The notes under the pieces: generated by a model
The model's database searches: none
Told to the model about the DNA's origin: nothing
What the model saw: only the letters and a program-made list of their open reading frames with translations
NCBI GenBank assembly: GCA_964361785.1
Contig: CAYIBX010000004.1
Location: forward strand, 1-55,712
Direction: 5' to 3'
Origin: an uncultured Gammaproteobacteria bacterium
GTDB lineage: Bacteria; Patescibacteriota; Microgenomatia; UBA10105; UBA927
DNA length: 55,712 bases
Position numbers and translations under genes: made by a program
Shown: in pieces, positions 1 to 55,712 of the stretch
Layout: every line of letters starts with the position of its first letter
Numbering within the stretch: position 1 is the stretch's first letter

Positions 1-10
1 AAGTCATGCT

Positions 11-2404
11 TCAACTCATACCCCGCTGGCTCTGCCGCGGGGTTCTTGATTGTTTTTTAGTTGGTAACCAGTGACTGTATTCTTTCCAGTAGTATTTCCC
101 GTTATCATAAAACTGTGCGACGATAATTTTGGTGTGCCCCAAGCGTCTTGGTGAAATCGTAATAGAGTATTTCCCTTTTTTGGGCTCGTTGATTGCGATT
201 ATGCCATCTGTGTCTGAAGTTTTGTTTCCATCTGGATCAGTGAGTGTGACATGAGCGGGATAGGAAAGCACAAGAAGTGCGGATGTTTTTTGGGAAACGG
301 GGATTTGTAGACTTTGAAAGCCGAATGCTTGGAAATTTTGTGTGCCGTTTAGAAATGAAATTATTTCTTGTTGACCAGCTTGTCCACTCACAATACTTGA
401 ATGATCACCAAGAATCACTCTATTATCCGCGTCGTTTACTTGACTGCTTTGCAGTACTATAGTGCCATCACCATCGTTGGTGTATTCTTTGTTAGTCGGT
501 TTACCATCTATCCATTCGCCCCGACGTATGTCGTTTTTACTCGGGTCTTTTACCCGTATTGAAGACAGAGTCTGCTGGCCATTACCAGAGAGTGTGCCGA
601 TTATAGTTCCCCAAGCAGGTGGGAAAGGATGTGATGGCAACCATTGGTTGGTAGTTGACATGCTGCTTAAAGATTTTAGTTGATTGGTTTGCTCATTTCG
701 AAGATATGGAAAGATCGGGAGAATGTCTCGCGTTGAAGGAATAAATCGTTGTACAGCATCTTGTGAATCAATTCTGTATTTAATTTGACAGAGTCGTATC
801 ATGGTCGTCATATAGACCCAATAATTAAAGTCTGTTTTCCAAATTTCTCCTCCTGCCCACGCTGGATACGCAAACGGCGTTCCCCGATGCGGGCTTCCAG
901 CAGAGAGATACTTGTCGATTTTACTATTTGTTTGTTTTTCTAAAATATATGCGCGTCCAACAAGTCCGCCAAAGCTATGACCGACAATGTCTACGCGTTC
1001 ATTTGCACTCGTGTTTGAAGAAATAAGGGAAGTAAGTGCTTGAGTTTGTGACCCAAGTTGCTTTCTCCAGTCATAGTAAAATGGGATGGGTGTATACCCA
1101 GCGCTAGATAACGATGCATATAACGATGGGTAGATATTTTTTTCAAGTGGGTGTAAGTTCCAAGATCCTTGATACCCATCTATTTTGCAGTTTATTAGTG
1201 CATCAGCGTTCCAGCTAGCACCAAAGCCGGGTATAACGATGACCTTTTTAGTTTCTGGTGGAGTAGGAGTTTGGGTAGGAGTATTGGTTGGAGTGGGTGT
1301 GGGAGTTGGAGTGTTTGTAGGAGTTGGCGTGGGTGTTGGTGAGGGGGTTGGGGTATTTGGAGGAATTTGGGTAGGTGTAGGTATTGGAACGATAGGAATT
1401 TGAGGCGAAGTGGCAAGGCCAATTGCCCACCGTATGCCATTTAGTCCTGAATACCAAAGTTTATACACTCCATCGTCATCTTTCATGGCACTGGTGATCG
1501 TGAGAAACATGGAGTCAAAAGAATTTGGAGTAGTTGTAATGACTGGATTGTCCGCTGCTGGTTTGGTCCATGTAATACCATCTGTCGAATATGCATAGGC
1601 TACTTGCGTAGGTGCATCTCCCGAACCTACGCCGTACCACATTTTATACGTGCCATTGTCATCAATCACTGTAGGGAAGCTGACGTTATTTAACTCCCAG
1701 CTTTCTGTGGGTTCTATAACTGGATTACCACCATTTTGCTTAGTCCAATTGATTCCGTCTGAAGATGTGGCATACCCGATACGCCAGTAAGGATTTACTG
1801 TGAGATCGTTATCGTTTGTGGCAGCGTACCAAAGATGATATATGTTATCCTTGAATAGTATCGATGTTCCTCTATTTGGACCACCGCTATCCCAAGCATT
1901 CGGAGAACCTATTAATATCCATTGATTTGTTTTGTTCCAAATTATTCCGTCAGTAGATAATGCGTATCTGAGTCTATACCTATCAGGTCCAGACACCCAC
2001 TGTTGTTTAACAGATGAATACCACATGATGTAGCCAGCAGCACTAGGATTAACAATAACTTTAGGATCAGTTATAAAATATTCCCAATTATCTAATGAGC
2101 CTTTTGTAACACTTGGCGTGTTTAATCGTTGCCAAGTATTAACACCATTAGGTGACGATGCATACCCAATTTCCCATAAGCCGTTTCCATTATTTCCTTC
2201 ATACCACATTTTATACTCTGAGTTAATTTTCAAAAGGCTTGGGTTTGCCACGTATTTGCTATACCAACTACCACCATAAGGTAAAAAGACTGGGTTTTCG
2301 ATATATTTCGCGAAGGTAAATGATTGAGCAGAGACATGAGGAATAAATAAAAAATATAAGAAGGTATAGAATATTAATGAGAATTTAAATCTCAGTTTGA
2401 ACAT
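11..2404 (-). CDS. secreted multidomain protein: signal peptide + 5-bladed beta-propeller (GH43/32/130-like) + Pro/Thr linker + LCAT/PGAP1-like alpha/beta-hydrolase (lipase/esterase) + C-terminal beta-sandwich-like tail
   Basis: 797-aa ORF. N-terminal hydrophobic signal (…FLFIPHVSA/QS). Repeated blade motifs (YKMWYEG, YIMWYSS, IYHLWYAA, YKMWYGV, YKLWYSG, alternating with IGYASSPNGVNTW, YALSTDGIIW, IGYATSSDGINW, YAYSTDGITW). PTPTPT linker. The C-terminal half has YDWR and GHSFGG nucleophile-elbow motifs. Confidence 0.6.
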   Translation of the reverse strand: MFKLRFKFSLIFYTFLYFLFIPHVSAQSFTFAKYIENPVFLPYGGSWYSKYVANPSLLKINSEYKMWYEGNNGNGLWEIGYASSPNGVNTWQRLNTPSVTKGSLDNWEYFITDPKVIVNPSAAGYIMWYSSVKQQWVSGPDRYRLRYALSTDGIIWNKTNQWILIGSPNAWDSGGPNRGTSILFKDNIYHLWYAATNDNDLTVNPYWRIGYATSSDGINWTKQNGGNPVIEPTESWELNNVSFPTVIDDNGTYKMWYGVGSGDAPTQVAYAYSTDGITWTKPAADNPVITTTPNSFDSMFLTITSAMKDDDGVYKLWYSGLNGIRWAIGLATSPQIPIVPIPTPTQIPPNTPTPSPTPTPTPTNTPTPTPTPTNTPTQTPTPPETKKVIVIPGFGASWNADALINCKIDGYQGSWNLHPLEKNIYPSLYASLSSAGYTPIPFYYDWRKQLGSQTQALTSLISSNTSANERVDIVGHSFGGLVGRAYILEKQTNSKIDKYLSAGSPHRGTPFAYPAWAGGEIWKTDFNYWVYMTTMIRLCQIKYRIDSQDAVQRFIPSTRDILPIFPYLRNEQTNQLKSLSSMSTTNQWLPSHPFPPAWGTIIGTLSGNGQQTLSSIRVKDPSKNDIRRGEWIDGKPTNKEYTNDGDGTIVLQSSQVNDADNRVILGDHSSIVSGQAGQQEIISFLNGTQNFQAFGFQSLQIPVSQKTSALLVLSYPAHVTLTDPDGNKTSDTDGIIAINEPKKGKYSITISPRRLGHTKIIVAQFYDNGKYYWKEYSHWLPTKKQSRTPRQSQRGMS
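1241..1405 (-). repeat. low-complexity Pro/Thr linker-coding tract (imperfect short tandem repeats)
   Basis: Encodes …PIPTPTQIPPNTPTPSPTPTPTPTNTPTPTPTPTNTPTQTPTPP… inside the 11-2404 CDS. On the plus strand it reads as GVGVGV pseudo-ORFs. Confidence 0.85.
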
Positions 2405-2479
2405 TAATATAATTTTTAGATACTATTACTATATTTGTCAATATAGGGAATTGTGGTAAACTTCTAAGATTAATGAAAT

Positions 2480-3142
2480 ATGTGTAAATATACCGAATTT
2501 AATCATAATCAATTTCAAACTCATCGTTTAGTTTATGACTTGATTGAAAAAAATACAAAAGTATTAGATCTTGGCTGTGCAACTGGTTATTTTGGAAATG
2601 AACTAGCTAATAAATTTGTCGAGTTGTATGGAGTTGATGTCGATAGTGTTGCCGTAAAGTTGGCAAAAAAATATTACAAATGTGTAATTCAATCTGATTT
2701 AAATTTGTTTAATACAGATAAGCTGCCCAAAAAATATTTTGACTATATTATATTACTTGATGTTATAGAGCATTTAATTAACCCAACAAATCTTCTTAGC
2801 AAAATAACTAAATTATTAAATAAGAGTGGTCAGTTAATTATTTCGACACCGAATATTTTGCATATATCTATTCGTTATAAATTTATATCAGGAAAATTTA
2901 ATTATGAGAAATATGGAATTCTCGATGAAACCCATGTTCATTTTTACACGATCGAATCAATAGTAAGCTTAGTTAGCGACTTGGGTTATAAAGTGATTAA
3001 AGTTATACCTTCTGTTGATTTAGGACAAGTTCCAATATTTGGGAGATTTTTTAAGCGAATTCCTTTATGGATTCAGTCTAAAATCGTAATACTCGCTCCG
3101 AATTTATTAGCGACTCAGTTTATCGTAGTTTGCTCTCATTAA
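2480..3142 (+). CDS. class I SAM-dependent methyltransferase
   Basis: Motif I VLDLGCATGYFG, post-I/II DYIILLDVIEHL, and IISTPN. Confidence 0.8.
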   Translation: MCKYTEFNHNQFQTHRLVYDLIEKNTKVLDLGCATGYFGNELANKFVELYGVDVDSVAVKLAKKYYKCVIQSDLNLFNTDKLPKKYFDYIILLDVIEHLINPTNLLSKITKLLNKSGQLIISTPNILHISIRYKFISGKFNYEKYGILDETHVHFYTIESIVSLVSDLGYKVIKVIPSVDLGQVPIFGRFFKRIPLWIQSKIVILAPNLLATQFIVVCSH

Positions 3143-3144
3143 AA

Positions 3145-3825
3145 ATGAAATTAGCTAATATATTAGGTAGGCTTGATATACTTTTTACTAAAGGAATGAT
3201 TAGCAGACCCGATGTTCAAGCTAAGATAGTTATTACTAAGCTTTCTGAATTAATTCCTAAGAAGGTTGATAAATTAATTGATGTTGGTGGAGGCGATGCA
3301 AGATATAAGTCGAAATTGTTAAAAATATCAAAAGAGTATTCTAATTTAGAAATATTGAAGAATAAAAATGTTAATATTTTAGGATCGGCTTACGATATTC
3401 CAATTATGAAGAATAGGATAGATATAGTCGTTCTATTTACTGTTCTCGAACACCTCAGCGAGCCAAAGAAGGCGCTTTTGGAGGTAGCGCGAGTACTTAA
3501 AAAAGGAGGGTATGTTGCCATCACGACGGTCCAGTACTGGCACACTCACAATCACCCCAGCGACTATTTGCGGTATACCAAGGCGGGGCTGGAGTATTAC
3601 TGTAAAGAAGCGGGGTTTAACGTAGTAGACATTTGGTCACAGGGTGGGCCATTTTTAGTCATTTTTCACGCTATGGAACTAAACATGACGGGTAATTGGC
3701 GCACCATTTTTAGTATTCTTTTTTATCGCCTGTTTGACTGGCTAGACTGGGTGGTCTACAAGCATAACGATACGCGTGAGCATAGCGATTCCGTCGGCTG
3801 GTCCCTGATCGCTCAAAAAATCTAA
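3145..3825 (+). CDS. class I SAM-dependent methyltransferase (type 11-like)
   Basis: LIDVGGGDARY, IDIVVLFTVLEHL and LKKGGYVAITT. The ATG at 3145 follows the upstream stop at 3142. The track ORF begins at a TTG at 3130. Confidence 0.75.
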   Translation: MKLANILGRLDILFTKGMISRPDVQAKIVITKLSELIPKKVDKLIDVGGGDARYKSKLLKISKEYSNLEILKNKNVNILGSAYDIPIMKNRIDIVVLFTVLEHLSEPKKALLEVARVLKKGGYVAITTVQYWHTHNHPSDYLRYTKAGLEYYCKEAGFNVVDIWSQGGPFLVIFHAMELNMTGNWRTIFSILFYRLFDWLDWVVYKHNDTREHSDSVGWSLIAQKI

Positions 3826-3839
3826 TTTAAATCTATAGC

Positions 3840-4634
3840 ATGTGTACTATTTGCACTGTTGATTCTACGCTTCGTCACATTGGCGGGTATGATGTGTGTG
3901 CCTACTGTCGTACGAGAATTGCAAGTGTATTGCCGCAAAAGAAAAACGTACGAATGGTACTGGAGGAACATGCACAAAAGTTTATACTTGGCAATCAAAA
4001 AGATTTTGACATCCCTACGTATACCGCACGATTAGAGGTGCTTAAAAAACATGCACCGCATGCTAACATAGTGCTTGATTTTGGGTGTGGTAACGGGAAT
4101 TTCGTAAATTTTCTGAGATTAAAAAAGTATAAAGCATTTGGGTACGACAAATCAACAATTATATCTCGACACCTGAAAGCACGTCATACTCCATACTATG
4201 CACATGAGAGAGAGTTGCCCAATGCGTACTTTGATGTCATCACGTGTTTTGACGTTGTTGAGCATACGATCAATCCAAGAGAAATTATAGAAACACTTCG
4301 GAAGAAATTAAAGAAGGGCGGTACACTGCTTATTACCACACCAAATGCGCAAGGCATTTCAGCAAGAGCATTTGGGAAACATTGGTGGGTGTTTGGCCCA
4401 ACGGCGCATTTTGTGCTTTTTTCTCTATATTCATTACAGTCGTTGTTATCAGATATGCATTTTAGAATACTTGATGTTACCACAGACACCATTACTCCTT
4501 GTATTGTGCCAGCTGAAAAGTTGCTCCCAAAAGTAGCAAATAAGATGATGTATATCACACTCTGGCCGTTTAAGGGTATACTGTTTCGGCACCAAGTCGG
4601 CGATAATATACAGATGATTGCGATGAGGATGTAG
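3840..4634 (+). CDS. SAM-dependent methyltransferase with N-terminal Cys4 zinc ribbon
   Basis: CTIC…CAYC at the N-terminus. VLDFGCGNGNF motif I, DVITCFDVVEH, and LKKGGTLLITTPN. Confidence 0.75.
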   Translation: MCTICTVDSTLRHIGGYDVCAYCRTRIASVLPQKKNVRMVLEEHAQKFILGNQKDFDIPTYTARLEVLKKHAPHANIVLDFGCGNGNFVNFLRLKKYKAFGYDKSTIISRHLKARHTPYYAHERELPNAYFDVITCFDVVEHTINPREIIETLRKKLKKGGTLLITTPNAQGISARAFGKHWWVFGPTAHFVLFSLYSLQSLLSDMHFRILDVTTDTITPCIVPAEKLLPKVANKMMYITLWPFKGILFRHQVGDNIQMIAMRM

Positions 4635-4655
4635 TGCCGGATATTTACGAAGTTT

Positions 4656-5429
4656 ATGAAATCTCCAGAGGTCGTGTTTGTCATCATAGGGTTCCATCCT
4701 GATCAAGAGGTGTTGCTCTCACTTCTTATCGCATTTTCTTCATACCCCATTGTGGTGGTGAACAACGGTAAGGTGGGGCAGATAAACATGCGCGGTGTTA
4801 CGGTGGTTGGAGGCGAGAAGAATTTGGGATTTGCAGGAGGAGCTAATCTCGGGATGAAGGTGGCGTTCGGAAAGGGAGCTAGATGGGTAGTAATTTGTAA
4901 TCAGGATTTGGTAGCGACCAAGAAGAGGATAGATGAGTTTGTGATCAAGCTACAAAGTGCACCCATAGGGATTGCTGGACCATTTGCAGGCGGATCGGAT
5001 TCTACACGCATGACCACGATTATCCCATCAGAGAAGGCTGATTACATTACGGGATCGTGCATAGCCATTCATAAAAATGTATATAAAAAGGTTGGAAATT
5101 TTTACGAGCCATACTTTCTCTATTATGAAGAAATGGATTATTGTGTGCGAGCTAAGCGCGAAGGCTTTGCGATTACTCACTTGCCTGTAGATGGCATAAT
5201 GCATGAAGAAAGTAAATCACTTGGAAATAATACTTTAGCGCATCAATACTATCTGTCTCGCAACCATTTGCTCCTTGTCCAAAGATTAGCACTCTCGAGA
5301 GTTAAGTGCTACGAATTTATTCGGATGCCTCTGACAATTTTTGAGCATATTGTGCGTAGACAATGGGGAGCGCTGCAAGGAATTCGCGACTTTATTGTTT
5401 GTCGATTTGGTTCAAAGGAGCGTGTATGA
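4656..5429 (+). CDS. glycosyltransferase family 2 (rhamnosyltransferase-like)
   Basis: VVVNNG, NLGFAGGANLG and YYEEMDYCVRAKREGF motifs typical of GT2 WbbL-type enzymes. Confidence 0.75.
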   Translation: MKSPEVVFVIIGFHPDQEVLLSLLIAFSSYPIVVVNNGKVGQINMRGVTVVGGEKNLGFAGGANLGMKVAFGKGARWVVICNQDLVATKKRIDEFVIKLQSAPIGIAGPFAGGSDSTRMTTIIPSEKADYITGSCIAIHKNVYKKVGNFYEPYFLYYEEMDYCVRAKREGFAITHLPVDGIMHEESKSLGNNTLAHQYYLSRNHLLLVQRLALSRVKCYEFIRMPLTIFEHIVRRQWGALQGIRDFIVCRFGSKERV

Positions 5430-6499
5430 ACATTGGTGTCGATGCTGGGATGCTTGGGGTAAATGATGAGCGACTAAACGTCGGCGTGTGGCGATTTGCC
5501 AACGAATTACTCACACAATTAGGGAAGATGGACAAGATAAATTCGTACATCCTTTATAGCTTCCATCCTATACCCACACAGGTCATGCAATTGTTTGGAA
5601 ATTCAATGGTGAACCGTGTATTGTCGCCGTCTTTCGGGTGGATGCAAGCGAGGTTACCAATAGAATTATATATGCATCCAGTAGATGTGTTTATAGGATT
5701 ATCTCAAGCTTTGCCAAAGACAAACGCAAAAACTATAGGTGTTGTGTATGATTTAGGTTTTACTACGCATGCTGATTTTTATAGAGATTCCGCTTTAAAG
5801 TTAGTGAAGCAAACTGAGCATCTTACTGCGTCTTCCGACGCCATCGTCACTATTTCTGAATCGATCAAACGAGAGATTGTCGCTTCATACGAATATCCTG
5901 AGAATAGAATTCATGTCGCATACCCAAGTATGGGAGAAGCCTTTACATCAATCGGAAGCAAATATGTCTCCACACGACCATATTTTCTCTGCGTCGGATC
6001 ATTGAAGCGTGGCAAAAATATTTCCACGCTTATCCGTGCATTTTCTCGCTTTGTAAAGAGTACAAAAACGCCGATTGATCTCATTCTCGTAGGAAGTTCG
6101 TATTGGCAAGATGCAGAAATAGTTGAAACGATACTGTCAGAAAAAATTGGCGACCACGTTATCATAAAAGGGTATGTGAAGGACGCTGCACTTGCCTGCC
6201 TTTATCGCGGGGCTCTGGCTTTCGTCTGCCCATCAATTATTGAAGGATTTGGGATCCCGTTTGTGGAAGCGATGGCATCTGGTATACCTGTGATCGGATC
6301 ATCAATTCCAGTTCTAAAGGAAGTAGTCGGTGATGCTGGGATACTCGTTGAGCCTCACGATAGTGATGCACTCGCGATGGCGATGGAAAAAGTAGCGACA
6401 GGCAAAACGCTTCGCGAGACATTGATAAAAAAAGGAAAGGTGAAAGCAAAACAGTATTCATGGCAGAAAATGGCAAAGACCGTCTACGACCTTTTATGA
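5426..6499 (+). CDS. glycosyltransferase family 4 (GT-B, GT1/GT4)
   Basis: The C-terminal EGFGIPFVEAMASGIPVI motif is the GT4 E-x7-E region. The ATG at 5426 overlaps the upstream stop as ATGA. The track ORF starts earlier, at 5363. Confidence 0.85.
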   Translation: MNIGVDAGMLGVNDERLNVGVWRFANELLTQLGKMDKINSYILYSFHPIPTQVMQLFGNSMVNRVLSPSFGWMQARLPIELYMHPVDVFIGLSQALPKTNAKTIGVVYDLGFTTHADFYRDSALKLVKQTEHLTASSDAIVTISESIKREIVASYEYPENRIHVAYPSMGEAFTSIGSKYVSTRPYFLCVGSLKRGKNISTLIRAFSRFVKSTKTPIDLILVGSSYWQDAEIVETILSEKIGDHVIIKGYVKDAALACLYRGALAFVCPSIIEGFGIPFVEAMASGIPVIGSSIPVLKEVVGDAGILVEPHDSDALAMAMEKVATGKTLRETLIKKGKVKAKQYSWQKMAKTVYDLL

Positions 6500-7650
6500 A
6501 ACCAACTATCGCGCTCGTTCGTGGGAAGTTTTTAAATCAGTATGAGATGCAAGTCTATGAGCCATTGGTGAATCGATACGATATCACTGCGTTTGGATCG
6601 AAAACGTCTTTTCATGACTCATTTGCTTTTCCTGTAGTCAAATGTTGGTCTGCGATAGATTTCTCTGGCGGAGCCAGATCTCGCTCCGCGAGACGTATAC
6701 AATTGGCACTGCTTAATCGTCTGTTTGTAGACGCTCATTATCTTTTAGGACTGGAAAAAGCACTGAATGGGTTTGACATAGCGCACACTGCCGAAACGTA
6801 CTATCGCTATACCAGTCAGTGCTTGAATGCTAAAAGAGATGGCAGAGTGAAAGCGGTGATTGCTACGGTACTTGAGACAATCCCATATAACAACGAAGGC
6901 ATCTGGGGGAGAAAAGCTATGAAAGAAAGGGCGAGAAACGAGGTAGATCATTTTATCGCTATAACAAAACGCGCCAAAGATGCACTGATAATCGAGGGGA
7001 CAAATCCCAATAAAATTAGCGTCATACCTTATGGCATCGACACAGAGAGGTTTACCGTAGCCCACGCGAAAAAAGACGCACGTCGTGTAGATATTTTGTA
7101 TGTTGGTCGATTGGAAAAGGAGAAGGGAGTATTGGATCTTTTGGAAGCGTTCAAAATACTGTCAGATAAAAGAGTATACCTTACGATTGTTGGGTCAGGC
7201 TCGCTGACTCTGCCACCTATGGATCACGTGACGTTTATTGAGTCTTCATACGACGATATGCCAAAGGTATACCAAAAAGCTGATATATTTGTCGCACCGA
7301 GTAAGCCCCACTTCGCCAAGTCTACGAGGGGCACGTCCTACATGACGTGGGAGGAACAATACAACATCGCACTTTTGGAAGCACAGGCGTCAGGTCTTGC
7401 CATTATTACGACCAATAGTGGCGCGATACCAGAAAACGTCGGCAATGCAGCACTTCTTATAAAACCAAATGATATTCAGGCACTTGTGGTAGCGCTAAGA
7501 TTGCTCATTACAGATTCGTCGCTTCGTGTATCTTTAGGAAATGCAGCTAGGTACAGAGCCGAGACTGTACATGATGGAAAAATTATAAGCAAAAAAATTG
7601 ATTTTCTTTACCAAGAAGTACTTTCTAGTGCAAAAGCAAAAAAGAAATAA
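6496..7650 (+). CDS. glycosyltransferase family 4 (GT-B)
   Basis: ILYVGRLEKEKG and EEQYNIALLEAQASGLAIITTNSGAIPE. The ATG at 6496 overlaps the upstream stop as ATGA. The track ORF starts at 6460. Confidence 0.8.
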   Translation: MKPTIALVRGKFLNQYEMQVYEPLVNRYDITAFGSKTSFHDSFAFPVVKCWSAIDFSGGARSRSARRIQLALLNRLFVDAHYLLGLEKALNGFDIAHTAETYYRYTSQCLNAKRDGRVKAVIATVLETIPYNNEGIWGRKAMKERARNEVDHFIAITKRAKDALIIEGTNPNKISVIPYGIDTERFTVAHAKKDARRVDILYVGRLEKEKGVLDLLEAFKILSDKRVYLTIVGSGSLTLPPMDHVTFIESSYDDMPKVYQKADIFVAPSKPHFAKSTRGTSYMTWEEQYNIALLEAQASGLAIITTNSGAIPENVGNAALLIKPNDIQALVVALRLLITDSSLRVSLGNAARYRAETVHDGKIISKKIDFLYQEVLSSAKAKKK

Positions 7651-8728
7651 TGAGCAGTGTATTTATTACACAAAGCGAGAGTGCGAACAAATTAATAGTT
7701 TTTGACGATGAAATAGTTTTTGAGAATTTATTTACTCCCTCCACTAATCCAAGATAGATAAGCGGCAATATGCTTACAAACATACGACCGCTAAAACTCT
7801 CTCCCTGCCACCACGTGCTCCATGTAGAGACAAGATAGATTTGTAAAAGAATAATGATAAGGTGCAGGAAATATTTTTTTCGTTTGTACCAGAGGCCATA
7901 CATACCAAGAAGGACAACAGGAGTCCACAAAAATAATCCACTCGTTTTTCCAAACAGCACCCCTAGTATATGTGGAGAAAATATACTAAACCCTTCTCCC
8001 CCTCTCAAATACGGATTCATGAGTGAGCCGTAGAGAAGATACCAGACGATAATTTGAGGAGTGAGGGTGAGAATAATGCCTGAGAAAAAGGATTTTTTAT
8101 CCATTGTGTGTATGTGCGGCACGATAAGGAGGATGTAGAGAATGTCTTGTAATCGAGTAGCAGAAAGCGCGCCAAGAACTAGTCCAGTGGCAAACCACGG
8201 GATTGGCTTGATGGTGAGAAGAACGATATACACACTTGCCCAAAAAAAAGTAACAGCATGTGAGTTGACTGTATCTATGGATCCATAAAAAAAGAGATTC
8301 GTGCCATATGCGATAAGCAGTAGTGCAATGAGGCTTTCATGTGAACGTTTTGGAGACAACCGTGTGAGCATAAGGAGTCCAAAGAGAGTGGCACATACAC
8401 TGGTAATGCTTATCGTGATTTGATAGGGAAATGTATAGCCATCGCTATGTACTAATCTGTGGACGATGAGATAATTGGGTGTCCACAAAAGAGCGGGACC
8501 AATGCTATATTTATTGCTTGGGATTTTCGTGTATAGATACGGTTGGTTGCCGCCAAGCCGATTGTATTCGCTTTCGAAATTTATATTGTGTTCGATAATA
8601 AGCGACCGAAGCCAAGAAAAATAATATACGCCATCACCATACACCGTTTTACCCAAAAACGCTGCATGTGAAACGTTCACAAGAAGATACACACAGACTA
8701 TACTTACAAAGAGGGTTCGTAGCTTCAT
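7625..8728 (-). CDS. polytopic membrane protein, GT-C-like glycosyltransferase (ArnT/PMT-like) candidate
   Basis: 367 aa with about 10 hydrophobic segments. An N-terminal loop GDGVYYFSWLRSL…D is followed by many TM helices, and the gene sits inside the glycan cluster. Confidence 0.5.
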   Translation of the reverse strand: MKLRTLFVSIVCVYLLVNVSHAAFLGKTVYGDGVYYFSWLRSLIIEHNINFESEYNRLGGNQPYLYTKIPSNKYSIGPALLWTPNYLIVHRLVHSDGYTFPYQITISITSVCATLFGLLMLTRLSPKRSHESLIALLLIAYGTNLFFYGSIDTVNSHAVTFFWASVYIVLLTIKPIPWFATGLVLGALSATRLQDILYILLIVPHIHTMDKKSFFSGIILTLTPQIIVWYLLYGSLMNPYLRGGEGFSIFSPHILGVLFGKTSGLFLWTPVVLLGMYGLWYKRKKYFLHLIIILLQIYLVSTWSTWWQGESFSGRMFVSILPLIYLGLVEGVNKFSKTISSSKTINLFALSLCVINTLLIISFLLLH

Positions 8729-8769
8729 AGGAGTTGAGCATCTATTTTCTGCTACAATTACTGTTGATT

Positions 8770-9522
8770 ATGATATCTACTGTTATCCTAACTCACAATA
8801 GCGAAAAAACATTAGGTAACACATTAGGATCACTGCAGTTTAGTGATGAGATTATTTTGGTTGATGATAATTCTACCGATAAGACACTTGAAATAGCGCG
8901 TATCTACAAAGCGCGAGTGTTTGAGAGACTCTTGCAGGACGACTTTGCAGTACAGAGAAACTATGGGCTAGAAAAGGCGAAAGGGGATTGGGTATTATTT
9001 ATCGATGCAGACGAGGTGGTGCCATCTGAGCTTAGGCGTGAAATAGAAGCAGTGACTTTAGCTTCGAATTCAAAAATATTAGGGTATTATATTTCACGCC
9101 AAGATTACTTTGGGGGTAGGGGACTTACGCATGGCGAAACGTCACGCGTTGAATTATTGCGTCTTGCCAAAAAACACGCTGGTCTCTGGATAGAACCTGT
9201 GCATGAAATTTGGCAAGTTCGGGGAGAAATCGGTAAATTAACCAATCCCATTCATCATCTTCCCCACAATGACGTCGCACAATTTTTAGATAAAATCAAT
9301 CGATATTCTTCGATTCGGGCCAAATTTCTCTATCAAAATGGCATACGGAGTTCTTTGCTTGAGATTATCCTGTACCCCATCGCCAAATTCGTGGTCAACT
9401 ACATTGGAAAGCTTGGATTTTTGGATGGTATGCAGGGGTTGATAATGGCTGTCATGATGAGCTTTCACTCATTTTTAGTTCGGGCAAAGGTGTGGACACT
9501 TGATCGCCGTATCAAAGAATAA
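8770..9522 (+). CDS. glycosyltransferase family 2
   Basis: ISTVILTHNSEKTL, ILVDDNSTDKT and VLFIDADE (DxD). ATG at 8770; the track ORF begins at a TTG at 8734. Confidence 0.85.
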   Translation: MISTVILTHNSEKTLGNTLGSLQFSDEIILVDDNSTDKTLEIARIYKARVFERLLQDDFAVQRNYGLEKAKGDWVLFIDADEVVPSELRREIEAVTLASNSKILGYYISRQDYFGGRGLTHGETSRVELLRLAKKHAGLWIEPVHEIWQVRGEIGKLTNPIHHLPHNDVAQFLDKINRYSSIRAKFLYQNGIRSSLLEIILYPIAKFVVNYIGKLGFLDGMQGLIMAVMMSFHSFLVRAKVWTLDRRIKE

Positions 9523-9525
9523 TGT

Positions 9526-10797
9526 ATGAAACTTTTCTCTCTTCTTGTCATTGTTTCATTTGCTTTTGGACAATTGATAGCAATACCACTTGGTAGTAAT
9601 GTCGTCCTTTATGTGCATGACATACTCCTTGCATGTGTAATAGTCTTTGCTATAGGGACGAAAAAAATAACACCGTCAGGAATACTTGTTTTCCCCATAG
9701 GTGTATTTGTCGGAGTCGCATTTATTTCGCTTCTTTTCAATTCCTATCGATTTACCATCGCTGAGCTTGGTGTTTCGAGTCTATACCTTTTGCGCTGGGT
9801 GCTCTATAGCTCGTTGTATGTCATTTCATTGCAGAAGTTTATTACATCCAGACAGTGGCTTACGTGGACGTATTGGTCTGGTGTATGTGTGGCGGTATTG
9901 GGGTTTGTCCAGTATGTCTATTATAAAGATTTGAGAAATGTATTGTATTTAGGGTGGGATCCGCATTACTATCGTATATTTTCAACATTTCTTGATCCCA
10001 ATTTTCTTTCATTGTTTTTAGTGCTTACACTTTTTCTTGGTATGTACTTTCTAAATGAAAAATCGCGATGGCCCTATATGGTTGGACAATTCGTGACGTT
10101 GGGCGCATTATTTTTGACGTATTCACGGTCAGGCTATGTAGCATTGCTTGTAGGATCTGTTGTCTATGCACTATTGATACGTCGAGTGAAATCATTGCTT
10201 ATCGCAATATGTGTGTTTGTGGTGATACTTTTTATACTGCCTACGCCATATGGAGAGGGTGTCAAATTATTGCGTACCACCTCGACGTTTGCCAGAGTGG
10301 GAAATTGGCAACGCGGATATTCTCTTATAAAAGAATCTCCTATCTTTGGGTTTGGATTTAATACATTGCGCTATGTTAAAGAAGCGAGAGGCTGGGGGGA
10401 TGAAAATAGTATTATACCTGATAAAGCGGGCGCAGGATTAGATGATAGTTTTCAGTTTCTTTGGGCAACGACCGGCATAGTCGGATTGGTGTCGTATCTT
10501 TGGATATTGTCAAAGATTGGAAAAATATTTCTTCGTGCACAAGGAAATCATACAACACGAGTATTAGGAGTGATTGGGATGAGTGGATTGGCAGCAACTA
10601 TCGTACATAGTCAGTTTATCAATAGTCTTTTTTATCCGCAGATACTTTTGTGGTGGTGGATTGTGGTAGGAGCGACAGAACAATGTATTAAGGTTGATAC
10701 GTCACGCGACGTTCGATCTTCGTTTGGTTCCCCGCGGGGTCAGTCGAGACGATTGTCAAAGCATTCTCGCCGTCGACTAAGGACATCGAGTATATAA
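9526..10797 (+). CDS. O-antigen ligase/polymerase-like (Wzy_C) membrane protein
   Basis: About 10 TM segments plus the LTYSRSGYVALLVG motif and a large external loop. The basic C-terminal tail overlaps the convergent gene by 110 nt. Confidence 0.7.
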   Translation: MKLFSLLVIVSFAFGQLIAIPLGSNVVLYVHDILLACVIVFAIGTKKITPSGILVFPIGVFVGVAFISLLFNSYRFTIAELGVSSLYLLRWVLYSSLYVISLQKFITSRQWLTWTYWSGVCVAVLGFVQYVYYKDLRNVLYLGWDPHYYRIFSTFLDPNFLSLFLVLTLFLGMYFLNEKSRWPYMVGQFVTLGALFLTYSRSGYVALLVGSVVYALLIRRVKSLLIAICVFVVILFILPTPYGEGVKLLRTTSTFARVGNWQRGYSLIKESPIFGFGFNTLRYVKEARGWGDENSIIPDKAGAGLDDSFQFLWATTGIVGLVSYLWILSKIGKIFLRAQGNHTTRVLGVIGMSGLAATIVHSQFINSLFYPQILLWWWIVVGATEQCIKVDTSRDVRSSFGSPRGQSRRLSKHSRRRLRTSSI

Positions 10798-11398
10798 ACG
10801 ATCCGTCGACGCGAACAACGACGATTCGACCGCTTACCGTTACGCGCATACCCTCTTCTGTTTTTCCTTCTACGATAGTTTTATGGGTGCCATCATTTAT
10901 AGTCGCTCCATCTGACGGTTTGGTGAGCTCAAGTTCAGGAGCGGTACGATCGATGCTCGTAGAGATGACGTTTGAGAGATCGCTCGTTTGGTCTTTGTCG
11001 CCGAGTAATTTTGCACTTATGGTAATTTTTTCTTCTTCAATAGGGATATCGTCTAATACAAAACTTCCGGTATCGGTTGTGATGAGTTTTTTGTATTCTT
11101 TATCATTTACATAGATGATGACTGTTTTTTTGGGATCTGCTTTGCCGCGAATTGAAAGTGAGGCGCTGTTGGTTGCATCAGGCAAGGGGTCGAGCATGGG
11201 TGGCAAGAGTACATCTGATTGTGTAGCTTGCTGAGGTGTAGTTCCCCGAATTTTGTCCACAAAGATACTAAATCCTATTAAAATTTTTAAACCAAAAAAG
11301 AGAAGAAAAAAGAGTAAGGCAATAGAACCTGCAACGGCCATATAAAGTCGCTTCGATGCCTTTTTATCCTCGAATCGTCGTAATCTTGATGTGGTCAT
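10688..11398 (-). CDS. membrane-anchored extracellular protein with bacterial Ig-like domains
   Basis: Basic N-terminus plus one TM (AVAGSIALLFFLLFFGL). The C-terminus has the G-x-F…L-x-x-G-x-N-x-I-x-V-x-x-x-D-x-AGN pattern (DGENALTIVSTDPAGN). The ATG lies 9 nt downstream of tRNA-Thr. Confidence 0.55.
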   Translation of the reverse strand: MTTSRLRRFEDKKASKRLYMAVAGSIALLFFLLFFGLKILIGFSIFVDKIRGTTPQQATQSDVLLPPMLDPLPDATNSASLSIRGKADPKKTVIIYVNDKEYKKLITTDTGSFVLDDIPIEEEKITISAKLLGDKDQTSDLSNVISTSIDRTAPELELTKPSDGATINDGTHKTIVEGKTEEGMRVTVSGRIVVVRVDGSFIYSMSLVDGENALTIVSTDPAGNQTKIERRVTYQP

Positions 11399-11407
11399 AT
11401 TTTTTTG

Positions 11408-11478
11408 AGCCTCTTGTCAGAATCGGACTGACATCGACGGTTTACGATACCGCTGCTCTACCGTTGAGCTAAAGAGGC
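11408..11478 (-). tRNA. tRNA-Thr (anticodon CGU)
   Basis: Hand-folded cloverleaf: GCCTCTT/AAGAGGC acceptor, GCTC/GAGC D stem, GCGGT-ATCGTAA-ACCGT anticodon arm, GTCAG-TCCGATT-CTGAC T arm. CCA is not encoded. Confidence 0.9.
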
Positions 11479-11583
11479 GACTATTTTTTATCTCCTCTCT
11501 TTATTTTATCAAGAAACACGTCGAAATGGTACGATAGAAGAATAAGACGATATATTCCTTCATCGATTACCCGTAAATATCCA

Positions 11584-12069
11584 GTGATTGGCTTGATTCT
11601 CTCTATCCTTATATTAGTATACCCGATGGTTTCATCGCAGAAATTACAACAGATACGCGTAGGACAGGCGACAGTTAAACGCGTCATCGATGGAGACACA
11701 ATAGAGCTGGAAGATGGACAAAAGGTGCGTTACATTGGGATCAATACACCAGAAATTTCAACCACAAGTGCCAAGACGTGTTTTGGCAAAGAAGCAGCAG
11801 TAAAAAATATGGAATTTGTGGAAGGTAAGACTGTGCGTTTAGAAAAAGATGTGTCCGAAACAGATAAATATGGACGGCTATTGCGATATGTTTGGGTAGG
11901 AGATGTATTTGTAAATGAAATGTTAGTGAAGCAAGGATATGCTCAAGTAAGTACGTATCCACCTGATGTAGCTCATAAAGACGAATTTCTTTCCGCGCAA
12001 AAAATAGCACAAGAAGGAAACATTGGATTATGGAGCGGGTGTCCAGCGACTAATAATTCCGTGAGGTAA
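11584..12069 (+). CDS. thermonuclease (staphylococcal nuclease, SNase) family protein with N-terminal membrane anchor
   Basis: VKRVIDGDTIELEDGQKVRYIGINTPE…GKEA…D.YGR.LRYVW…GYA match SNase catalytic-core motifs. The start is a GTG and is uncertain. Confidence 0.8.
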   Translation: MIGLILSILILVYPMVSSQKLQQIRVGQATVKRVIDGDTIELEDGQKVRYIGINTPEISTTSAKTCFGKEAAVKNMEFVEGKTVRLEKDVSETDKYGRLLRYVWVGDVFVNEMLVKQGYAQVSTYPPDVAHKDEFLSAQKIAQEGNIGLWSGCPATNNSVR

Positions 12070-12903
12070 GAGACGTTCTGAAGTAGTATCTTTGATTGTG
12101 AGTTCCATTGTTTCAACAATTCCATCGTTCATTACGTCTCTTAACGTATTGTCGAGGGCGATACTCGATAAATCGGCAGTATATGCATTTAAAATAATAA
12201 ACAATGGATTGTTTGATATGAGTTGTTTGCAAAGGGTAAGAAGGGATGTCAAATTATCGTCTAATTTCCATACTTCCCCTTTTGTACCTCTACCAAATCG
12301 TGGAGGATCGAGGATGATTGCGTCGTAGGTGTTACCACGTCGTATTTCTCTGTTTACAAATTTTGAAACGTCATCAAGTATCCATCGGATAGGAGATTGG
12401 GATAGGCCAGAGGCGGCGGCATTTTCTTTGGCCCAATGAATACTACTTTGGCTACTGTCTACATGCGTGACCGTGGCTTCAGCTTTGGCGCTAGCCAGTG
12501 TCGCGCCTCCAGTATAGGCAAAAAGGTTTAACACTCGTTTTTGGTTTGAGGCTTTAAGTTTATTTCCTATCCAGTCCCAATTGACTGCCTGTTCTGGAAA
12601 AACTCCCACATGTTTAAATGATGTTGGTTTTAAATTAAATTTGAGTCCGTTGTACGTTAAATGCCAGTCTATTGGCGGCTCTCTTACGATTTTCCAATCT
12701 CCTGATTCTTTGGAAGATCGTATGTATTGTGCGTCAGCATTTTGCCAGACTTCTTGTGAGGCGTGTCGTAACCAAATAGCGCGTGGATCTGGGCGACTGA
12801 TGGTGTAGTCCCCAAATCTCTCAAGCTTAGCCCCTTCTCCACTATCAATGAGTTCGTAGTCAATCCAGTCAGTCGGAAATGTGATAGGAATAGTGTTGTC
12901 CAC
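12028..12903 (-). CDS. class I SAM-dependent methyltransferase, RlmI/RlmK-like (Methyltrans_SAM type), no PUA domain
   Basis: VLNLFAYTGGATLASA…VTHVDSS…ENAAASGL…YDAIILDPPRFGRG. GTG start. Confidence 0.7.
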   Translation of the reverse strand: MDNTIPITFPTDWIDYELIDSGEGAKLERFGDYTISRPDPRAIWLRHASQEVWQNADAQYIRSSKESGDWKIVREPPIDWHLTYNGLKFNLKPTSFKHVGVFPEQAVNWDWIGNKLKASNQKRVLNLFAYTGGATLASAKAEATVTHVDSSQSSIHWAKENAAASGLSQSPIRWILDDVSKFVNREIRRGNTYDAIILDPPRFGRGTKGEVWKLDDNLTSLLTLCKQLISNNPLFIILNAYTADLSSIALDNTLRDVMNDGIVETMELTIKDTTSERLLPHGIISRWTPAP

Positions 12904-12930
12904 AAATCAAAGTATAGCACTTATTTTTTT

Positions 12931-13374
12931 TCATTTAAAAGTTTTTTTAGCATCTTCGATATTTTGTTTGTGATCGAGGGCCATTTGGTCTGGTAATTCG
13001 TTGAGAGAGAACCATTTAATATCCATTGCGTCGTCTCCTTGTTTGGCTTTGCCCTCTGCGATAGTGACTGCATAAACAAGGTTTATGACTTGTTTGGGAT
13101 GCCTAGAGGGAGAACTATAGACGCCGACTAATTTGGTGGAAATAACGTCAAGATTCGTTTCCTCTTTCACTTCTCGCTTGACGGTCTCTTGGATTGACTC
13201 GTCCCATTCTACATATCCTCCTGGTGTTCCCCAGTATCCTTTGTTTGGCTCAACACCTCTTTGGATGAGTAGTATTTGATTATCTTTGATGATAACTGCG
13301 TCAATTGATACGCCTCTGTTGGGGTATCTTTTGCAGTGTGGACATGGTTCGTTGTTTTTGAGTTGTTTTGACAT
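12931..13374 (-). CDS. NUDIX hydrolase with N-terminal zinc-ribbon-like CxxC
   Basis: Nudix box GGYVEWDESIQETVKREVKEETNL. N-terminal CPHC. Confidence 0.85.
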   Translation of the reverse strand: MSKQLKNNEPCPHCKRYPNRGVSIDAVIIKDNQILLIQRGVEPNKGYWGTPGGYVEWDESIQETVKREVKEETNLDVISTKLVGVYSSPSRHPKQVINLVYAVTIAEGKAKQGDDAMDIKWFSLNELPDQMALDHKQNIEDAKKTFK

Positions 13375-13379
13375 ACATG

Positions 13380-14042
13380 TTATTTCAATAACTGTACAAT
13401 TTTATCTAGTATTTTGTCCAACATTTTTTGTCCATATTTTGTTGAAGACTGTGTTGGATCGACGCCTTGTACAGCTCTTAACTTATCATATTTATTTTCC
13501 ATGCGCTCAAGGTCTACAAATTCAGGAGCCATGGCCATCATAAGCGACGTTTCCCATTTACCTGCATGATCTCCGATTTCCCCATCTATGAGGTCTGGCT
13601 CTTTAACAATTACAAATTGTATACCTTTCCTCAAATATTTTTCAGAAGCTACTTTCGCTATATCTGCATTGGGATAATGGCCTACCAATACAAAAATCTT
13701 TTTAAATCCTATTCGGATCATCCGATAGAAGTAGCTCTCTAATATTTTTTGGTAGAGTGTGGTATCTAGATGGTAGCAATCATATTGCTTATTGGGATAT
13801 TTTTCTAAATCTATATCCGGCCACGTATCAACGCCAAGATAGAGTGGAGGAAACACAATGCCACCAATTTTTTCTGCTGCTAGTTGACAAATTTTCCAAG
13901 CTTTCAATGAATCTAATCCTAGTACATTGTGATACCCATGGTATTCCATGCTACCGAGTGGAAGATAGGCTATGGGATTGGCAACGAATGCCGCTTTGAA
14001 CTCTTCAGGAAACATTTCCTCATATTTGGTTTTTGCATGCAT
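13380..14042 (-). CDS. creatininase-fold amidohydrolase family protein
   Basis: AYLPLGSMEYHGYHNVLGLD resembles the creatininase-family LPxGSxEQHGxHLPxxTD motif. A later GDHAGKWETS motif is also present. Confidence 0.65.
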   Translation of the reverse strand: MHAKTKYEEMFPEEFKAAFVANPIAYLPLGSMEYHGYHNVLGLDSLKAWKICQLAAEKIGGIVFPPLYLGVDTWPDIDLEKYPNKQYDCYHLDTTLYQKILESYFYRMIRIGFKKIFVLVGHYPNADIAKVASEKYLRKGIQFVIVKEPDLIDGEIGDHAGKWETSLMMAMAPEFVDLERMENKYDKLRAVQGVDPTQSSTKYGQKMLDKILDKIVQLLK

Positions 14043-14061
14043 ATAGCTTACCTAAGCGTAC

Positions 14062-14409
14062 TCAAAAAATAATTTGAAAATAAAATAATAGGAAAACAAT
14101 AATGTGTATTGGTGCAGTAACTAAACCAGATACATATTTCTTTACATTTCCAGCCCACACAATATGTTGAACTCCGTTGGCAAACATGAGAGCTAGGAAA
14201 AACGCTTGAAGGTAAGCTCTGCTCGGAAAATCTTGAAGAAGCCACACACCAATCCAGAAACTTTCAAACACTACTTCAAAAATTAAGAACGCCCAGAATG
14301 GCATTTTGAAGAGATACCATTTTTTGTGGAAGCCAGTTGAAAGTTCTTCAATAGAATGTGCGATTTGAACAAATAAGCTGATTGTAAAGTATTGTTCAAG
14401 AAGACTCAT
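14062..14409 (-). CDS. HXXEE domain-containing membrane protein
   Basis: 115 aa with 4 hydrophobic segments and the N-terminal HSIEE motif. Confidence 0.6.
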   Translation of the reverse strand: MSLLEQYFTISLFVQIAHSIEELSTGFHKKWYLFKMPFWAFLIFEVVFESFWIGVWLLQDFPSRAYLQAFFLALMFANGVQHIVWAGNVKKYVSGLVTAPIHIIVFLLFYFQIIF

Positions 14410-14488
14410 AACGTAAGTATATCAAGAAGTGATAAATGAATGTAACGAGTCTCTATTTGCAAAAATCAACGTTATGGTATTTATATTG

Positions 14489-14559
14489 AGCGGGATAGGG
14501 GAATTGAACCCCCTTCTCATCCTTGGGAAGGATGCATACTACCGGTGTACTAATCCCGC
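14489..14559 (-). tRNA. tRNA-Gly (anticodon CCC)
   Basis: Hand-folded: GCGGGAT/ATCCCGC acceptor, CATCC-TTCCCAA-GGATG anticodon arm, GGGGG-TTCAATT-CCCCT T arm, discriminator U. CCA is not encoded. The 5' 10 nt overlap the end of the GIY-YIG ORF. Confidence 0.9.
14549..14559 (-). repeat. 11-nt direct repeat copy R (GCGGGATTAGT = tRNA-Gly positions 1-11)
   Basis: Identical 11-mer to 14852-14862, read on the minus strand. Confidence 0.9.
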
Positions 14560-14813
14560 GATTTTAAACTCCACACTATTTTATCATTCAATACTTCTCG
14601 ACCGTATCCACTTTTATAAAATAATTCCTGTTTGATAGCGTCCTGTTTTGCTATAAATGCTTCATAAAATACTAAATCAAATGGAGCGTTCTTTTTTGAA
14701 AACGTTCCACCTTGTTTCGCATTATGTTCATTCACTCGCTGCTTTAAATCACTCGTAAAGCCAATATACTTTCGTTTAGTTTTCTTACTTACTAATACGT
14801 ATACATAATACAT
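14550..14813 (-). CDS. stand-alone GIY-YIG nuclease domain protein (UPF0213/COG2827-like)
   Basis: MYYVYVLVS…KYIGFTSDLKQRVNEHN carries the GIY-YIG signature (YVYVL…YIGFT…R..EHN). The TAG stop lies at positions 8-10 of tRNA-Gly. Confidence 0.85.
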   Translation of the reverse strand: MYYVYVLVSKKTKRKYIGFTSDLKQRVNEHNAKQGGTFSKKNAPFDLVFYEAFIAKQDAIKQELFYKSGYGREVLNDKIVWSLKSRD

Positions 14814-14820
14814 ACGTGTA

Positions 14821-14853
14821 CCCGCCTCATCGGCGGGTCGCCGAAGAGGCGAC
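14821..14853 (-). other. two adjacent GC-rich stem-loops in the GIY-YIG leader
   Basis: Minus strand: GTCGCC-TCTTC-GGCGAC, then CCCGCC-GATGA-GGCGGG, ending 8 nt before the ATG. GC content is far above the local background. Confidence 0.7.
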
Positions 14854-14862
14854 TAATCCCGC
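14852..14862 (-). repeat. 11-nt direct repeat copy L (orphan copy of the tRNA-Gly 5' end)
   Basis: GCGGGATTAGT on the minus strand, 303 bp upstream of the copy in tRNA-Gly. Confidence 0.9.
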
Positions 14863-14882
14863 ACGTTACACCATAAGAACAC

Positions 14883-14902
14883 ATCTCATAATACCATGAG
14901 AT
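14883..14902 (-). terminator. possible terminator hairpin downstream of the LysM gene
   Basis: ATCTCAT-N6-ATGAGAT 7-bp stem followed on the minus strand by GTGTTCTT, a weak U tract. Confidence 0.3.
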
Positions 14903-14937
14903 TGTTAGTCCGACTACACGGTCTTTTCAAAAAAAGC

Positions 14938-15486
14938 CTATGGCAATTGCAATACGTTTCCGACGTGGATGATGTTGGCATCGTTAAGTTTATTAAGACT
15001 TGCGATTTCCGTCCACCTGTATCCTGTTCCATACGTCTTTTCTGAAATGCCCCAGAGCGTGTCATCTTGTACGACAGTGTACTTGCCGCTTTCTGGTTTT
15101 TTCACTTCGACTGCAGCTGATGATACTTGGCCTACTGGTTCTCGTTTGTCTACTTTTGGAATAGTGAGCGTTTGGCCCGCCTCTATACTATCTGCGTTAG
15201 AAAGCTTGTTGGCTTCTACGATATCTACCCAGTTGTAGCCACTTTGAAAATATTTTTCTGAAATTTTCCAGAGTGATTCACCAGCTGCCACTGTATGTGT
15301 GGCAGGTAGAGCAGTTTCTATTTGCTTTGCTTCTTCTTTTGCTTTCGTGTCTGTGGTTGCTTGTTGGCCCTTATTTTTGACAAAGTTGACCACAAGCATC
15401 GTCGTTACAACGACGACGGCGATGCCTAAAAATAGGGATACAACACTGTCTGAATTTTGTAGTTGTTTTTTGATTTTATCAATCAT
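14938..15486 (-). CDS. membrane-anchored protein with two LysM domains
   Basis: N-terminal TM (VVSLFLGIAVVVVTTMLVV). Two LysM repeats: HTVAAGESLWKISEKY…IEAGQTLTIP and YTVVQDDTLWGISEKT…IHVGNVLQLP. AGGAGG Shine-Dalgarno (SD) sequence upstream. Confidence 0.9.
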   Translation of the reverse strand: MIDKIKKQLQNSDSVVSLFLGIAVVVVTTMLVVNFVKNKGQQATTDTKAKEEAKQIETALPATHTVAAGESLWKISEKYFQSGYNWVDIVEANKLSNADSIEAGQTLTIPKVDKREPVGQVSSAAVEVKKPESGKYTVVQDDTLWGISEKTYGTGYRWTEIASLNKLNDANIIHVGNVLQLP

Positions 15487-15557
15487 GTTCCTCCTTTCTG
15501 GGCAGAGGTAATGTGGGGCAGATCAACGTCTCTCCTTCGCGAGTTCTGAGGGCCGTG

Positions 15558-15591
15558 CCCGCCGTAGCTCGCTTTGGCGAGCGAAGGCGGG
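15558..15591 (-). other. nested GC-rich hairpin overlapping the 3' end of tRNA-Asp
   Basis: Minus strand: CCCGCC-TTC-GCTCGC-CAAA-GCGAGC-TAC-GGCGGG. The 5' arm contains the last acceptor nucleotides plus the discriminator. Confidence 0.7.
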
Positions 15592-15662
15592 ACCGAGCGG
15601 ACTCGAACCGCCGACCTCCTCCTTGACAGGGAGGCGCTCTAACCAGGCTGAGCTACGATCCC
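15588..15662 (-). tRNA. tRNA-Asp (anticodon GUC)
   Basis: GGGATCG/CGGTCCC acceptor, GCTC-AGCCTGGTTA-GAGC D arm, CCTCC-CTGTCAA-GGAGG anticodon arm, GGCGG-TTCGAGT-CCGCT T arm, discriminator G. Confidence 0.9.
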
Positions 15663-15873
15663 ATTCTGGGACAAAACCTTACGGTTTTTTCCCAACGATT
15701 TTCCCTTATAGGTGTTGCAAGCTATTCACTCGCCTGCGTCACGCTTGCAACAGATTTTAATCTATCACCCTTTGGTTATCTGGCTTTGTCATGGCCGCAC
15801 AATGGATGTGGAATGATTATAAAATATAATTGAGCTTATAACAATGGTGTGTTAGCATAATGATAATTGCACT

Positions 15874-17661
15874 ATGACAAATCATGAATTAGCAGAGCTT
15901 CTCAAGAAAGTATCAGCCGCATACCAGATATTGGGAGAAAATAGATTTCGCATCATAGCCTATGACAAAGCGGCAGATAGTATCGAACATCTTACCACGG
16001 ATATTAAAGACTATTGGATTGCGGGAACATTGGGTGAGATAGAAGGGGTTGGAAAAACCATCGCCGAGCACATAGATGAAATTTTAAAAACCGGGAAGAA
16101 TAGACATTGGGAGTCTGTTTTTGCCAAAGTCCCAGAAGCAGTGTTTCCGCTTTTGTTCGTCCCCGGCATAGGGCCGAAAAAAGCGTATGCGCTCGTCACG
16201 ATTCTTAGGTTAGAAAATGAGAAGTCAGCAGTTACTGATCTAGAAAAGGCAGCCAAAGCAGGAAAGATTGAACCGCTTGATGGGTTCGGCAAACGATCGC
16301 AAGATGTCATTCTTGAGGCAATCAGTGCATTTAAGAAGGGACAAATTAAGGAAAACCGTATGCCATTGCCATACGCTGACGTGGTTGCGATAGAAGTTAT
16401 GGAGTATGTTGCCAAAGCAGGAGGATGTGAAAAGATTGATGTACTTGGAAGTCTTCGGCGAAAAGTGGCAACAATAGGCGATATCGATATAGCGGTAGCC
16501 ACGAATGATCCTGATAAGATTATTGAACGTTTTATTTCGTTTCCGCATCAAAAGATCATTGAAAAGGGTCCAAGTGGGGCAACGCTGCTTCTTGCCAACG
16601 GAAAACAAGTCGATATGCGTGTCCAGACACCAAAAGCGTACGGCGCGATGCTCCAGTACTTTACAGGCTCTAAACAACACAACATTGCACTTCGGGAGTA
16701 TGCGTTGACAAAGGGTTTGTCGCTTTCAGAACATGGTATTAAAGACTTAAAGACTGGTAAGGTTCGTGTCTTTGCGACTGAGGAGCAGTTTTATCACCAT
16801 CTTGGCTTAGACTATGTAGTACCTGAATTGCGCGAGGGTCGCGATGAAATTACGATGGCTAAAAAACACTCGTTACCGACGCTTATTGAAAAAGGCCAAA
16901 TACTTGGAGATCTTCATATCCATAGCAGTTATGATTTACATTCGTCGCATGATGTGGGAGTAAGTAGCGTGAAGGAGATTTTAGAAACTGCTGATATATT
17001 GGGCTATGAGTACGTCGGATTTTCCGATCATAATCCATCTGTATCAAATCTTTCGAGTAGTGTAATTACCCAAATTATGAAAAAGCGAAAAAAGTATTAT
17101 GAACAACAATACTACTCGTATACTACAGGTGTTCGTAAAGGTAAAAAAGCTACGTCACTGTTTGTTATGTGTGAAGTGGACATAAAACCAGATGGTTCGT
17201 TAGCATTGCCAGAAGATGCGTTTGAGTTCGTCGATGCAGTGGTAGTATCACTTCATTCTGCTTTCACTCAACCCCGTAAACAGGTGACAGATCGAATTAT
17301 CAAAGCACTGACATCTCATGCGAAGGTGCGAATCTTTGGACACCCTACAGGAAGGCTTTTAGGGAGCAGGGAGGGAGTGGATGCTGATTGGAAAGAGGTA
17401 TTTGTCGTCGCGAAGGAAAAAAATATTGCATTGGAAATAAATTCTTTCCCTGAACGATTGGATTTGCCTGACGGGCTAGTGGCGGTTGCCAAGGAAATGG
17501 GGGTTAAGTTTTGTATAGATACAGATGCACATGATAAAGCGCATATGAATCTTATGCCTTACGGCGTGTCCGTCGCTAGGCGTGGGGGACTGTCAGACGA
17601 TGACGTGGTGAATACCTATCCCTATACAAAATTTGCACAGTGGTTGTACAATAAGAAATAG
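15874..17661 (+). CDS. polX: family X DNA polymerase with C-terminal PHP phosphoesterase domain (PolX)
   Basis: N-terminal HhH region (GVGKTIAEHI, GIGPKKA), pol-beta nucleotidyltransferase motif GSLRRKVATIGDIDIAV, and PHP motifs GDLHIHSSYD, FSDHN, DTDAH. Confidence 0.9.
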   Translation: MTNHELAELLKKVSAAYQILGENRFRIIAYDKAADSIEHLTTDIKDYWIAGTLGEIEGVGKTIAEHIDEILKTGKNRHWESVFAKVPEAVFPLLFVPGIGPKKAYALVTILRLENEKSAVTDLEKAAKAGKIEPLDGFGKRSQDVILEAISAFKKGQIKENRMPLPYADVVAIEVMEYVAKAGGCEKIDVLGSLRRKVATIGDIDIAVATNDPDKIIERFISFPHQKIIEKGPSGATLLLANGKQVDMRVQTPKAYGAMLQYFTGSKQHNIALREYALTKGLSLSEHGIKDLKTGKVRVFATEEQFYHHLGLDYVVPELREGRDEITMAKKHSLPTLIEKGQILGDLHIHSSYDLHSSHDVGVSSVKEILETADILGYEYVGFSDHNPSVSNLSSSVITQIMKKRKKYYEQQYYSYTTGVRKGKKATSLFVMCEVDIKPDGSLALPEDAFEFVDAVVVSLHSAFTQPRKQVTDRIIKALTSHAKVRIFGHPTGRLLGSREGVDADWKEVFVVAKEKNIALEINSFPERLDLPDGLVAVAKEMGVKFCIDTDAHDKAHMNLMPYGVSVARRGGLSDDDVVNTYPYTKFAQWLYNKK

Positions 17662-17687
17662 AAAAACATTTATAGAGGAGGAAAAGT

Positions 17688-18242
17688 ATGAATCCGTTAT
17701 ATTTAGGTGGAGGAGCAGTAGCACTAGTGGTTGTATATTTTTGGTCTCTCTATAACGGGTTAATCAGAGAATCGACGGATATTGATGAAGCATGGGGACA
17801 AATTCAGGTGCAATTAAAACGAAGAGCTGATCTTATTCCAAATTTGGTGGAGTCGGTCAAAGGGTATGCCAAGCATGAAAAAGGCGTATTTACTGAGGTG
17901 ACCAAGGCAAGAACTGCGGTGATGAACGCTGACAGTCCTGCTGAAGCGGCAAAAGCGGATAACATGTTGACAGGTGCTTTGAAGAGCTTGTTTGCGGTGG
18001 CAGAGGCGTATCCCAAGCTTGAAGCGAATCAAAATTTTATGCAGCTTCAGAAGGAACTTTCTGATACCGAAGATAAAGTAGCGTATTCAAGACAGTACTA
18101 CAATGCACAACTTTTGGAGTACAACTTGAAAGTAAAAACATTTCCAAATAATGTATTTGTGGGTATGTTTGGATTCACATCTCGCGAATTCTTTAAGGCT
18201 GGTGAGGGTGAGCAGAATAAAGTAGATGTGAAGTTTTCTTAA
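17688..18242 (+). CDS. lemA: LemA family protein
   Basis: N-terminal TM followed by QLKRRADLIPNLVESVKGYAKHE…YPKLEANQNF…L…TE(D/N)K…R..YN, typical of LemA. GGAGG SD. Confidence 0.9.
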   Translation: MNPLYLGGGAVALVVVYFWSLYNGLIRESTDIDEAWGQIQVQLKRRADLIPNLVESVKGYAKHEKGVFTEVTKARTAVMNADSPAEAAKADNMLTGALKSLFAVAEAYPKLEANQNFMQLQKELSDTEDKVAYSRQYYNAQLLEYNLKVKTFPNNVFVGMFGFTSREFFKAGEGEQNKVDVKFS

Positions 18243-19139
18243 ATGACAATTTCTTCTCAAATTCGGTCAAATATAGCAAAAACGTATTTGTTGATGGCAG
18301 TATTTGTGGGACTTGTCATCGCGATCGGATACGTATTGGGTTATGCATTAGGGTACGGATCGGATTTCGTATGGATAGCCACACTTTTTGCAGTAATTTC
18401 TTCTTTTTCAAGCTACTGGTGGGGAGATAAGCTCGTTCTTGCTATGTCTGGAGCAAAGCCTGCAGAGAGAAAGAAAGATTTTGATTTTTTTACCGTTGCC
18501 GAGAATCTTGCAATGGCCGCAGGTATTCCAAAACCAAAACTGTATGTGATTGACGATACGGCGATGAATGCGTTTGCGACAGGCCGCGATCCTGAACATG
18601 CGGTGGTGTGTGCGACGACAGGTCTTCTTTCCAAACTTGAAAGGCGTGAATTAGAAGGCGTGATTGCGCACGAGTTGTCCCATATCAAAAATTATGATAC
18701 GAGATTATTAGCAGTCATATCCGTGCTTGCGGGAACGGTCGTATTTTTGTCTGACATGTTTATGCGTAATCTTTGGTGGGGCGGGAGAAGAAGTAGAGAT
18801 GATAATAACAACAGTGGTGGGATTATTTTAGTTATTGGTATAGCGTTGGCCATCCTTACCCCGATATTTGCAACCCTTATGCAAATGGCACTTTCGCGAA
18901 GACGGGAATTTTTGGCAGATGCATCAGGCGCTGATCTCACGCGGTATCCGGAAGGATTAGCGAGAGCACTTGCAAAATTAACACAAGACAAAGAAGTACT
19001 GGAAGCCGCTACAAATGCAACGGCGCATCTTTATATCACCAATCCGTTTAAAGGTAAAGCCTATGGTGCATGGTTTTCGAATATGTTTAACACCCATCCT
19101 CCGATAGAAGAACGGATAAAAAGATTGCGCGCGATGTAG
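18243..19139 (+). CDS. htpX: M48 family zinc metalloprotease HtpX
   Basis: HELSHIKNYD zincin motif, 4 TM segments, and NMFNTHPPIEERI at the C-terminus. The start directly abuts the lemA stop. Confidence 0.9.
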   Translation: MTISSQIRSNIAKTYLLMAVFVGLVIAIGYVLGYALGYGSDFVWIATLFAVISSFSSYWWGDKLVLAMSGAKPAERKKDFDFFTVAENLAMAAGIPKPKLYVIDDTAMNAFATGRDPEHAVVCATTGLLSKLERRELEGVIAHELSHIKNYDTRLLAVISVLAGTVVFLSDMFMRNLWWGGRRSRDDNNNSGGIILVIGIALAILTPIFATLMQMALSRRREFLADASGADLTRYPEGLARALAKLTQDKEVLEAATNATAHLYITNPFKGKAYGAWFSNMFNTHPPIEERIKRLRAM

Positions 19140-19535
19140 GAATGTGTTAAAATAATTTCCTGCCATAATACAATTATGCCCTTTTTGGTTGAAGCATTAA
19201 AAAAATGATCGAGTTTTTTTAGTTCAAAAAATTCCAATACCGCGTCCGAATAACAGACGAGGCTATAGAGATTATTCAGTCTTCCCTGATAAGTCGGCTA
19301 TCGTAGACACAAAGGGTAGTATAGTTATATTGTCGGTGAGCACATTAGCCAAAGCAGCAACACGACATAAGGACGAGATAGGTTTATGTGCGCTTTTAAC
19401 AAATTCAACTGGAAATTATCTTGGAGGCTTTGAACGATTGGATAATAGTCAAGAACGAGTAATCATGCACGAGGGAGTGCCGGTATTAAGAATTACGTCG
19501 TTAGGATAAATGTTTAGTTGCCTCTATATGCCTTA

Positions 19536-20840
19536 ATGCGCGATAATGGGGACATGTCTTTTCTTGATCGCGTCGTCATAACAAATGCAAAAACGGTATC
19601 GCAAACAAGTACGGGTCTTGGGATTGGTGCTGGGGAAACTTGGCCTGGGGAATTGGCACTTAAACTTCGCCCAAACATTGCTTCATATTTTGGAAAACAA
19701 TTTACCAAAGGTGTCATTCTCGTTGTTGGAACGAATGGAAAAACCACGACGACGTTGATGATTAAAAAAATTCTTGAATCACAAGGTGATCGAGTGGTGA
19801 CCAATGCCACAGGAGCGAATTTATTAAACGGTATCGTATCGTCTTGTATACGGCAGACGGATTGGAAAGGGAATCTGAATGCTGACTTTGGACTGTTTGA
19901 AGTAGATGAAAATTCACTTCCAATCGTACTCAAATATATTACACCGAAGCGCATCGTGATCCTCAATCTTTTTCGCGATCAGCTAGATCGGTACGGTGAG
20001 GTGGATGTGATTATAGAAAAGTGGACAAAAGTATTAAAGGACTTGCCTATTCAAACGGAAATTATTTTAAACACTGATGATCCGGCTGTCGCATATTTTG
20101 GGAAATCAGCGCAAGGCATGGTGATTTATTTTGGACTCAACGATCCGAAAGAATACTTAAAAATAGCAGAGCATGCGACAGATTCTACTTTTTGTCCTCA
20201 ATGTGGCGCGAGATTGATGTATGAAGGCATATATTACTCTCATATTGGCGTGTGGCGGTGTGAGAAATGTAATTTGAAACGGCCGACTCCCAACGTACAC
20301 ACGTTTCCGAAGGTATTGGATGGCCTGTACAACCAATACAACACGTTGGCTGCTGTCGCACTTTCGAGATCTTTAGGAATTAAAGAAGCGATTATTAAGA
20401 AGTCATTAGTATCATTTGTTCCTGCATTTGGTAGACAAGAGGAGATCGTTGTTGGGAAGAAAAAAGTAAAGTTATTTTTATCAAAAAATCCTGCAGGGTT
20501 TAATGCCTCACTTCGAACAGTTCTTGAAATGGGAGCAAAGAATATATTTATAGCACTCAATGATCGTATTCCGGATGGAAAAGACGTGAGTTGGATATGG
20601 GATGTGGATTTTGAAACGTTAAGTAAAGTTAATCAAGTGTATATGGGTGGAGATCGGGTGTATGATTTAGCACTTCGGTTGCAGTATGCGGATATACAAC
20701 CTCACGTTGAATCTGATTTAGAAATAGGTATTCGAAGAGCAATCCAAGAATTACCTAATGATCAAACATTGTTTGTATTAGCAACGTATTCAGCAATGCT
20801 AGATGTACGGAAAATCCTGACAGGGAAGAAAATATTATAA
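19536..20840 (+). CDS. murT: Mur ligase family protein MurT (lipid II isoglutaminyl synthase, ligase subunit)
   Basis: GTNGKTTT P-loop, Cys4 ribbon CPQCG…CEKC, and a C-terminal DUF1727-like region (DGKDVSWIWDVDFE). Followed by gatD. Start is uncertain: TTG 19518, ATG 19536 or ATG 19554. Confidence 0.8.
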   Translation: MRDNGDMSFLDRVVITNAKTVSQTSTGLGIGAGETWPGELALKLRPNIASYFGKQFTKGVILVVGTNGKTTTTLMIKKILESQGDRVVTNATGANLLNGIVSSCIRQTDWKGNLNADFGLFEVDENSLPIVLKYITPKRIVILNLFRDQLDRYGEVDVIIEKWTKVLKDLPIQTEIILNTDDPAVAYFGKSAQGMVIYFGLNDPKEYLKIAEHATDSTFCPQCGARLMYEGIYYSHIGVWRCEKCNLKRPTPNVHTFPKVLDGLYNQYNTLAAVALSRSLGIKEAIIKKSLVSFVPAFGRQEEIVVGKKKVKLFLSKNPAGFNASLRTVLEMGAKNIFIALNDRIPDGKDVSWIWDVDFETLSKVNQVYMGGDRVYDLALRLQYADIQPHVESDLEIGIRRAIQELPNDQTLFVLATYSAMLDVRKILTGKKIL

Positions 20841-20847
20841 ACACACA

Positions 20848-20877
20848 ATACTCTAATGAATCGATTCATTAGAGTAT
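20848..20877. repeat. 30-bp perfect palindrome between murT and gatD
   Basis: ATACTCTAATGAATC|GATTCATTAGAGTAT with no mismatch. It lies 8 nt after the murT stop and 10 nt before the gatD ATG. Confidence 0.9.
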
Positions 20878-20886
20878 AAAAACTTT

Positions 20887-21672
20887 ATGAACTTTAAAGT
20901 AAATATGGCGTGGCTCTATCCGGATCTTATGAGTACGTATGGCGATCGGGGGAATGTTACGGTTTTGCAAAAACGATGTCAATGGCGTGGGATTGAAGCT
21001 GAGATTGTGCCAATTACCCTCGAAACGCCAATCTCGAAACTTGGGAATTGTGACTTGATCTTTATGGGAGGCGCACAAGATAGGCAGCAAAAATTAGCAG
21101 GCGAGGATTTTCTCAAAAACAAAGGCCCTGTTGTAAAGCAGATGGTTGAAAATTATGTGCCTGCTTTATTTGTTTGTGCCGCGTATCAATTCGTGGGTAA
21201 GTATTATTTGCCATATCAAGGCGAAAAAATTATGGGTGCCGGAATTTTTGATTTGTATACAGAGCACTATGGGGATCAATCAAAACGGTTAATCGGAAAT
21301 GTGGTAGCGGAAGTAATTAGTGATGAGTTAATAGGGATCCCTTCGACTGGCTCAGGGCGATTATCGAAGACGATAATCGGATTTGAAAATCATGGAGGGT
21401 ATACGTATTTAGGAGACAAGATGAATCCATTGGCTAAAATTATTAAAGGAAACGGGAATAATGGCAAAGATGGATATGAGGGGGCTGTGTATAAAAATTC
21501 CATTGGCAGTTACTTTCATGGGCCTTTCTTGCCGAAAAATCCTATGATCGCTGATTGGCTGATAGAGAAAGCATTGGAAAAAAAATATGGAAAAAAGATT
21601 GTGTTAGATCCTTTGGATGATACGCTCGCAAATGATGCGCGAAAGGCAATCATGAAACGATTAGGAATTTGA
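20887..21672 (+). CDS. gatD: CobB/CobQ-like glutamine amidotransferase GatD (lipid II isoglutaminyl synthase, glutaminase subunit)
   Basis: WLYPDLMSTYGDRGN N-terminal motif, a FVCAAYQF nucleophile region and GFENHGG. Adjacent to murT. Confidence 0.8.
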   Translation: MNFKVNMAWLYPDLMSTYGDRGNVTVLQKRCQWRGIEAEIVPITLETPISKLGNCDLIFMGGAQDRQQKLAGEDFLKNKGPVVKQMVENYVPALFVCAAYQFVGKYYLPYQGEKIMGAGIFDLYTEHYGDQSKRLIGNVVAEVISDELIGIPSTGSGRLSKTIIGFENHGGYTYLGDKMNPLAKIIKGNGNNGKDGYEGAVYKNSIGSYFHGPFLPKNPMIADWLIEKALEKKYGKKIVLDPLDDTLANDARKAIMKRLGI

Positions 21673-21679
21673 CGGGTGA

Positions 21680-21928
21680 TTAAGCAGGATACACAATGAT
21701 AAGAAGTTTTTCTCCTCGTTGAATAATCCGTGAACCTGGTTTTAGCGCTCCGGCTTTGTTGCATTCAGCAATTTTATCACCATCTTTTGTTAAGGTATTT
21801 AGATCCCCAATTCGTATTTCATGAAATACTCGACCCCCTAAGTCATCAGGCGCCTCGGGAAGCCCTGCAATGAGTCTTTTTAACCCGCTTTCACCACGTC
21901 TTAAACGTAAAGGTCGAAACAATATCAT
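21680..21928 (-). CDS. hypothetical protein (C-terminal AbrB/SpoVT-like pattern, tentative)
   Basis: 82-aa ORF 4 nt downstream of the 95-aa ORF on the same strand. The C-terminus AGALKPGSRIIQRGEKLLIIVYP resembles the swapped-hairpin lGlkpGd.v.i…g.kiii.P pattern. Confidence 0.4.
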   Translation of the reverse strand: MILFRPLRLRRGESGLKRLIAGLPEAPDDLGGRVFHEIRIGDLNTLTKDGDKIAECNKAGALKPGSRIIQRGEKLLIIVYPA

Positions 21929-21932
21929 ATAT

Positions 21933-22220
21933 TTATTCTACTCCAATAAACATTATTTTAGTAAAGATTGTTTTGATTTCCTCCATAAATTTTTCCGAAA
22001 GGTTGGTGGAGAACTTGCTGTACTGGCCTGCACCCATTTTAGAGCAAAGTCTTCGTTCGTAATCACGAATAACATCCATGACCTCTGAACCTATCGAATT
22101 GTACTTGGCTTGATTGACTTGAGGAGCGATGACATATGCGTCATGGATTGGCTTAAAGGTATCAAAGAGTTCTTTATTTTCCTCAAGCATTTGTTGTACT
22201 GCGGTGCGATATTTGGTCAT
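21933..22220 (-). CDS. hypothetical helical protein
   Basis: 95-aa ORF with no recognisable motif. Divergent from gatC. Confidence 0.45.
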   Translation of the reverse strand: MTKYRTAVQQMLEENKELFDTFKPIHDAYVIAPQVNQAKYNSIGSEVMDVIRDYERRLCSKMGAGQYSKFSTNLSEKFMEEIKTIFTKIMFIGVE

Positions 22221-22268
22221 TTAAATAAGAATACTAAATCAGAGAGTAACATTCAATATGATTTTTAG

Positions 22269-22274
22269 TATAAT
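22269..22274 (+). promoter_or_regulatory. -10 box TATAAT placed 6 nt before the gatC ATG (leaderless-type promoter candidate)
   Basis: tagTATAATgccaatATG, with GTAACA 17 nt upstream as a weak -35. Confidence 0.35.
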
Positions 22275-22280
22275 GCCAAT

Positions 22281-22592
22281 ATGAAGGGTTCATCAATTTC
22301 TGCAGAGGATATAAAAAAAATTGCAAACCTTGCTAACATCCCCATATCTGATACTCAAGCAGAAGAGTTGACCAAACAAGTAGATGTGACTGTTTCGTAT
22401 GTTTCGAAACTTCAAGAGTTGCCAACTGACTCAGTAGTGGAAACCTCTCAAGTGACTGGTTTAGAAAACGTCGTACGAGAAGATATAGTCGATAAATCGA
22501 GAATTCTTACTCAAAAAGAAGCGCTTGAAAACGCTCCACACACTCACAATGGATTTTTTGTGGTCGATGCAGTTTTGGAGGAACATGAATAA
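22281..22592 (+). CDS. gatC: Asp-tRNA(Asn)/Glu-tRNA(Gln) amidotransferase subunit C
   Basis: 103 aa. IKKIANLANIPISD…EL…L…V…L…VD resembles GatC. Immediately upstream of gatA and gatB. Confidence 0.85.
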   Translation: MKGSSISAEDIKKIANLANIPISDTQAEELTKQVDVTVSYVSKLQELPTDSVVETSQVTGLENVVREDIVDKSRILTQKEALENAPHTHNGFFVVDAVLEEHE

Positions 22593-24012
22593 AAATTTAT
22601 TGGACCTTTCCATTTTGGAGTTGTCAGAACGACTTAAAACAAAGTCGATTTCAAGTGTTGAGCTCGTCACTGAATCATATCAGCGCATGGAGGCATCAGA
22701 ACCTATTATCCACGCTGCGATTACAATACGAGATAAAAAAGAAGCGTTGGGGAAGGCAAAAAATGCTGATGAAACGCGTAAAACAGATAGTCATCCACTC
22801 CACGGTATTCCCTATGTGGTGAAAGATGCTTACCTTACCAAGGGCATGCGGACAACAGCCGCATCAAAAATTCTTGATAACTATATTCCTCCATATAACG
22901 CTACAGTGATTGATCGTTTAGAAAAATGTGGAGCAATACTTATCGGTAAAATGAATATGGACGCATGGGGTCATGGCGCAAGTACTGAGAATACGGATTA
23001 TCCTGTGACCAAAAATCCATGGGATACAACAAGATCTGCTGGTGGCTCTGGCGGCGGCCCTGCAGCGGCTGTAGCACTTCGCTACGTGCCATTTGCGATA
23101 GGTGAAGATACCGGAGGATCTATTCGATTCCCAGCTTCTTGGTGTGGCATTACAGCTTTAAAAGTTACGTATGGCAGAGTGTCTCGATATGGCGCTATTG
23201 CCTATGCCTCTAGTCTTGATAGTGTAGGACCAACGGCTAAGACTACAGAGGATTGCGCCGTTGTTTTGGAAGCGATTGCAGGAATAGATCCATATGACGC
23301 GACGAGTTCTCCACATCCTGTTGATAAGTATGTGCAGGGTATTAAAGTGTCTATTAAAGGAAAACGCATAGCATTTCCTCTTGAATACTACAAAGAAGGA
23401 TTAGATCCGGAGATTAAAACAGCTATCATAAAAGCGCGTGAACAGTTTGTATCGTTAGGAGCAATTGTTGAGGACGTATTCATGCCGCTTCTTGAATTTG
23501 GTGTGCCAGTGTATTACATATTAGCACCCAGTGAGACGAGTTCTAATTTAGGACGATATGATGGTGTTCGGTACGGTGGTACGCGCGAGTTATTTACCAA
23601 AGAAACGAGACGTCGAATATTAACTGGCACGTATGCTCTATCGTCTGGATACTATGATGCGTATTATAAGAAAGCGCAGAAAGCGCGCTCTGTGTTTATA
23701 CAAAATTATACGGAAATCTTATCCAAGTATGACGCTATTTTGTCGCCAGTGACGACTATTTCGGCGACGAAATTTGGAGAATTACTTGATGATCCTGTCA
23801 CAAACATGATGATGGATGTGTATAACGTGACCGTCAATATCGTCGGCGTTCCTTCGCTTGCCTTGCCGTGCGGATTTACACAAAAGGGTTTACCGATCGG
23901 GATGCAGATTATCGGCAACATGTATGGTGAGAAAACATTAGTTTCACTTGGGGCTTCATATCAGGCAGTGACAGATTGGCACAAGAAAATTCCCAGAGGA
24001 GAAAATTCATGA
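22585..24012 (+). CDS. gatA: Asp-tRNA(Asn)/Glu-tRNA(Gln) amidotransferase subunit A (amidase signature)
   Basis: Amidase signature GGSGGGPAAAVA…GEDTGGSIRFPAS. The ATG at 22585 overlaps the gatC end by 8 nt. The track ORF starts at 22525. Confidence 0.95.
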   Translation: MNKNLLDLSILELSERLKTKSISSVELVTESYQRMEASEPIIHAAITIRDKKEALGKAKNADETRKTDSHPLHGIPYVVKDAYLTKGMRTTAASKILDNYIPPYNATVIDRLEKCGAILIGKMNMDAWGHGASTENTDYPVTKNPWDTTRSAGGSGGGPAAAVALRYVPFAIGEDTGGSIRFPASWCGITALKVTYGRVSRYGAIAYASSLDSVGPTAKTTEDCAVVLEAIAGIDPYDATSSPHPVDKYVQGIKVSIKGKRIAFPLEYYKEGLDPEIKTAIIKAREQFVSLGAIVEDVFMPLLEFGVPVYYILAPSETSSNLGRYDGVRYGGTRELFTKETRRRILTGTYALSSGYYDAYYKKAQKARSVFIQNYTEILSKYDAILSPVTTISATKFGELLDDPVTNMMMDVYNVTVNIVGVPSLALPCGFTQKGLPIGMQIIGNMYGEKTLVSLGASYQAVTDWHKKIPRGENS

Positions 24013-25331
24013 ACGAATACGAATTAGTTATCGGCATGGAAATACATGTAGAGCTAAAAACTGAGAGTGGAATGTTTTGTGGGTGTAAAAACGATCAATC
24101 GTTAGACAAAAAGCCTAATATCTACACGTGCCCAGTATGTCTAGGGCTGCCCGGCGCATTACCAGTGCCAAATAAAAAAGCGATTGATTGGACCATCATG
24201 CTTGGGTTAGCACTAGGATCAGAGATTTCAGAAGTTTCTAAATTTGACCGCAAGCATTATTTTTATCCCGATTTACCCAAAGGGTATCAAATTTCTCAAT
24301 ATGATATGCCGCTTTGTGTTGGAGGCTTTGTAGACACATCATTTGGTCGAGTACGCCTTCACAGGATTCATTTGGAAGAAGACACGGGTACCTTAAAGCA
24401 CACGACACTCGATGGAAAACGAGTGAGTCTTGTCGACTTTAATCGTTCGGGTACTCCACTTGTCGAAATAGTCACAGAGCCAGATATTCACAGTAGTGCA
24501 CAAGCGATAGAATTTCTTAAAAAATTACATCAGATCGTGCGATTTGTGGGAATTTCTGACGCCGATATGGAAAAAGGAAGTATGCGTCTTGAGCCAAATA
24601 TTTCCGTACGCGTCAAAGGGAGTACAGAGCTGCCTCAATATAAAGTAGAAGTTAAAAATATCAATTCATTTAAGTTTGCAGCAGCAGCCATAGAGTATGA
24701 ATTCAAACGACACGTAGCACTTCTTGAAGATGGCAAAATACCAGTACAAGAAACACGAGGGTGGAATGAAGATAAAAACGCTACTGTTTCTCAACGCGTG
24801 AAAGAGGGCGCATCGGATTATCGGTATTTCCCAGAGCCTGATATTCCACCTTTGCGATTTAGTAAAGAATATATAAATAATCTTAAATCCAAGATTCCAG
24901 AATCAGCACAAGAAAAAGCTCAAAGATACATAAATGAATATAAATTATCTAAAGCTCAATGCGTGGGTGTAATTACAACTCCCGAGTTTTCGAATATTTT
25001 TGAACTAATGGTTGTTGAGGGCACAAAGACTTCTGGAGTGACTGCATCAGATGTTGCTAATTGGTTAATAAATAAAAAATCAAGTATGGCCAATTTATCA
25101 CCAGAAGAATTTATCACTAAATTAATTGAAGAATCGAAAACAGTTGCAGTTTCTGATGATGAATTAAATAAAATAATAAAATCTGTTCTTTTTGAAAATG
25201 AAAAAGCAGTGACAGATTACAAATCTGGGAAAGAAACCGTTATTATGTTTCTGGTGGGCAAAGTGCGCGCGCAATTAAAGATTGATACTGCACGTATTCT
25301 TTCTGCCCTCAAGAAGGAGCTTATCTCCTAA
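24009..25331 (+). CDS. gatB: Asp-tRNA(Asn)/Glu-tRNA(Gln) amidotransferase subunit B
   Basis: YELVIGMEIHVEL, CPVCLGLPGALPV, YFYPDLPKGYQISQ and HLEEDTG. ATGA overlap with the gatA stop. The track ORF starts at 23976. Confidence 0.95.
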   Translation: MNEYELVIGMEIHVELKTESGMFCGCKNDQSLDKKPNIYTCPVCLGLPGALPVPNKKAIDWTIMLGLALGSEISEVSKFDRKHYFYPDLPKGYQISQYDMPLCVGGFVDTSFGRVRLHRIHLEEDTGTLKHTTLDGKRVSLVDFNRSGTPLVEIVTEPDIHSSAQAIEFLKKLHQIVRFVGISDADMEKGSMRLEPNISVRVKGSTELPQYKVEVKNINSFKFAAAAIEYEFKRHVALLEDGKIPVQETRGWNEDKNATVSQRVKEGASDYRYFPEPDIPPLRFSKEYINNLKSKIPESAQEKAQRYINEYKLSKAQCVGVITTPEFSNIFELMVVEGTKTSGVTASDVANWLINKKSSMANLSPEEFITKLIEESKTVAVSDDELNKIIKSVLFENEKAVTDYKSGKETVIMFLVGKVRAQLKIDTARILSALKKELIS

Positions 25332-25336
25332 GATTT

Positions 25337-28300
25337 ATGTCAGATTTTATTCATCTTCATGTTCATAGTGAATTTTCATTGCTTGATGGATTAGGAAAAT
25401 TGGATTACCTTATCGCAAAAGCTAAAACACTTGGCATGGATGCACTAGCTCTTACCGATCACGGATCGATGTATGGAAGTTTTAAGTTTTATTTGAAAGC
25501 CAAGTCCGCAGGAATCAAGCCGATTATAGGGGTAGAGACATACGTCGCGCGTCGTTCTCACACGGATAAAGATGGAAAAATGGATACCGAGCCGTACCAT
25601 TTAATACTTCTTGCCAAAAATGAAACGGGATATAAGAATTTATTAAAACTTGTTACATTTGCCCATCTTGACGGATTTTATTATAAACCTCGTATAGATT
25701 GGGCACTTCTTGAAACGTATCATGAAGGCATCATTTGTCTTTCTGCGTGTTTAGCAGGCCAAGTATCTCAACACCTCCTCCATGGGGAGGATACAAAAGC
25801 TGAAGAAGTAGCCAAACGATATGGAGAACTTTTTGGCAAAGACCATTACTATATAGAGTTGCAACGGCATGATGCTATACCGGAAGTAAATCAGGTAAAT
25901 GAAAAACTTATTATTCTCGCAAGAAAATTAGGATTACCGCTAGTAGCCACTAACGACGTGCATTATGTAAACGCAGATGATGCAGAAGCGCAAGAAATAC
26001 TTCTTTGTGTGCAGACACAGAAAACTATTCTCGAAAAAAATAGACCGTTATCGATGCTTTCATCTCCTGATTTTTATATGCGATCTGATGGAGAGATGAA
26101 GGCATTATTCGAGCATCTTCCTGAAGCGTTAGAAAATACCGTCAAAATTGCATCTATGTGCGATCTCGAGCTTTCTGTAGGGAAATGGATTTTGCCCAAC
26201 TTTCCGTTGCCCGAGTCAGAGACGGCTTCAAGTTTATTGGAAAAGCTTATTTGGCAGCGCGTACCGAATCGTTACGCAACAATGACTGACGAGATTAAAG
26301 AACGTATCAATTACGAACTCGACATTATCACCAAAAAAGGATATTCTACCTATTTTTTAATTGTTTCTGATTTTGTCAACTGGGCCAAAGATGAAGGGAT
26401 CGGGGTAGGACCTGGTCGCGGATCCGCTGCTGGTTCTGTGATTTCTTATATATTAGGTATCACCGGTATAGATCCATTTTATTTTAGGTTACCGTTTGAG
26501 CGGTTTTTAAATCCATTTCGACCGAGTCCTCCTGATATAGACCTTGACTTTGCTGACGATAGGCGAGATGAAGTCATTGCGTACGTGACCAAGCGATACG
26601 GTGATGATAAAGTGGCGCAGATTATAACCTTTGGAACTATGGAGGCTCGAGGTGCAGTAAGGGACGCAGGAAGAGCGCTTGGAATGCCGTATGCCAAGCC
26701 TGATAGGATATCTAAACTTATTCCCCTTGGCGCGCAAGGATCAGCGATGACAATTGATAAAGCGATAGATATGACCCCAGAACTTTCTACCGCGTACAAC
26801 ACAGAGCCAGAGACCAAGAGACTGTTAGACGTAGCGAGAAAACTCGAAGGGGTAGCACGCCATGCATCTGTACATGCGGCAGGTGTGGTGATAGCAGACA
26901 AACCACTGGTAGAGTACACACCTCTTCAAAGAGAATCAAAAGGCGATAGAGTGGTGACGCAGTATGACATGTATACAGTAGGAGAAGATGGCGTCGGGTT
27001 ACTGAAGATGGATTTTTTGGGACTTCGTAATTTGACTATCATGTCGCAGGCGTTGAAGTTTATAGAGGTTTCGAGAGGAAAAAAAGTAGATATGTATGCC
27101 ATTCCTTTAACAGATGAAAAAACATTTCGCATGCTCTCTGACGGTGAGACGACCGGCGTATTTCAGCTTGAGTCAGCAGGAATGAGACGGTATATCAAAG
27201 AATTAAAGCCGACGACGATTTTTGATCTTATGGCTATGGTTGCGTTATTTCGCCCAGGACCTATGCAGGTGATACCTGAATATATTCGGAGAAAAAATAA
27301 TCCTGAATATGTGGTATTTCCTGACGAGCGTCTCTCTGAAGTCCTGAAAAATTCGTATGGACTTATTTGTTATCAAGATGATGTGCTTTTGACGGCTATT
27401 ACGCTGGCTGGGTATTCATGGGGAGATGCCGATAAATTACGAAAAGCAGTCGGTAAAAAAATACCGTCTGAGATGAAGAAACAACAAGAAAAATTTATAG
27501 ACGGATGTGTGAAAAATGGGATAACGAGAACGAAAGCTGAAGACATTTTTCATCTTATAGAACCATTCGCAGGTTACGGATTTAACAAAGCGCATGCCGC
27601 GTGTTATGGCATGATCGCGTATCAGACTGCGTATCTTAAAGCGAACTATCCGGTAGAGTATATGACTGCGGTACTGACTGCTGAAAGTCGCGCAAATACC
27701 GGAGACACAAGAAACGATAAAATCGCAATGATTGTCTCGGAGTGCAAACGTATGGACATTGCTATCCTTCGACCAGACGTAAACAAATCAGACATAGAAT
27801 TTGGGGTGGAAGGCAAGGATATTCGTTTTGGTTTGTCCGCTATCAAGAATGTAGGAACTGCGGCAATAGAGAGCATACTTCTCTCCAGGCCGAATGGCGA
27901 GTTTAAAGGCTTGGGTGATTTTTTACGGCGTGTGGACGTGTCAAAAGTAAATCGAAAGACGATAGAGAGCTTGATAAAAGCGGGCGCTATGGATTCATTT
28001 GGTGAACGCACCGCGCTTTTAGCGTCTGTTGATTTACTCCTTGATAGTGTGCATAAAACACGAAAAGCCGAAGCGGTGGGTCAGGTCGAATTATTTGCGT
28101 CCTCTACTGATCACCCGCATGTTGAACAGTTGTCAGACGTCGTGCCGCTGCCTGCCGCTGAGTTATTAGGATTTGAGAAGGAGTTTTTAGGATTTTATCT
28201 CTCTGCAAATCCTTTGGAAGCAGCACTTCTTAAGATGCCCAAAACAAACGATATGATTACGCCAATTGCTGAGTTGTCCAATGAAGCAATAGGTCAGCGA

Positions 28301-28549
28301 GTGCGTTTAGTAGGAGCTATCGCGCAGGTAAAAAAGATTTTGACGCGAAATGGCGGGAGTGAAATGGCATTTGTAAAGTTAGAGGATCTTACTGGGAGCG
28401 TGGAAATCGTGATATTTCCCAAAGTATACGCAAAAACCGCATCGGTGTGGGTACGGGATACTATCGTGAGTGTTTCTGGAAAGCTTGATGAAAAAGAAGA
28501 TCGATTGACGGTATTGTTAGATACCGCACATATTGTAGAGACGGGATAA
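25337..28549 (+). CDS. dnaE: DNA polymerase III alpha subunit
   Basis: N-terminal PHP (FIHLHVHSEFSLLDG), the GVGPGRGSAAGS finger region, FERFLNP…PDIDLDF, and a C-terminal OB fold. Confidence 0.95.
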   Translation: MSDFIHLHVHSEFSLLDGLGKLDYLIAKAKTLGMDALALTDHGSMYGSFKFYLKAKSAGIKPIIGVETYVARRSHTDKDGKMDTEPYHLILLAKNETGYKNLLKLVTFAHLDGFYYKPRIDWALLETYHEGIICLSACLAGQVSQHLLHGEDTKAEEVAKRYGELFGKDHYYIELQRHDAIPEVNQVNEKLIILARKLGLPLVATNDVHYVNADDAEAQEILLCVQTQKTILEKNRPLSMLSSPDFYMRSDGEMKALFEHLPEALENTVKIASMCDLELSVGKWILPNFPLPESETASSLLEKLIWQRVPNRYATMTDEIKERINYELDIITKKGYSTYFLIVSDFVNWAKDEGIGVGPGRGSAAGSVISYILGITGIDPFYFRLPFERFLNPFRPSPPDIDLDFADDRRDEVIAYVTKRYGDDKVAQIITFGTMEARGAVRDAGRALGMPYAKPDRISKLIPLGAQGSAMTIDKAIDMTPELSTAYNTEPETKRLLDVARKLEGVARHASVHAAGVVIADKPLVEYTPLQRESKGDRVVTQYDMYTVGEDGVGLLKMDFLGLRNLTIMSQALKFIEVSRGKKVDMYAIPLTDEKTFRMLSDGETTGVFQLESAGMRRYIKELKPTTIFDLMAMVALFRPGPMQVIPEYIRRKNNPEYVVFPDERLSEVLKNSYGLICYQDDVLLTAITLAGYSWGDADKLRKAVGKKIPSEMKKQQEKFIDGCVKNGITRTKAEDIFHLIEPFAGYGFNKAHAACYGMIAYQTAYLKANYPVEYMTAVLTAESRANTGDTRNDKIAMIVSECKRMDIAILRPDVNKSDIEFGVEGKDIRFGLSAIKNVGTAAIESILLSRPNGEFKGLGDFLRRVDVSKVNRKTIESLIKAGAMDSFGERTALLASVDLLLDSVHKTRKAEAVGQVELFASSTDHPHVEQLSDVVPLPAAELLGFEKEFLGFYLSANPLEAALLKMPKTNDMITPIAELSNEAIGQRVRLVGAIAQVKKILTRNGGSEMAFVKLEDLTGSVEIVIFPKVYAKTASVWVRDTIVSVSGKLDEKEDRLTVLLDTAHIVETG

Positions 28550-28556
28550 AATCCCG

Positions 28557-28586
28557 TTGACGCAGAGAGATGTTTTTCAGTACAAT
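28557..28586 (+). promoter_or_regulatory. sigma70-like promoter candidate for the atp operon (TTGACG-18-TACAAT)
   Basis: TTGACG at 28557-28562 and TACAAT at 28581-28586, directly after the dnaE stop hairpin ACGGGAT-AAA-ATCCCGT. Confidence 0.4.
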
Positions 28587-28635
28587 ATATATGAAACAAA
28601 ACAATAGCAAAAGAGATGAGGTAGGCGAGTTTGAT

Positions 28636-28920
28636 ATGTCGGTTTCTGATGATGTATTGAAACTCAATCCTCGAAAAAGGAAACAAAAGAAATCTGCCTC
28701 TTCACCCATGCTGTCGTATGTGGGGTTTGCTAGTGATTTTGGTTTCAGCATAGCGCTACCTTTGGGAGGTGCACTCATCGTGGGTCGATATTTGGATGAG
28801 CGTTTTGGGTTTTCGCCAAAAGCAACTATTGTATCATTGATAGTAGGATTTGTTATATCAATGACGACATTTATTCGGGTAATACGAGATGTTATAAAAA
28901 ATAGTCAGAGAAAGAAATAA
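28636..28920 (+). CDS. AtpZ/AtpI-like small membrane protein of the ATP synthase operon
   Basis: Two TM segments (FASDFGFSIALPLGGALIVGRYLD…; IVSLIVGFVISM). First gene of the atp operon. The ATG at 28636 has a GAGGT SD. Alternative ATGs at 28591 and 28570 are less likely given the promoter position. Confidence 0.6.
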   Translation: MSVSDDVLKLNPRKRKQKKSASSPMLSYVGFASDFGFSIALPLGGALIVGRYLDERFGFSPKATIVSLIVGFVISMTTFIRVIRDVIKNSQRKK

Positions 28921-28934
28921 TTTATTTATTACAG

Positions 28935-29702
28935 ATGGTACTACATATATCGCTGGCTGCAGAAAAAATTGGGAGTATTGGTGCATTACCAATTACAAAT
29001 TCTCTCCTCACTACATGGATAGTGATGGGGATTTTAGTGGTATTTTCACTGAAAGCTACACAAAAAATGCGATTGATTCCGTCAGGCGCTCAGCTTGTCG
29101 CTGAATCAATTGTGGGTGGATTGTACGATTTTTTCTCATCGGTCGTAGGAGTCCATGTGAAGCAATTTTTTCCTATCGTCGTTACATTATTTATCTATAT
29201 ATTGATTTCAAACTGGGTAGGACTTCTTCCTGGTGTTGGTACAATTGGATTTTTTCATGAAACCGAGTTTATTCCGATGTTTCGTGCTCCTGCTGCAGAT
29301 TTGAATATGACTATTGGGTTAGCTATTATCTCGATTATCACGATGCAGTATTTTGGATTTAAAACGTTAGGCGCTCATTATTCTGGGAGATTTATTTCGT
29401 TTAAAGACCCCATATCTTTTTTTGTGGGTGTGCTTGAAATTATTTCTGATTTTTCTAAAATAATATCGTTTGGATTTCGTCTTTTTGGTAATATATTTGC
29501 AGGAGAGGTGTTGTTAGCGGTGATCGCATTTATCATGCCGTTTATCGTTCCGTTGCCGTTTTTAGTGATGGAATTATTTGTCAGCGTTATACAGGCGCTC
29601 GTCTTTTCTATGCTGAGCGCTGCGTTTTTCACTATGGCAGTCTCACATGAAGATGGGACAGATCACAAAGAGGCGCGAAAGGTGGTGAGTATACATGGAT
29701 GA
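28935..29702 (+). CDS. atpB: F0F1 ATP synthase subunit a
   Basis: Polytopic. The conserved Arg region is ISFGFRLFGNIFAGE. Confidence 0.9.
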   Translation: MVLHISLAAEKIGSIGALPITNSLLTTWIVMGILVVFSLKATQKMRLIPSGAQLVAESIVGGLYDFFSSVVGVHVKQFFPIVVTLFIYILISNWVGLLPGVGTIGFFHETEFIPMFRAPAADLNMTIGLAIISIITMQYFGFKTLGAHYSGRFISFKDPISFFVGVLEIISDFSKIISFGFRLFGNIFAGEVLLAVIAFIMPFIVPLPFLVMELFVSVIQALVFSMLSAAFFTMAVSHEDGTDHKEARKVVSIHG

Positions 29703-29922
29703 AGCTACAATAAAAATTATTATGTTTGGATTAACGATCGCAATAGGTGGTGCGGCACCGGCCCTTGCTATTGGAATGCTCACAAGTAAAGGACTTGAAG
29801 CAATTGGTCGTAATCCTGAGGCGGCTAATGATATCCGAACCAGTATGATTTTGGGTATCGCATTTGCTGAAGCTATCGCAATTTATGCGTTAGTGGCAGG
29901 TCTTATCATTAAATTTGTATAA
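29695..29922 (+). CDS. atpE: F0F1 ATP synthase subunit c
   Basis: 75-aa hairpin with the GRNPEA loop and the carboxylate helix IAFAEAIAIYAL. Confidence 0.9.
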   Translation: MDEATIKIIMFGLTIAIGGAAPALAIGMLTSKGLEAIGRNPEAANDIRTSMILGIAFAEAIAIYALVAGLIIKFV

Positions 29923-29995
29923 GTAGAGAACAGAACACACGTGTGTGAAGGCTCCATGTGTATGCTTTTTCATCACGTGTGCGGAAAGATAGTCA

Positions 29996-30508
29996 ATGGA
30001 TAAACTAGGTATAGAACCAACATTATTAGTAGCACAGGTCGTTAATTTTCTTATTATCTTAGCGCTTTTAAATAAGCTCTTGTATAAGCCGATTCTTGCC
30101 ATGCTTGAAAAACGCAAAAAAGAGATTGCGGATGGGGTAAAAACAGCAGAGGATATGAAGATACAGGAAGAACGCATGCAAGAAAAACACGAAAAGGTGC
30201 TTATGAAGGCGCGTGAAGAAGCATTATCTATTATCGAAGACGCCAAAAAACAAGGCAAGGAAGTAGAAAAAGAGCTTGTTTCTAAAGCGCATGAAGAGTC
30301 TCTTGCAATTATTGGCAGAGCCAGAGACGAAGCCAAAGAGGTCGCTCGATTGTCTCAAGCGACGCTTTCTAAACAGGCGGTGGATCTCTCTGTTTTGATG
30401 GCCAAGCGACTCTTAGATTCGATCATGACCGCGAAAGAACAGAATGAGGTAATAGATAAAAAAATAAAAGATCTTGAAGTTTGGGCAAATCGACAAGGCG
30501 TTTCCTAA
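29996..30508 (+). CDS. atpF: F0F1 ATP synthase subunit b
   Basis: N-terminal TM followed by a long charged coiled coil (KPILAMLEKRKKEIADG…). Operon position supports the call. Confidence 0.85.
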   Translation: MDKLGIEPTLLVAQVVNFLIILALLNKLLYKPILAMLEKRKKEIADGVKTAEDMKIQEERMQEKHEKVLMKAREEALSIIEDAKKQGKEVEKELVSKAHEESLAIIGRARDEAKEVARLSQATLSKQAVDLSVLMAKRLLDSIMTAKEQNEVIDKKIKDLEVWANRQGVS

Positions 30509-30533
30509 GCGGCGAGATTATAGGCACAAGAAT

Positions 30534-30899
30534 ATGAAAAAGATGACTAAAGATGCACGAGGCTTTGTGCAAGGTGTGGTAGATTACCTTCGTAAAGAGG
30601 GGAAAGAAAACCACAGTGTGCACAAGGTGCAATCATTATTATTTAAAGTTACCGAGACGGCAAAACGAGAGAAAATGGCATATGTCGAGTCTCCGGTAAC
30701 ATTAACCAATATCCAACAACTTGCGCTTTCTCGTGTACTGTCGCGGATTATGGGACACGAAGTGAGTCTTGATTGTCATATTAATAAATCCCTTATCGCG
30801 GGATTACGGATTCAAATGGCGGATTGGATTGTGGATACGAGTTTTGAAAGTCAACTGATCGAAATGGTACATATACTCACTGAAGGGAGCACTGTATGA
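30534..30899 (+). CDS. atpH: F0F1 ATP synthase subunit delta (OSCP), N-terminally short form
   Basis: The C-terminal OSCP-like region is …[26 protein letters not shown]. Only about 121 aa from the ATG at 30534. The track ORF starts at 30474, inside atpF. Confidence 0.7.
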
Positions 30900-32404
30900 A
30901 AAATGATGGATTATCGCTTATAGGGAAGGATTTACTTGAGAAACTGGCTCAATTTGAGCCTTCCGTATCAGCTAGGCGAGTAGGACTGGTACGCAGCATT
31001 TCTGATGGGGTTGCAAAAGTAAATGGATTGCCCAATGTTTCCTATCTTGAAATTGTTTCGTTTGACAGTGGCGCATCTGGGGTTGTCGTGAATTTAGAAG
31101 AGGATATCGTAGGAATTATCGTGTTGGGTGATTATTTGACTATTAAAGAGGGAGATGAGGTAAGAGGCACGGGGTTACTCCTGTCTATTCCAGTCGGAGA
31201 AGCATATTTGGGCCGTGTCATAAACCCCTTGGGAGTTGCCATAGATGGTAAGGCAGCTCTTCACTTGAAAACACGCTATCCGATGGAAAAGATAGCAGCT
31301 AGTGTCGTACATAGACAGCCGGTGAACACACCGCTTCAAACCGGTATTAAAGCTATAGATGCAATGATTCCAATTGGTCGTGGCCAAAGACAACTTATTA
31401 TTGGCGATAGAAATACAGGAAAAACCGCAATCGTTGTAGATACGATCATAAATCAAAAAAATGAGGGTATTATATGTATTTATGTGGCCATAGGCCAAAA
31501 AACATCTCGTGTGGCACAGGTTATTTCTGATATAGATAAACGTGGTGGCATGGGGCATACGATCGTCGTGTCAGCGACAGCCAGCGATCCTGTGACACTT
31601 CAATATTTAGCTCCGTACGCAGGATGTGCAGTTGCCGAGTATTTTATGGACAAAGGGAAAGATGTGCTCATTATATATGACGATTTATCTAAACACGCAT
31701 GGAGTTATCGTCAGATATCGTTGACTCTTCGTAGGCCATCAGGTAGGGAGGCCTACCCCGGAGATGTTTTTTACCTTCATAGTAGACTTCTTGAACGGGC
31801 CTGCCGGATGTCGAAAGAAAAGGGTGGTGGTTCTATCACTGCATTGCCGATTATCGAAACACAAGCAAGCGACATGTCCGCATATATTCCAACCAATGTT
31901 ATTTCCATTACTGATGGTCAACTGTATTTGGAGTCGGATTTGTTTAATGCAGGCCAAAGACCAGCTATAAACGTCGGATTATCTGTGTCTCGCGTCGGAG
32001 GGTCTGCTCAAATTAAAGCTATGAAAAAAGTAGCAGGTAATTTACGGCTCGATTTAGCGCAATATAGAGATCTGGCGGCATTTGCACAGTTTGCGTCAGA
32101 TGTCGATGATACGACAAAGAGGCAAATAGAACGAGGGAGTCGCATGATGGAACTTTTAAAGCAAGGACAATATCAACCCATGTCTATAGGACTGCAAGTA
32201 GCGCTCATCTGGACTGGTATTAACGGGTATTTAGATGATATATCGGTAGTCAAAATTCAGGCGTTTGAAAAACACTTCATAAATTTTATGGAAACGCGAG
32301 TTCGAGTGGCACTCGCAAGCATTGCAAAGGAAAGAATACTAACTCCAGAGATCGAGAAAGAATTGGAATCGACCGTCAAGGAGTGCAAAAAATCTTTTAA
32401 ATAA
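30896..32404 (+). CDS. atpA: F0F1 ATP synthase subunit alpha
   Basis: Walker A GDRNTGKT, plus [27 protein letters not shown]. Confidence 0.97.
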
Positions 32405-32407
32405 CGT

Positions 32408-34697
<2,290 letters not shown>

Positions 34698-34699
34698 CT

Positions 34700-35134
34700 A
34701 TGTCTCAATTTCAGCTTGATATTATTACACCGCAAAGAAAAGCCTTTAGTCAAGTTGTCAATGCTCTTTTAGTACCGACTTCTAACGGCTCTATTGGCGT
34801 ACTTTCTCACCACGAAGAGTTATTTTCCGCCTTAACTGAGGGTGAAGTAAAAATTACAGTTGGCACAAAAGAATTTTTCTTGGCAATTGGTGGCGGATTT
34901 ATGGAGGTTCACGATGGTGTCGTCACGGTACTGGTATCAAGAGCAGTTCACGCTGATGAGGTGAATGAACAGGAAATTAAAAAGGCAATGGATGCAGCCA
35001 AACAACTTATCGCGAAAAAAATAGCAGGAGACCAGCGGGCGCACGCGCTTTCTATCCTCAGACGATCTCTTCTAGATCTTAAAGTTTCACGAAGAAGGAG
35101 GGCGTCCAATGTTACTCCATATCCCCTATCTTGA
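34700..35134 (+). CDS. atpC: F0F1 ATP synthase subunit epsilon
   Basis: LDIITPQRKAF… beta-sandwich plus a C-terminal helical hairpin. Last gene of the operon. Confidence 0.9.
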   Translation: MSQFQLDIITPQRKAFSQVVNALLVPTSNGSIGVLSHHEELFSALTEGEVKITVGTKEFFLAIGGGFMEVHDGVVTVLVSRAVHADEVNEQEIKKAMDAAKQLIAKKIAGDQRAHALSILRRSLLDLKVSRRRRASNVTPYPLS

Positions 35135-35140
35135 TAACAA

Positions 35141-35170
35141 TTGACAGCGAGTCGAGCACTGACTTATACT
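35141..35170 (+). promoter_or_regulatory. sigma70-like promoter candidate (TTGACA-18-TATACT)
   Basis: TTGACA at 35141-35146 and TATACT at 35165-35170, 11 nt before the CBS-protein ATG. Confidence 0.45.
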
Positions 35171-35181
35171 CACTCTAATCT

Positions 35182-35685
35182 ATGATGATAAAAGAGGTGA
35201 TGTCTACAAGTGTACACAGTGTAATAGCGACTACCCCTTATAAGGAAATTTGGTTTACTATATTTAAAAGTCATACAAATGCGCTTCCGGTTGTAGATAA
35301 GAACGGGAAGCTCGTGGGTTTGGTGACCAGAGATGATTTATTGCGACCATTGTATCCTAAATATCAAGAATTATTTGAAACGATTGAATCTCCTGCTGAT
35401 TTTGAAGCAATGGAAGATCGCATGAAGGAATTAGCAGGACTTAAGGCCACAGATGTGATGCAAAAGAACGTTATTTTTACGCGTGATATGACCCTTGTCA
35501 TGCGGGCACTGTCTCGTATGATACTTAGACGAGTCAATCAGTTGCCGGTTCTTAATGAAAAAGATGTGGTAATAGGTATGGTCACTAAGGGGGATATATT
35601 TTTGTCCTTATTTCAAAAAAATTTCAAACAACCCATTGGGAGAAAGAGCAAGGGAGTAAAAAAGGTTTCGAAGGTGTCGCGTTAA
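35182..35685 (+). CDS. CBS domain pair protein
   Basis: Two CBS motifs (IKEVMSTSVHSV…LPVVDKNGKLVGLVTRDDL; DVMQKNVIFT…LPVLNEKDVVIGMVTKGDI). Confidence 0.85.
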   Translation: MMIKEVMSTSVHSVIATTPYKEIWFTIFKSHTNALPVVDKNGKLVGLVTRDDLLRPLYPKYQELFETIESPADFEAMEDRMKELAGLKATDVMQKNVIFTRDMTLVMRALSRMILRRVNQLPVLNEKDVVIGMVTKGDIFLSLFQKNFKQPIGRKSKGVKKVSKVSR

Positions 35686-35695
35686 CTAAAAAAGA

Positions 35696-35724
35696 TTGAC
35701 TCAGGTATATATATTTGGTATCTT
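35696..35724 (+). promoter_or_regulatory. sigma70-like promoter candidate for pyrG (TTGACT-17-TGgTATCTT), leaderless geometry
   Basis: TTGACT at 35696-35701, a 17-nt spacer, an extended TGG, and TATCTT at 35719-35724. The ATG at 35730 is only 5 nt downstream. Confidence 0.45.
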
Positions 35725-35729
35725 AAACC

Positions 35730-37400
35730 ATGCCGAAGTATATTTTTGTTTCTGGTGGAGTGTTGTCAGGACTCGGGAAAGGTGTCACCGCAGCCTCGAT
35801 TGGTTTTCTTCTTGAGAAACGCGGGTTTAAAGTTTCCTCCGTAAAATGTGAAAACTACCTCAACATGGATTCAGGGCTCATAAATCCCATAGAGCACGGC
35901 GATCCGTACCTTTGTGACGATGGCACAGAAGCTGATATGGACATGGGAACGTATGAAAAATTCTTAGGTAAAAATGTCCATAGGCACAATTTCATAACGA
36001 TGGGGCAGATCTACTCTGCAGTTATTAATCGTGAGCGTAATTTTGAGTATAAAGGCGAGGATGTAGAAGCAATTCCTCATATTACGGATGAGATTTTATT
36101 GCGTATAAACGAAGCTGCCAAAAAAGATAAAGCGGACATAGTGGTAGTAGAGCTTGGAGGTACCGCAGGCGAGTATCAAAACATGCTCTACTATGAAGCG
36201 TCACGTATATTAAAAACGGTGAAAAAAGCCACAGTTGCGCATGTGCATGTAAGTTATTTGCCGACCCCAAGCCATTTGGGTGAGCCAAAAACAAAACCTA
36301 CGCAACTGTCCGTAAAATTTTTGCTTTCGATGGGGATACAGCCTGACTTTATCGTTTGTCGTGGTGAGAAAGCGATTGATATAAGAAGGCGTGAGCGACT
36401 TGCGATGTTTTGTAACGTGTCTCCAGACGACGTTATAAACAATCCCGATGAAGATACGCCGTATGCTGTGCCGGTGACATTTGAAGAACAAAAATTTCCA
36501 CAAAAACTACTTACGCTCTTAGGCCTCGAAGATAAACCAGCAGATTTGACCGAGTGGAAAGCATTTCTCTCCCGAGTCAGAGCAAGTAAGAAAAAAACAA
36601 TAGAAGTCGCAATAGTCGGTAAGTATTTCGCCACGGGAGATTATGAATTGCGTGATTCCTACGCGGCGCTTATGGATGCATTGGATCATGCTGGATGGGC
36701 AAATGGTGTGCAGATAAAAACCAGATGGATCAATGCGGAGCGAATAGAAAAAGGTGAACCTGTAGAGAAATTATTAGAGGGAGTTGTGGGAGTAATTGTC
36801 CCAATCGGTTGGGGAGCTCGCGGCGTTGAGGGAATGTTAAAAGGCATACAGTACGCTCGGGAGACTAAAATTCCGTATTTAGGGCTTTGCTACGGTATGC
36901 AACTTGCAGTAGTTGAGTACGCGCGAAACGTGTTAAAGCTTGACAGAGCCAATAGTGTGGAATCAGATGAACAGACGCCGCACCCGGTGATCCATATGAA
37001 TAAGTTGCAGGAAGAAAATCAAGCTCGTCGTGCTTATGGCGGCACAATGCGTCTAGGAAGATGGGTGTGTAAAGTAAAAGAGGGATCAATAGCCGATAGA
37101 AGTTATACGAAACATTCAGGTTTCGATGATGCGAAACTACGCGTGGTAGGCGAGCGGCATAGGCACAGATATGAGTTTAACGATTCGTACGCCAAAGAGT
37201 TAGAAGCGAAAGGACTGGTTATTTCCGGCCGGTCTATTGTAGAAAATTTGGCTGAAATTATAGAGCTGCCTCAAGAAGTGCATCCGTTTTTCTTAGGCAC
37301 TCAGTATCATCCGGAGTACCGGTCGTTGCCACTTCGTCCACATCCGTTGTTTTTGGAATACATTCGATCTTGCCTCGATAGGGCGAAATTGGTACAATAA
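35730..37400 (+). CDS. pyrG: CTP synthase
   Basis: KYIFVSGGVLSGLGKG at the N-terminus and the GATase region GLCYGMQLAVVEYARN. Confidence 0.97.
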   Translation: MPKYIFVSGGVLSGLGKGVTAASIGFLLEKRGFKVSSVKCENYLNMDSGLINPIEHGDPYLCDDGTEADMDMGTYEKFLGKNVHRHNFITMGQIYSAVINRERNFEYKGEDVEAIPHITDEILLRINEAAKKDKADIVVVELGGTAGEYQNMLYYEASRILKTVKKATVAHVHVSYLPTPSHLGEPKTKPTQLSVKFLLSMGIQPDFIVCRGEKAIDIRRRERLAMFCNVSPDDVINNPDEDTPYAVPVTFEEQKFPQKLLTLLGLEDKPADLTEWKAFLSRVRASKKKTIEVAIVGKYFATGDYELRDSYAALMDALDHAGWANGVQIKTRWINAERIEKGEPVEKLLEGVVGVIVPIGWGARGVEGMLKGIQYARETKIPYLGLCYGMQLAVVEYARNVLKLDRANSVESDEQTPHPVIHMNKLQEENQARRAYGGTMRLGRWVCKVKEGSIADRSYTKHSGFDDAKLRVVGERHRHRYEFNDSYAKELEAKGLVISGRSIVENLAEIIELPQEVHPFFLGTQYHPEYRSLPLRPHPLFLEYIRSCLDRAKLVQ

Positions 37401-37420
37401 GAGCCTCTCTATAAGAATAT

Positions 37421-37822
37421 ATGGCAAACAAAGCAACCTGGATAGGCAAAGATGGTGAAAAAGAATTACGTGTAGATATCCACGTCGGGGATACTGTACG
37501 TGTTCACTATAAACTCATTGAAAAAGAAAAGACTTCTGGGAAAACTAAACGTGAAGTCAAAGTAGAAACTCGTGATCGTATACAAGTATATGAAGGTATA
37601 GTAATTGCGATCAAAGGCGCAGCCGAGAATACCATGTTCATGGTTCGCCGTACTGCAGTCGGTGGAATAGGCATGGAGCGTATTTTTCCACTCGTTTCTC
37701 CATGGATTAAAAAACTTGAAGTGAAAAAGTTGGGTCTTGTACGGAGAGCGAAACTTTATTATTTGCGTGGTAAAATAGGAAAAGAGGCTACGAGAATTGC
37801 AGAAGTCACCCCAAAAAATTAA
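37421..37822 (+). CDS. rplS: 50S ribosomal protein L19
   Basis: GDTVRVHYK…[14 protein letters not shown]…FMVRR…[13 protein letters not shown]…EV…[11 protein letters not shown]. Confidence 0.93.
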
Positions 37823-38170
37823 GATCGGTACATTAGGCGAAGATATCGCCTGCGTGTTTCTTTCTCATAAAGGGTACCAAATCCTCCAACGTAACTTTAA
37901 AGCCCGATATGGCGAATTAGATATTATCGCACTAGATGGCAAAGCACTTGTGTTTATTGAAGTGAAAACACGACAAATTTATTATTTGGGACACCAGAGG
38001 AAGCGATTACTCCACGCAAACTTCATGAACTTATTCAAACAGCGCAGTATTATGTAGTCATCCATCCCGAGCTTCCCAAACTCATGCGTATTGATGTTAT
38101 TGGCATTATGATGGATGAGATAACTGAAGAAGTACAACGGATTACTCACACAGAAAATATTATGTCGTAG
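37797..38170 (+). pseudogene. yraN: YraN (UPF0102) family endonuclease, reading frame interrupted (1 nt missing near 37974-37980)
   Basis: Frame 1 encodes …GEDIACVFLSHKGYQILQRNFKARYGELDIIALDGKALVFIEVKTR. The conserved continuation GTPEEAITPRKLHELIQTAQYYV…MRIDVIGI…* is in the -1 frame and ends at 38170. Total length is 374 nt (3n-1). The junction lies in an A3T3 run. Confidence 0.7.
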
Positions 38171-38179
38171 TATATATGA

Positions 38180-38815
38180 TTACGATAATTTATATTCAGG
38201 GCAAAGGTCGCCCAACGGACAATGGTCGCACGTGTGAGGCCTTGCCGTGCATACATAGCGGCCGTGAAGAGTGAGAAGCTGTCCAAAATCTATCCATTTG
38301 TCTTTCGGTATGAGTTTCATGAGATCCTGTTCTATTTTTACCGGATCTTTATTTGTTGTGAGGCCTAATTTGTTGGACAATCGAATGCCGTGTGTGTCGA
38401 TCACAATTCCCGATGCAATGCTAAAGACACTTCCTAATACCACGTTTGCGGTTTTTCTGGCAACTCCTGGCAATGCGTCAAGCTCATCCATGGTCTGGGG
38501 AACGACTCCACCATATTTTTCTATAATCATTTCGGCAGAGGTATGGATATTTTTGGCTTTGTTGGGGTGAAAATTTATTTTTGTGATCATAGAGTCAATG
38601 TCTTCGATTGACGCATCGGCAAATGATTGAATAGTTTTGTATGCAACAAAGAGTGCTGGAGTCACCGTATTGACAAGTTTGTCGGTACATTGCGCTGAGA
38701 GTATAGTGGCGACGAGTAGCTCAAATGGAGTCGTAAAGTGAAGTTCGACTTTGGGGTGCGGATTGGCTTTATAAAGCCTTTTCATGATCTCTAATGCTTT
38801 TTCTTGTGTAGTCAT
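38180..38815 (-). CDS. nth: endonuclease III (HhH-GPD DNA glycosylase with 4Fe-4S cluster loop)
   Basis: HhH-GPD region LDALPGVARKTANVVLG and FeS loop C-x6-C-x2-C-x5-C (CTARPHTCDHCPLGDLC). The ATG at 38815 avoids overlap with the upstream gene. The track ORF extends to 38848. Confidence 0.9.
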   Translation of the reverse strand: MTTQEKALEIMKRLYKANPHPKVELHFTTPFELLVATILSAQCTDKLVNTVTPALFVAYKTIQSFADASIEDIDSMITKINFHPNKAKNIHTSAEMIIEKYGGVVPQTMDELDALPGVARKTANVVLGSVFSIASGIVIDTHGIRLSNKLGLTTNKDPVKIEQDLMKLIPKDKWIDFGQLLTLHGRYVCTARPHTCDHCPLGDLCPEYKLS

Positions 38816-38822
38816 GTATGTA

Positions 38823-39500
38823 TTATAACTTAAGTGTATGTCCTTCACGCCGAAGCCATGCGCGGGCTTCTTTAAAATTTGGATAATACATACTTACTAA
38901 ATTCCAAAATGCTTTTGCATGATTATGGTGCACAGTGTGTGCCAATTCATGAATGACAACATAATCGATGATAGGTGGCTCGGCGAAAATAAGTCTATAG
39001 GAAAAACTAATCGTTCCCGTACTGCTGCATGAGCCCCATCTACTGGATGTATTGCGGATAGTTATCTTTTTATATGATACGTTCATTTTTTGGGCATAGA
39101 AACTTATTCGGGAAGCCAGATATTTTTTGGTAAACGATCGGATCCAGAGTTCCATATGGTGTTTTGCATGACGCAAAAATTTTTTAGGAAAAAATATTCG
39201 TGATCCGAGGATCGCAATTGCGTTGCCTTCTGTAATATGAAGCGTATAGGGAACTCCTGCAAGTCGAAACACAGAACCTTGATGATACTGAACTTTAGCG
39301 ACGTGTTTTCTGTTTCGCAATGCGTGTTTTGTTTTAATAATCCAATCACGCTTCGACGCTACAAAACGATTGATGAAAAACTTCGGCATAAGATAGGGAG
39401 CTCTCACTTCCAATTTTCCATCTTCTATTATATGAAGCCCTATTGAACGTCGCGATCCGCGTTTGAGTATATCGATTGTCAATGTGTTGTTGCCCACCAT
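38823..39500 (-). CDS. DUF45/YgjP-like (M48-related, SprT-like) zinc metallopeptidase
   Basis: WGSCSSTGTISFSYRLI…DYVVIHELAHTVHHNH (HExxH). The start is placed at the ATG at 39500 (MVGNNTLTIDILKRG…). The first 89 codons of the 314-aa track ORF overlap another ORF and look non-coding. Confidence 0.75.
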   Translation of the reverse strand: MVGNNTLTIDILKRGSRRSIGLHIIEDGKLEVRAPYLMPKFFINRFVASKRDWIIKTKHALRNRKHVAKVQYHQGSVFRLAGVPYTLHITEGNAIAILGSRIFFPKKFLRHAKHHMELWIRSFTKKYLASRISFYAQKMNVSYKKITIRNTSSRWGSCSSTGTISFSYRLIFAEPPIIDYVVIHELAHTVHHNHAKAFWNLVSMYYPNFKEARAWLRREGHTLKL

Positions 39501-39534
39501 GAATACAATAATAACAAAGTAACGGGCCAGCTGA

Positions 39535-39882
39535 TTATATGAATGCAACTTGAAGTTTAAGTTCACGCGTAATTGATCGAAGTTCCCATGGTTCTTTGAC
39601 AAAGCGTCTTGTTTTATCATTATCTCGATCTGTAAAATAACTAAAGGCACACGTACCATCAGCAAACCTCCAAAAAGTAATATTTCGTGATTGTTCCATA
39701 GATTCAAATTGTAAACGAATATGGTTAATTCCATATATAAATTCATCTCCAAAATTATTAACTGCAAAATGAAATGATACAGAGCCTGGAAAAGATCGTA
39801 ATCTTCTGGGCTTCGGAGAATATTCTCTTGAGGGATTTCTTATAAAGACAGCCTGATTTTCATAAGTTACAAATTCGCTCAT
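39535..39882 (-). CDS. hypothetical protein
   Basis: 115-aa ORF with no recognisable motif, located between tRNA-Lys and the DUF45 peptidase on the same strand. Confidence 0.45.
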   Translation of the reverse strand: MSEFVTYENQAVFIRNPSREYSPKPRRLRSFPGSVSFHFAVNNFGDEFIYGINHIRLQFESMEQSRNITFWRFADGTCAFSYFTDRDNDKTRRFVKEPWELRSITRELKLQVAFI

Positions 39883-39933
39883 GTTTTTGATGGATGGCAG
39901 AATTGTATTATTGTTGGTTTTTCTTTATTATTG

Positions 39934-40005
39934 TGGGTCGGCTGGGGATCGAACCCAGAACCAATTGCTTAAAAGGCAATTGCTCTACCATTGAGCTACC
40001 GACCC
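39934..40005 (-). tRNA. tRNA-Lys (anticodon UUU)
   Basis: GGGTCGG/CCGACCC acceptor, GCTC-AATGGTA-GAGC D arm, ATTGC-CTTTTAA-GCAAT anticodon arm, CTGGG-TTCGATC-CCCAG T arm, discriminator A. Confidence 0.9.
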
Positions 40006-40067
40006 ATGTATTATTTCAACAAATTATATTATAGCAAATTTGATACGGATCTAATAGCTTCCTGTTC

Positions 40068-40099
40068 TTTGTACCAGTGTATTAATACACTGGTACAAA
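40068..40099. repeat. 32-bp perfect palindrome in the divergent tRNA-Lys / P-type ATPase intergenic region
   Basis: TTTGTACCAGTGTATT|AATACACTGGTACAAA with no mismatch. It lies 52 nt upstream of the ATPase ATG. Confidence 0.9.
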
Positions 40100-40150
40100 A
40101 GTAACAGTATGAGTAGAAAGAACGATTATTTGATATGATGGAATTCTTCT

Positions 40151-42697
40151 ATGATAAAAGCAAAGATCAATACTGGCCTTACAACTGCTGAAGTTGCCAA
40201 TCGACTTTTGCAATTTGGACCAAACTCTTTTCCAGAACCGACGTCACCCAGCCTTCTTTTTCGTTTTCTTTCACAATTTCATAACGCACTGATGCTTCTT
40301 CTTTTGGGAGCTGGCGTCGTGTCGCTTCTTATCGGAGAAACCCTTGATGCTACATTTATTCTCGCTATAGTCTTCGTGAATGCTTCATTTGGCGTGTTTC
40401 AGGAATATAAAGCAGAGCGTGTCTTATCCGCGTTAAAGACTCTCACTATAACTATGGTACGGGTTTTTCGAGATGGGAAAGAGACAAAAATTGATAGTAA
40501 GGGTCTTGTTCCTGACGATATCATCGTGCTTGAAGAGGGGGATAAAATTCCTGCTGATTGTTTGATGGTTGAAGCTTTTCATGTCGAAGTAAATGAGTCA
40601 GCTCTTACTGGTGAGTCAATGCCTGTTTCTAAATCTACAGCTGGTGATGATGCGTCACAATTATTTTTAGGGACAACGATTGAGCATGGACGTGCTATTT
40701 CTAAAGTAACAAAAACTGGAATTTCTACAAAATTTGGTTCGATTGCTGCGACGCTCGCGTCCATGAAAACGACGAATACACCACTTCAGGTGAAGCTTGA
40801 AGCCTTTACTAAACGTATCGGTTTCGTTGGCATTATAGCTGCTGTACTTGTATTTATTTTGTCTTTTTCTAAAGGTCACGGTGTACTTGAGAGTTTTCTT
40901 TTTGCCATTAGTTTGGCAATTGCTGCGGTGCCAGAAGGACTTCCCGCCGTGATGACAATAGTATTGGCTCTTGGTGTCGAGCGAATGGCAAAGCGGGGAG
41001 CTATAGTACGCAGGTTAGCGGCCATTGAGACATTAGGATCAGTGACTGTGGTGGCGACTGATAAGACGGGGACGATTACGACCAATAACATGGCGGTTAA
41101 AAAGATTTGGATAGATGGTTTGACTTTTGGATTTCATGATAAAAAAGCTGTTTCTCATGAGGTAGGATCGTTGCTTTTGACGTGCGGAATCGTTTGTTCC
41201 ACCGCATCTCTTGCTCAATCGATAGATGACAAAAGTGAGCCAGTTGTTATCGGCGATACGACAGAAGGAGCAATACTTCTCTATGGTCATGCACACGGGA
41301 TAGACCCAAAAACTATTCGATCAGAATGGATAAGACACGACGAAATATCTTTTAGTTCAATAACCAAGCGTATGTCTGTTGTCGTGTCAAAAAATAAGAA
41401 GCGATTTTTTTTTACAAAAGGCGCCCCAGAGTCTGTGCTCTCAATTTGTACAAAAATTGCGCATGCTAATAAAACTGTACCATTTACGAAAGAAAAAAGA
41501 GATGAAATGTTGAGAGATTTTGAAACCTTTGCACGTCTTGGACTTCGTATGATGGCTTTTTCATACAAGCAGGATGGCGATATGAAAAACATTGAATCAG
41601 GACAAGTATTTTTAGGTTTTGTCGGTATTGCGGATCCGGTTCGCAACGAAGTGCCAAAGGCAGTAGAGAGTGCTAGAAGAGCCGGTATTCGAACACTTAT
41701 GATTACCGGAGATAATGCACTTACGGCTGAGGCGATTGGGATAGAAAGTGGAATTATTACCAAAGGAGATACGATTATTTCTTCTGACCAAATTCATTCA
41801 ATTTCAGATAAGGAATTATCAGAACTACTTCTAAAGGTTCACGTTTATGCTCGTATGGCACCTGATGACAAATTGCGCATTGTTCGATTGCTTCAAGAGG
41901 CTGGGGAAACTGTTGCAGTGACAGGAGATGGTGTCAACGATGTGTTGGCGCTTAAAAAAGCAGATATAGGTATTGCGATGGGGAAAACGGGCAGTGATGT
42001 CTCTAAAGAAACCGCGGATATGGTAATTACTGATGATAACTTTGCAACCATTATTCATGCAGTAGAAGAGGGGCGATCTATTTTTCGTCAGATCAAAAAT
42101 GCAATCATGTATCTTTTAGCATGTAATTTCGGTGAAGTGCTCTATATTCTTCCTGCTACATTCTTTAGCCTCCCTGTACTTACACCTTTACAAATTTTAT
42201 ATATGAATATCGTGACTGACGGCTTACCTGCGATATCTTTAGCATTCAACGGTCGGGATCCGCGGGTGATGAGTGAAAAACCACGAAAGGGCATATCTAT
42301 ACTGGAAATTCATGATACTCGCTATATCGTAATATTAGGAATTGCTACCGCGGCTTTTGGATTTATCAGTATTTTCATGGGAGATTTAGGGTCGGCTACA
42401 CTTCTTGTGCGTACGACTGCAGTATTTACCGTCATTATGCTGGTACAGCATTTTATCCTTATGGATATTTGGTTTGTTTTGGCCAAAGCGAGAAAAACGA
42501 TGAGTATACTCATGCATCCGGTGTTTTTGGCTGCCGTACTCCTTCCGTTTATTATATATCCATTTATGCTCTATGTTCCCTCCATCGCGAAAGTGTTTGA
42601 GACCGCGCCGCTTTCGGTAGCACACCTTAGCCAGCTTATTTTGCTGTCACTTGGTGTGTTTATGGTGACGTGGGGACTGCGGCGGGTAAAAAAGTAG
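40151..42697 (+). CDS. cation-transporting P-type ATPase, type II (Ca2+/Mg2+, SERCA/PMCA-like)
   Basis: TGES, DKTGTITTN phosphorylation site, MITGDN, and the GDGVNDVLALKKADIGIAMG hinge. 10 TM pattern. No CPC or HMA motifs. Confidence 0.9.
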   Translation: MIKAKINTGLTTAEVANRLLQFGPNSFPEPTSPSLLFRFLSQFHNALMLLLLGAGVVSLLIGETLDATFILAIVFVNASFGVFQEYKAERVLSALKTLTITMVRVFRDGKETKIDSKGLVPDDIIVLEEGDKIPADCLMVEAFHVEVNESALTGESMPVSKSTAGDDASQLFLGTTIEHGRAISKVTKTGISTKFGSIAATLASMKTTNTPLQVKLEAFTKRIGFVGIIAAVLVFILSFSKGHGVLESFLFAISLAIAAVPEGLPAVMTIVLALGVERMAKRGAIVRRLAAIETLGSVTVVATDKTGTITTNNMAVKKIWIDGLTFGFHDKKAVSHEVGSLLLTCGIVCSTASLAQSIDDKSEPVVIGDTTEGAILLYGHAHGIDPKTIRSEWIRHDEISFSSITKRMSVVVSKNKKRFFFTKGAPESVLSICTKIAHANKTVPFTKEKRDEMLRDFETFARLGLRMMAFSYKQDGDMKNIESGQVFLGFVGIADPVRNEVPKAVESARRAGIRTLMITGDNALTAEAIGIESGIITKGDTIISSDQIHSISDKELSELLLKVHVYARMAPDDKLRIVRLLQEAGETVAVTGDGVNDVLALKKADIGIAMGKTGSDVSKETADMVITDDNFATIIHAVEEGRSIFRQIKNAIMYLLACNFGEVLYILPATFFSLPVLTPLQILYMNIVTDGLPAISLAFNGRDPRVMSEKPRKGISILEIHDTRYIVILGIATAAFGFISIFMGDLGSATLLVRTTAVFTVIMLVQHFILMDIWFVLAKARKTMSILMHPVFLAAVLLPFIIYPFMLYVPSIAKVFETAPLSVAHLSQLILLSLGVFMVTWGLRRVKK

Positions 42698-42700
42698 GTG

Positions 42701-43612
42701 CTACAACGTTTTTTCTATTCGATATACAGCAACGTCTTTGCCCCCGAGTTCATATTTATATCTCTCTTGACCCTGAAGAAAGTTATATTCCGTGTAATTG
42801 TTTTCAATAGCCCAAAGTATCATTTTTGCCTTAAGGTAAAATCCTGCTCCTTTATAGGTAGCATCAAACCCTGAGTTATAGAGAAGTAGTGTCCGATCTA
42901 CCACAAAAAGAATTACCGAGGCGGCTAAAGATCCCTCTTTGGTAGAAAGATTACCTTGAAGTATTTGTATGTTTGGTAATGTTGGCAGAGACCTAAAAAA
43001 CAGATCCATATCGTTTGTTAGAAATATTTTTTTGTCGTCTGATTGCTTCATAAGCATGAGTAGTACGTTGATATTTATTTCCTTTTTTACCGAAAAATTG
43101 ATATCAGGATATGAGAGTTCAAACTTGTTGATTTTTCTTCGGAATTCATGTCTATTTTTGCGATCGAGGGATTGGAAATAGTCTGTCTCGGTCTTTGGAA
43201 GAAGGATAGTTGGGGTCATATCTTCGTTTGTGACGAAGCCACCAAGTTTTTGTAAAATATCTTTGGTTGGAGAACTTGCTGGCACATTTCTTAAAATTAT
43301 ACGTTCTACATCTTGATCTTTTAAATATGAGAGAAGTTCTTGCCAAAATAGTTGTTTGTTGTTCGTATCCCCAATGCAATCTAGGTAATCAGCAATTTCT
43401 TCTCCACCGGAAAAATGTATTTCATTGTTGGTTATTACAAATGGGACGAGCACGTCGTCCGTATAGTGCACAAGAACGTGTGAGGTTGGTGCAAGTATTT
43501 TTTTCCACGCCATGTGCCAGCTGTAGGTATAAAATGGATAGACGATGGCTTCTTTCGCAAGAATATTATTCCAGATGTTTTCACATTCTTCCAATGGTAG
43601 AGTTTTGATCAT
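42701..43612 (-). CDS. GNAT-fold acetyltransferase, FemAB/CelD-like (Acetyltransf_6 type)
   Basis: The C-terminal LLLYNSGFDATYKGAGFYLKAKMILWAIENNYTEYNFLQGQERYKYELGG matches the CelD/BioF2-like GNAT pattern (…YK..wG). Confidence 0.6.
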   Translation of the reverse strand: MIKTLPLEECENIWNNILAKEAIVYPFYTYSWHMAWKKILAPTSHVLVHYTDDVLVPFVITNNEIHFSGGEEIADYLDCIGDTNNKQLFWQELLSYLKDQDVERIILRNVPASSPTKDILQKLGGFVTNEDMTPTILLPKTETDYFQSLDRKNRHEFRRKINKFELSYPDINFSVKKEININVLLMLMKQSDDKKIFLTNDMDLFFRSLPTLPNIQILQGNLSTKEGSLAASVILFVVDRTLLLYNSGFDATYKGAGFYLKAKMILWAIENNYTEYNFLQGQERYKYELGGKDVAVYRIEKTL

Positions 43613-43618
43613 ACAGGT

Positions 43619-43626
43619 ATTATAAT
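43619..43626. promoter_or_regulatory. palindromic ATTATAAT that can act as a -10 box for both divergent genes
   Basis: 21-bp intergenic region. Plus strand: TATAAT-N7-ATG(43634). Minus strand: TATAAT-N6-ATG(43612). Confidence 0.4.
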
Positions 43627-43633
43627 CCTAAAT

Positions 43634-44311
43634 ATGAGAAAGACGGTACTCTGTGTCATTGCACATCCTGACGACGAAGCGTTTGGTCCATCAGGAACAC
43701 TTGCAAAGTTAGCGGTCAATCATGATGTCCATATCGTGTGTGTGACGGATGGAGCGAGTGATCCGCGGTTTCATGCTATCGGAGGCAAAAAGTTGTCGGA
43801 CTTGCGTGTTGAGGAGCTTCATGCGTCTGCCGTAGTGATTGGCGCAAAAAAAGTACATCTATTACATTTTCAGGACGGAACGCTCAATAACAATATCTAC
43901 CATGAAGTCGCAGAGAAACTCACGGTACTTGTGAAGCAGTACAAACCATCATTGCTTATTACCACCGAGCTTCGCGGAGTGTCAGGGCACTTGGATCACG
44001 TAGCAGTTGCGATGATCACAAGTTACGTGTACAGGAAGAATCGTTCTATTGATGCAATTTGGTACAACTGTGTAAGCAAAAGCAGCAGCAGCTTGATGAA
44101 AAACTATTTTGTTTTTTTTCCGGAAGGATTTGATAAGAATGATGTGGATTTAGTGGTGAATATACGATCTGTATTTAGTAAAAAAATTGCCGCGGCTCTG
44201 TGTCATAAGACGCAGATGAAAGATGCACTGCGGGTGATTGCAAAGTGGCTCATATCTCCTAGAGAAGAATGGTTTTTTGTAACTAAGAGAACTTCTTTTG
44301 CTTTTTTATAA
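43634..44311 (+). CDS. PIG-L/LmbE family N-acetylglucosaminyl deacetylase
   Basis: VLCVIAHPDDEAFG motif, a later HLDH motif, and a conserved H in AALCHKTQ. Confidence 0.85.
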   Translation: MRKTVLCVIAHPDDEAFGPSGTLAKLAVNHDVHIVCVTDGASDPRFHAIGGKKLSDLRVEELHASAVVIGAKKVHLLHFQDGTLNNNIYHEVAEKLTVLVKQYKPSLLITTELRGVSGHLDHVAVAMITSYVYRKNRSIDAIWYNCVSKSSSSLMKNYFVFFPEGFDKNDVDLVVNIRSVFSKKIAAALCHKTQMKDALRVIAKWLISPREEWFFVTKRTSFAFL

Positions 44312-44705
44312 GTTTTGCTGTGTAGACGATTTCGCGTATTTCACCGTCTTCTCCCTCAATTTCTGATTGTCCTGTCATACGTTGATACTCCCGAAGATAT
44401 TCGGATAGTCCAAGATTAGCTTCTTTGATCTCAAATGAGAGTTCTTTTGCTTTTTCTGCGATATTTCTGGTCGCTTGATTTTGCATGACATTGAGTTTGG
44501 CCTTCCCTTTTTCTTTGGCCAGCTCTTTAACTTTCAAGTCTGCCTCCCTGTACGTTTCATCGTTTGTCAGTGCGCTGTCTATCATTTCCTTATATTTTTT
44601 GAGCTCTTCTTTATTGCGATCGACCGTTGAAATCGTATTTTTGATCATCGATTCAAGCTCGAGAATTGTGTTGGCCGCTTGTGCTCCGTCATTTGTAGTA
44701 TCCAT
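44283..44705 (-). CDS. hypothetical coiled-coil protein
   Basis: 140 aa, highly charged with a heptad-like K/E-rich sequence. Its 3' end overlaps the PIG-L gene by 29 nt. Confidence 0.5.
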   Translation of the reverse strand: MDTTNDGAQAANTILELESMIKNTISTVDRNKEELKKYKEMIDSALTNDETYREADLKVKELAKEKGKAKLNVMQNQATRNIAEKAKELSFEIKEANLGLSEYLREYQRMTGQSEIEGEDGEIREIVYTAKLIKKQKKFS

Positions 44706-44753
44706 ATCTAATTATTAAACAAAAAATGACGGTATGAGTGCAAGGGGGAAAAC

Positions 44754-45098
44754 GTGTACACTGAATATATGGAAATGTGTCCAGCGTGTCATACAACGGT
44801 GAAAAATACCGATTATTTTTGCTTTAACTGCGGGAAGAATTTACATGAGAAGCCGCCGTCAATAAGCATATTCGATCAAGCGCTTCTTTATGCAAAGTGT
44901 ATATTTTTGCCCCCTATGGGTTTTATATGGGGATGTAAGTATTTAAAGCAGTCAGATCAGCGCACGCGAATCGTCGGCCTTGTCGCATACGCGATTACGG
45001 TAATCGTTTTCATATGGGCGACAGCGTATACGATGAATGTTTTCAATACAGTAAGCAAACAAGTAAACACGCAATTTGAAGGTGTTGGAGGATTTTAG
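44754..45098 (+). CDS. zinc-ribbon membrane protein
   Basis: CPACH…CFNCG ribbon followed by two hydrophobic segments. The GTG at 44754 is preceded by a GGGGGA SD. An alternative ATG lies at 44769. Confidence 0.55.
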   Translation: MYTEYMEMCPACHTTVKNTDYFCFNCGKNLHEKPPSISIFDQALLYAKCIFLPPMGFIWGCKYLKQSDQRTRIVGLVAYAITVIVFIWATAYTMNVFNTVSKQVNTQFEGVGGF

Positions 45099-45110
45099 TA
45101 TGTGAATGTC

Positions 45111-45150
45111 ACTACAACTTTTTTACGCTATAGCGTAAAAAAGTTGTAGT
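45111..45150. repeat. 40-bp perfect palindrome downstream of the zinc-ribbon gene and upstream of the aldolase operon
   Basis: ACTACAACTTTTTTACGCTA|TAGCGTAAAAAAGTTGTAGT with no mismatch. It starts 13 nt after the stop at 45098. Confidence 0.9.
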
Positions 45151-45259
45151 AAACTATATGAGTATTAATAAAAAGTATAGATAAGATTATAAGTGGCGTT
45201 GACAAATTGGGCGTAGTATACGATGATTTTAGGACGTAGATTTAGTGAAAGGAGACGTT

Positions 45260-46174
45260 ATGAATATCCCACTCTTTGTTCCCGCAGATGTTCCTGAGGC
45301 AAAACGGTTAGAGTATGAAAAGAATATAAAGCTAGCGACCCATGATACGGGTCGACTTATGCTTTTTGCAGGTGATCAGAAGGTAGAGCACATGAATGAT
45401 GATTATTACGGAGACGGAATTGCACCCGACGACGAAAATCCAGAACATATGTTTGAGATCGCAAGTCGAGCGAGTATTGGTGTATTTGCCACACAGTTAG
45501 GATTAGTAGCACGTTATGGCGTCGACTACAAAACTATACCTTATTTGGTGAAATTAAATTCCAAAACTGATTTGGTGAAAAAAGACGTGAGTGACCCAAG
45601 AAGCTTTAGCTGGTATGACGTGGATGACGTCGTCCGATTTAAAGAAACGAGTGGGTTAAATATTTTAGGAGTAGGATACACAGTATATTCTGGAAGCGAA
45701 TTTGAAGGCCAAATGCTTCACGAAGCAGCACAAGCCGTGTTTAAGGCGCATCAACATGGATTATTGAGTGTTCTTTGGATGTATCCAAGAGGAAGATCGG
45801 TCGCTGATGAGAAAGATCCGCATTTAGTCGCCGGAGCCGCAGGTGTGGCGTGTACGTTAGGATCTGACTTTGTAAAGGTAAATTATCCAAAACCTAAAGA
45901 AGGAGATAGAGCTAAAGCATTAAACGAAGCAGTTGTTGCCGCAGGACGTACGAAGCTTATTTGTGCAGGCGGCAGTAGTATGGAGGTCAAAGATTTTTTG
46001 ATAACGCTTCATGAGCAAATTCATGTGTCTGGCACCAGTGGTAATGCGACAGGTAGAAATATTCATCAAAAGCCGCTTGAAGAAGCAGTACGATTTGCCA
46101 ACGCTGTTTCAGCTCTCACATACGATGGCGCATCGGTAGACGCAGCGTATGCTATATATAAAGGAAGTAACTAA
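45260..46174 (+). CDS. class I (DhnA/archaeal-type, DeoC/LacD superfamily) fructose-bisphosphate aldolase
   Basis: …LMLFAGDQKVEH…, the Schiff-base lysine region GSDFVKVNYP, and GRNIHQ. Followed directly by fbp. The ATG at 45260 has an AAAGGAG SD. The track ORF starts at a GTG at 45245. Confidence 0.7.
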   Translation: MNIPLFVPADVPEAKRLEYEKNIKLATHDTGRLMLFAGDQKVEHMNDDYYGDGIAPDDENPEHMFEIASRASIGVFATQLGLVARYGVDYKTIPYLVKLNSKTDLVKKDVSDPRSFSWYDVDDVVRFKETSGLNILGVGYTVYSGSEFEGQMLHEAAQAVFKAHQHGLLSVLWMYPRGRSVADEKDPHLVAGAAGVACTLGSDFVKVNYPKPKEGDRAKALNEAVVAAGRTKLICAGGSSMEVKDFLITLHEQIHVSGTSGNATGRNIHQKPLEEAVRFANAVSALTYDGASVDAAYAIYKGSN

Positions 46175-46175
46175 T

Positions 46176-47108
46176 ATGGCGCGTATAACGCTTACAGAGT
46201 TTGTAGCAAAAAATAATAGCGAGTTGGGTGCACCGTTTCAAGAGCTTATGGCGGTCATTGAAACTGTAGCACAGAAAATTCATGCCAAGCTTGATCGGAA
46301 CGGCTTGATTGAAGAATCGGGAGACTCAGGAAGTACGAATGTATATGGAGAAGAAGTGCAGAAACTGGATGAATATGCCAACGCAATACTCACCGATTCG
46401 CTTCTTGTCTGTACTGCAGTGCACGCAGTGGGGTCTGAAGAACTGTCAGATCCAAAGTTTTCGACCCATGAGAAGGGATCCTATATCGTCACCCATGATC
46501 CTGTGGATGGGTCATCAAATATTGATACAAATTTACCCATTGGGACAATTTTTGGTGTATATCCTAAAAATGAAACAGTACTGCAAAAAGGCTCTACGCT
46601 TATAGTTTCTGGCTATGTATTGTATGGCCCAAGCATGATGCTTGTGTATGCCACAAAAGGACACGTAAATGGATTTACCTTTGATCCGAGTATTGGCGCA
46701 TTTGTACTAAGCTATCCTGATATAGAAATTGGGGACAAAAAGTATTATGGCATCAATGAAGGTAATTGGGAATTATTTTCTGAGGGAGACCGCGCGTATT
46801 TATCGAGTATTAAAAAGGAAGGCGGATATTCGTTGCGATACGTGGGATCAATGGTTGGAGATATTCATCGTACTTTGTTAAAGGGTGGTATATTTATCTA
46901 TCCTTCGGATTCTAAACATCCGAATGGAAAATTGCGGTTATTATATGAAGTTGCACCGTTATCATTTCTCATAATCCAAGCTGGCGGGGATGCGATAAGT
47001 GACAAGACTAACCCGCTTGATCTCTTACCAGAAAAGCACGATCAGCGCGTGGCAATTGCGTTAGGATCAAAAAGTGAGATAAAGAAATATCTTTCATTTC
47101 AAATATAA
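46176..47108 (+). CDS. fbp: class 1 fructose-1,6-bisphosphatase
   Basis: NVYGEEVQKLDEYAN, DPVDGSSNID, YGPSMMLV, LRYVGSMVGDIHRTLLKGGIFIYP, and GKLRLLYEVAPLSFLIIQAGG. Confidence 0.9.
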   Translation: MARITLTEFVAKNNSELGAPFQELMAVIETVAQKIHAKLDRNGLIEESGDSGSTNVYGEEVQKLDEYANAILTDSLLVCTAVHAVGSEELSDPKFSTHEKGSYIVTHDPVDGSSNIDTNLPIGTIFGVYPKNETVLQKGSTLIVSGYVLYGPSMMLVYATKGHVNGFTFDPSIGAFVLSYPDIEIGDKKYYGINEGNWELFSEGDRAYLSSIKKEGGYSLRYVGSMVGDIHRTLLKGGIFIYPSDSKHPNGKLRLLYEVAPLSFLIIQAGGDAISDKTNPLDLLPEKHDQRVAIALGSKSEIKKYLSFQI

Positions 47109-47136
47109 TCTTCACAATTTCTTCATCAATGTGCTG

Positions 47137-47142
47137 TATAAT
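47137..47142 (+). promoter_or_regulatory. -10 box TATAAT placed 6 nt before the response-regulator ATG
   Basis: ctgTATAATgcctgcATG. Confidence 0.35.
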
Positions 47143-47148
47143 GCCTGC

Positions 47149-47823
47149 ATGAGAGTGTTATTGGTGGAGGATGAGCTGCGTTTATCAAGAGTTATAAAAA
47201 AGGGTCTTGTAGAAGACGGGTTTGCCGTAGATACAGCGTTTGATGGAGAGGAAGGTCTTTTTTTAGCAGAGTCGGAAACCTATGATGTCATAATTTTAGA
47301 TATTATGCTTCCCAAACTTGACGGATTGCAAGTGTGTCAAAGATTGAGAGCCAAAAAAATAAAAACTCCGATACTTATCTTGACTGCAAAAACGACTCTT
47401 GAAGACAAAGTATCAGGATTTGAGAGTGGGGCGGATGACTATGTTACCAAGCCGTTTGCGTTTATAGAACTTCGATCGAGAATTCATGCACTTGTCCGAA
47501 GAAGCGTCGGAGAAGCCACATCGACACTTGCTCTCAAAGATCTCGTGGTCGATTCAATAAAGCACGCAGTGTCACGATCGGGATTACCAATTAGCCTCAC
47601 CCCCAAAGAATTTTCTATTTTAGAATTACTACTGCGGCATAAAGATGAGGTGGTGACTCGCACGATGATAACAGAGCATGTGTGGGATTATAATTTTGAA
47701 GGAATGAGCAACATTGTCGATGTGTTTGTGGCAAGCCTGAGAAGAAAGGTTGATAAAAAATCGCCGTATAAATTACTCCACACGATACACGGTGTAGGAT
47801 ATAAAATAAGTGAGACACCATGA
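47149..47823 (+). CDS. OmpR-family response regulator, heavy-metal (CusR/CopR-like) type
   Basis: MRVLLVEDE, YDVIILDIMLPKLDG (phospho-Asp), LILTAK, GADDYVTKPFAFIELRSRIHALVRR, and winged helix LTPKEFSILELL…VDVFVASLRRKVD…IHTIHGVGY. Confidence 0.9.
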   Translation: MRVLLVEDELRLSRVIKKGLVEDGFAVDTAFDGEEGLFLAESETYDVIILDIMLPKLDGLQVCQRLRAKKIKTPILILTAKTTLEDKVSGFESGADDYVTKPFAFIELRSRIHALVRRSVGEATSTLALKDLVVDSIKHAVSRSGLPISLTPKEFSILELLLRHKDEVVTRTMITEHVWDYNFEGMSNIVDVFVASLRRKVDKKSPYKLLHTIHGVGYKISETP

Positions 47824-49223
47824 ATACAAAAAGCGTCCGCTTTCGTTTAACTGCCCTCTATAGTAGTACTCTCATATTCTCATTGGTTATTTTATTTGCA
47901 AGTTTCTATTGGGTGACCAAACGGGAGCTTTATAATCACACCGACGTCGCACTTCGGTCCCACGGCAATCGGCTCATAAATATATTAACGCAGGAAAAGT
48001 TACTTATTGATACGCAAATGTCATCGCAACTATTAACAGAGGCATTTAATGAAACACCCGGGATGTTGGCATTTGTTACGGATAATCAAGGAAGCGTTCT
48101 GACTATTTCTCAACGGACAAATAATGTTGATGACGTAGCTGCAGCGCTATTTGCTAAGGCAAAGTCATTTAAGGATCCGTTATTTGTCAACCAATCTGTG
48201 GGATCTGTCGGCATGCGCTTTATACTCATTCCGATTATTGTCAATGAGTCGCTTCTTGATGTCATTATAATAGGACACCCTATCGATGTCATAGATAATT
48301 CATTGGTGTCTTTATATGGAAGTCTGATAGTAGTTTTTTTGTCGTTTGTGATTCCCACGGTATTTGGTGGATATGTATTGGCCGGGAGCGCTCTTTTACC
48401 CGTAGGGGAAATCAGTAAAGAAATGGCTGAAATTAGTTCGGAAAACTTGAAACGTCGCGTGAAAGCTCCTCACACAGAGGATGAAATAGAAGAGTTAGCT
48501 CATACATTTAATGGTTTACTGGATCGGATAGAACATGCATTTACACGAGAGAGACAGTTTATTGGCGATATTGCCCACGAGTTAAAAACGCCCCTTGCGA
48601 CATTAAAGAGCGGCATAGACGTCGCCATTTTAAAGAATCGGTCTCAATCGGAGTATAAAAAGGTGCTTGACGAACTTTTGATTGATGCAAATCGGTTATC
48701 CGCTACTCTTACGCATATATTGGATTTGGCATGGGGTAAGGTAGATACATACGAAACCATAAAAGATTCTGTGAATATATCAGAGGTAACAAGAGAGGTA
48801 GTGGAAATTGCTCAAAAGTTGTCTTACGGAAAAGATATTGTAATTGCCTCACATATCGAAGATGGGCTCATGATTCGGGGAAAGAAAGACAAAATATTTC
48901 GTGCAATCGTAAATATTGTGGATAATTCCATTAAGTTTAGTAAAGAAAAAGATACTATTACCATTTCGCTTCGTAAAAAATCTAAGCAGGTAGTATTGGG
49001 GGTTAAAGATACTGGTAGGGGAATTGCAAAAGAAGATTTTCCGCACGTATTTGATCGCTTTTATCGTGGATCTAAAACAGATAAAACCATAGGATCTGGT
49101 TTAGGATTGTCCATAGCAAAAGCGGTTATTACTTCATGTGGAGGTACGATTTATATAAAAAGTACTACCGGCAAAGGAACATTTGTGACCATTGTTTTTC
49201 CTCAGGATATCACTACTTCATAA
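47820..49223 (+). CDS. sensor histidine kinase, heavy-metal sensor (CusS/CopS-like) architecture
   Basis: Two TMs flank a loop of about 130 aa. HAMP domain, H box FIGDIAHELKTPLA, N box VDNSIKFS, G boxes DTGRGI and GSGLGLSI. ATGA overlap with the response regulator. Confidence 0.9.
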   Translation: MNTKSVRFRLTALYSSTLIFSLVILFASFYWVTKRELYNHTDVALRSHGNRLINILTQEKLLIDTQMSSQLLTEAFNETPGMLAFVTDNQGSVLTISQRTNNVDDVAAALFAKAKSFKDPLFVNQSVGSVGMRFILIPIIVNESLLDVIIIGHPIDVIDNSLVSLYGSLIVVFLSFVIPTVFGGYVLAGSALLPVGEISKEMAEISSENLKRRVKAPHTEDEIEELAHTFNGLLDRIEHAFTRERQFIGDIAHELKTPLATLKSGIDVAILKNRSQSEYKKVLDELLIDANRLSATLTHILDLAWGKVDTYETIKDSVNISEVTREVVEIAQKLSYGKDIVIASHIEDGLMIRGKKDKIFRAIVNIVDNSIKFSKEKDTITISLRKKSKQVVLGVKDTGRGIAKEDFPHVFDRFYRGSKTDKTIGSGLGLSIAKAVITSCGGTIYIKSTTGKGTFVTIVFPQDITTS

Positions 49224-49228
49224 TTGCT

Positions 49229-49245
49229 TTTCATTATTAATGAAA
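49229..49245. promoter_or_regulatory. inverted repeat TTTCATTA-T-TAATGAAA upstream of the metal operon (candidate response-regulator operator)
   Basis: 8-bp perfect arms centred about 39 nt upstream of the ATG at 49276. TTCAT(A/T)(A/T)TT also occurs three times in direct orientation (49217, 49230, 49248). Confidence 0.3.
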
Positions 49246-49263
49246 TCTTCATATTTACATTGA

Positions 49264-49269
49264 TACTAT
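49264..49269 (+). promoter_or_regulatory. -10-like TACTAT placed 6 nt before the ATG at 49276
   Basis: gaTACTATtgaatcATG. Confidence 0.3.
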
Positions 49270-49275
49270 TGAATC

Positions 49276-51069
49276 ATGAATACTTCATGGAAGAAAACAA
49301 CAATTCCTGTCAAAGGCATGCATTGTAGATCATGTGAAATCCTTATTGAAGACGAATTGTCTCACGTACTAGGTGTTTGCAAAGTAGAAGTCAGTGAGAA
49401 TAAAGGTATAGCCGAAGTATATTATGAAACGGATTTGGGGGTGGAACAAATAGAACAAGCGATACATAAAGCCGGATATGAAGTGGGTTTTAATGACAAA
49501 AAGCCCTGGCTATCGAAAAATATCGGGGATTATGCGGATGTATTTTATGCAGGAGTTGCATTGTTTTTTCTCTATGTTTTGGTTTCTATCCTTGGATTGA
49601 CGAAGCTTTTGGGTGTTGGTGGCGGCCATCCTACAAGCTTTGTCACTGTGCTTATTATCGGTTTGACCGCAGGATTTTCTACATGCATGGCGCTTATTGG
49701 CGGATTGGTTTTGGGCGCGGCTACTCGATACGCTCAAAACCACCCCAATGCGACAAACAAAGAGAGATTCACTCCGCATCTTTGGTTTACTGCAGGAAGA
49801 ATAGTATCCTACACCATTTTTGGCGGAATCATCGGCGGTATAGGATCATTTTTTCAATTCTCAGGGTTTGGTTTGGGTCTTTTAACACTGGCTGTCGCGC
49901 TGGTCATGCTCACACTTGGTACGCAGCTTACCGGTTTATTTCCGAGGCTTGAAGGGCTTAAAATGAGCTTACCCAAAGGAATTGCACGATTATTTGGTAT
50001 TAACAATCAAAAGGAGAGCGAGTATAGTCATAAAAATTCGTTTGTATTAGGAGCAAGTACATTTTTTCTTCCCTGCGGTTTTACTCAGGCCATGCAGCTT
50101 TATGCCATGAGCACCGGTAATGTATTTTCAGGTGCTATGATTATGGGGGTATTTGCAATCGGTACAGCACCGGGACTTTTAGGCATAGGCGGGCTCACCT
50201 CTGTTGTTCGCGGAGTTTTTGCCCAAAAATTCTTTAAATTTGCAGGCGTTGCGGTGATGGGGCTTTCACTTTTTAACATCAATAACGCGCTAAACCTGAT
50301 AGGGTGGAATCCTGTCAATGGATTAGGTTTGGGTAGCGCTGTTTTGGCAGCCGCTACAGAAAATATTGGCGTGCGAAAAGGAGATACGCAGATTGTACGT
50401 ATGACACAGGATGCCCGTGGATACTCACCAAATTCTTTTACGATTGAAAAAGGAGTACCGGTCAAATGGATTATCAACTCAACAGACGTGAATACGTGTG
50501 CTTCAAGTATCGTCTCGTCTCAAATTGGCGTACGGATAAATTTGCATCCTGGCGAAAACACTGTTGAGTTTACGCCAAAAACTTCAGGAACCATTAGTTT
50601 CTCCTGCATGATGGGTATGTATCGGGGCTCATTTACTGTTGTTGATAGCATAAATGCATTGGTCGCTCAACCATCCGCTGATTCTGTGGCAGATAACAAA
50701 GAAAGTGGGTCGTGTGGAGGTGGCGGATGTGGATGTGGCGGGACGAAAAAACCAGTTGTCGAACAGGTCGCCAATGATGCGCCAATCATCAAAAATGATG
50801 TGCAAATTATTAAGACAACATATACCCAAGACAAAGATATTTCACCCAATACGTTTATCGTAAACGCAGGCATACCAGTTCGGTTAGAGGTAGATGTGAA
50901 GGATTTTGGATCGGGATGTATGAGCACCATCATGGTGGCAGGTCAGACAGAATCGCAATTTTTGGAAAAAGGAAAAACGTTGCTACTCTCATTTACACCA
51001 AAATCTAAAGGCGAGTATCCGATTACTTGTGCCATGGGCGTTGCGAGAGGAAAGATTAAAGTTATTTAA
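49276..51069 (+). CDS. fusion protein: HMA metal-binding domain + DsbD_2/TauE-like polytopic permease + Cys/Gly-rich linker + two cupredoxin-like domains
   Basis: N-terminal GMHCRSCE HMA. About 6-7 TMs with intramembrane Cys (GFSTCMALIGG, FFLPCGFTQAM). Two beta-rich repeats end in FSCMMGMYRG and ITCAMGVARG, separated by SGSCGGGGCGCGG. Confidence 0.65.
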   Translation: MNTSWKKTTIPVKGMHCRSCEILIEDELSHVLGVCKVEVSENKGIAEVYYETDLGVEQIEQAIHKAGYEVGFNDKKPWLSKNIGDYADVFYAGVALFFLYVLVSILGLTKLLGVGGGHPTSFVTVLIIGLTAGFSTCMALIGGLVLGAATRYAQNHPNATNKERFTPHLWFTAGRIVSYTIFGGIIGGIGSFFQFSGFGLGLLTLAVALVMLTLGTQLTGLFPRLEGLKMSLPKGIARLFGINNQKESEYSHKNSFVLGASTFFLPCGFTQAMQLYAMSTGNVFSGAMIMGVFAIGTAPGLLGIGGLTSVVRGVFAQKFFKFAGVAVMGLSLFNINNALNLIGWNPVNGLGLGSAVLAAATENIGVRKGDTQIVRMTQDARGYSPNSFTIEKGVPVKWIINSTDVNTCASSIVSSQIGVRINLHPGENTVEFTPKTSGTISFSCMMGMYRGSFTVVDSINALVAQPSADSVADNKESGSCGGGGCGCGGTKKPVVEQVANDAPIIKNDVQIIKTTYTQDKDISPNTFIVNAGIPVRLEVDVKDFGSGCMSTIMVAGQTESQFLEKGKTLLLSFTPKSKGEYPITCAMGVARGKIKVI

Positions 51070-51080
51070 AGGAGAATTAT

Positions 51081-51293
51081 ATGAATGAACAAACAATCAT
51101 AATATCCGGTATGACCTGTGGAGCGTGCATCAATCTCGTTACAAAAATACTTTCTCGGATGAAGGGTATACGTAGTGTTCTTTCCGTTGAAAAAGGTTTA
51201 GCCAAAGTTTCAGTCGATACTCACTATTCAAAAGAGGCGTTTGCTCACGTGTTTACAGGGACGCCATATACGGTAGAAAGTATTACTTTATGA
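51081..51293 (+). CDS. copZ: copper chaperone CopZ (single HMA domain)
   Basis: 70 aa with [15 protein letters not shown]. Confidence 0.85.
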
Positions 51294-54040
51294 ATAATAA
51301 TTTAGTATTAGACGTGAGCGGGATGCATTGTCAATCGTGCGAAATGCTTATAACGGAAGAACTTAAAGGTTTGCAAGGAGTGAGTGATATCTTAGTGAGT
51401 CAAAAAGATGGCTCCGCCCTGATGCGCATGGATCCGAAATTAGTCACCGTTTCGGAGATTGTGGACGCCGTTAAACGCGCAGGATATGAGGGAAAAGTGA
51501 AATCAAATGGTGAATCATTGCCCTCCCATGGAAAGCCAATTAAAATTACTATCGAAACAACCACAGATGCCTTTCCTACTTCGGATTTATTATCATTATT
51601 GACGATAAAAAATAATTCTCAAATACCTGTTGCTACCTATACAGCTCATGCGACGCGTATGACTAAATCTTCTCAGCTACAATCATCGACGAAACGAATG
51701 AAACTGGATATTTCCGGTATGCACTGTTCTTCATGTGCCGGGCTCATTGAAAGGTCTTTAAAAAAAGTACAGGGTGTTTCTGCAGCAAATGTTAATTTCG
51801 CAGCAGAAAAAGCGAGCGTCATTTTCGATGAAAATACTGCCTCATCCTCGGATTTAGTGGCAGCAGTTCAAAAAGCAGGATATAAAGCCACGATTATAAA
51901 AGAAGGTTCGTCAGTAGATGATACAGCCAAACGGACCGCCGAAATCAGTCATCTGTTTCATTTGTTTATCCGTAGTTTTATTCTTAGCGTGCCGATGCTG
52001 TACTTTATGCTTTTTGATTTTTTCCCACGTATTGCCGGTAAGGCTTTTCTATTCCCGTATATTGGTGTTATTTCACTCGTTCTTTCCACTCCCGTGCAGG
52101 TTTTTATGGGAGCGGGATTTTATAAGGGCATGTGGTCTGCGCTTCGGATGAAAACGTTTAATATGGATAGCTTGATAGCAATTGGAACATCGACTGCGTA
52201 TTTTTATAGTGTTATTAACTTCATTACCTATTATGCACAAAATAGGTCATATATTGGACTTTTTGGTCAAAAAATTCCGGAGTTATATTTTGAAACTGCT
52301 GCGTTTCTTATCACATTCGTGCTCCTTGGCAAATGGCTTGAAAAGCGAGCCAAAGGACAGACTTCTGATGCAATTTTAAAACTCATGGGACTGCAGGCCA
52401 AAACTGCGCGTGTCATCCGAAATGGAGACACAAGCGACATTCCTATTGATCAAGTTGTCGCAGGGGACATTATTCTCATTCGACCTGGTGAGAAAGTTGC
52501 TGTTGACGGAAAAATTATAAAAGGATCATCGTCAGTAGATGAATCCATGATAACCGGTGAAAGTTTACCGGTAGAAAAAAACGTAGGTGATACGGTTGTG
52601 GGTGCGACAATGAATAAAACAGGCAGTTTTGAATTCATCGCTACGAGAGTTGGGAACGAAACAACATTAGCACAAATCATACGATTAATTGAGGAAGCCC
52701 AAGGATCCAAAGCACCGATACAGGCGTTTGCAGATAAAATTTCTGCGTATTTTGTTCCAATAGTTATTGGAATCGCCATACTTACATTCGTCATTTGGTA
52801 TTTCTTTTTAGGTGCGTCACTGGCGTTTGCGCTTATGGCGTTTACCGCGGTCATTGTCATTGCCTGTCCGTGTGCATTGGGTCTGGCAACTCCGACAGCG
52901 CTTATGGTGGGCACTGGTAAAGGCGCACAACACGGGATACTTATAAAAGGCGGCGAGCCACTTGAGGCAGCATGTAAAGTGGGGGCCGTTGTGTTTGACA
53001 AAACAGGGACTCTCACTAAAGGCAAGCCTGAAGTGACAGATACAGTATCGTTTGGACAACTGGACGAGGATGATGTGTTGACTCTATCTGCCAGTTTGGA
53101 AAAATCATCGGAACATCCGCTTGCTGAGGCTATTTACGAATATGCCAAAGAAGAACAAATCCCTTTTAAGGATGTTACTGATTTCAAAGCTATTCCGGGA
53201 AAGGGCGTCACGGGGGTGATTGATGATACGACATATTACTTCGGTAACCGAAAGCTTATCGATGATGTGTCGGGCCTTACTATTTCTTCGTATGAACGAA
53301 AATTAGTGCGTCTAGAAGAACAAGGTAAAACTGCTATGATATTGGCCCAATCAGATAAAATTTTGGGCATTGTGGCTGTCGCTGACACAGTAAAAGAAAC
53401 ATCGAAAGAAGCGGTGGCGTCGCTTATCAAACGTGGTATTGCAGTTTACATGATAACCGGTGATAACCAGAGGACAGCAAATGCAATTGCCGCACAGGTT
53501 GGTATAACAAACGTACTAGCAGAAGTGTTGCCGCAGGATAAAGCAAATGAAGTGAAAAAGATTCAACAAACGGGCGTGAAGGTTGCTATGGTAGGCGATG
53601 GCATAAACGACGCACCTGCTTTGGCTCAGGCAGACGTAGGGATTTCGATGGGCAATGGTACTGACGTTGCTATGGAAGCCGGAGGCATTGTCATTATCAA
53701 AAATGATCTTGCCGATGTCGTAACCGCGTTTGATTTATCCCGTGAAACGATGACAAAGATTAAGCAAAATATGTTTTTTGCACTTTTTTATAATGTTATC
53801 GGAATTCCTATCGCGGCCCGTGTGTTTATGGGTATAGGTTTAGTGCTTCGACCTGAGCTTGCAGGACTTGCGATGGCTCTGTCTTCTGTATCTGTCGTGT
53901 CCAATTCATTGCTGTTGCGGTATTTTAACCCAGGGAAGCGTAATTGGCTCTCTCAAGCTGCTCCGGTTGTCATGACCCTGGTATTTTTCTTTGTCTTTGT
54001 ACAATTTGGTCGGTTAAGTTCTGCCATGGCTACGAAGTGA
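51290..54040 (+). CDS. copA: copper-translocating P1B-type ATPase with two N-terminal HMA domains
   Basis: GMHCQSCE and [15 protein letters not shown] ([12 protein letters not shown]), DKTGTLT, ITGDN and [20 protein letters not shown]. Confidence 0.95.
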
Positions 54041-54051
54041 AAGGAAGGTTT

Positions 54052-54582
54052 ATGAAACACAAACAGACAGAAGGTACTGATAAAACGATACTTTGGCATA
54101 TCGTCGGATTAACCGTGTTTATTTTAGTGCTTATTGGATTTGTGGCCATTGGGGAAAAGAAAGAAGCCAAAAAGGTTGGTCAGGTTGTATCGTATCAAAT
54201 AAAAGATTCACAAAAGCCTGTAGCCTCATTTGAAACTGAAACCAAGGATTTGGGAAAAATGAAAGTCAATGATGAAAAGTCAGAAGACTTTGTTGTGCGA
54301 AATACCGGTACAAAGCCGTTGTCTCTTTACAATATCAACTCATCCTGTGGCTGTACCGTAGGCGTAGTTACGATTAACGGGCAAAAAAGTCCGGAAGGCG
54401 CCATGCATTTGAAAAATTCATGGATAGGAACAGTAAATCCCGAAGAATCAGCGATAGTTACGGTAATTTATCGGCCAAGCGTTATGCCTGTAAAGGGTGA
54501 TGTATCACGCTCCGTGTACGTAGATACGAATGATCCGGCAAATACAACCCTGACATTCAACGTTTCTGCATTTGTGAAATAA
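54052..54582 (+). CDS. membrane-anchored DUF1573-like (ASPM/SPD-2/Hydin-type Ig fold) protein with CGC motif
   Basis: One TM (ILWHIVGLTVFILVLIGFVAI), then FETETKDLGKMKVNDEKSEDFVVRNTGTKPLSLYNINSSCGCTVG. The ATG at 54052 has an AAGGAAGG SD. The track ORF extends upstream into copA. Confidence 0.65.
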   Translation: MKHKQTEGTDKTILWHIVGLTVFILVLIGFVAIGEKKEAKKVGQVVSYQIKDSQKPVASFETETKDLGKMKVNDEKSEDFVVRNTGTKPLSLYNINSSCGCTVGVVTINGQKSPEGAMHLKNSWIGTVNPEESAIVTVIYRPSVMPVKGDVSRSVYVDTNDPANTTLTFNVSAFVK

Positions 54583-54587
54583 TTTGT

Positions 54588-55403
54588 ATGAATAATCTTT
54601 TTTTTGGAGTTTCCTTAACGGCTGCATTTATCGGTGGCATGCTGGCACTGTTTGCTCCCTGTTGTATCACATTTCTTTTCCCGTCATATTTAGGAACGAT
54701 TTTTAAAGAAAAAAAACGAGTCGTGTTTCTGACCCTGATATTTGCCTTAGGATTAGGAACTATTCTTATACCGGTTGCCGTAGGATTTAGATTTATTGTG
54801 TCATTTTTTAATGATTTCCATACCTCGATATATCTTTTAGGAGCGTTGGTTATGTTTCTTATCGGGCTTATGACACTACTGGATATTAAAATTATGTTGC
54901 CGGTGCCACATCGTATTATGCCAAAAGCGGAAGATACAAATGTCGTCTCTACCTATATTCTCGGGGTATTCTCGGGGATTACGTCATCGTGCTGTGCTCC
55001 TGTACTTTTTGCAGCCATAACACTTTCAACTCTTTCTCTATCGCTGGCTGGTTCGCTTTTAGTTTCCATCGTCTATGTCATGGGTATCGTGTTTCCATTA
55101 TTTTTTCTTTCATTGTTTTATGAAAAAATGACAAATACATATTTGTATACGCTTAAAAAACGGGTAGAAAAACCTTTGAAATTTATTGCGTCAGGTATTT
55201 TTATACTTTCTGCCATCGTGATTTCGTTTATGGCTTTGACAAATCGTATTCAAATGGATTCCAGTATGGAATACGGAAAAGCGCTTCGAACGATCATCTA
55301 CGAGATCTCCTCCAATTTGCAATACCCGATAGTTGATGTAGTATTCGTCGCGGGAATTATAGTATTTATTGCTATCGCTATTAAACAAGCAAAGAAAAAG
55401 TAG
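54588..55403 (+). CDS. CcdA/DsbD-like polytopic membrane protein with two vicinal cysteine pairs
   Basis: About 6 TMs. LFAPCCITFLFPSYLG in TM1 and GITSSCCAPVLFAA in a later TM. Confidence 0.6.
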   Translation: MNNLFFGVSLTAAFIGGMLALFAPCCITFLFPSYLGTIFKEKKRVVFLTLIFALGLGTILIPVAVGFRFIVSFFNDFHTSIYLLGALVMFLIGLMTLLDIKIMLPVPHRIMPKAEDTNVVSTYILGVFSGITSSCCAPVLFAAITLSTLSLSLAGSLLVSIVYVMGIVFPLFFLSLFYEKMTNTYLYTLKKRVEKPLKFIASGIFILSAIVISFMALTNRIQMDSSMEYGKALRTIIYEISSNLQYPIVDVVFVAGIIVFIAIAIKQAKKK

Positions 55404-55434
55404 TATGCTCTCTATGAGAGGAGGTGAATAGAGT

Positions 55435-55701
55435 ATGAAACATAACCGTATGGCTACTGCAAATGCTGCAGGTGCGACCACTGGCGTAGTATTTATTGCC
55501 TGTCGATTGCTCGTCGGACTATTTCCTGATTTCATGTTTACTGCCGCTCAGTCATGGTTTCATGGCGTAGAATTGACGAGGCTCACAGCGTTCAATCTCA
55601 CGCCCGCGTCTTTTGTGTGGGGTTTGATTTCGTCGTCAGTATTCGCATGGATTGTAGGATATCTCTTTGCGTATTTTTATAACATGTTTGTGAAGAAATA
55701 A
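55435..55701 (+). CDS. small two-TM membrane protein (DUF5676-like, tentative)
   Basis: 88 aa with two hydrophobic helices. GGAGGTG SD. Last gene of the metal operon before the window ends. Confidence 0.5.
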   Translation: MKHNRMATANAAGATTGVVFIACRLLVGLFPDFMFTAAQSWFHGVELTRLTAFNLTPASFVWGLISSSVFAWIVGYLFAYFYNMFVKK

Positions 55702-55712
55702 AGGTATATATT

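Follow-up and report, generated by a model that had tools for sequence, protein, structure and literature searches.

Gene content of the locus

The window, i.e. the whole stretch of 55,712 nt of DNA that was analysed, comes from the genome of a member of the Microgenomates (Patescibacteria), an uncultured groundwater-type bacterium. Its right end holds a copper island of eight genes, with promoter-like elements ahead of two of them:

47106..47125, + strand: CopR-box-like direct repeat TAATCTTCAcaATTTCTTCA, with a perfect TCTTCA-N5-TCTTCA at 47109-47125
47137..47142, + strand: TATAAT -10 box, read from the sequence, 6 nt ahead of the RR start codon
47149..47823, + strand: OmpR-family response regulator (RR), CopR/CusR-like (Pfam Response_reg and Trans_reg_C)
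47820..49223, + strand: sensor histidine kinase (HK), CopS/CusS-like (Pfam HAMP, HisKA and HATPase_c)
49235..49251, + strand: second CopR-box-like repeat TATTAATGAAATCTTCA, ahead of g3 (half-site repeat comparison)
49276..51069, + strand: g3, with HMA, DsbD_2 and two CupA-type cupredoxin domains (Pfam)
51081..51293, + strand: CopZ-like HMA metallochaperone, motif MTCGAC (Pfam HMA, 34.7 bits, cut-off 24.8)
51290..54040, + strand: CopA, P1B-1 Cu(I)/Ag(I) exporting ATPase with two N-terminal HMA domains (TIGR01511)
54052..54582, + strand: DUF1573 protein (Pfam, 48.9 bits, cut-off 26.1)
54588..55403, + strand: CC-CcdA (g7), a 7-TM CcdA homologue (family profile, AlphaFold/Foldseek, Pfam matches of relatives)
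55435..55701, + strand: DUF5676 small 2-TM protein (Pfam, 69.1 bits, cut-off 27.6)

The sequence bears out the preliminary description for the eight genes, the overlaps between them and each cysteine motif that it lists; the translations contain four HMA CxxC sites, CPC, SCGGGGCGCGG, SSCGCT, APCC and SSCCAP. The RR and HK genes are joined by an ATGA overlap. After a gap of 52 nt the six co-directional genes follow, with gaps of -4, 11, 11, 5 and 31 nt among them, copZ and copA again sharing an ATGA overlap. Pfam confirms the domains that had been assigned to RR, HK, g3, CopZ, CopA, DUF1573 and DUF5676. The genes are as described, but the island continues: beyond the window end come a DsbA-like gene, a DUF2933-like gene, an ICMT gene and a second P-type ATPase, and the right edge of the eight-gene finding is that of the window, not of the island. 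Since each of the proteins has many homologues and the synteny is kept, the island is not a chance feature.

The best NCBIfam match of the RR is the heavy-metal regulator model TIGR01387 (251.8 bits, under the cut-off of 279.2), that of the HK is TIGR01386 (228 bits, under 292.55). In the HK two TM segments stand on either side of a predicted external domain of ~130 aa, followed by HAMP-HisKA-HATPase; among 28 homologues this external domain keeps H40/D42/H48, P80-G81-M82 and H153-P154. The repeat TAATCTTCAcaATTTCTTCA is placed 11 nt upstream of the TATAAT box and is the sole match in the window, at up to three mismatches, to the reverse complement of the validated CopR site of C. glutamicum, which served as the reference for operator comparison (PMC3140484). 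A CopR-box-like motif is found at the start of 11 out of 36 RR genes in related loci, with 1.7 expected, and the placement of TATAAT ahead of RR recurs there as well. Because this box lies only 6 nt before the start codon, the RR transcript may be leaderless or nearly so. A -10-like GATACTAT follows 12 nt downstream of the TATTAATGAAATCTTCA repeat, and the AAATCTTCAT core together with its -10 is kept ahead of the g3 orthologues in loci L005, L008, L010, L013 and L062.

CopA exceeds TIGR01511 clearly (630 bits, cut-off 397). Its Pfam domains are two HMA, E1-E2_ATPase and Hydrolase, and its translation carries the transmembrane signatures CPC, YN and MALSS as well as DKTGT. The copZ product scores under the cut-offs of the CopZ-specific NCBIfam models. 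Hand-over of Cu(I) from CopZ to CopA, followed by export, is established for these families.

The g3 protein consists of an HMA domain (GMHCRSCE), a 1+6 TM DsbD_2 domain (106 bits) with two membrane cysteines (STCMAL and FFLPCGFTQ in the 7-TM part) and two stretches of Cupredoxin_1 linked by SCGGGGCGCGG. By the positive-inside rule, i.e. from the distribution of charges, the HMA domain is predicted to be cytosolic and the cupredoxin domains to face outwards. These motifs are kept at >=90% in 23 orthologues, except the first Cys of cupredoxin domain 1 (>=60%). Domain 1 matches CupA (2MRY/4F2E, E=2.8e-11) and the metal-binding domain of pneumococcal CopA (4F2F, E=4.8e-9), the C...CxMxM ligands being aligned; in the second domain the last Met is replaced by Val. 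At least 3833 homologues of g3 exist, with 'sulfite exporter TauE/SafE' as their sole annotation, and in split forms the HMA gene still adjoins.

The DUF1573 protein has an N-terminal membrane anchor and an Ig/PapD-like domain predicted to be external (AlphaFold pLDDT 88, Foldseek matches), with S-C99-x-C101-T, M118-H119 and M145-P146 invariant. For g7, calling it CcdA-like was correct but needs a profile search: as a single sequence it finds no Pfam or NCBIfam match even at E<=10. The family profile matches Thermus CcdA (5VKV) with E=2.5e-18, the best Foldseek match of the AlphaFold model is again 5VKV, and relatives at about 40% identity exceed the PF02683 cut-off. Therefore, g7 is a true CcdA homologue by profile and fold. 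It has vicinal Cys pairs at C25-C26 in TM1 and C135-C136 in TM4. In the profile comparison with 5VKV the first Cys of each pair is aligned with a catalytic Cys of CcdA; both catalytic Cys are kept and placed at helix breaks. The small DUF5676 protein conserves Cys23 in TM1 and W41/H43 in a predicted external loop (30 homologues).

Conserved neighbourhoods in related genomes

Synteny of DUF1573 and CC-CcdA with copA had been suggested as a test, and it came out clearly. In 78 out of 79 loci of related genomes the gene immediately upstream of that for the g7 homologue codes for a DUF1573 homologue. Of 49 loci, 43 have a P1B ATPase no more than 10 kb from this pair (the other six have none at this distance), and 46 have any copper gene near it. 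For a 20-kb neighbourhood and genomes of about 1 Mb, we estimate this linkage to be far above chance. Related islands also hold genes for multicopper oxidase, YtkA, a CopB-like ATPase, CopC/D and cueR/copY, and in other genomes a Cys-rich family of about 315 aa (P315) accompanies the system. The four accessory genes had been taken for one module; instead, there are at least three units which shuffle independently among relatives, namely g3, the DUF1573-CcdA pair and DUF5676, the latter being present in 23 of 49 related islands, where its place differs.

The CC-CcdA family extends beyond Patescibacteria and Firmicutes, the groups first suggested for a neighbourhood analysis. In cultured Burkholderia, Streptomyces, Rubrobacter, Rhodococcus and Microvirga the partner is not DUF1573 but a redoxin anchored in the membrane (C[QP]PCW), which comes after CC-CcdA together with a small glutaredoxin-like protein (C[AG]FC). 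In a DPANN archaeon the neighbours that flank CC-CcdA are a CQAC redoxin on one side and, on the other, a small thioredoxin-like protein (CSRC). These redoxin-type sets sit within copper islands. The copper linkage recurs in cultured Proteobacteria and Actinomycetota, in the archaeon and also in an unclassified metagenomic contig. Such a set is the classic donor-conduit-acceptor layout. Three Patescibacteria loci have both versions side by side, and in one relative a redoxin is fused after an additional TM segment. A single-Cys relative adjoins a DsbA-like gene, with copper genes absent nearby. No gene for a cytosolic thioredoxin or glutaredoxin was found beside the DUF1573-type pair, which speaks against an electron relay by this pair.

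Our literature search returned no experimental study on the CC-CcdA, DUF1573-partner, DUF5676 or g3 families, and no paper mentioning DUF5676. Of the four proteins said to lack a demonstrated function, g3 is in part an exception, its cupredoxin domains being clearly homologous to CupA, a Cu(I) chaperone that has been characterised.

Function of the island and of the DUF1573/CC-CcdA pair

The locus is a real copper-defence island, in which a textbook copper pump is combined with a very widespread but unstudied pair of Cys-rich envelope proteins. Specificity for copper, as claimed before, is supported by the P1B-1 signatures of CopA, the CupA-type ligands of g3, the CopR-like repeats and the copper genes in related islands. 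On balance, though with considerable reservation, we favour a copper-inducible defence in four layers. External Cu(I) would be detected by the CopS-like kinase; the CopR-like regulator would bind the TCTTCA repeats, which are spaced by 11 bp and may stand in for the -35 element, and switch on its own promoter and that of g3. Cytosolic Cu(I) would pass from CopZ to CopA and be pumped out. On the outer face it may be caught by the Cys/Met domains and the Cys-Gly linker of g3, which its HMA domain and two membrane cysteines would link to the cytosol.

The novel layer is the DUF1573/CC-CcdA pair, which is best read as a copper-dedicated thiol-reducing relay, a split form of ScsB/DsbD. Reducing equivalents of cytosolic thiols would cross the membrane via CC-CcdA and reach the CxC site of the anchored Ig-fold protein. 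Most likely, the pair keeps extracellular copper-binding thiols reduced; these may be the cysteines of DUF1573 itself, of g3 and, elsewhere, of P315, under copper-catalysed oxidation. DUF1573 itself probably also binds Cu(I) via Cys2-Met-His. The relay role of g7 is suggested by its homology to CcdA and the catalytic Cys kept at the helix breaks. For the partners it is suggested by the adjacency of DUF1573, the redoxin-type triads, the redoxin fusion, the loci with both versions and the single-Cys relative beside a DsbA-like gene. Precedents are the Scs system, the TlpA-like thioredoxin in the C. glutamicum CopRS regulon, which copper induces 236-fold, and the Sec-containing (UGC) selenoprotein forms listed for the DUF1573 family (PMC9312934, PMC13188914). 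The evidence agrees with the earlier, cautious suggestion that the proteins capture metal or act in thiol redox chemistry on the envelope side.

The relay leaves the invariant second Cys unexplained, as an electron conduit needs one Cys per half. At least 71 of 96 full-length cluster representatives have kept the pairs, as have the cultured homologues that were checked, all five of them. Members of the CC-CcdA family are also fused to P1B ATPases (N-terminal) or to a redoxin domain, or carry C-terminal HMBD and YHS tails; the tails and the ATPase fusion would be at least as compatible with metal handling as with electron transfer. Beside the CxC of DUF1573, the invariant Met-His and Met resemble metal ligands, not redox residues. 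Possibly, then, though we think it rather unlikely, CC-CcdA and, separately, the DsbD_2 domain of g3 were turned from electron carriers into thiolate-lined Cu(I) conduits, functionally akin to MerP-MerT. Four membrane thiolates would bind Cu(I), and an elevator motion would move it between cytosolic donors (CopZ, HMA, HMBD or YHS tails) and external acceptors, DUF1573 with its CxC, Met and His for CC-CcdA and the CupA-like domains for g3. In g3 the membrane domain, which has two invariant Cys, is indeed flanked on each side by a Cu(I) chaperone domain, and the HMA gene stays adjacent when g3 is split. However, the fixed neighbours in cultured bacteria and the DPANN archaeon, thioredoxin-fold CxxC proteins predicted on both membrane sides, are the signature of an electron relay, and the first Cys of each pair is aligned with a catalytic Cys of CcdA, whose electron transport is proven. 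Furthermore, ATP-independent export of Cu(I) looks redundant beside an ATP-driven pump, import would be counterproductive in a resistance island, and Pfam and NCBIfam searches gave no homology to MerT.

That the island serves mainly another thiophilic metal (Hg, Ag, Cd or Au) is improbable. HMA, CxC and vicinal Cys-Cys motifs also bind Hg(II), Ag(I) and Au(I), and P1B-1 pumps export Ag(I) too. The HMA domains weakly match the MerP/MerTP models of NCBIfam, and the selenoprotein lists class DUF1573 among Hg-/Cu-related families (PMC9312934, PMC13188914). Yet merA, merR and merT are absent, CopA has the P1B-1 signature and exceeds the cut-off of a Cu-ATPase model, g3 offers CupA-type Cu(I) ligands, related islands hold multicopper oxidases, CopC/D and cueR/copY, and the operator resembles the copper-specific CopR site. 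Least credible of all is that housekeeping genes for thiol-disulfide exchange or cytochrome c maturation merely lie beside copper genes: databases do label g7 homologues 'cytochrome c biogenesis protein CcdA', a similar Arthrobacter plasmid cluster was read as a cytochrome biogenesis module (PMC6305408) and six loci lack a nearby P1B ATPase, but the copper linkage far exceeds our chance estimate and recurs in other phyla, the genes are part of the operon itself, where copA and DUF5676 flank them and the gaps are 5-31 nt, direct fusions to copper ATPases exist, and the loci examined showed neither cytochrome c nor heme-lyase genes.

Comparison with known systems

C. glutamicum CopRS and E. coli CusRS likewise combine a regulator of the OmpR type with a sensor kinase that has two TM segments. 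The operator-like repeat is identical to TGAAGATTTnnTGAAGATTT of C. glutamicum CopR at 15 of 18 positions, and the regulon of CopRS is alike in content (Cu ATPase, HMA protein, thioredoxin-like protein). In contrast, RR and HK stay under the cut-offs of the heavy-metal subfamilies in NCBIfam, the repeat overlaps the -35 position and the transcripts appear leaderless.

MerP-MerT resembles DUF1573 and CC-CcdA in that an external protein with a Cys motif has as its partner a membrane protein whose first TM helix contains a vicinal Cys-Cys; however, there is neither a relation in sequence or fold nor a mercuric reductase, and the context is copper.

With S. pneumoniae CupA/CopA (4F2E, 2MRY, 4F2F) the g3 cupredoxins share homology, aligned Cys...Cys-x-Met-x-Met ligands and a position beside a Cu(I) ATPase gene. 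Pneumococcal CupA acts on the cytoplasmic face, whereas the g3 domains, duplicated and fused behind an HMA-DsbD_2 membrane module, would face outwards, the second with Val for the last Met.

The CcdA-ResA/TlpA/StoA pathways (5VKV) have a homologous 6-TM core, with catalytic Cys in the broken TM1 and TM4, and a gene adjoining that of the external partner. Here, g7 has vicinal Cys-Cys in both halves instead of single Cys, and an additional C-terminal TM. Its partner is an Ig-fold DUF1573 protein, or in other phyla a C[QP]PCW redoxin with a mini-glutaredoxin, and it is found in a copper setting, not in one of cytochrome c maturation or sporulation.

The Scs system of Salmonella, Proteus and Caulobacter (ScsB with ScsC/ScsD, cooperating with CueP) shows the same pairing of a DsbD-superfamily membrane protein with external thiol-active proteins. 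It is copper-induced and adds to copper tolerance, and its proteins bind and transfer Cu(I) (PMC10907172, PMC8900818, PMC5524982). An Ig-fold is common to DUF1573 and the electron-accepting domain of ScsB/DsbD; titles in the reference list of PMC10907172 name DsbD-alpha and the N-terminal domain of ScsB as Ig-fold thiol oxidoreductase domains. In the island, however, a minimal 7-TM CcdA with doubled Cys forms the membrane part, and the Ig-fold, with CxC, belongs to a protein of its own from the DUF1573 family instead of a fused alpha domain. ScsA/C/D are absent, the genes are part of the copA operon, and the host, a Patescibacteria-type cell, lacks a classical periplasm.

Organisation of the island and its copper genes

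All eight open reading frames of the island were confirmed from the sequence where the preliminary description had placed them, and every Cys motif listed there was found in the translations. Its domain calls stood in Pfam for all proteins except g7, for which Pfam was negative.

Genes of the island and tRNA genes of the window (window positions)
47149-47823, response regulator (RR) gene, ATGA overlap with the HK gene
47820-49223, histidine kinase (HK) gene
49276-51069, g3, HMA, DsbD_2 membrane domain and two CupA-type cupredoxin domains
51081-51293, copZ
51290-54040, copA, ATGA overlap with copZ
54052-54582, DUF1573 gene
54588-55403, g7, encoding CC-CcdA, a CcdA homologue with two vicinal Cys pairs
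55435-55701, DUF5676 gene
11408-11478, minus strand, tRNA gene (Rfam)
14489-14559, minus strand, tRNA gene (Rfam)
15588-15662, minus strand, tRNA gene (Rfam)
39934-40005, minus strand, tRNA gene (Rfam)

The HK gene is separated by a 52-nt gap from the six co-directional genes g3 to DUF5676, among which the intergenic spacing is -4 to 31 nt. The four tRNAs, all outside the island, are the only Rfam matches at gathering level in the window. GC content is flat over the island, and base composition gave no hint of a recent acquisition. The nearest homologues all belong to Microgenomates (Gottesman-, Roizman-, Woese- and Collierbacteria). Three upstream genes (44754-47108), read as housekeeping, form the left boundary: a 114-aa protein (44754-45098) with an N-terminal zinc-ribbon-like CxxC...CxxC motif and membrane segments, a DeoC-family aldolase (45245-46174) and a fructose-1,6-bisphosphatase (46149-47108). 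At the other side the island runs beyond the window end, as seen in identical groundwater metagenome contigs, the longest of which has 93 kb.

Genes past the window end (coordinates inside L001, a locus that extends beyond the window)
11128-11919, minus strand, membrane-anchored DsbA-like oxidoreductase with CPFC, convergent, just past the window end
12019-12180, DUF2933-like gene, 53 aa, just past the window end
12223-12882, ICMT-family methyltransferase gene, just past the window end
12904-15012, second P-type ATPase, HMA-less, with Met/His-rich N-terminus, 7.2-9.3 kb past the window end

The second ATPase has CopB-like YN/MSISS motifs, and its transmembrane metal site is CPD, not CPC or CPH, a signature that is not known for any described P1B subgroup. 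DUF2933, ICMT and P1B ATPase genes also lie near one another in a Burkholderia plasmid copper island (L095), with CC-CcdA and redoxin genes between them.

By its sequence, CopA has every mark of a P1B-1 Cu(I)/Ag(I) ATPase: it exceeds the NCBIfam family cut-offs (TIGR01511, 630 vs 397 bits; TIGR01525, 670 vs 346), and its translation contains CPC, YN, MALSS and DKTGT as well as two N-terminal HMA domains (Pfam). CopZ reaches 34.7 against a cut-off of 24.8 with Pfam HMA and has the loop MTCGAC; the CopZ-specific NCBIfam models give 28-30 bits vs cut-offs of 91-95. A mercury island was also considered and rejected, the ATPase being of the Cu type and mer genes being absent from the locus gene tables and annotations examined.

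The third gene, g3, extends this copper equipment to the outside of the cell, if its predicted topology is correct: from the positive-inside charge distribution we infer the HMA domain inside, the cupredoxin domains outside and a core of 1+6 TM segments between them. Cupredoxin domain 1 can be classed by sequence as a clear homologue of CupA, matching Streptococcus pneumoniae CupA (2MRY/4F2E) at E=2.8e-11 and the metal-binding domain of pneumococcal CopA at E=4.8e-9. The Cu(I) ligands of CupA, Cys...Cys-x-Met-x-Met, align with domain 1; domain 2 has Cys...Cys-x-Met with Val at the last position. Pneumococcal CupA itself works on the cytoplasmic side, handing Cu(I) to the metal-binding domain of CopA. 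Among 23 g3 orthologues the HMA motif GMHCRSCE, the membrane Cys in STCMAL and FFLPCGFTQAMQL, and both cupredoxin Cys pairs are kept, as is the linker sCg.GGCGCG. Split forms, in which a DsbD_2-cupredoxin gene adjoins an HMA-only gene, occur in Microgenomates and on a Streptomyces plasmid. Homologues of g3 number at least 3833, and their only annotation is 'sulfite exporter TauE/SafE'. HMA-DsbD_2 proteins (COG2836) have been inferred in silico as members of CsoR regulons in gut Firmicutes (PMC4938975), and this was the only work on PF13386/DsbD_2 and copper that our literature search returned.

Although the best NCBIfam models for RR (TIGR01387, 251.8 bits, cut-off 279.2) and HK (TIGR01386, 228 bits, cut-off 292.55) stay below threshold, the heavy-metal subfamilies rank first for both. 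The CopR site of Corynebacterium glutamicum has been defined experimentally as TGAAGATTTnnTGAAGATTT (PMC3140484). Its reverse complement has one match in the window at up to 3 mismatches (47106-47125), and since shuffled windows give at least one such match about 21% of the time, it is the position at the RR promoter, not the match count, that is telling. Downstream of the match, at a distance of 11 nt, is a TATAAT, itself 6 nt before the RR start codon. The match includes a perfect TCTTCA-N5-TCTTCA (47109-47125), a second copy of which, with 2 mismatches, is found ahead of g3 (49235-49251). The AAATCTTCAT core and a -10 element are kept upstream of g3 orthologues, and in related loci 11 of 36 RR gene starts have a site of this kind, where 1.7 would be expected. 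Judged by resemblance and enrichment, candidate operators of the characterised CopR type sit at the island promoters. Only 6-10 nt separate the -10 boxes from the RR and g3 start codons (47137-47151; 49262-49278), likewise in related genomes; this short distance suggests that the transcripts from the presumed copper-regulated promoters are leaderless. A generic promoter and terminator scan performed no better than on shuffled sequence. An experimental precedent for the gene mix of the island is the CopRS regulon of C. glutamicum: besides a Cu ATPase and an HMA protein it includes a multicopper oxidase, one unknown protein and a TlpA-like thioredoxin, the last of these induced 236-fold by copper.

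CC-CcdA and its DUF1573 partner

As a single sequence, g7 had no match in Pfam or NCBIfam HMM searches even at E<=10 and did not reach the PF02683 threshold, nor was there a MerT match in these databases. Its placement therefore had to come from a profile and a structure. The PF02683 cut-off is exceeded by relatives at about 40% identity (29-50 bits vs 27.1), and a profile of 30 diverse g7 homologues matched Thermus thermophilus CcdA (5VKV) over TM1-TM6 at E=2.5e-18. In this alignment C25 (TM1) and C135 (TM4), the first of each Cys-Cys pair, coincide with the two catalytic Cys of CcdA. The AlphaFold model (pLDDT 82) has helix breaks at 22-23 and 134-136, next to or at the Cys pairs, and Foldseek returned 5VKV as its top and sole confident match (probability 1.0, TM-score 0.53/0.62). 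By profile homology and modelled fold, g7 thus belongs to the CcdA family. What sets the subfamily apart are the additional Cys, C26 and C136, which are invariant or nearly so; the motifs FAPCC[IV][ST] and [ST][SA]CCAPV are kept down to about 30% identity. The family comprises at least 817 clusters when grouped at 50% identity, and species-representative genomes contain 585 matches or more. The positive-inside rule predicts seven TM helices with the N-terminus outside and the C-terminus inside. Two kinds of fusion fit this topology, C-terminal HMBD or YHS tails and, in two proteins, a position at the N-terminus of a P1B ATPase.

The protein encoded directly upstream belongs to DUF1573 (PF07610, 48.9 vs cut-off 26.1 bits). 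Its AlphaFold model (pLDDT 88), for which only database sequences served as input, has a membrane helix at the N-terminus and, after it, a sandwich of the Ig/PapD-like kind. A sequence search against the PDB gave no match, and Foldseek with the model gave only generic Ig/PapD-like matches and no functional lead. Members of the partner subfamily show no or almost no variation at S-C99-x-C101-T, M118-H119, M145-P146 and TNDP. Between the two Cys of the CxC stands G, N, D, M or H, and a Met-His or Met-Ser follows the motif in 74 of 76 partner sequences. The CxC motif is chemically active, as marked by the existence of selenocysteine (UGC) forms. No functional study of DUF1573 was found in the literature searched. 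In one distant locus a rhodanese-DUF1573 fusion (L088, 7058-7786), with a CRSGSMS active-site loop and SCSCT, has a multicopper oxidase and a fusion of CC-CcdA, HMBD and P1B ATPase as neighbours, so that some versions may involve persulfide or sulfur chemistry. The last gene of the window's operon codes for a DUF5676 protein (PF18926, 69.1 vs 27.6 bits) with 2 TM segments; literature searches for DUF5676, for DUF1573 with CcdA and for CcdA with copper and DUF2933 returned nothing relevant.

Genomic association in Microgenomates and beyond

Conservation of the neighbourhood was assessed in the 80 best genome loci, all from Microgenomates, by searching six-frame ORFs with the island proteins. 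In 78 of 79 loci the gene immediately preceding g7, in the same orientation, encodes DUF1573, which bears out the proposed synteny of this pair. For the 49 loci flanked by 5 kb or more on each side, features within 10 kb were counted: a P1B ATPase is present in 43 and any copper gene in 46, a g3-type gene in 31, RR and HK in 28 and 30, and DUF5676 in 23. Outside the DUF1573-g7 pair the gene order differs widely between loci, so the accessory genes are separate units and not one block. The suggestion that the six-gene operon is one module was not upheld, since its units recombine freely in related loci.

One further component, absent from the window, is a Cys-rich family of about 315 aa (P315), the gene of which usually follows g7 (at least 56 of 80 genome loci; 59 over all loci searched). 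P315 proteins have a membrane anchor or, as seen in Burkholderia, a Tat signal, the motif YRPCC.N.T.FPDCNHG and a Gly-Cys-Gly end; no Pfam family was found for them. Burkholderia and a DPANN archaeon have P315 genes in their copper islands as well.

Examples of P315 genes (coordinates inside each related locus)
L043 10794-11741
L088 6174-7061
L090 5183-6286
L095 13195-14145

Some relatives carry an 85-aa ORF between copA and the DUF1573 gene (L005, 9119-9376; also L009, L010, L039 and L064). Its Cys/His spacing looked suggestive of CsoR by eye; this candidate was dropped, Pfam giving no match.

Among plasmids, tblastn gave 60 records. Five cultured hosts were inspected, Burkholderia contaminans, Streptomyces mirabilis, Rubrobacter tropicus, Rhodococcus pseudokoreensis and Microvirga, and all five have both Cys-Cys pairs within a fixed triad of CC-CcdA, a membrane-anchored redoxin (C[QP]PCW[DE]Q) and a small glutaredoxin-like protein (C[AG]FC). 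Taken over the five loci, nearby genes include cueR, copY or a two-component system, DUF2933, ICMT, P1B ATPases, CopC/D, DUF305 and HMA genes. A DPANN archaeal locus has the order P315, membrane-anchored CQAC redoxin, CC-CcdA-YHS, small CSRC thioredoxin-like protein, 58-aa gene, YHS protein and YHS-P1B ATPase; in a distant locus of unknown lineage the order is ArsR-YHS regulator, DUF1573, P315, rhodanese-DUF1573 fusion, small gene, g7-HMBD-P1B ATPase fusion and multicopper oxidase. In three Patescibacteria loci the redoxin-type triad occurs in addition to the DUF1573-type pair. L028 (13879-15428), L047 (5091-6973, minus strand) and L076 (12437-14263) encode a second CC-CcdA paralogue with a CxxC redoxin after it, and in L047 and L076 a mini-glutaredoxin comes next. 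The presence of both versions side by side suggests that they work in parallel, neither replacing the other. A single-Cys relative adjoins a DsbA-like gene, with no copper genes nearby.

An Arthrobacter plasmid cluster of a CopY/BlaI-family regulator, CcdA genes and thiol oxidoreductases has been read as a cytochrome-biogenesis or sulfur module (PMC6305408). In Streptomyces and Rhodococcus (L096, L098) a similar cluster adjoins CopC/D and copper ATPases, so the earlier reading may need revision.

Possible function and comparison with known systems

We favour, with moderate confidence, a copper-induced island in which CopZ and CopA would export Cu(I), g3 would present CupA-type Cu(I) sites outside the cell, and DUF1573 with CC-CcdA would provide the reducing power that keeps external copper-binding thiols functional, probably binding Cu(I) themselves. 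The classic layout of a reducing relay has thioredoxin-fold proteins on the cytosolic and the external side and a CcdA conduit between them; here the relay would be dedicated to copper islands. The neighbours of CC-CcdA in other phyla are redoxin- and glutaredoxin-like; in the window the partner is DUF1573, and this Ig-fold protein would occupy the acceptor position of the relay. P315 may be the end substrate.

A different use of the same membrane proteins is conceivable, if rather unlikely: CC-CcdA with its four membrane Cys and the DsbD_2 core of g3 might be re-tooled as ATP-independent, thiolate-lined translocators that move Cu(I) itself between cytosolic chaperone domains (HMA, HMBD, YHS) and external acceptors, DUF1573 with its CxC/Met/His and the CupA-like domains. 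Room for this model is left by the second Cys, invariant in both pairs, by the metal-binding tails on the cytosolic side, by the fusions to ATPases and by the Met-His ligands in the DUF1573 partner. If true, it would mean a new class of copper transporters, with a range that takes in Patescibacteria, DPANN archaea, Burkholderia and Streptomyces. That the island serves a metal other than copper is poorly supported and quite improbable beside its Cu-type ATPase and CupA-type domain. A housekeeping role in cytochrome maturation is hardly credible for a subfamily that is almost always inside copper islands, a link hidden by the database labels 'cytochrome c biogenesis' and 'sulfite exporter'.

CopRS, CopZ, CopA and CupA-type domains are already known, and copper-linked reduction by the DsbD family has a known precedent in Scs. 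Not described in the literature searched are the CC-CcdA subfamily as such, its obligate pairing with DUF1573 (Microgenomates) or with redoxin and mini-glutaredoxin (other groups), its systematic occurrence within copper islands, the P315 family and DUF5676 as a copper-island component. With the present analysis DUF1573, DUF5676 and P315 acquire a first functional context. The relay hypothesis can be tested by genetics and biochemistry although the window organism is uncultured, since CC-CcdA is found on plasmids of cultivable Burkholderia, Rhodococcus and Streptomyces.

Copper toxicity is largely an attack on cell-envelope thiols. To our knowledge, their protection from copper is known in few proteobacteria only, through the Scs system, and the island points to a far more widespread and unstudied means, with partners that differ by group: the Ig-fold DUF1573 in Microgenomates, redoxin and mini-glutaredoxin in Proteobacteria and Actinobacteria, and a pair of redoxin and thioredoxin-like protein in the DPANN archaeon. 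DsbD-alpha and the N-terminal domain of ScsB are titled immunoglobulin-fold thiol oxidoreductase domains in the reference list of a review on Scs (PMC10907172), and as DUF1573 has an Ig fold too, DUF1573 and CC-CcdA together can be read as a split DsbD/ScsB analogue. They are an analogue and not a member, however: ScsB and DsbD have a fused N-terminal Ig-fold thiol-active domain and a TM domain of at least 8 helices, whereas the island encodes its Ig-like DUF1573 protein separately, and the TM helices predicted for g7 number 7.
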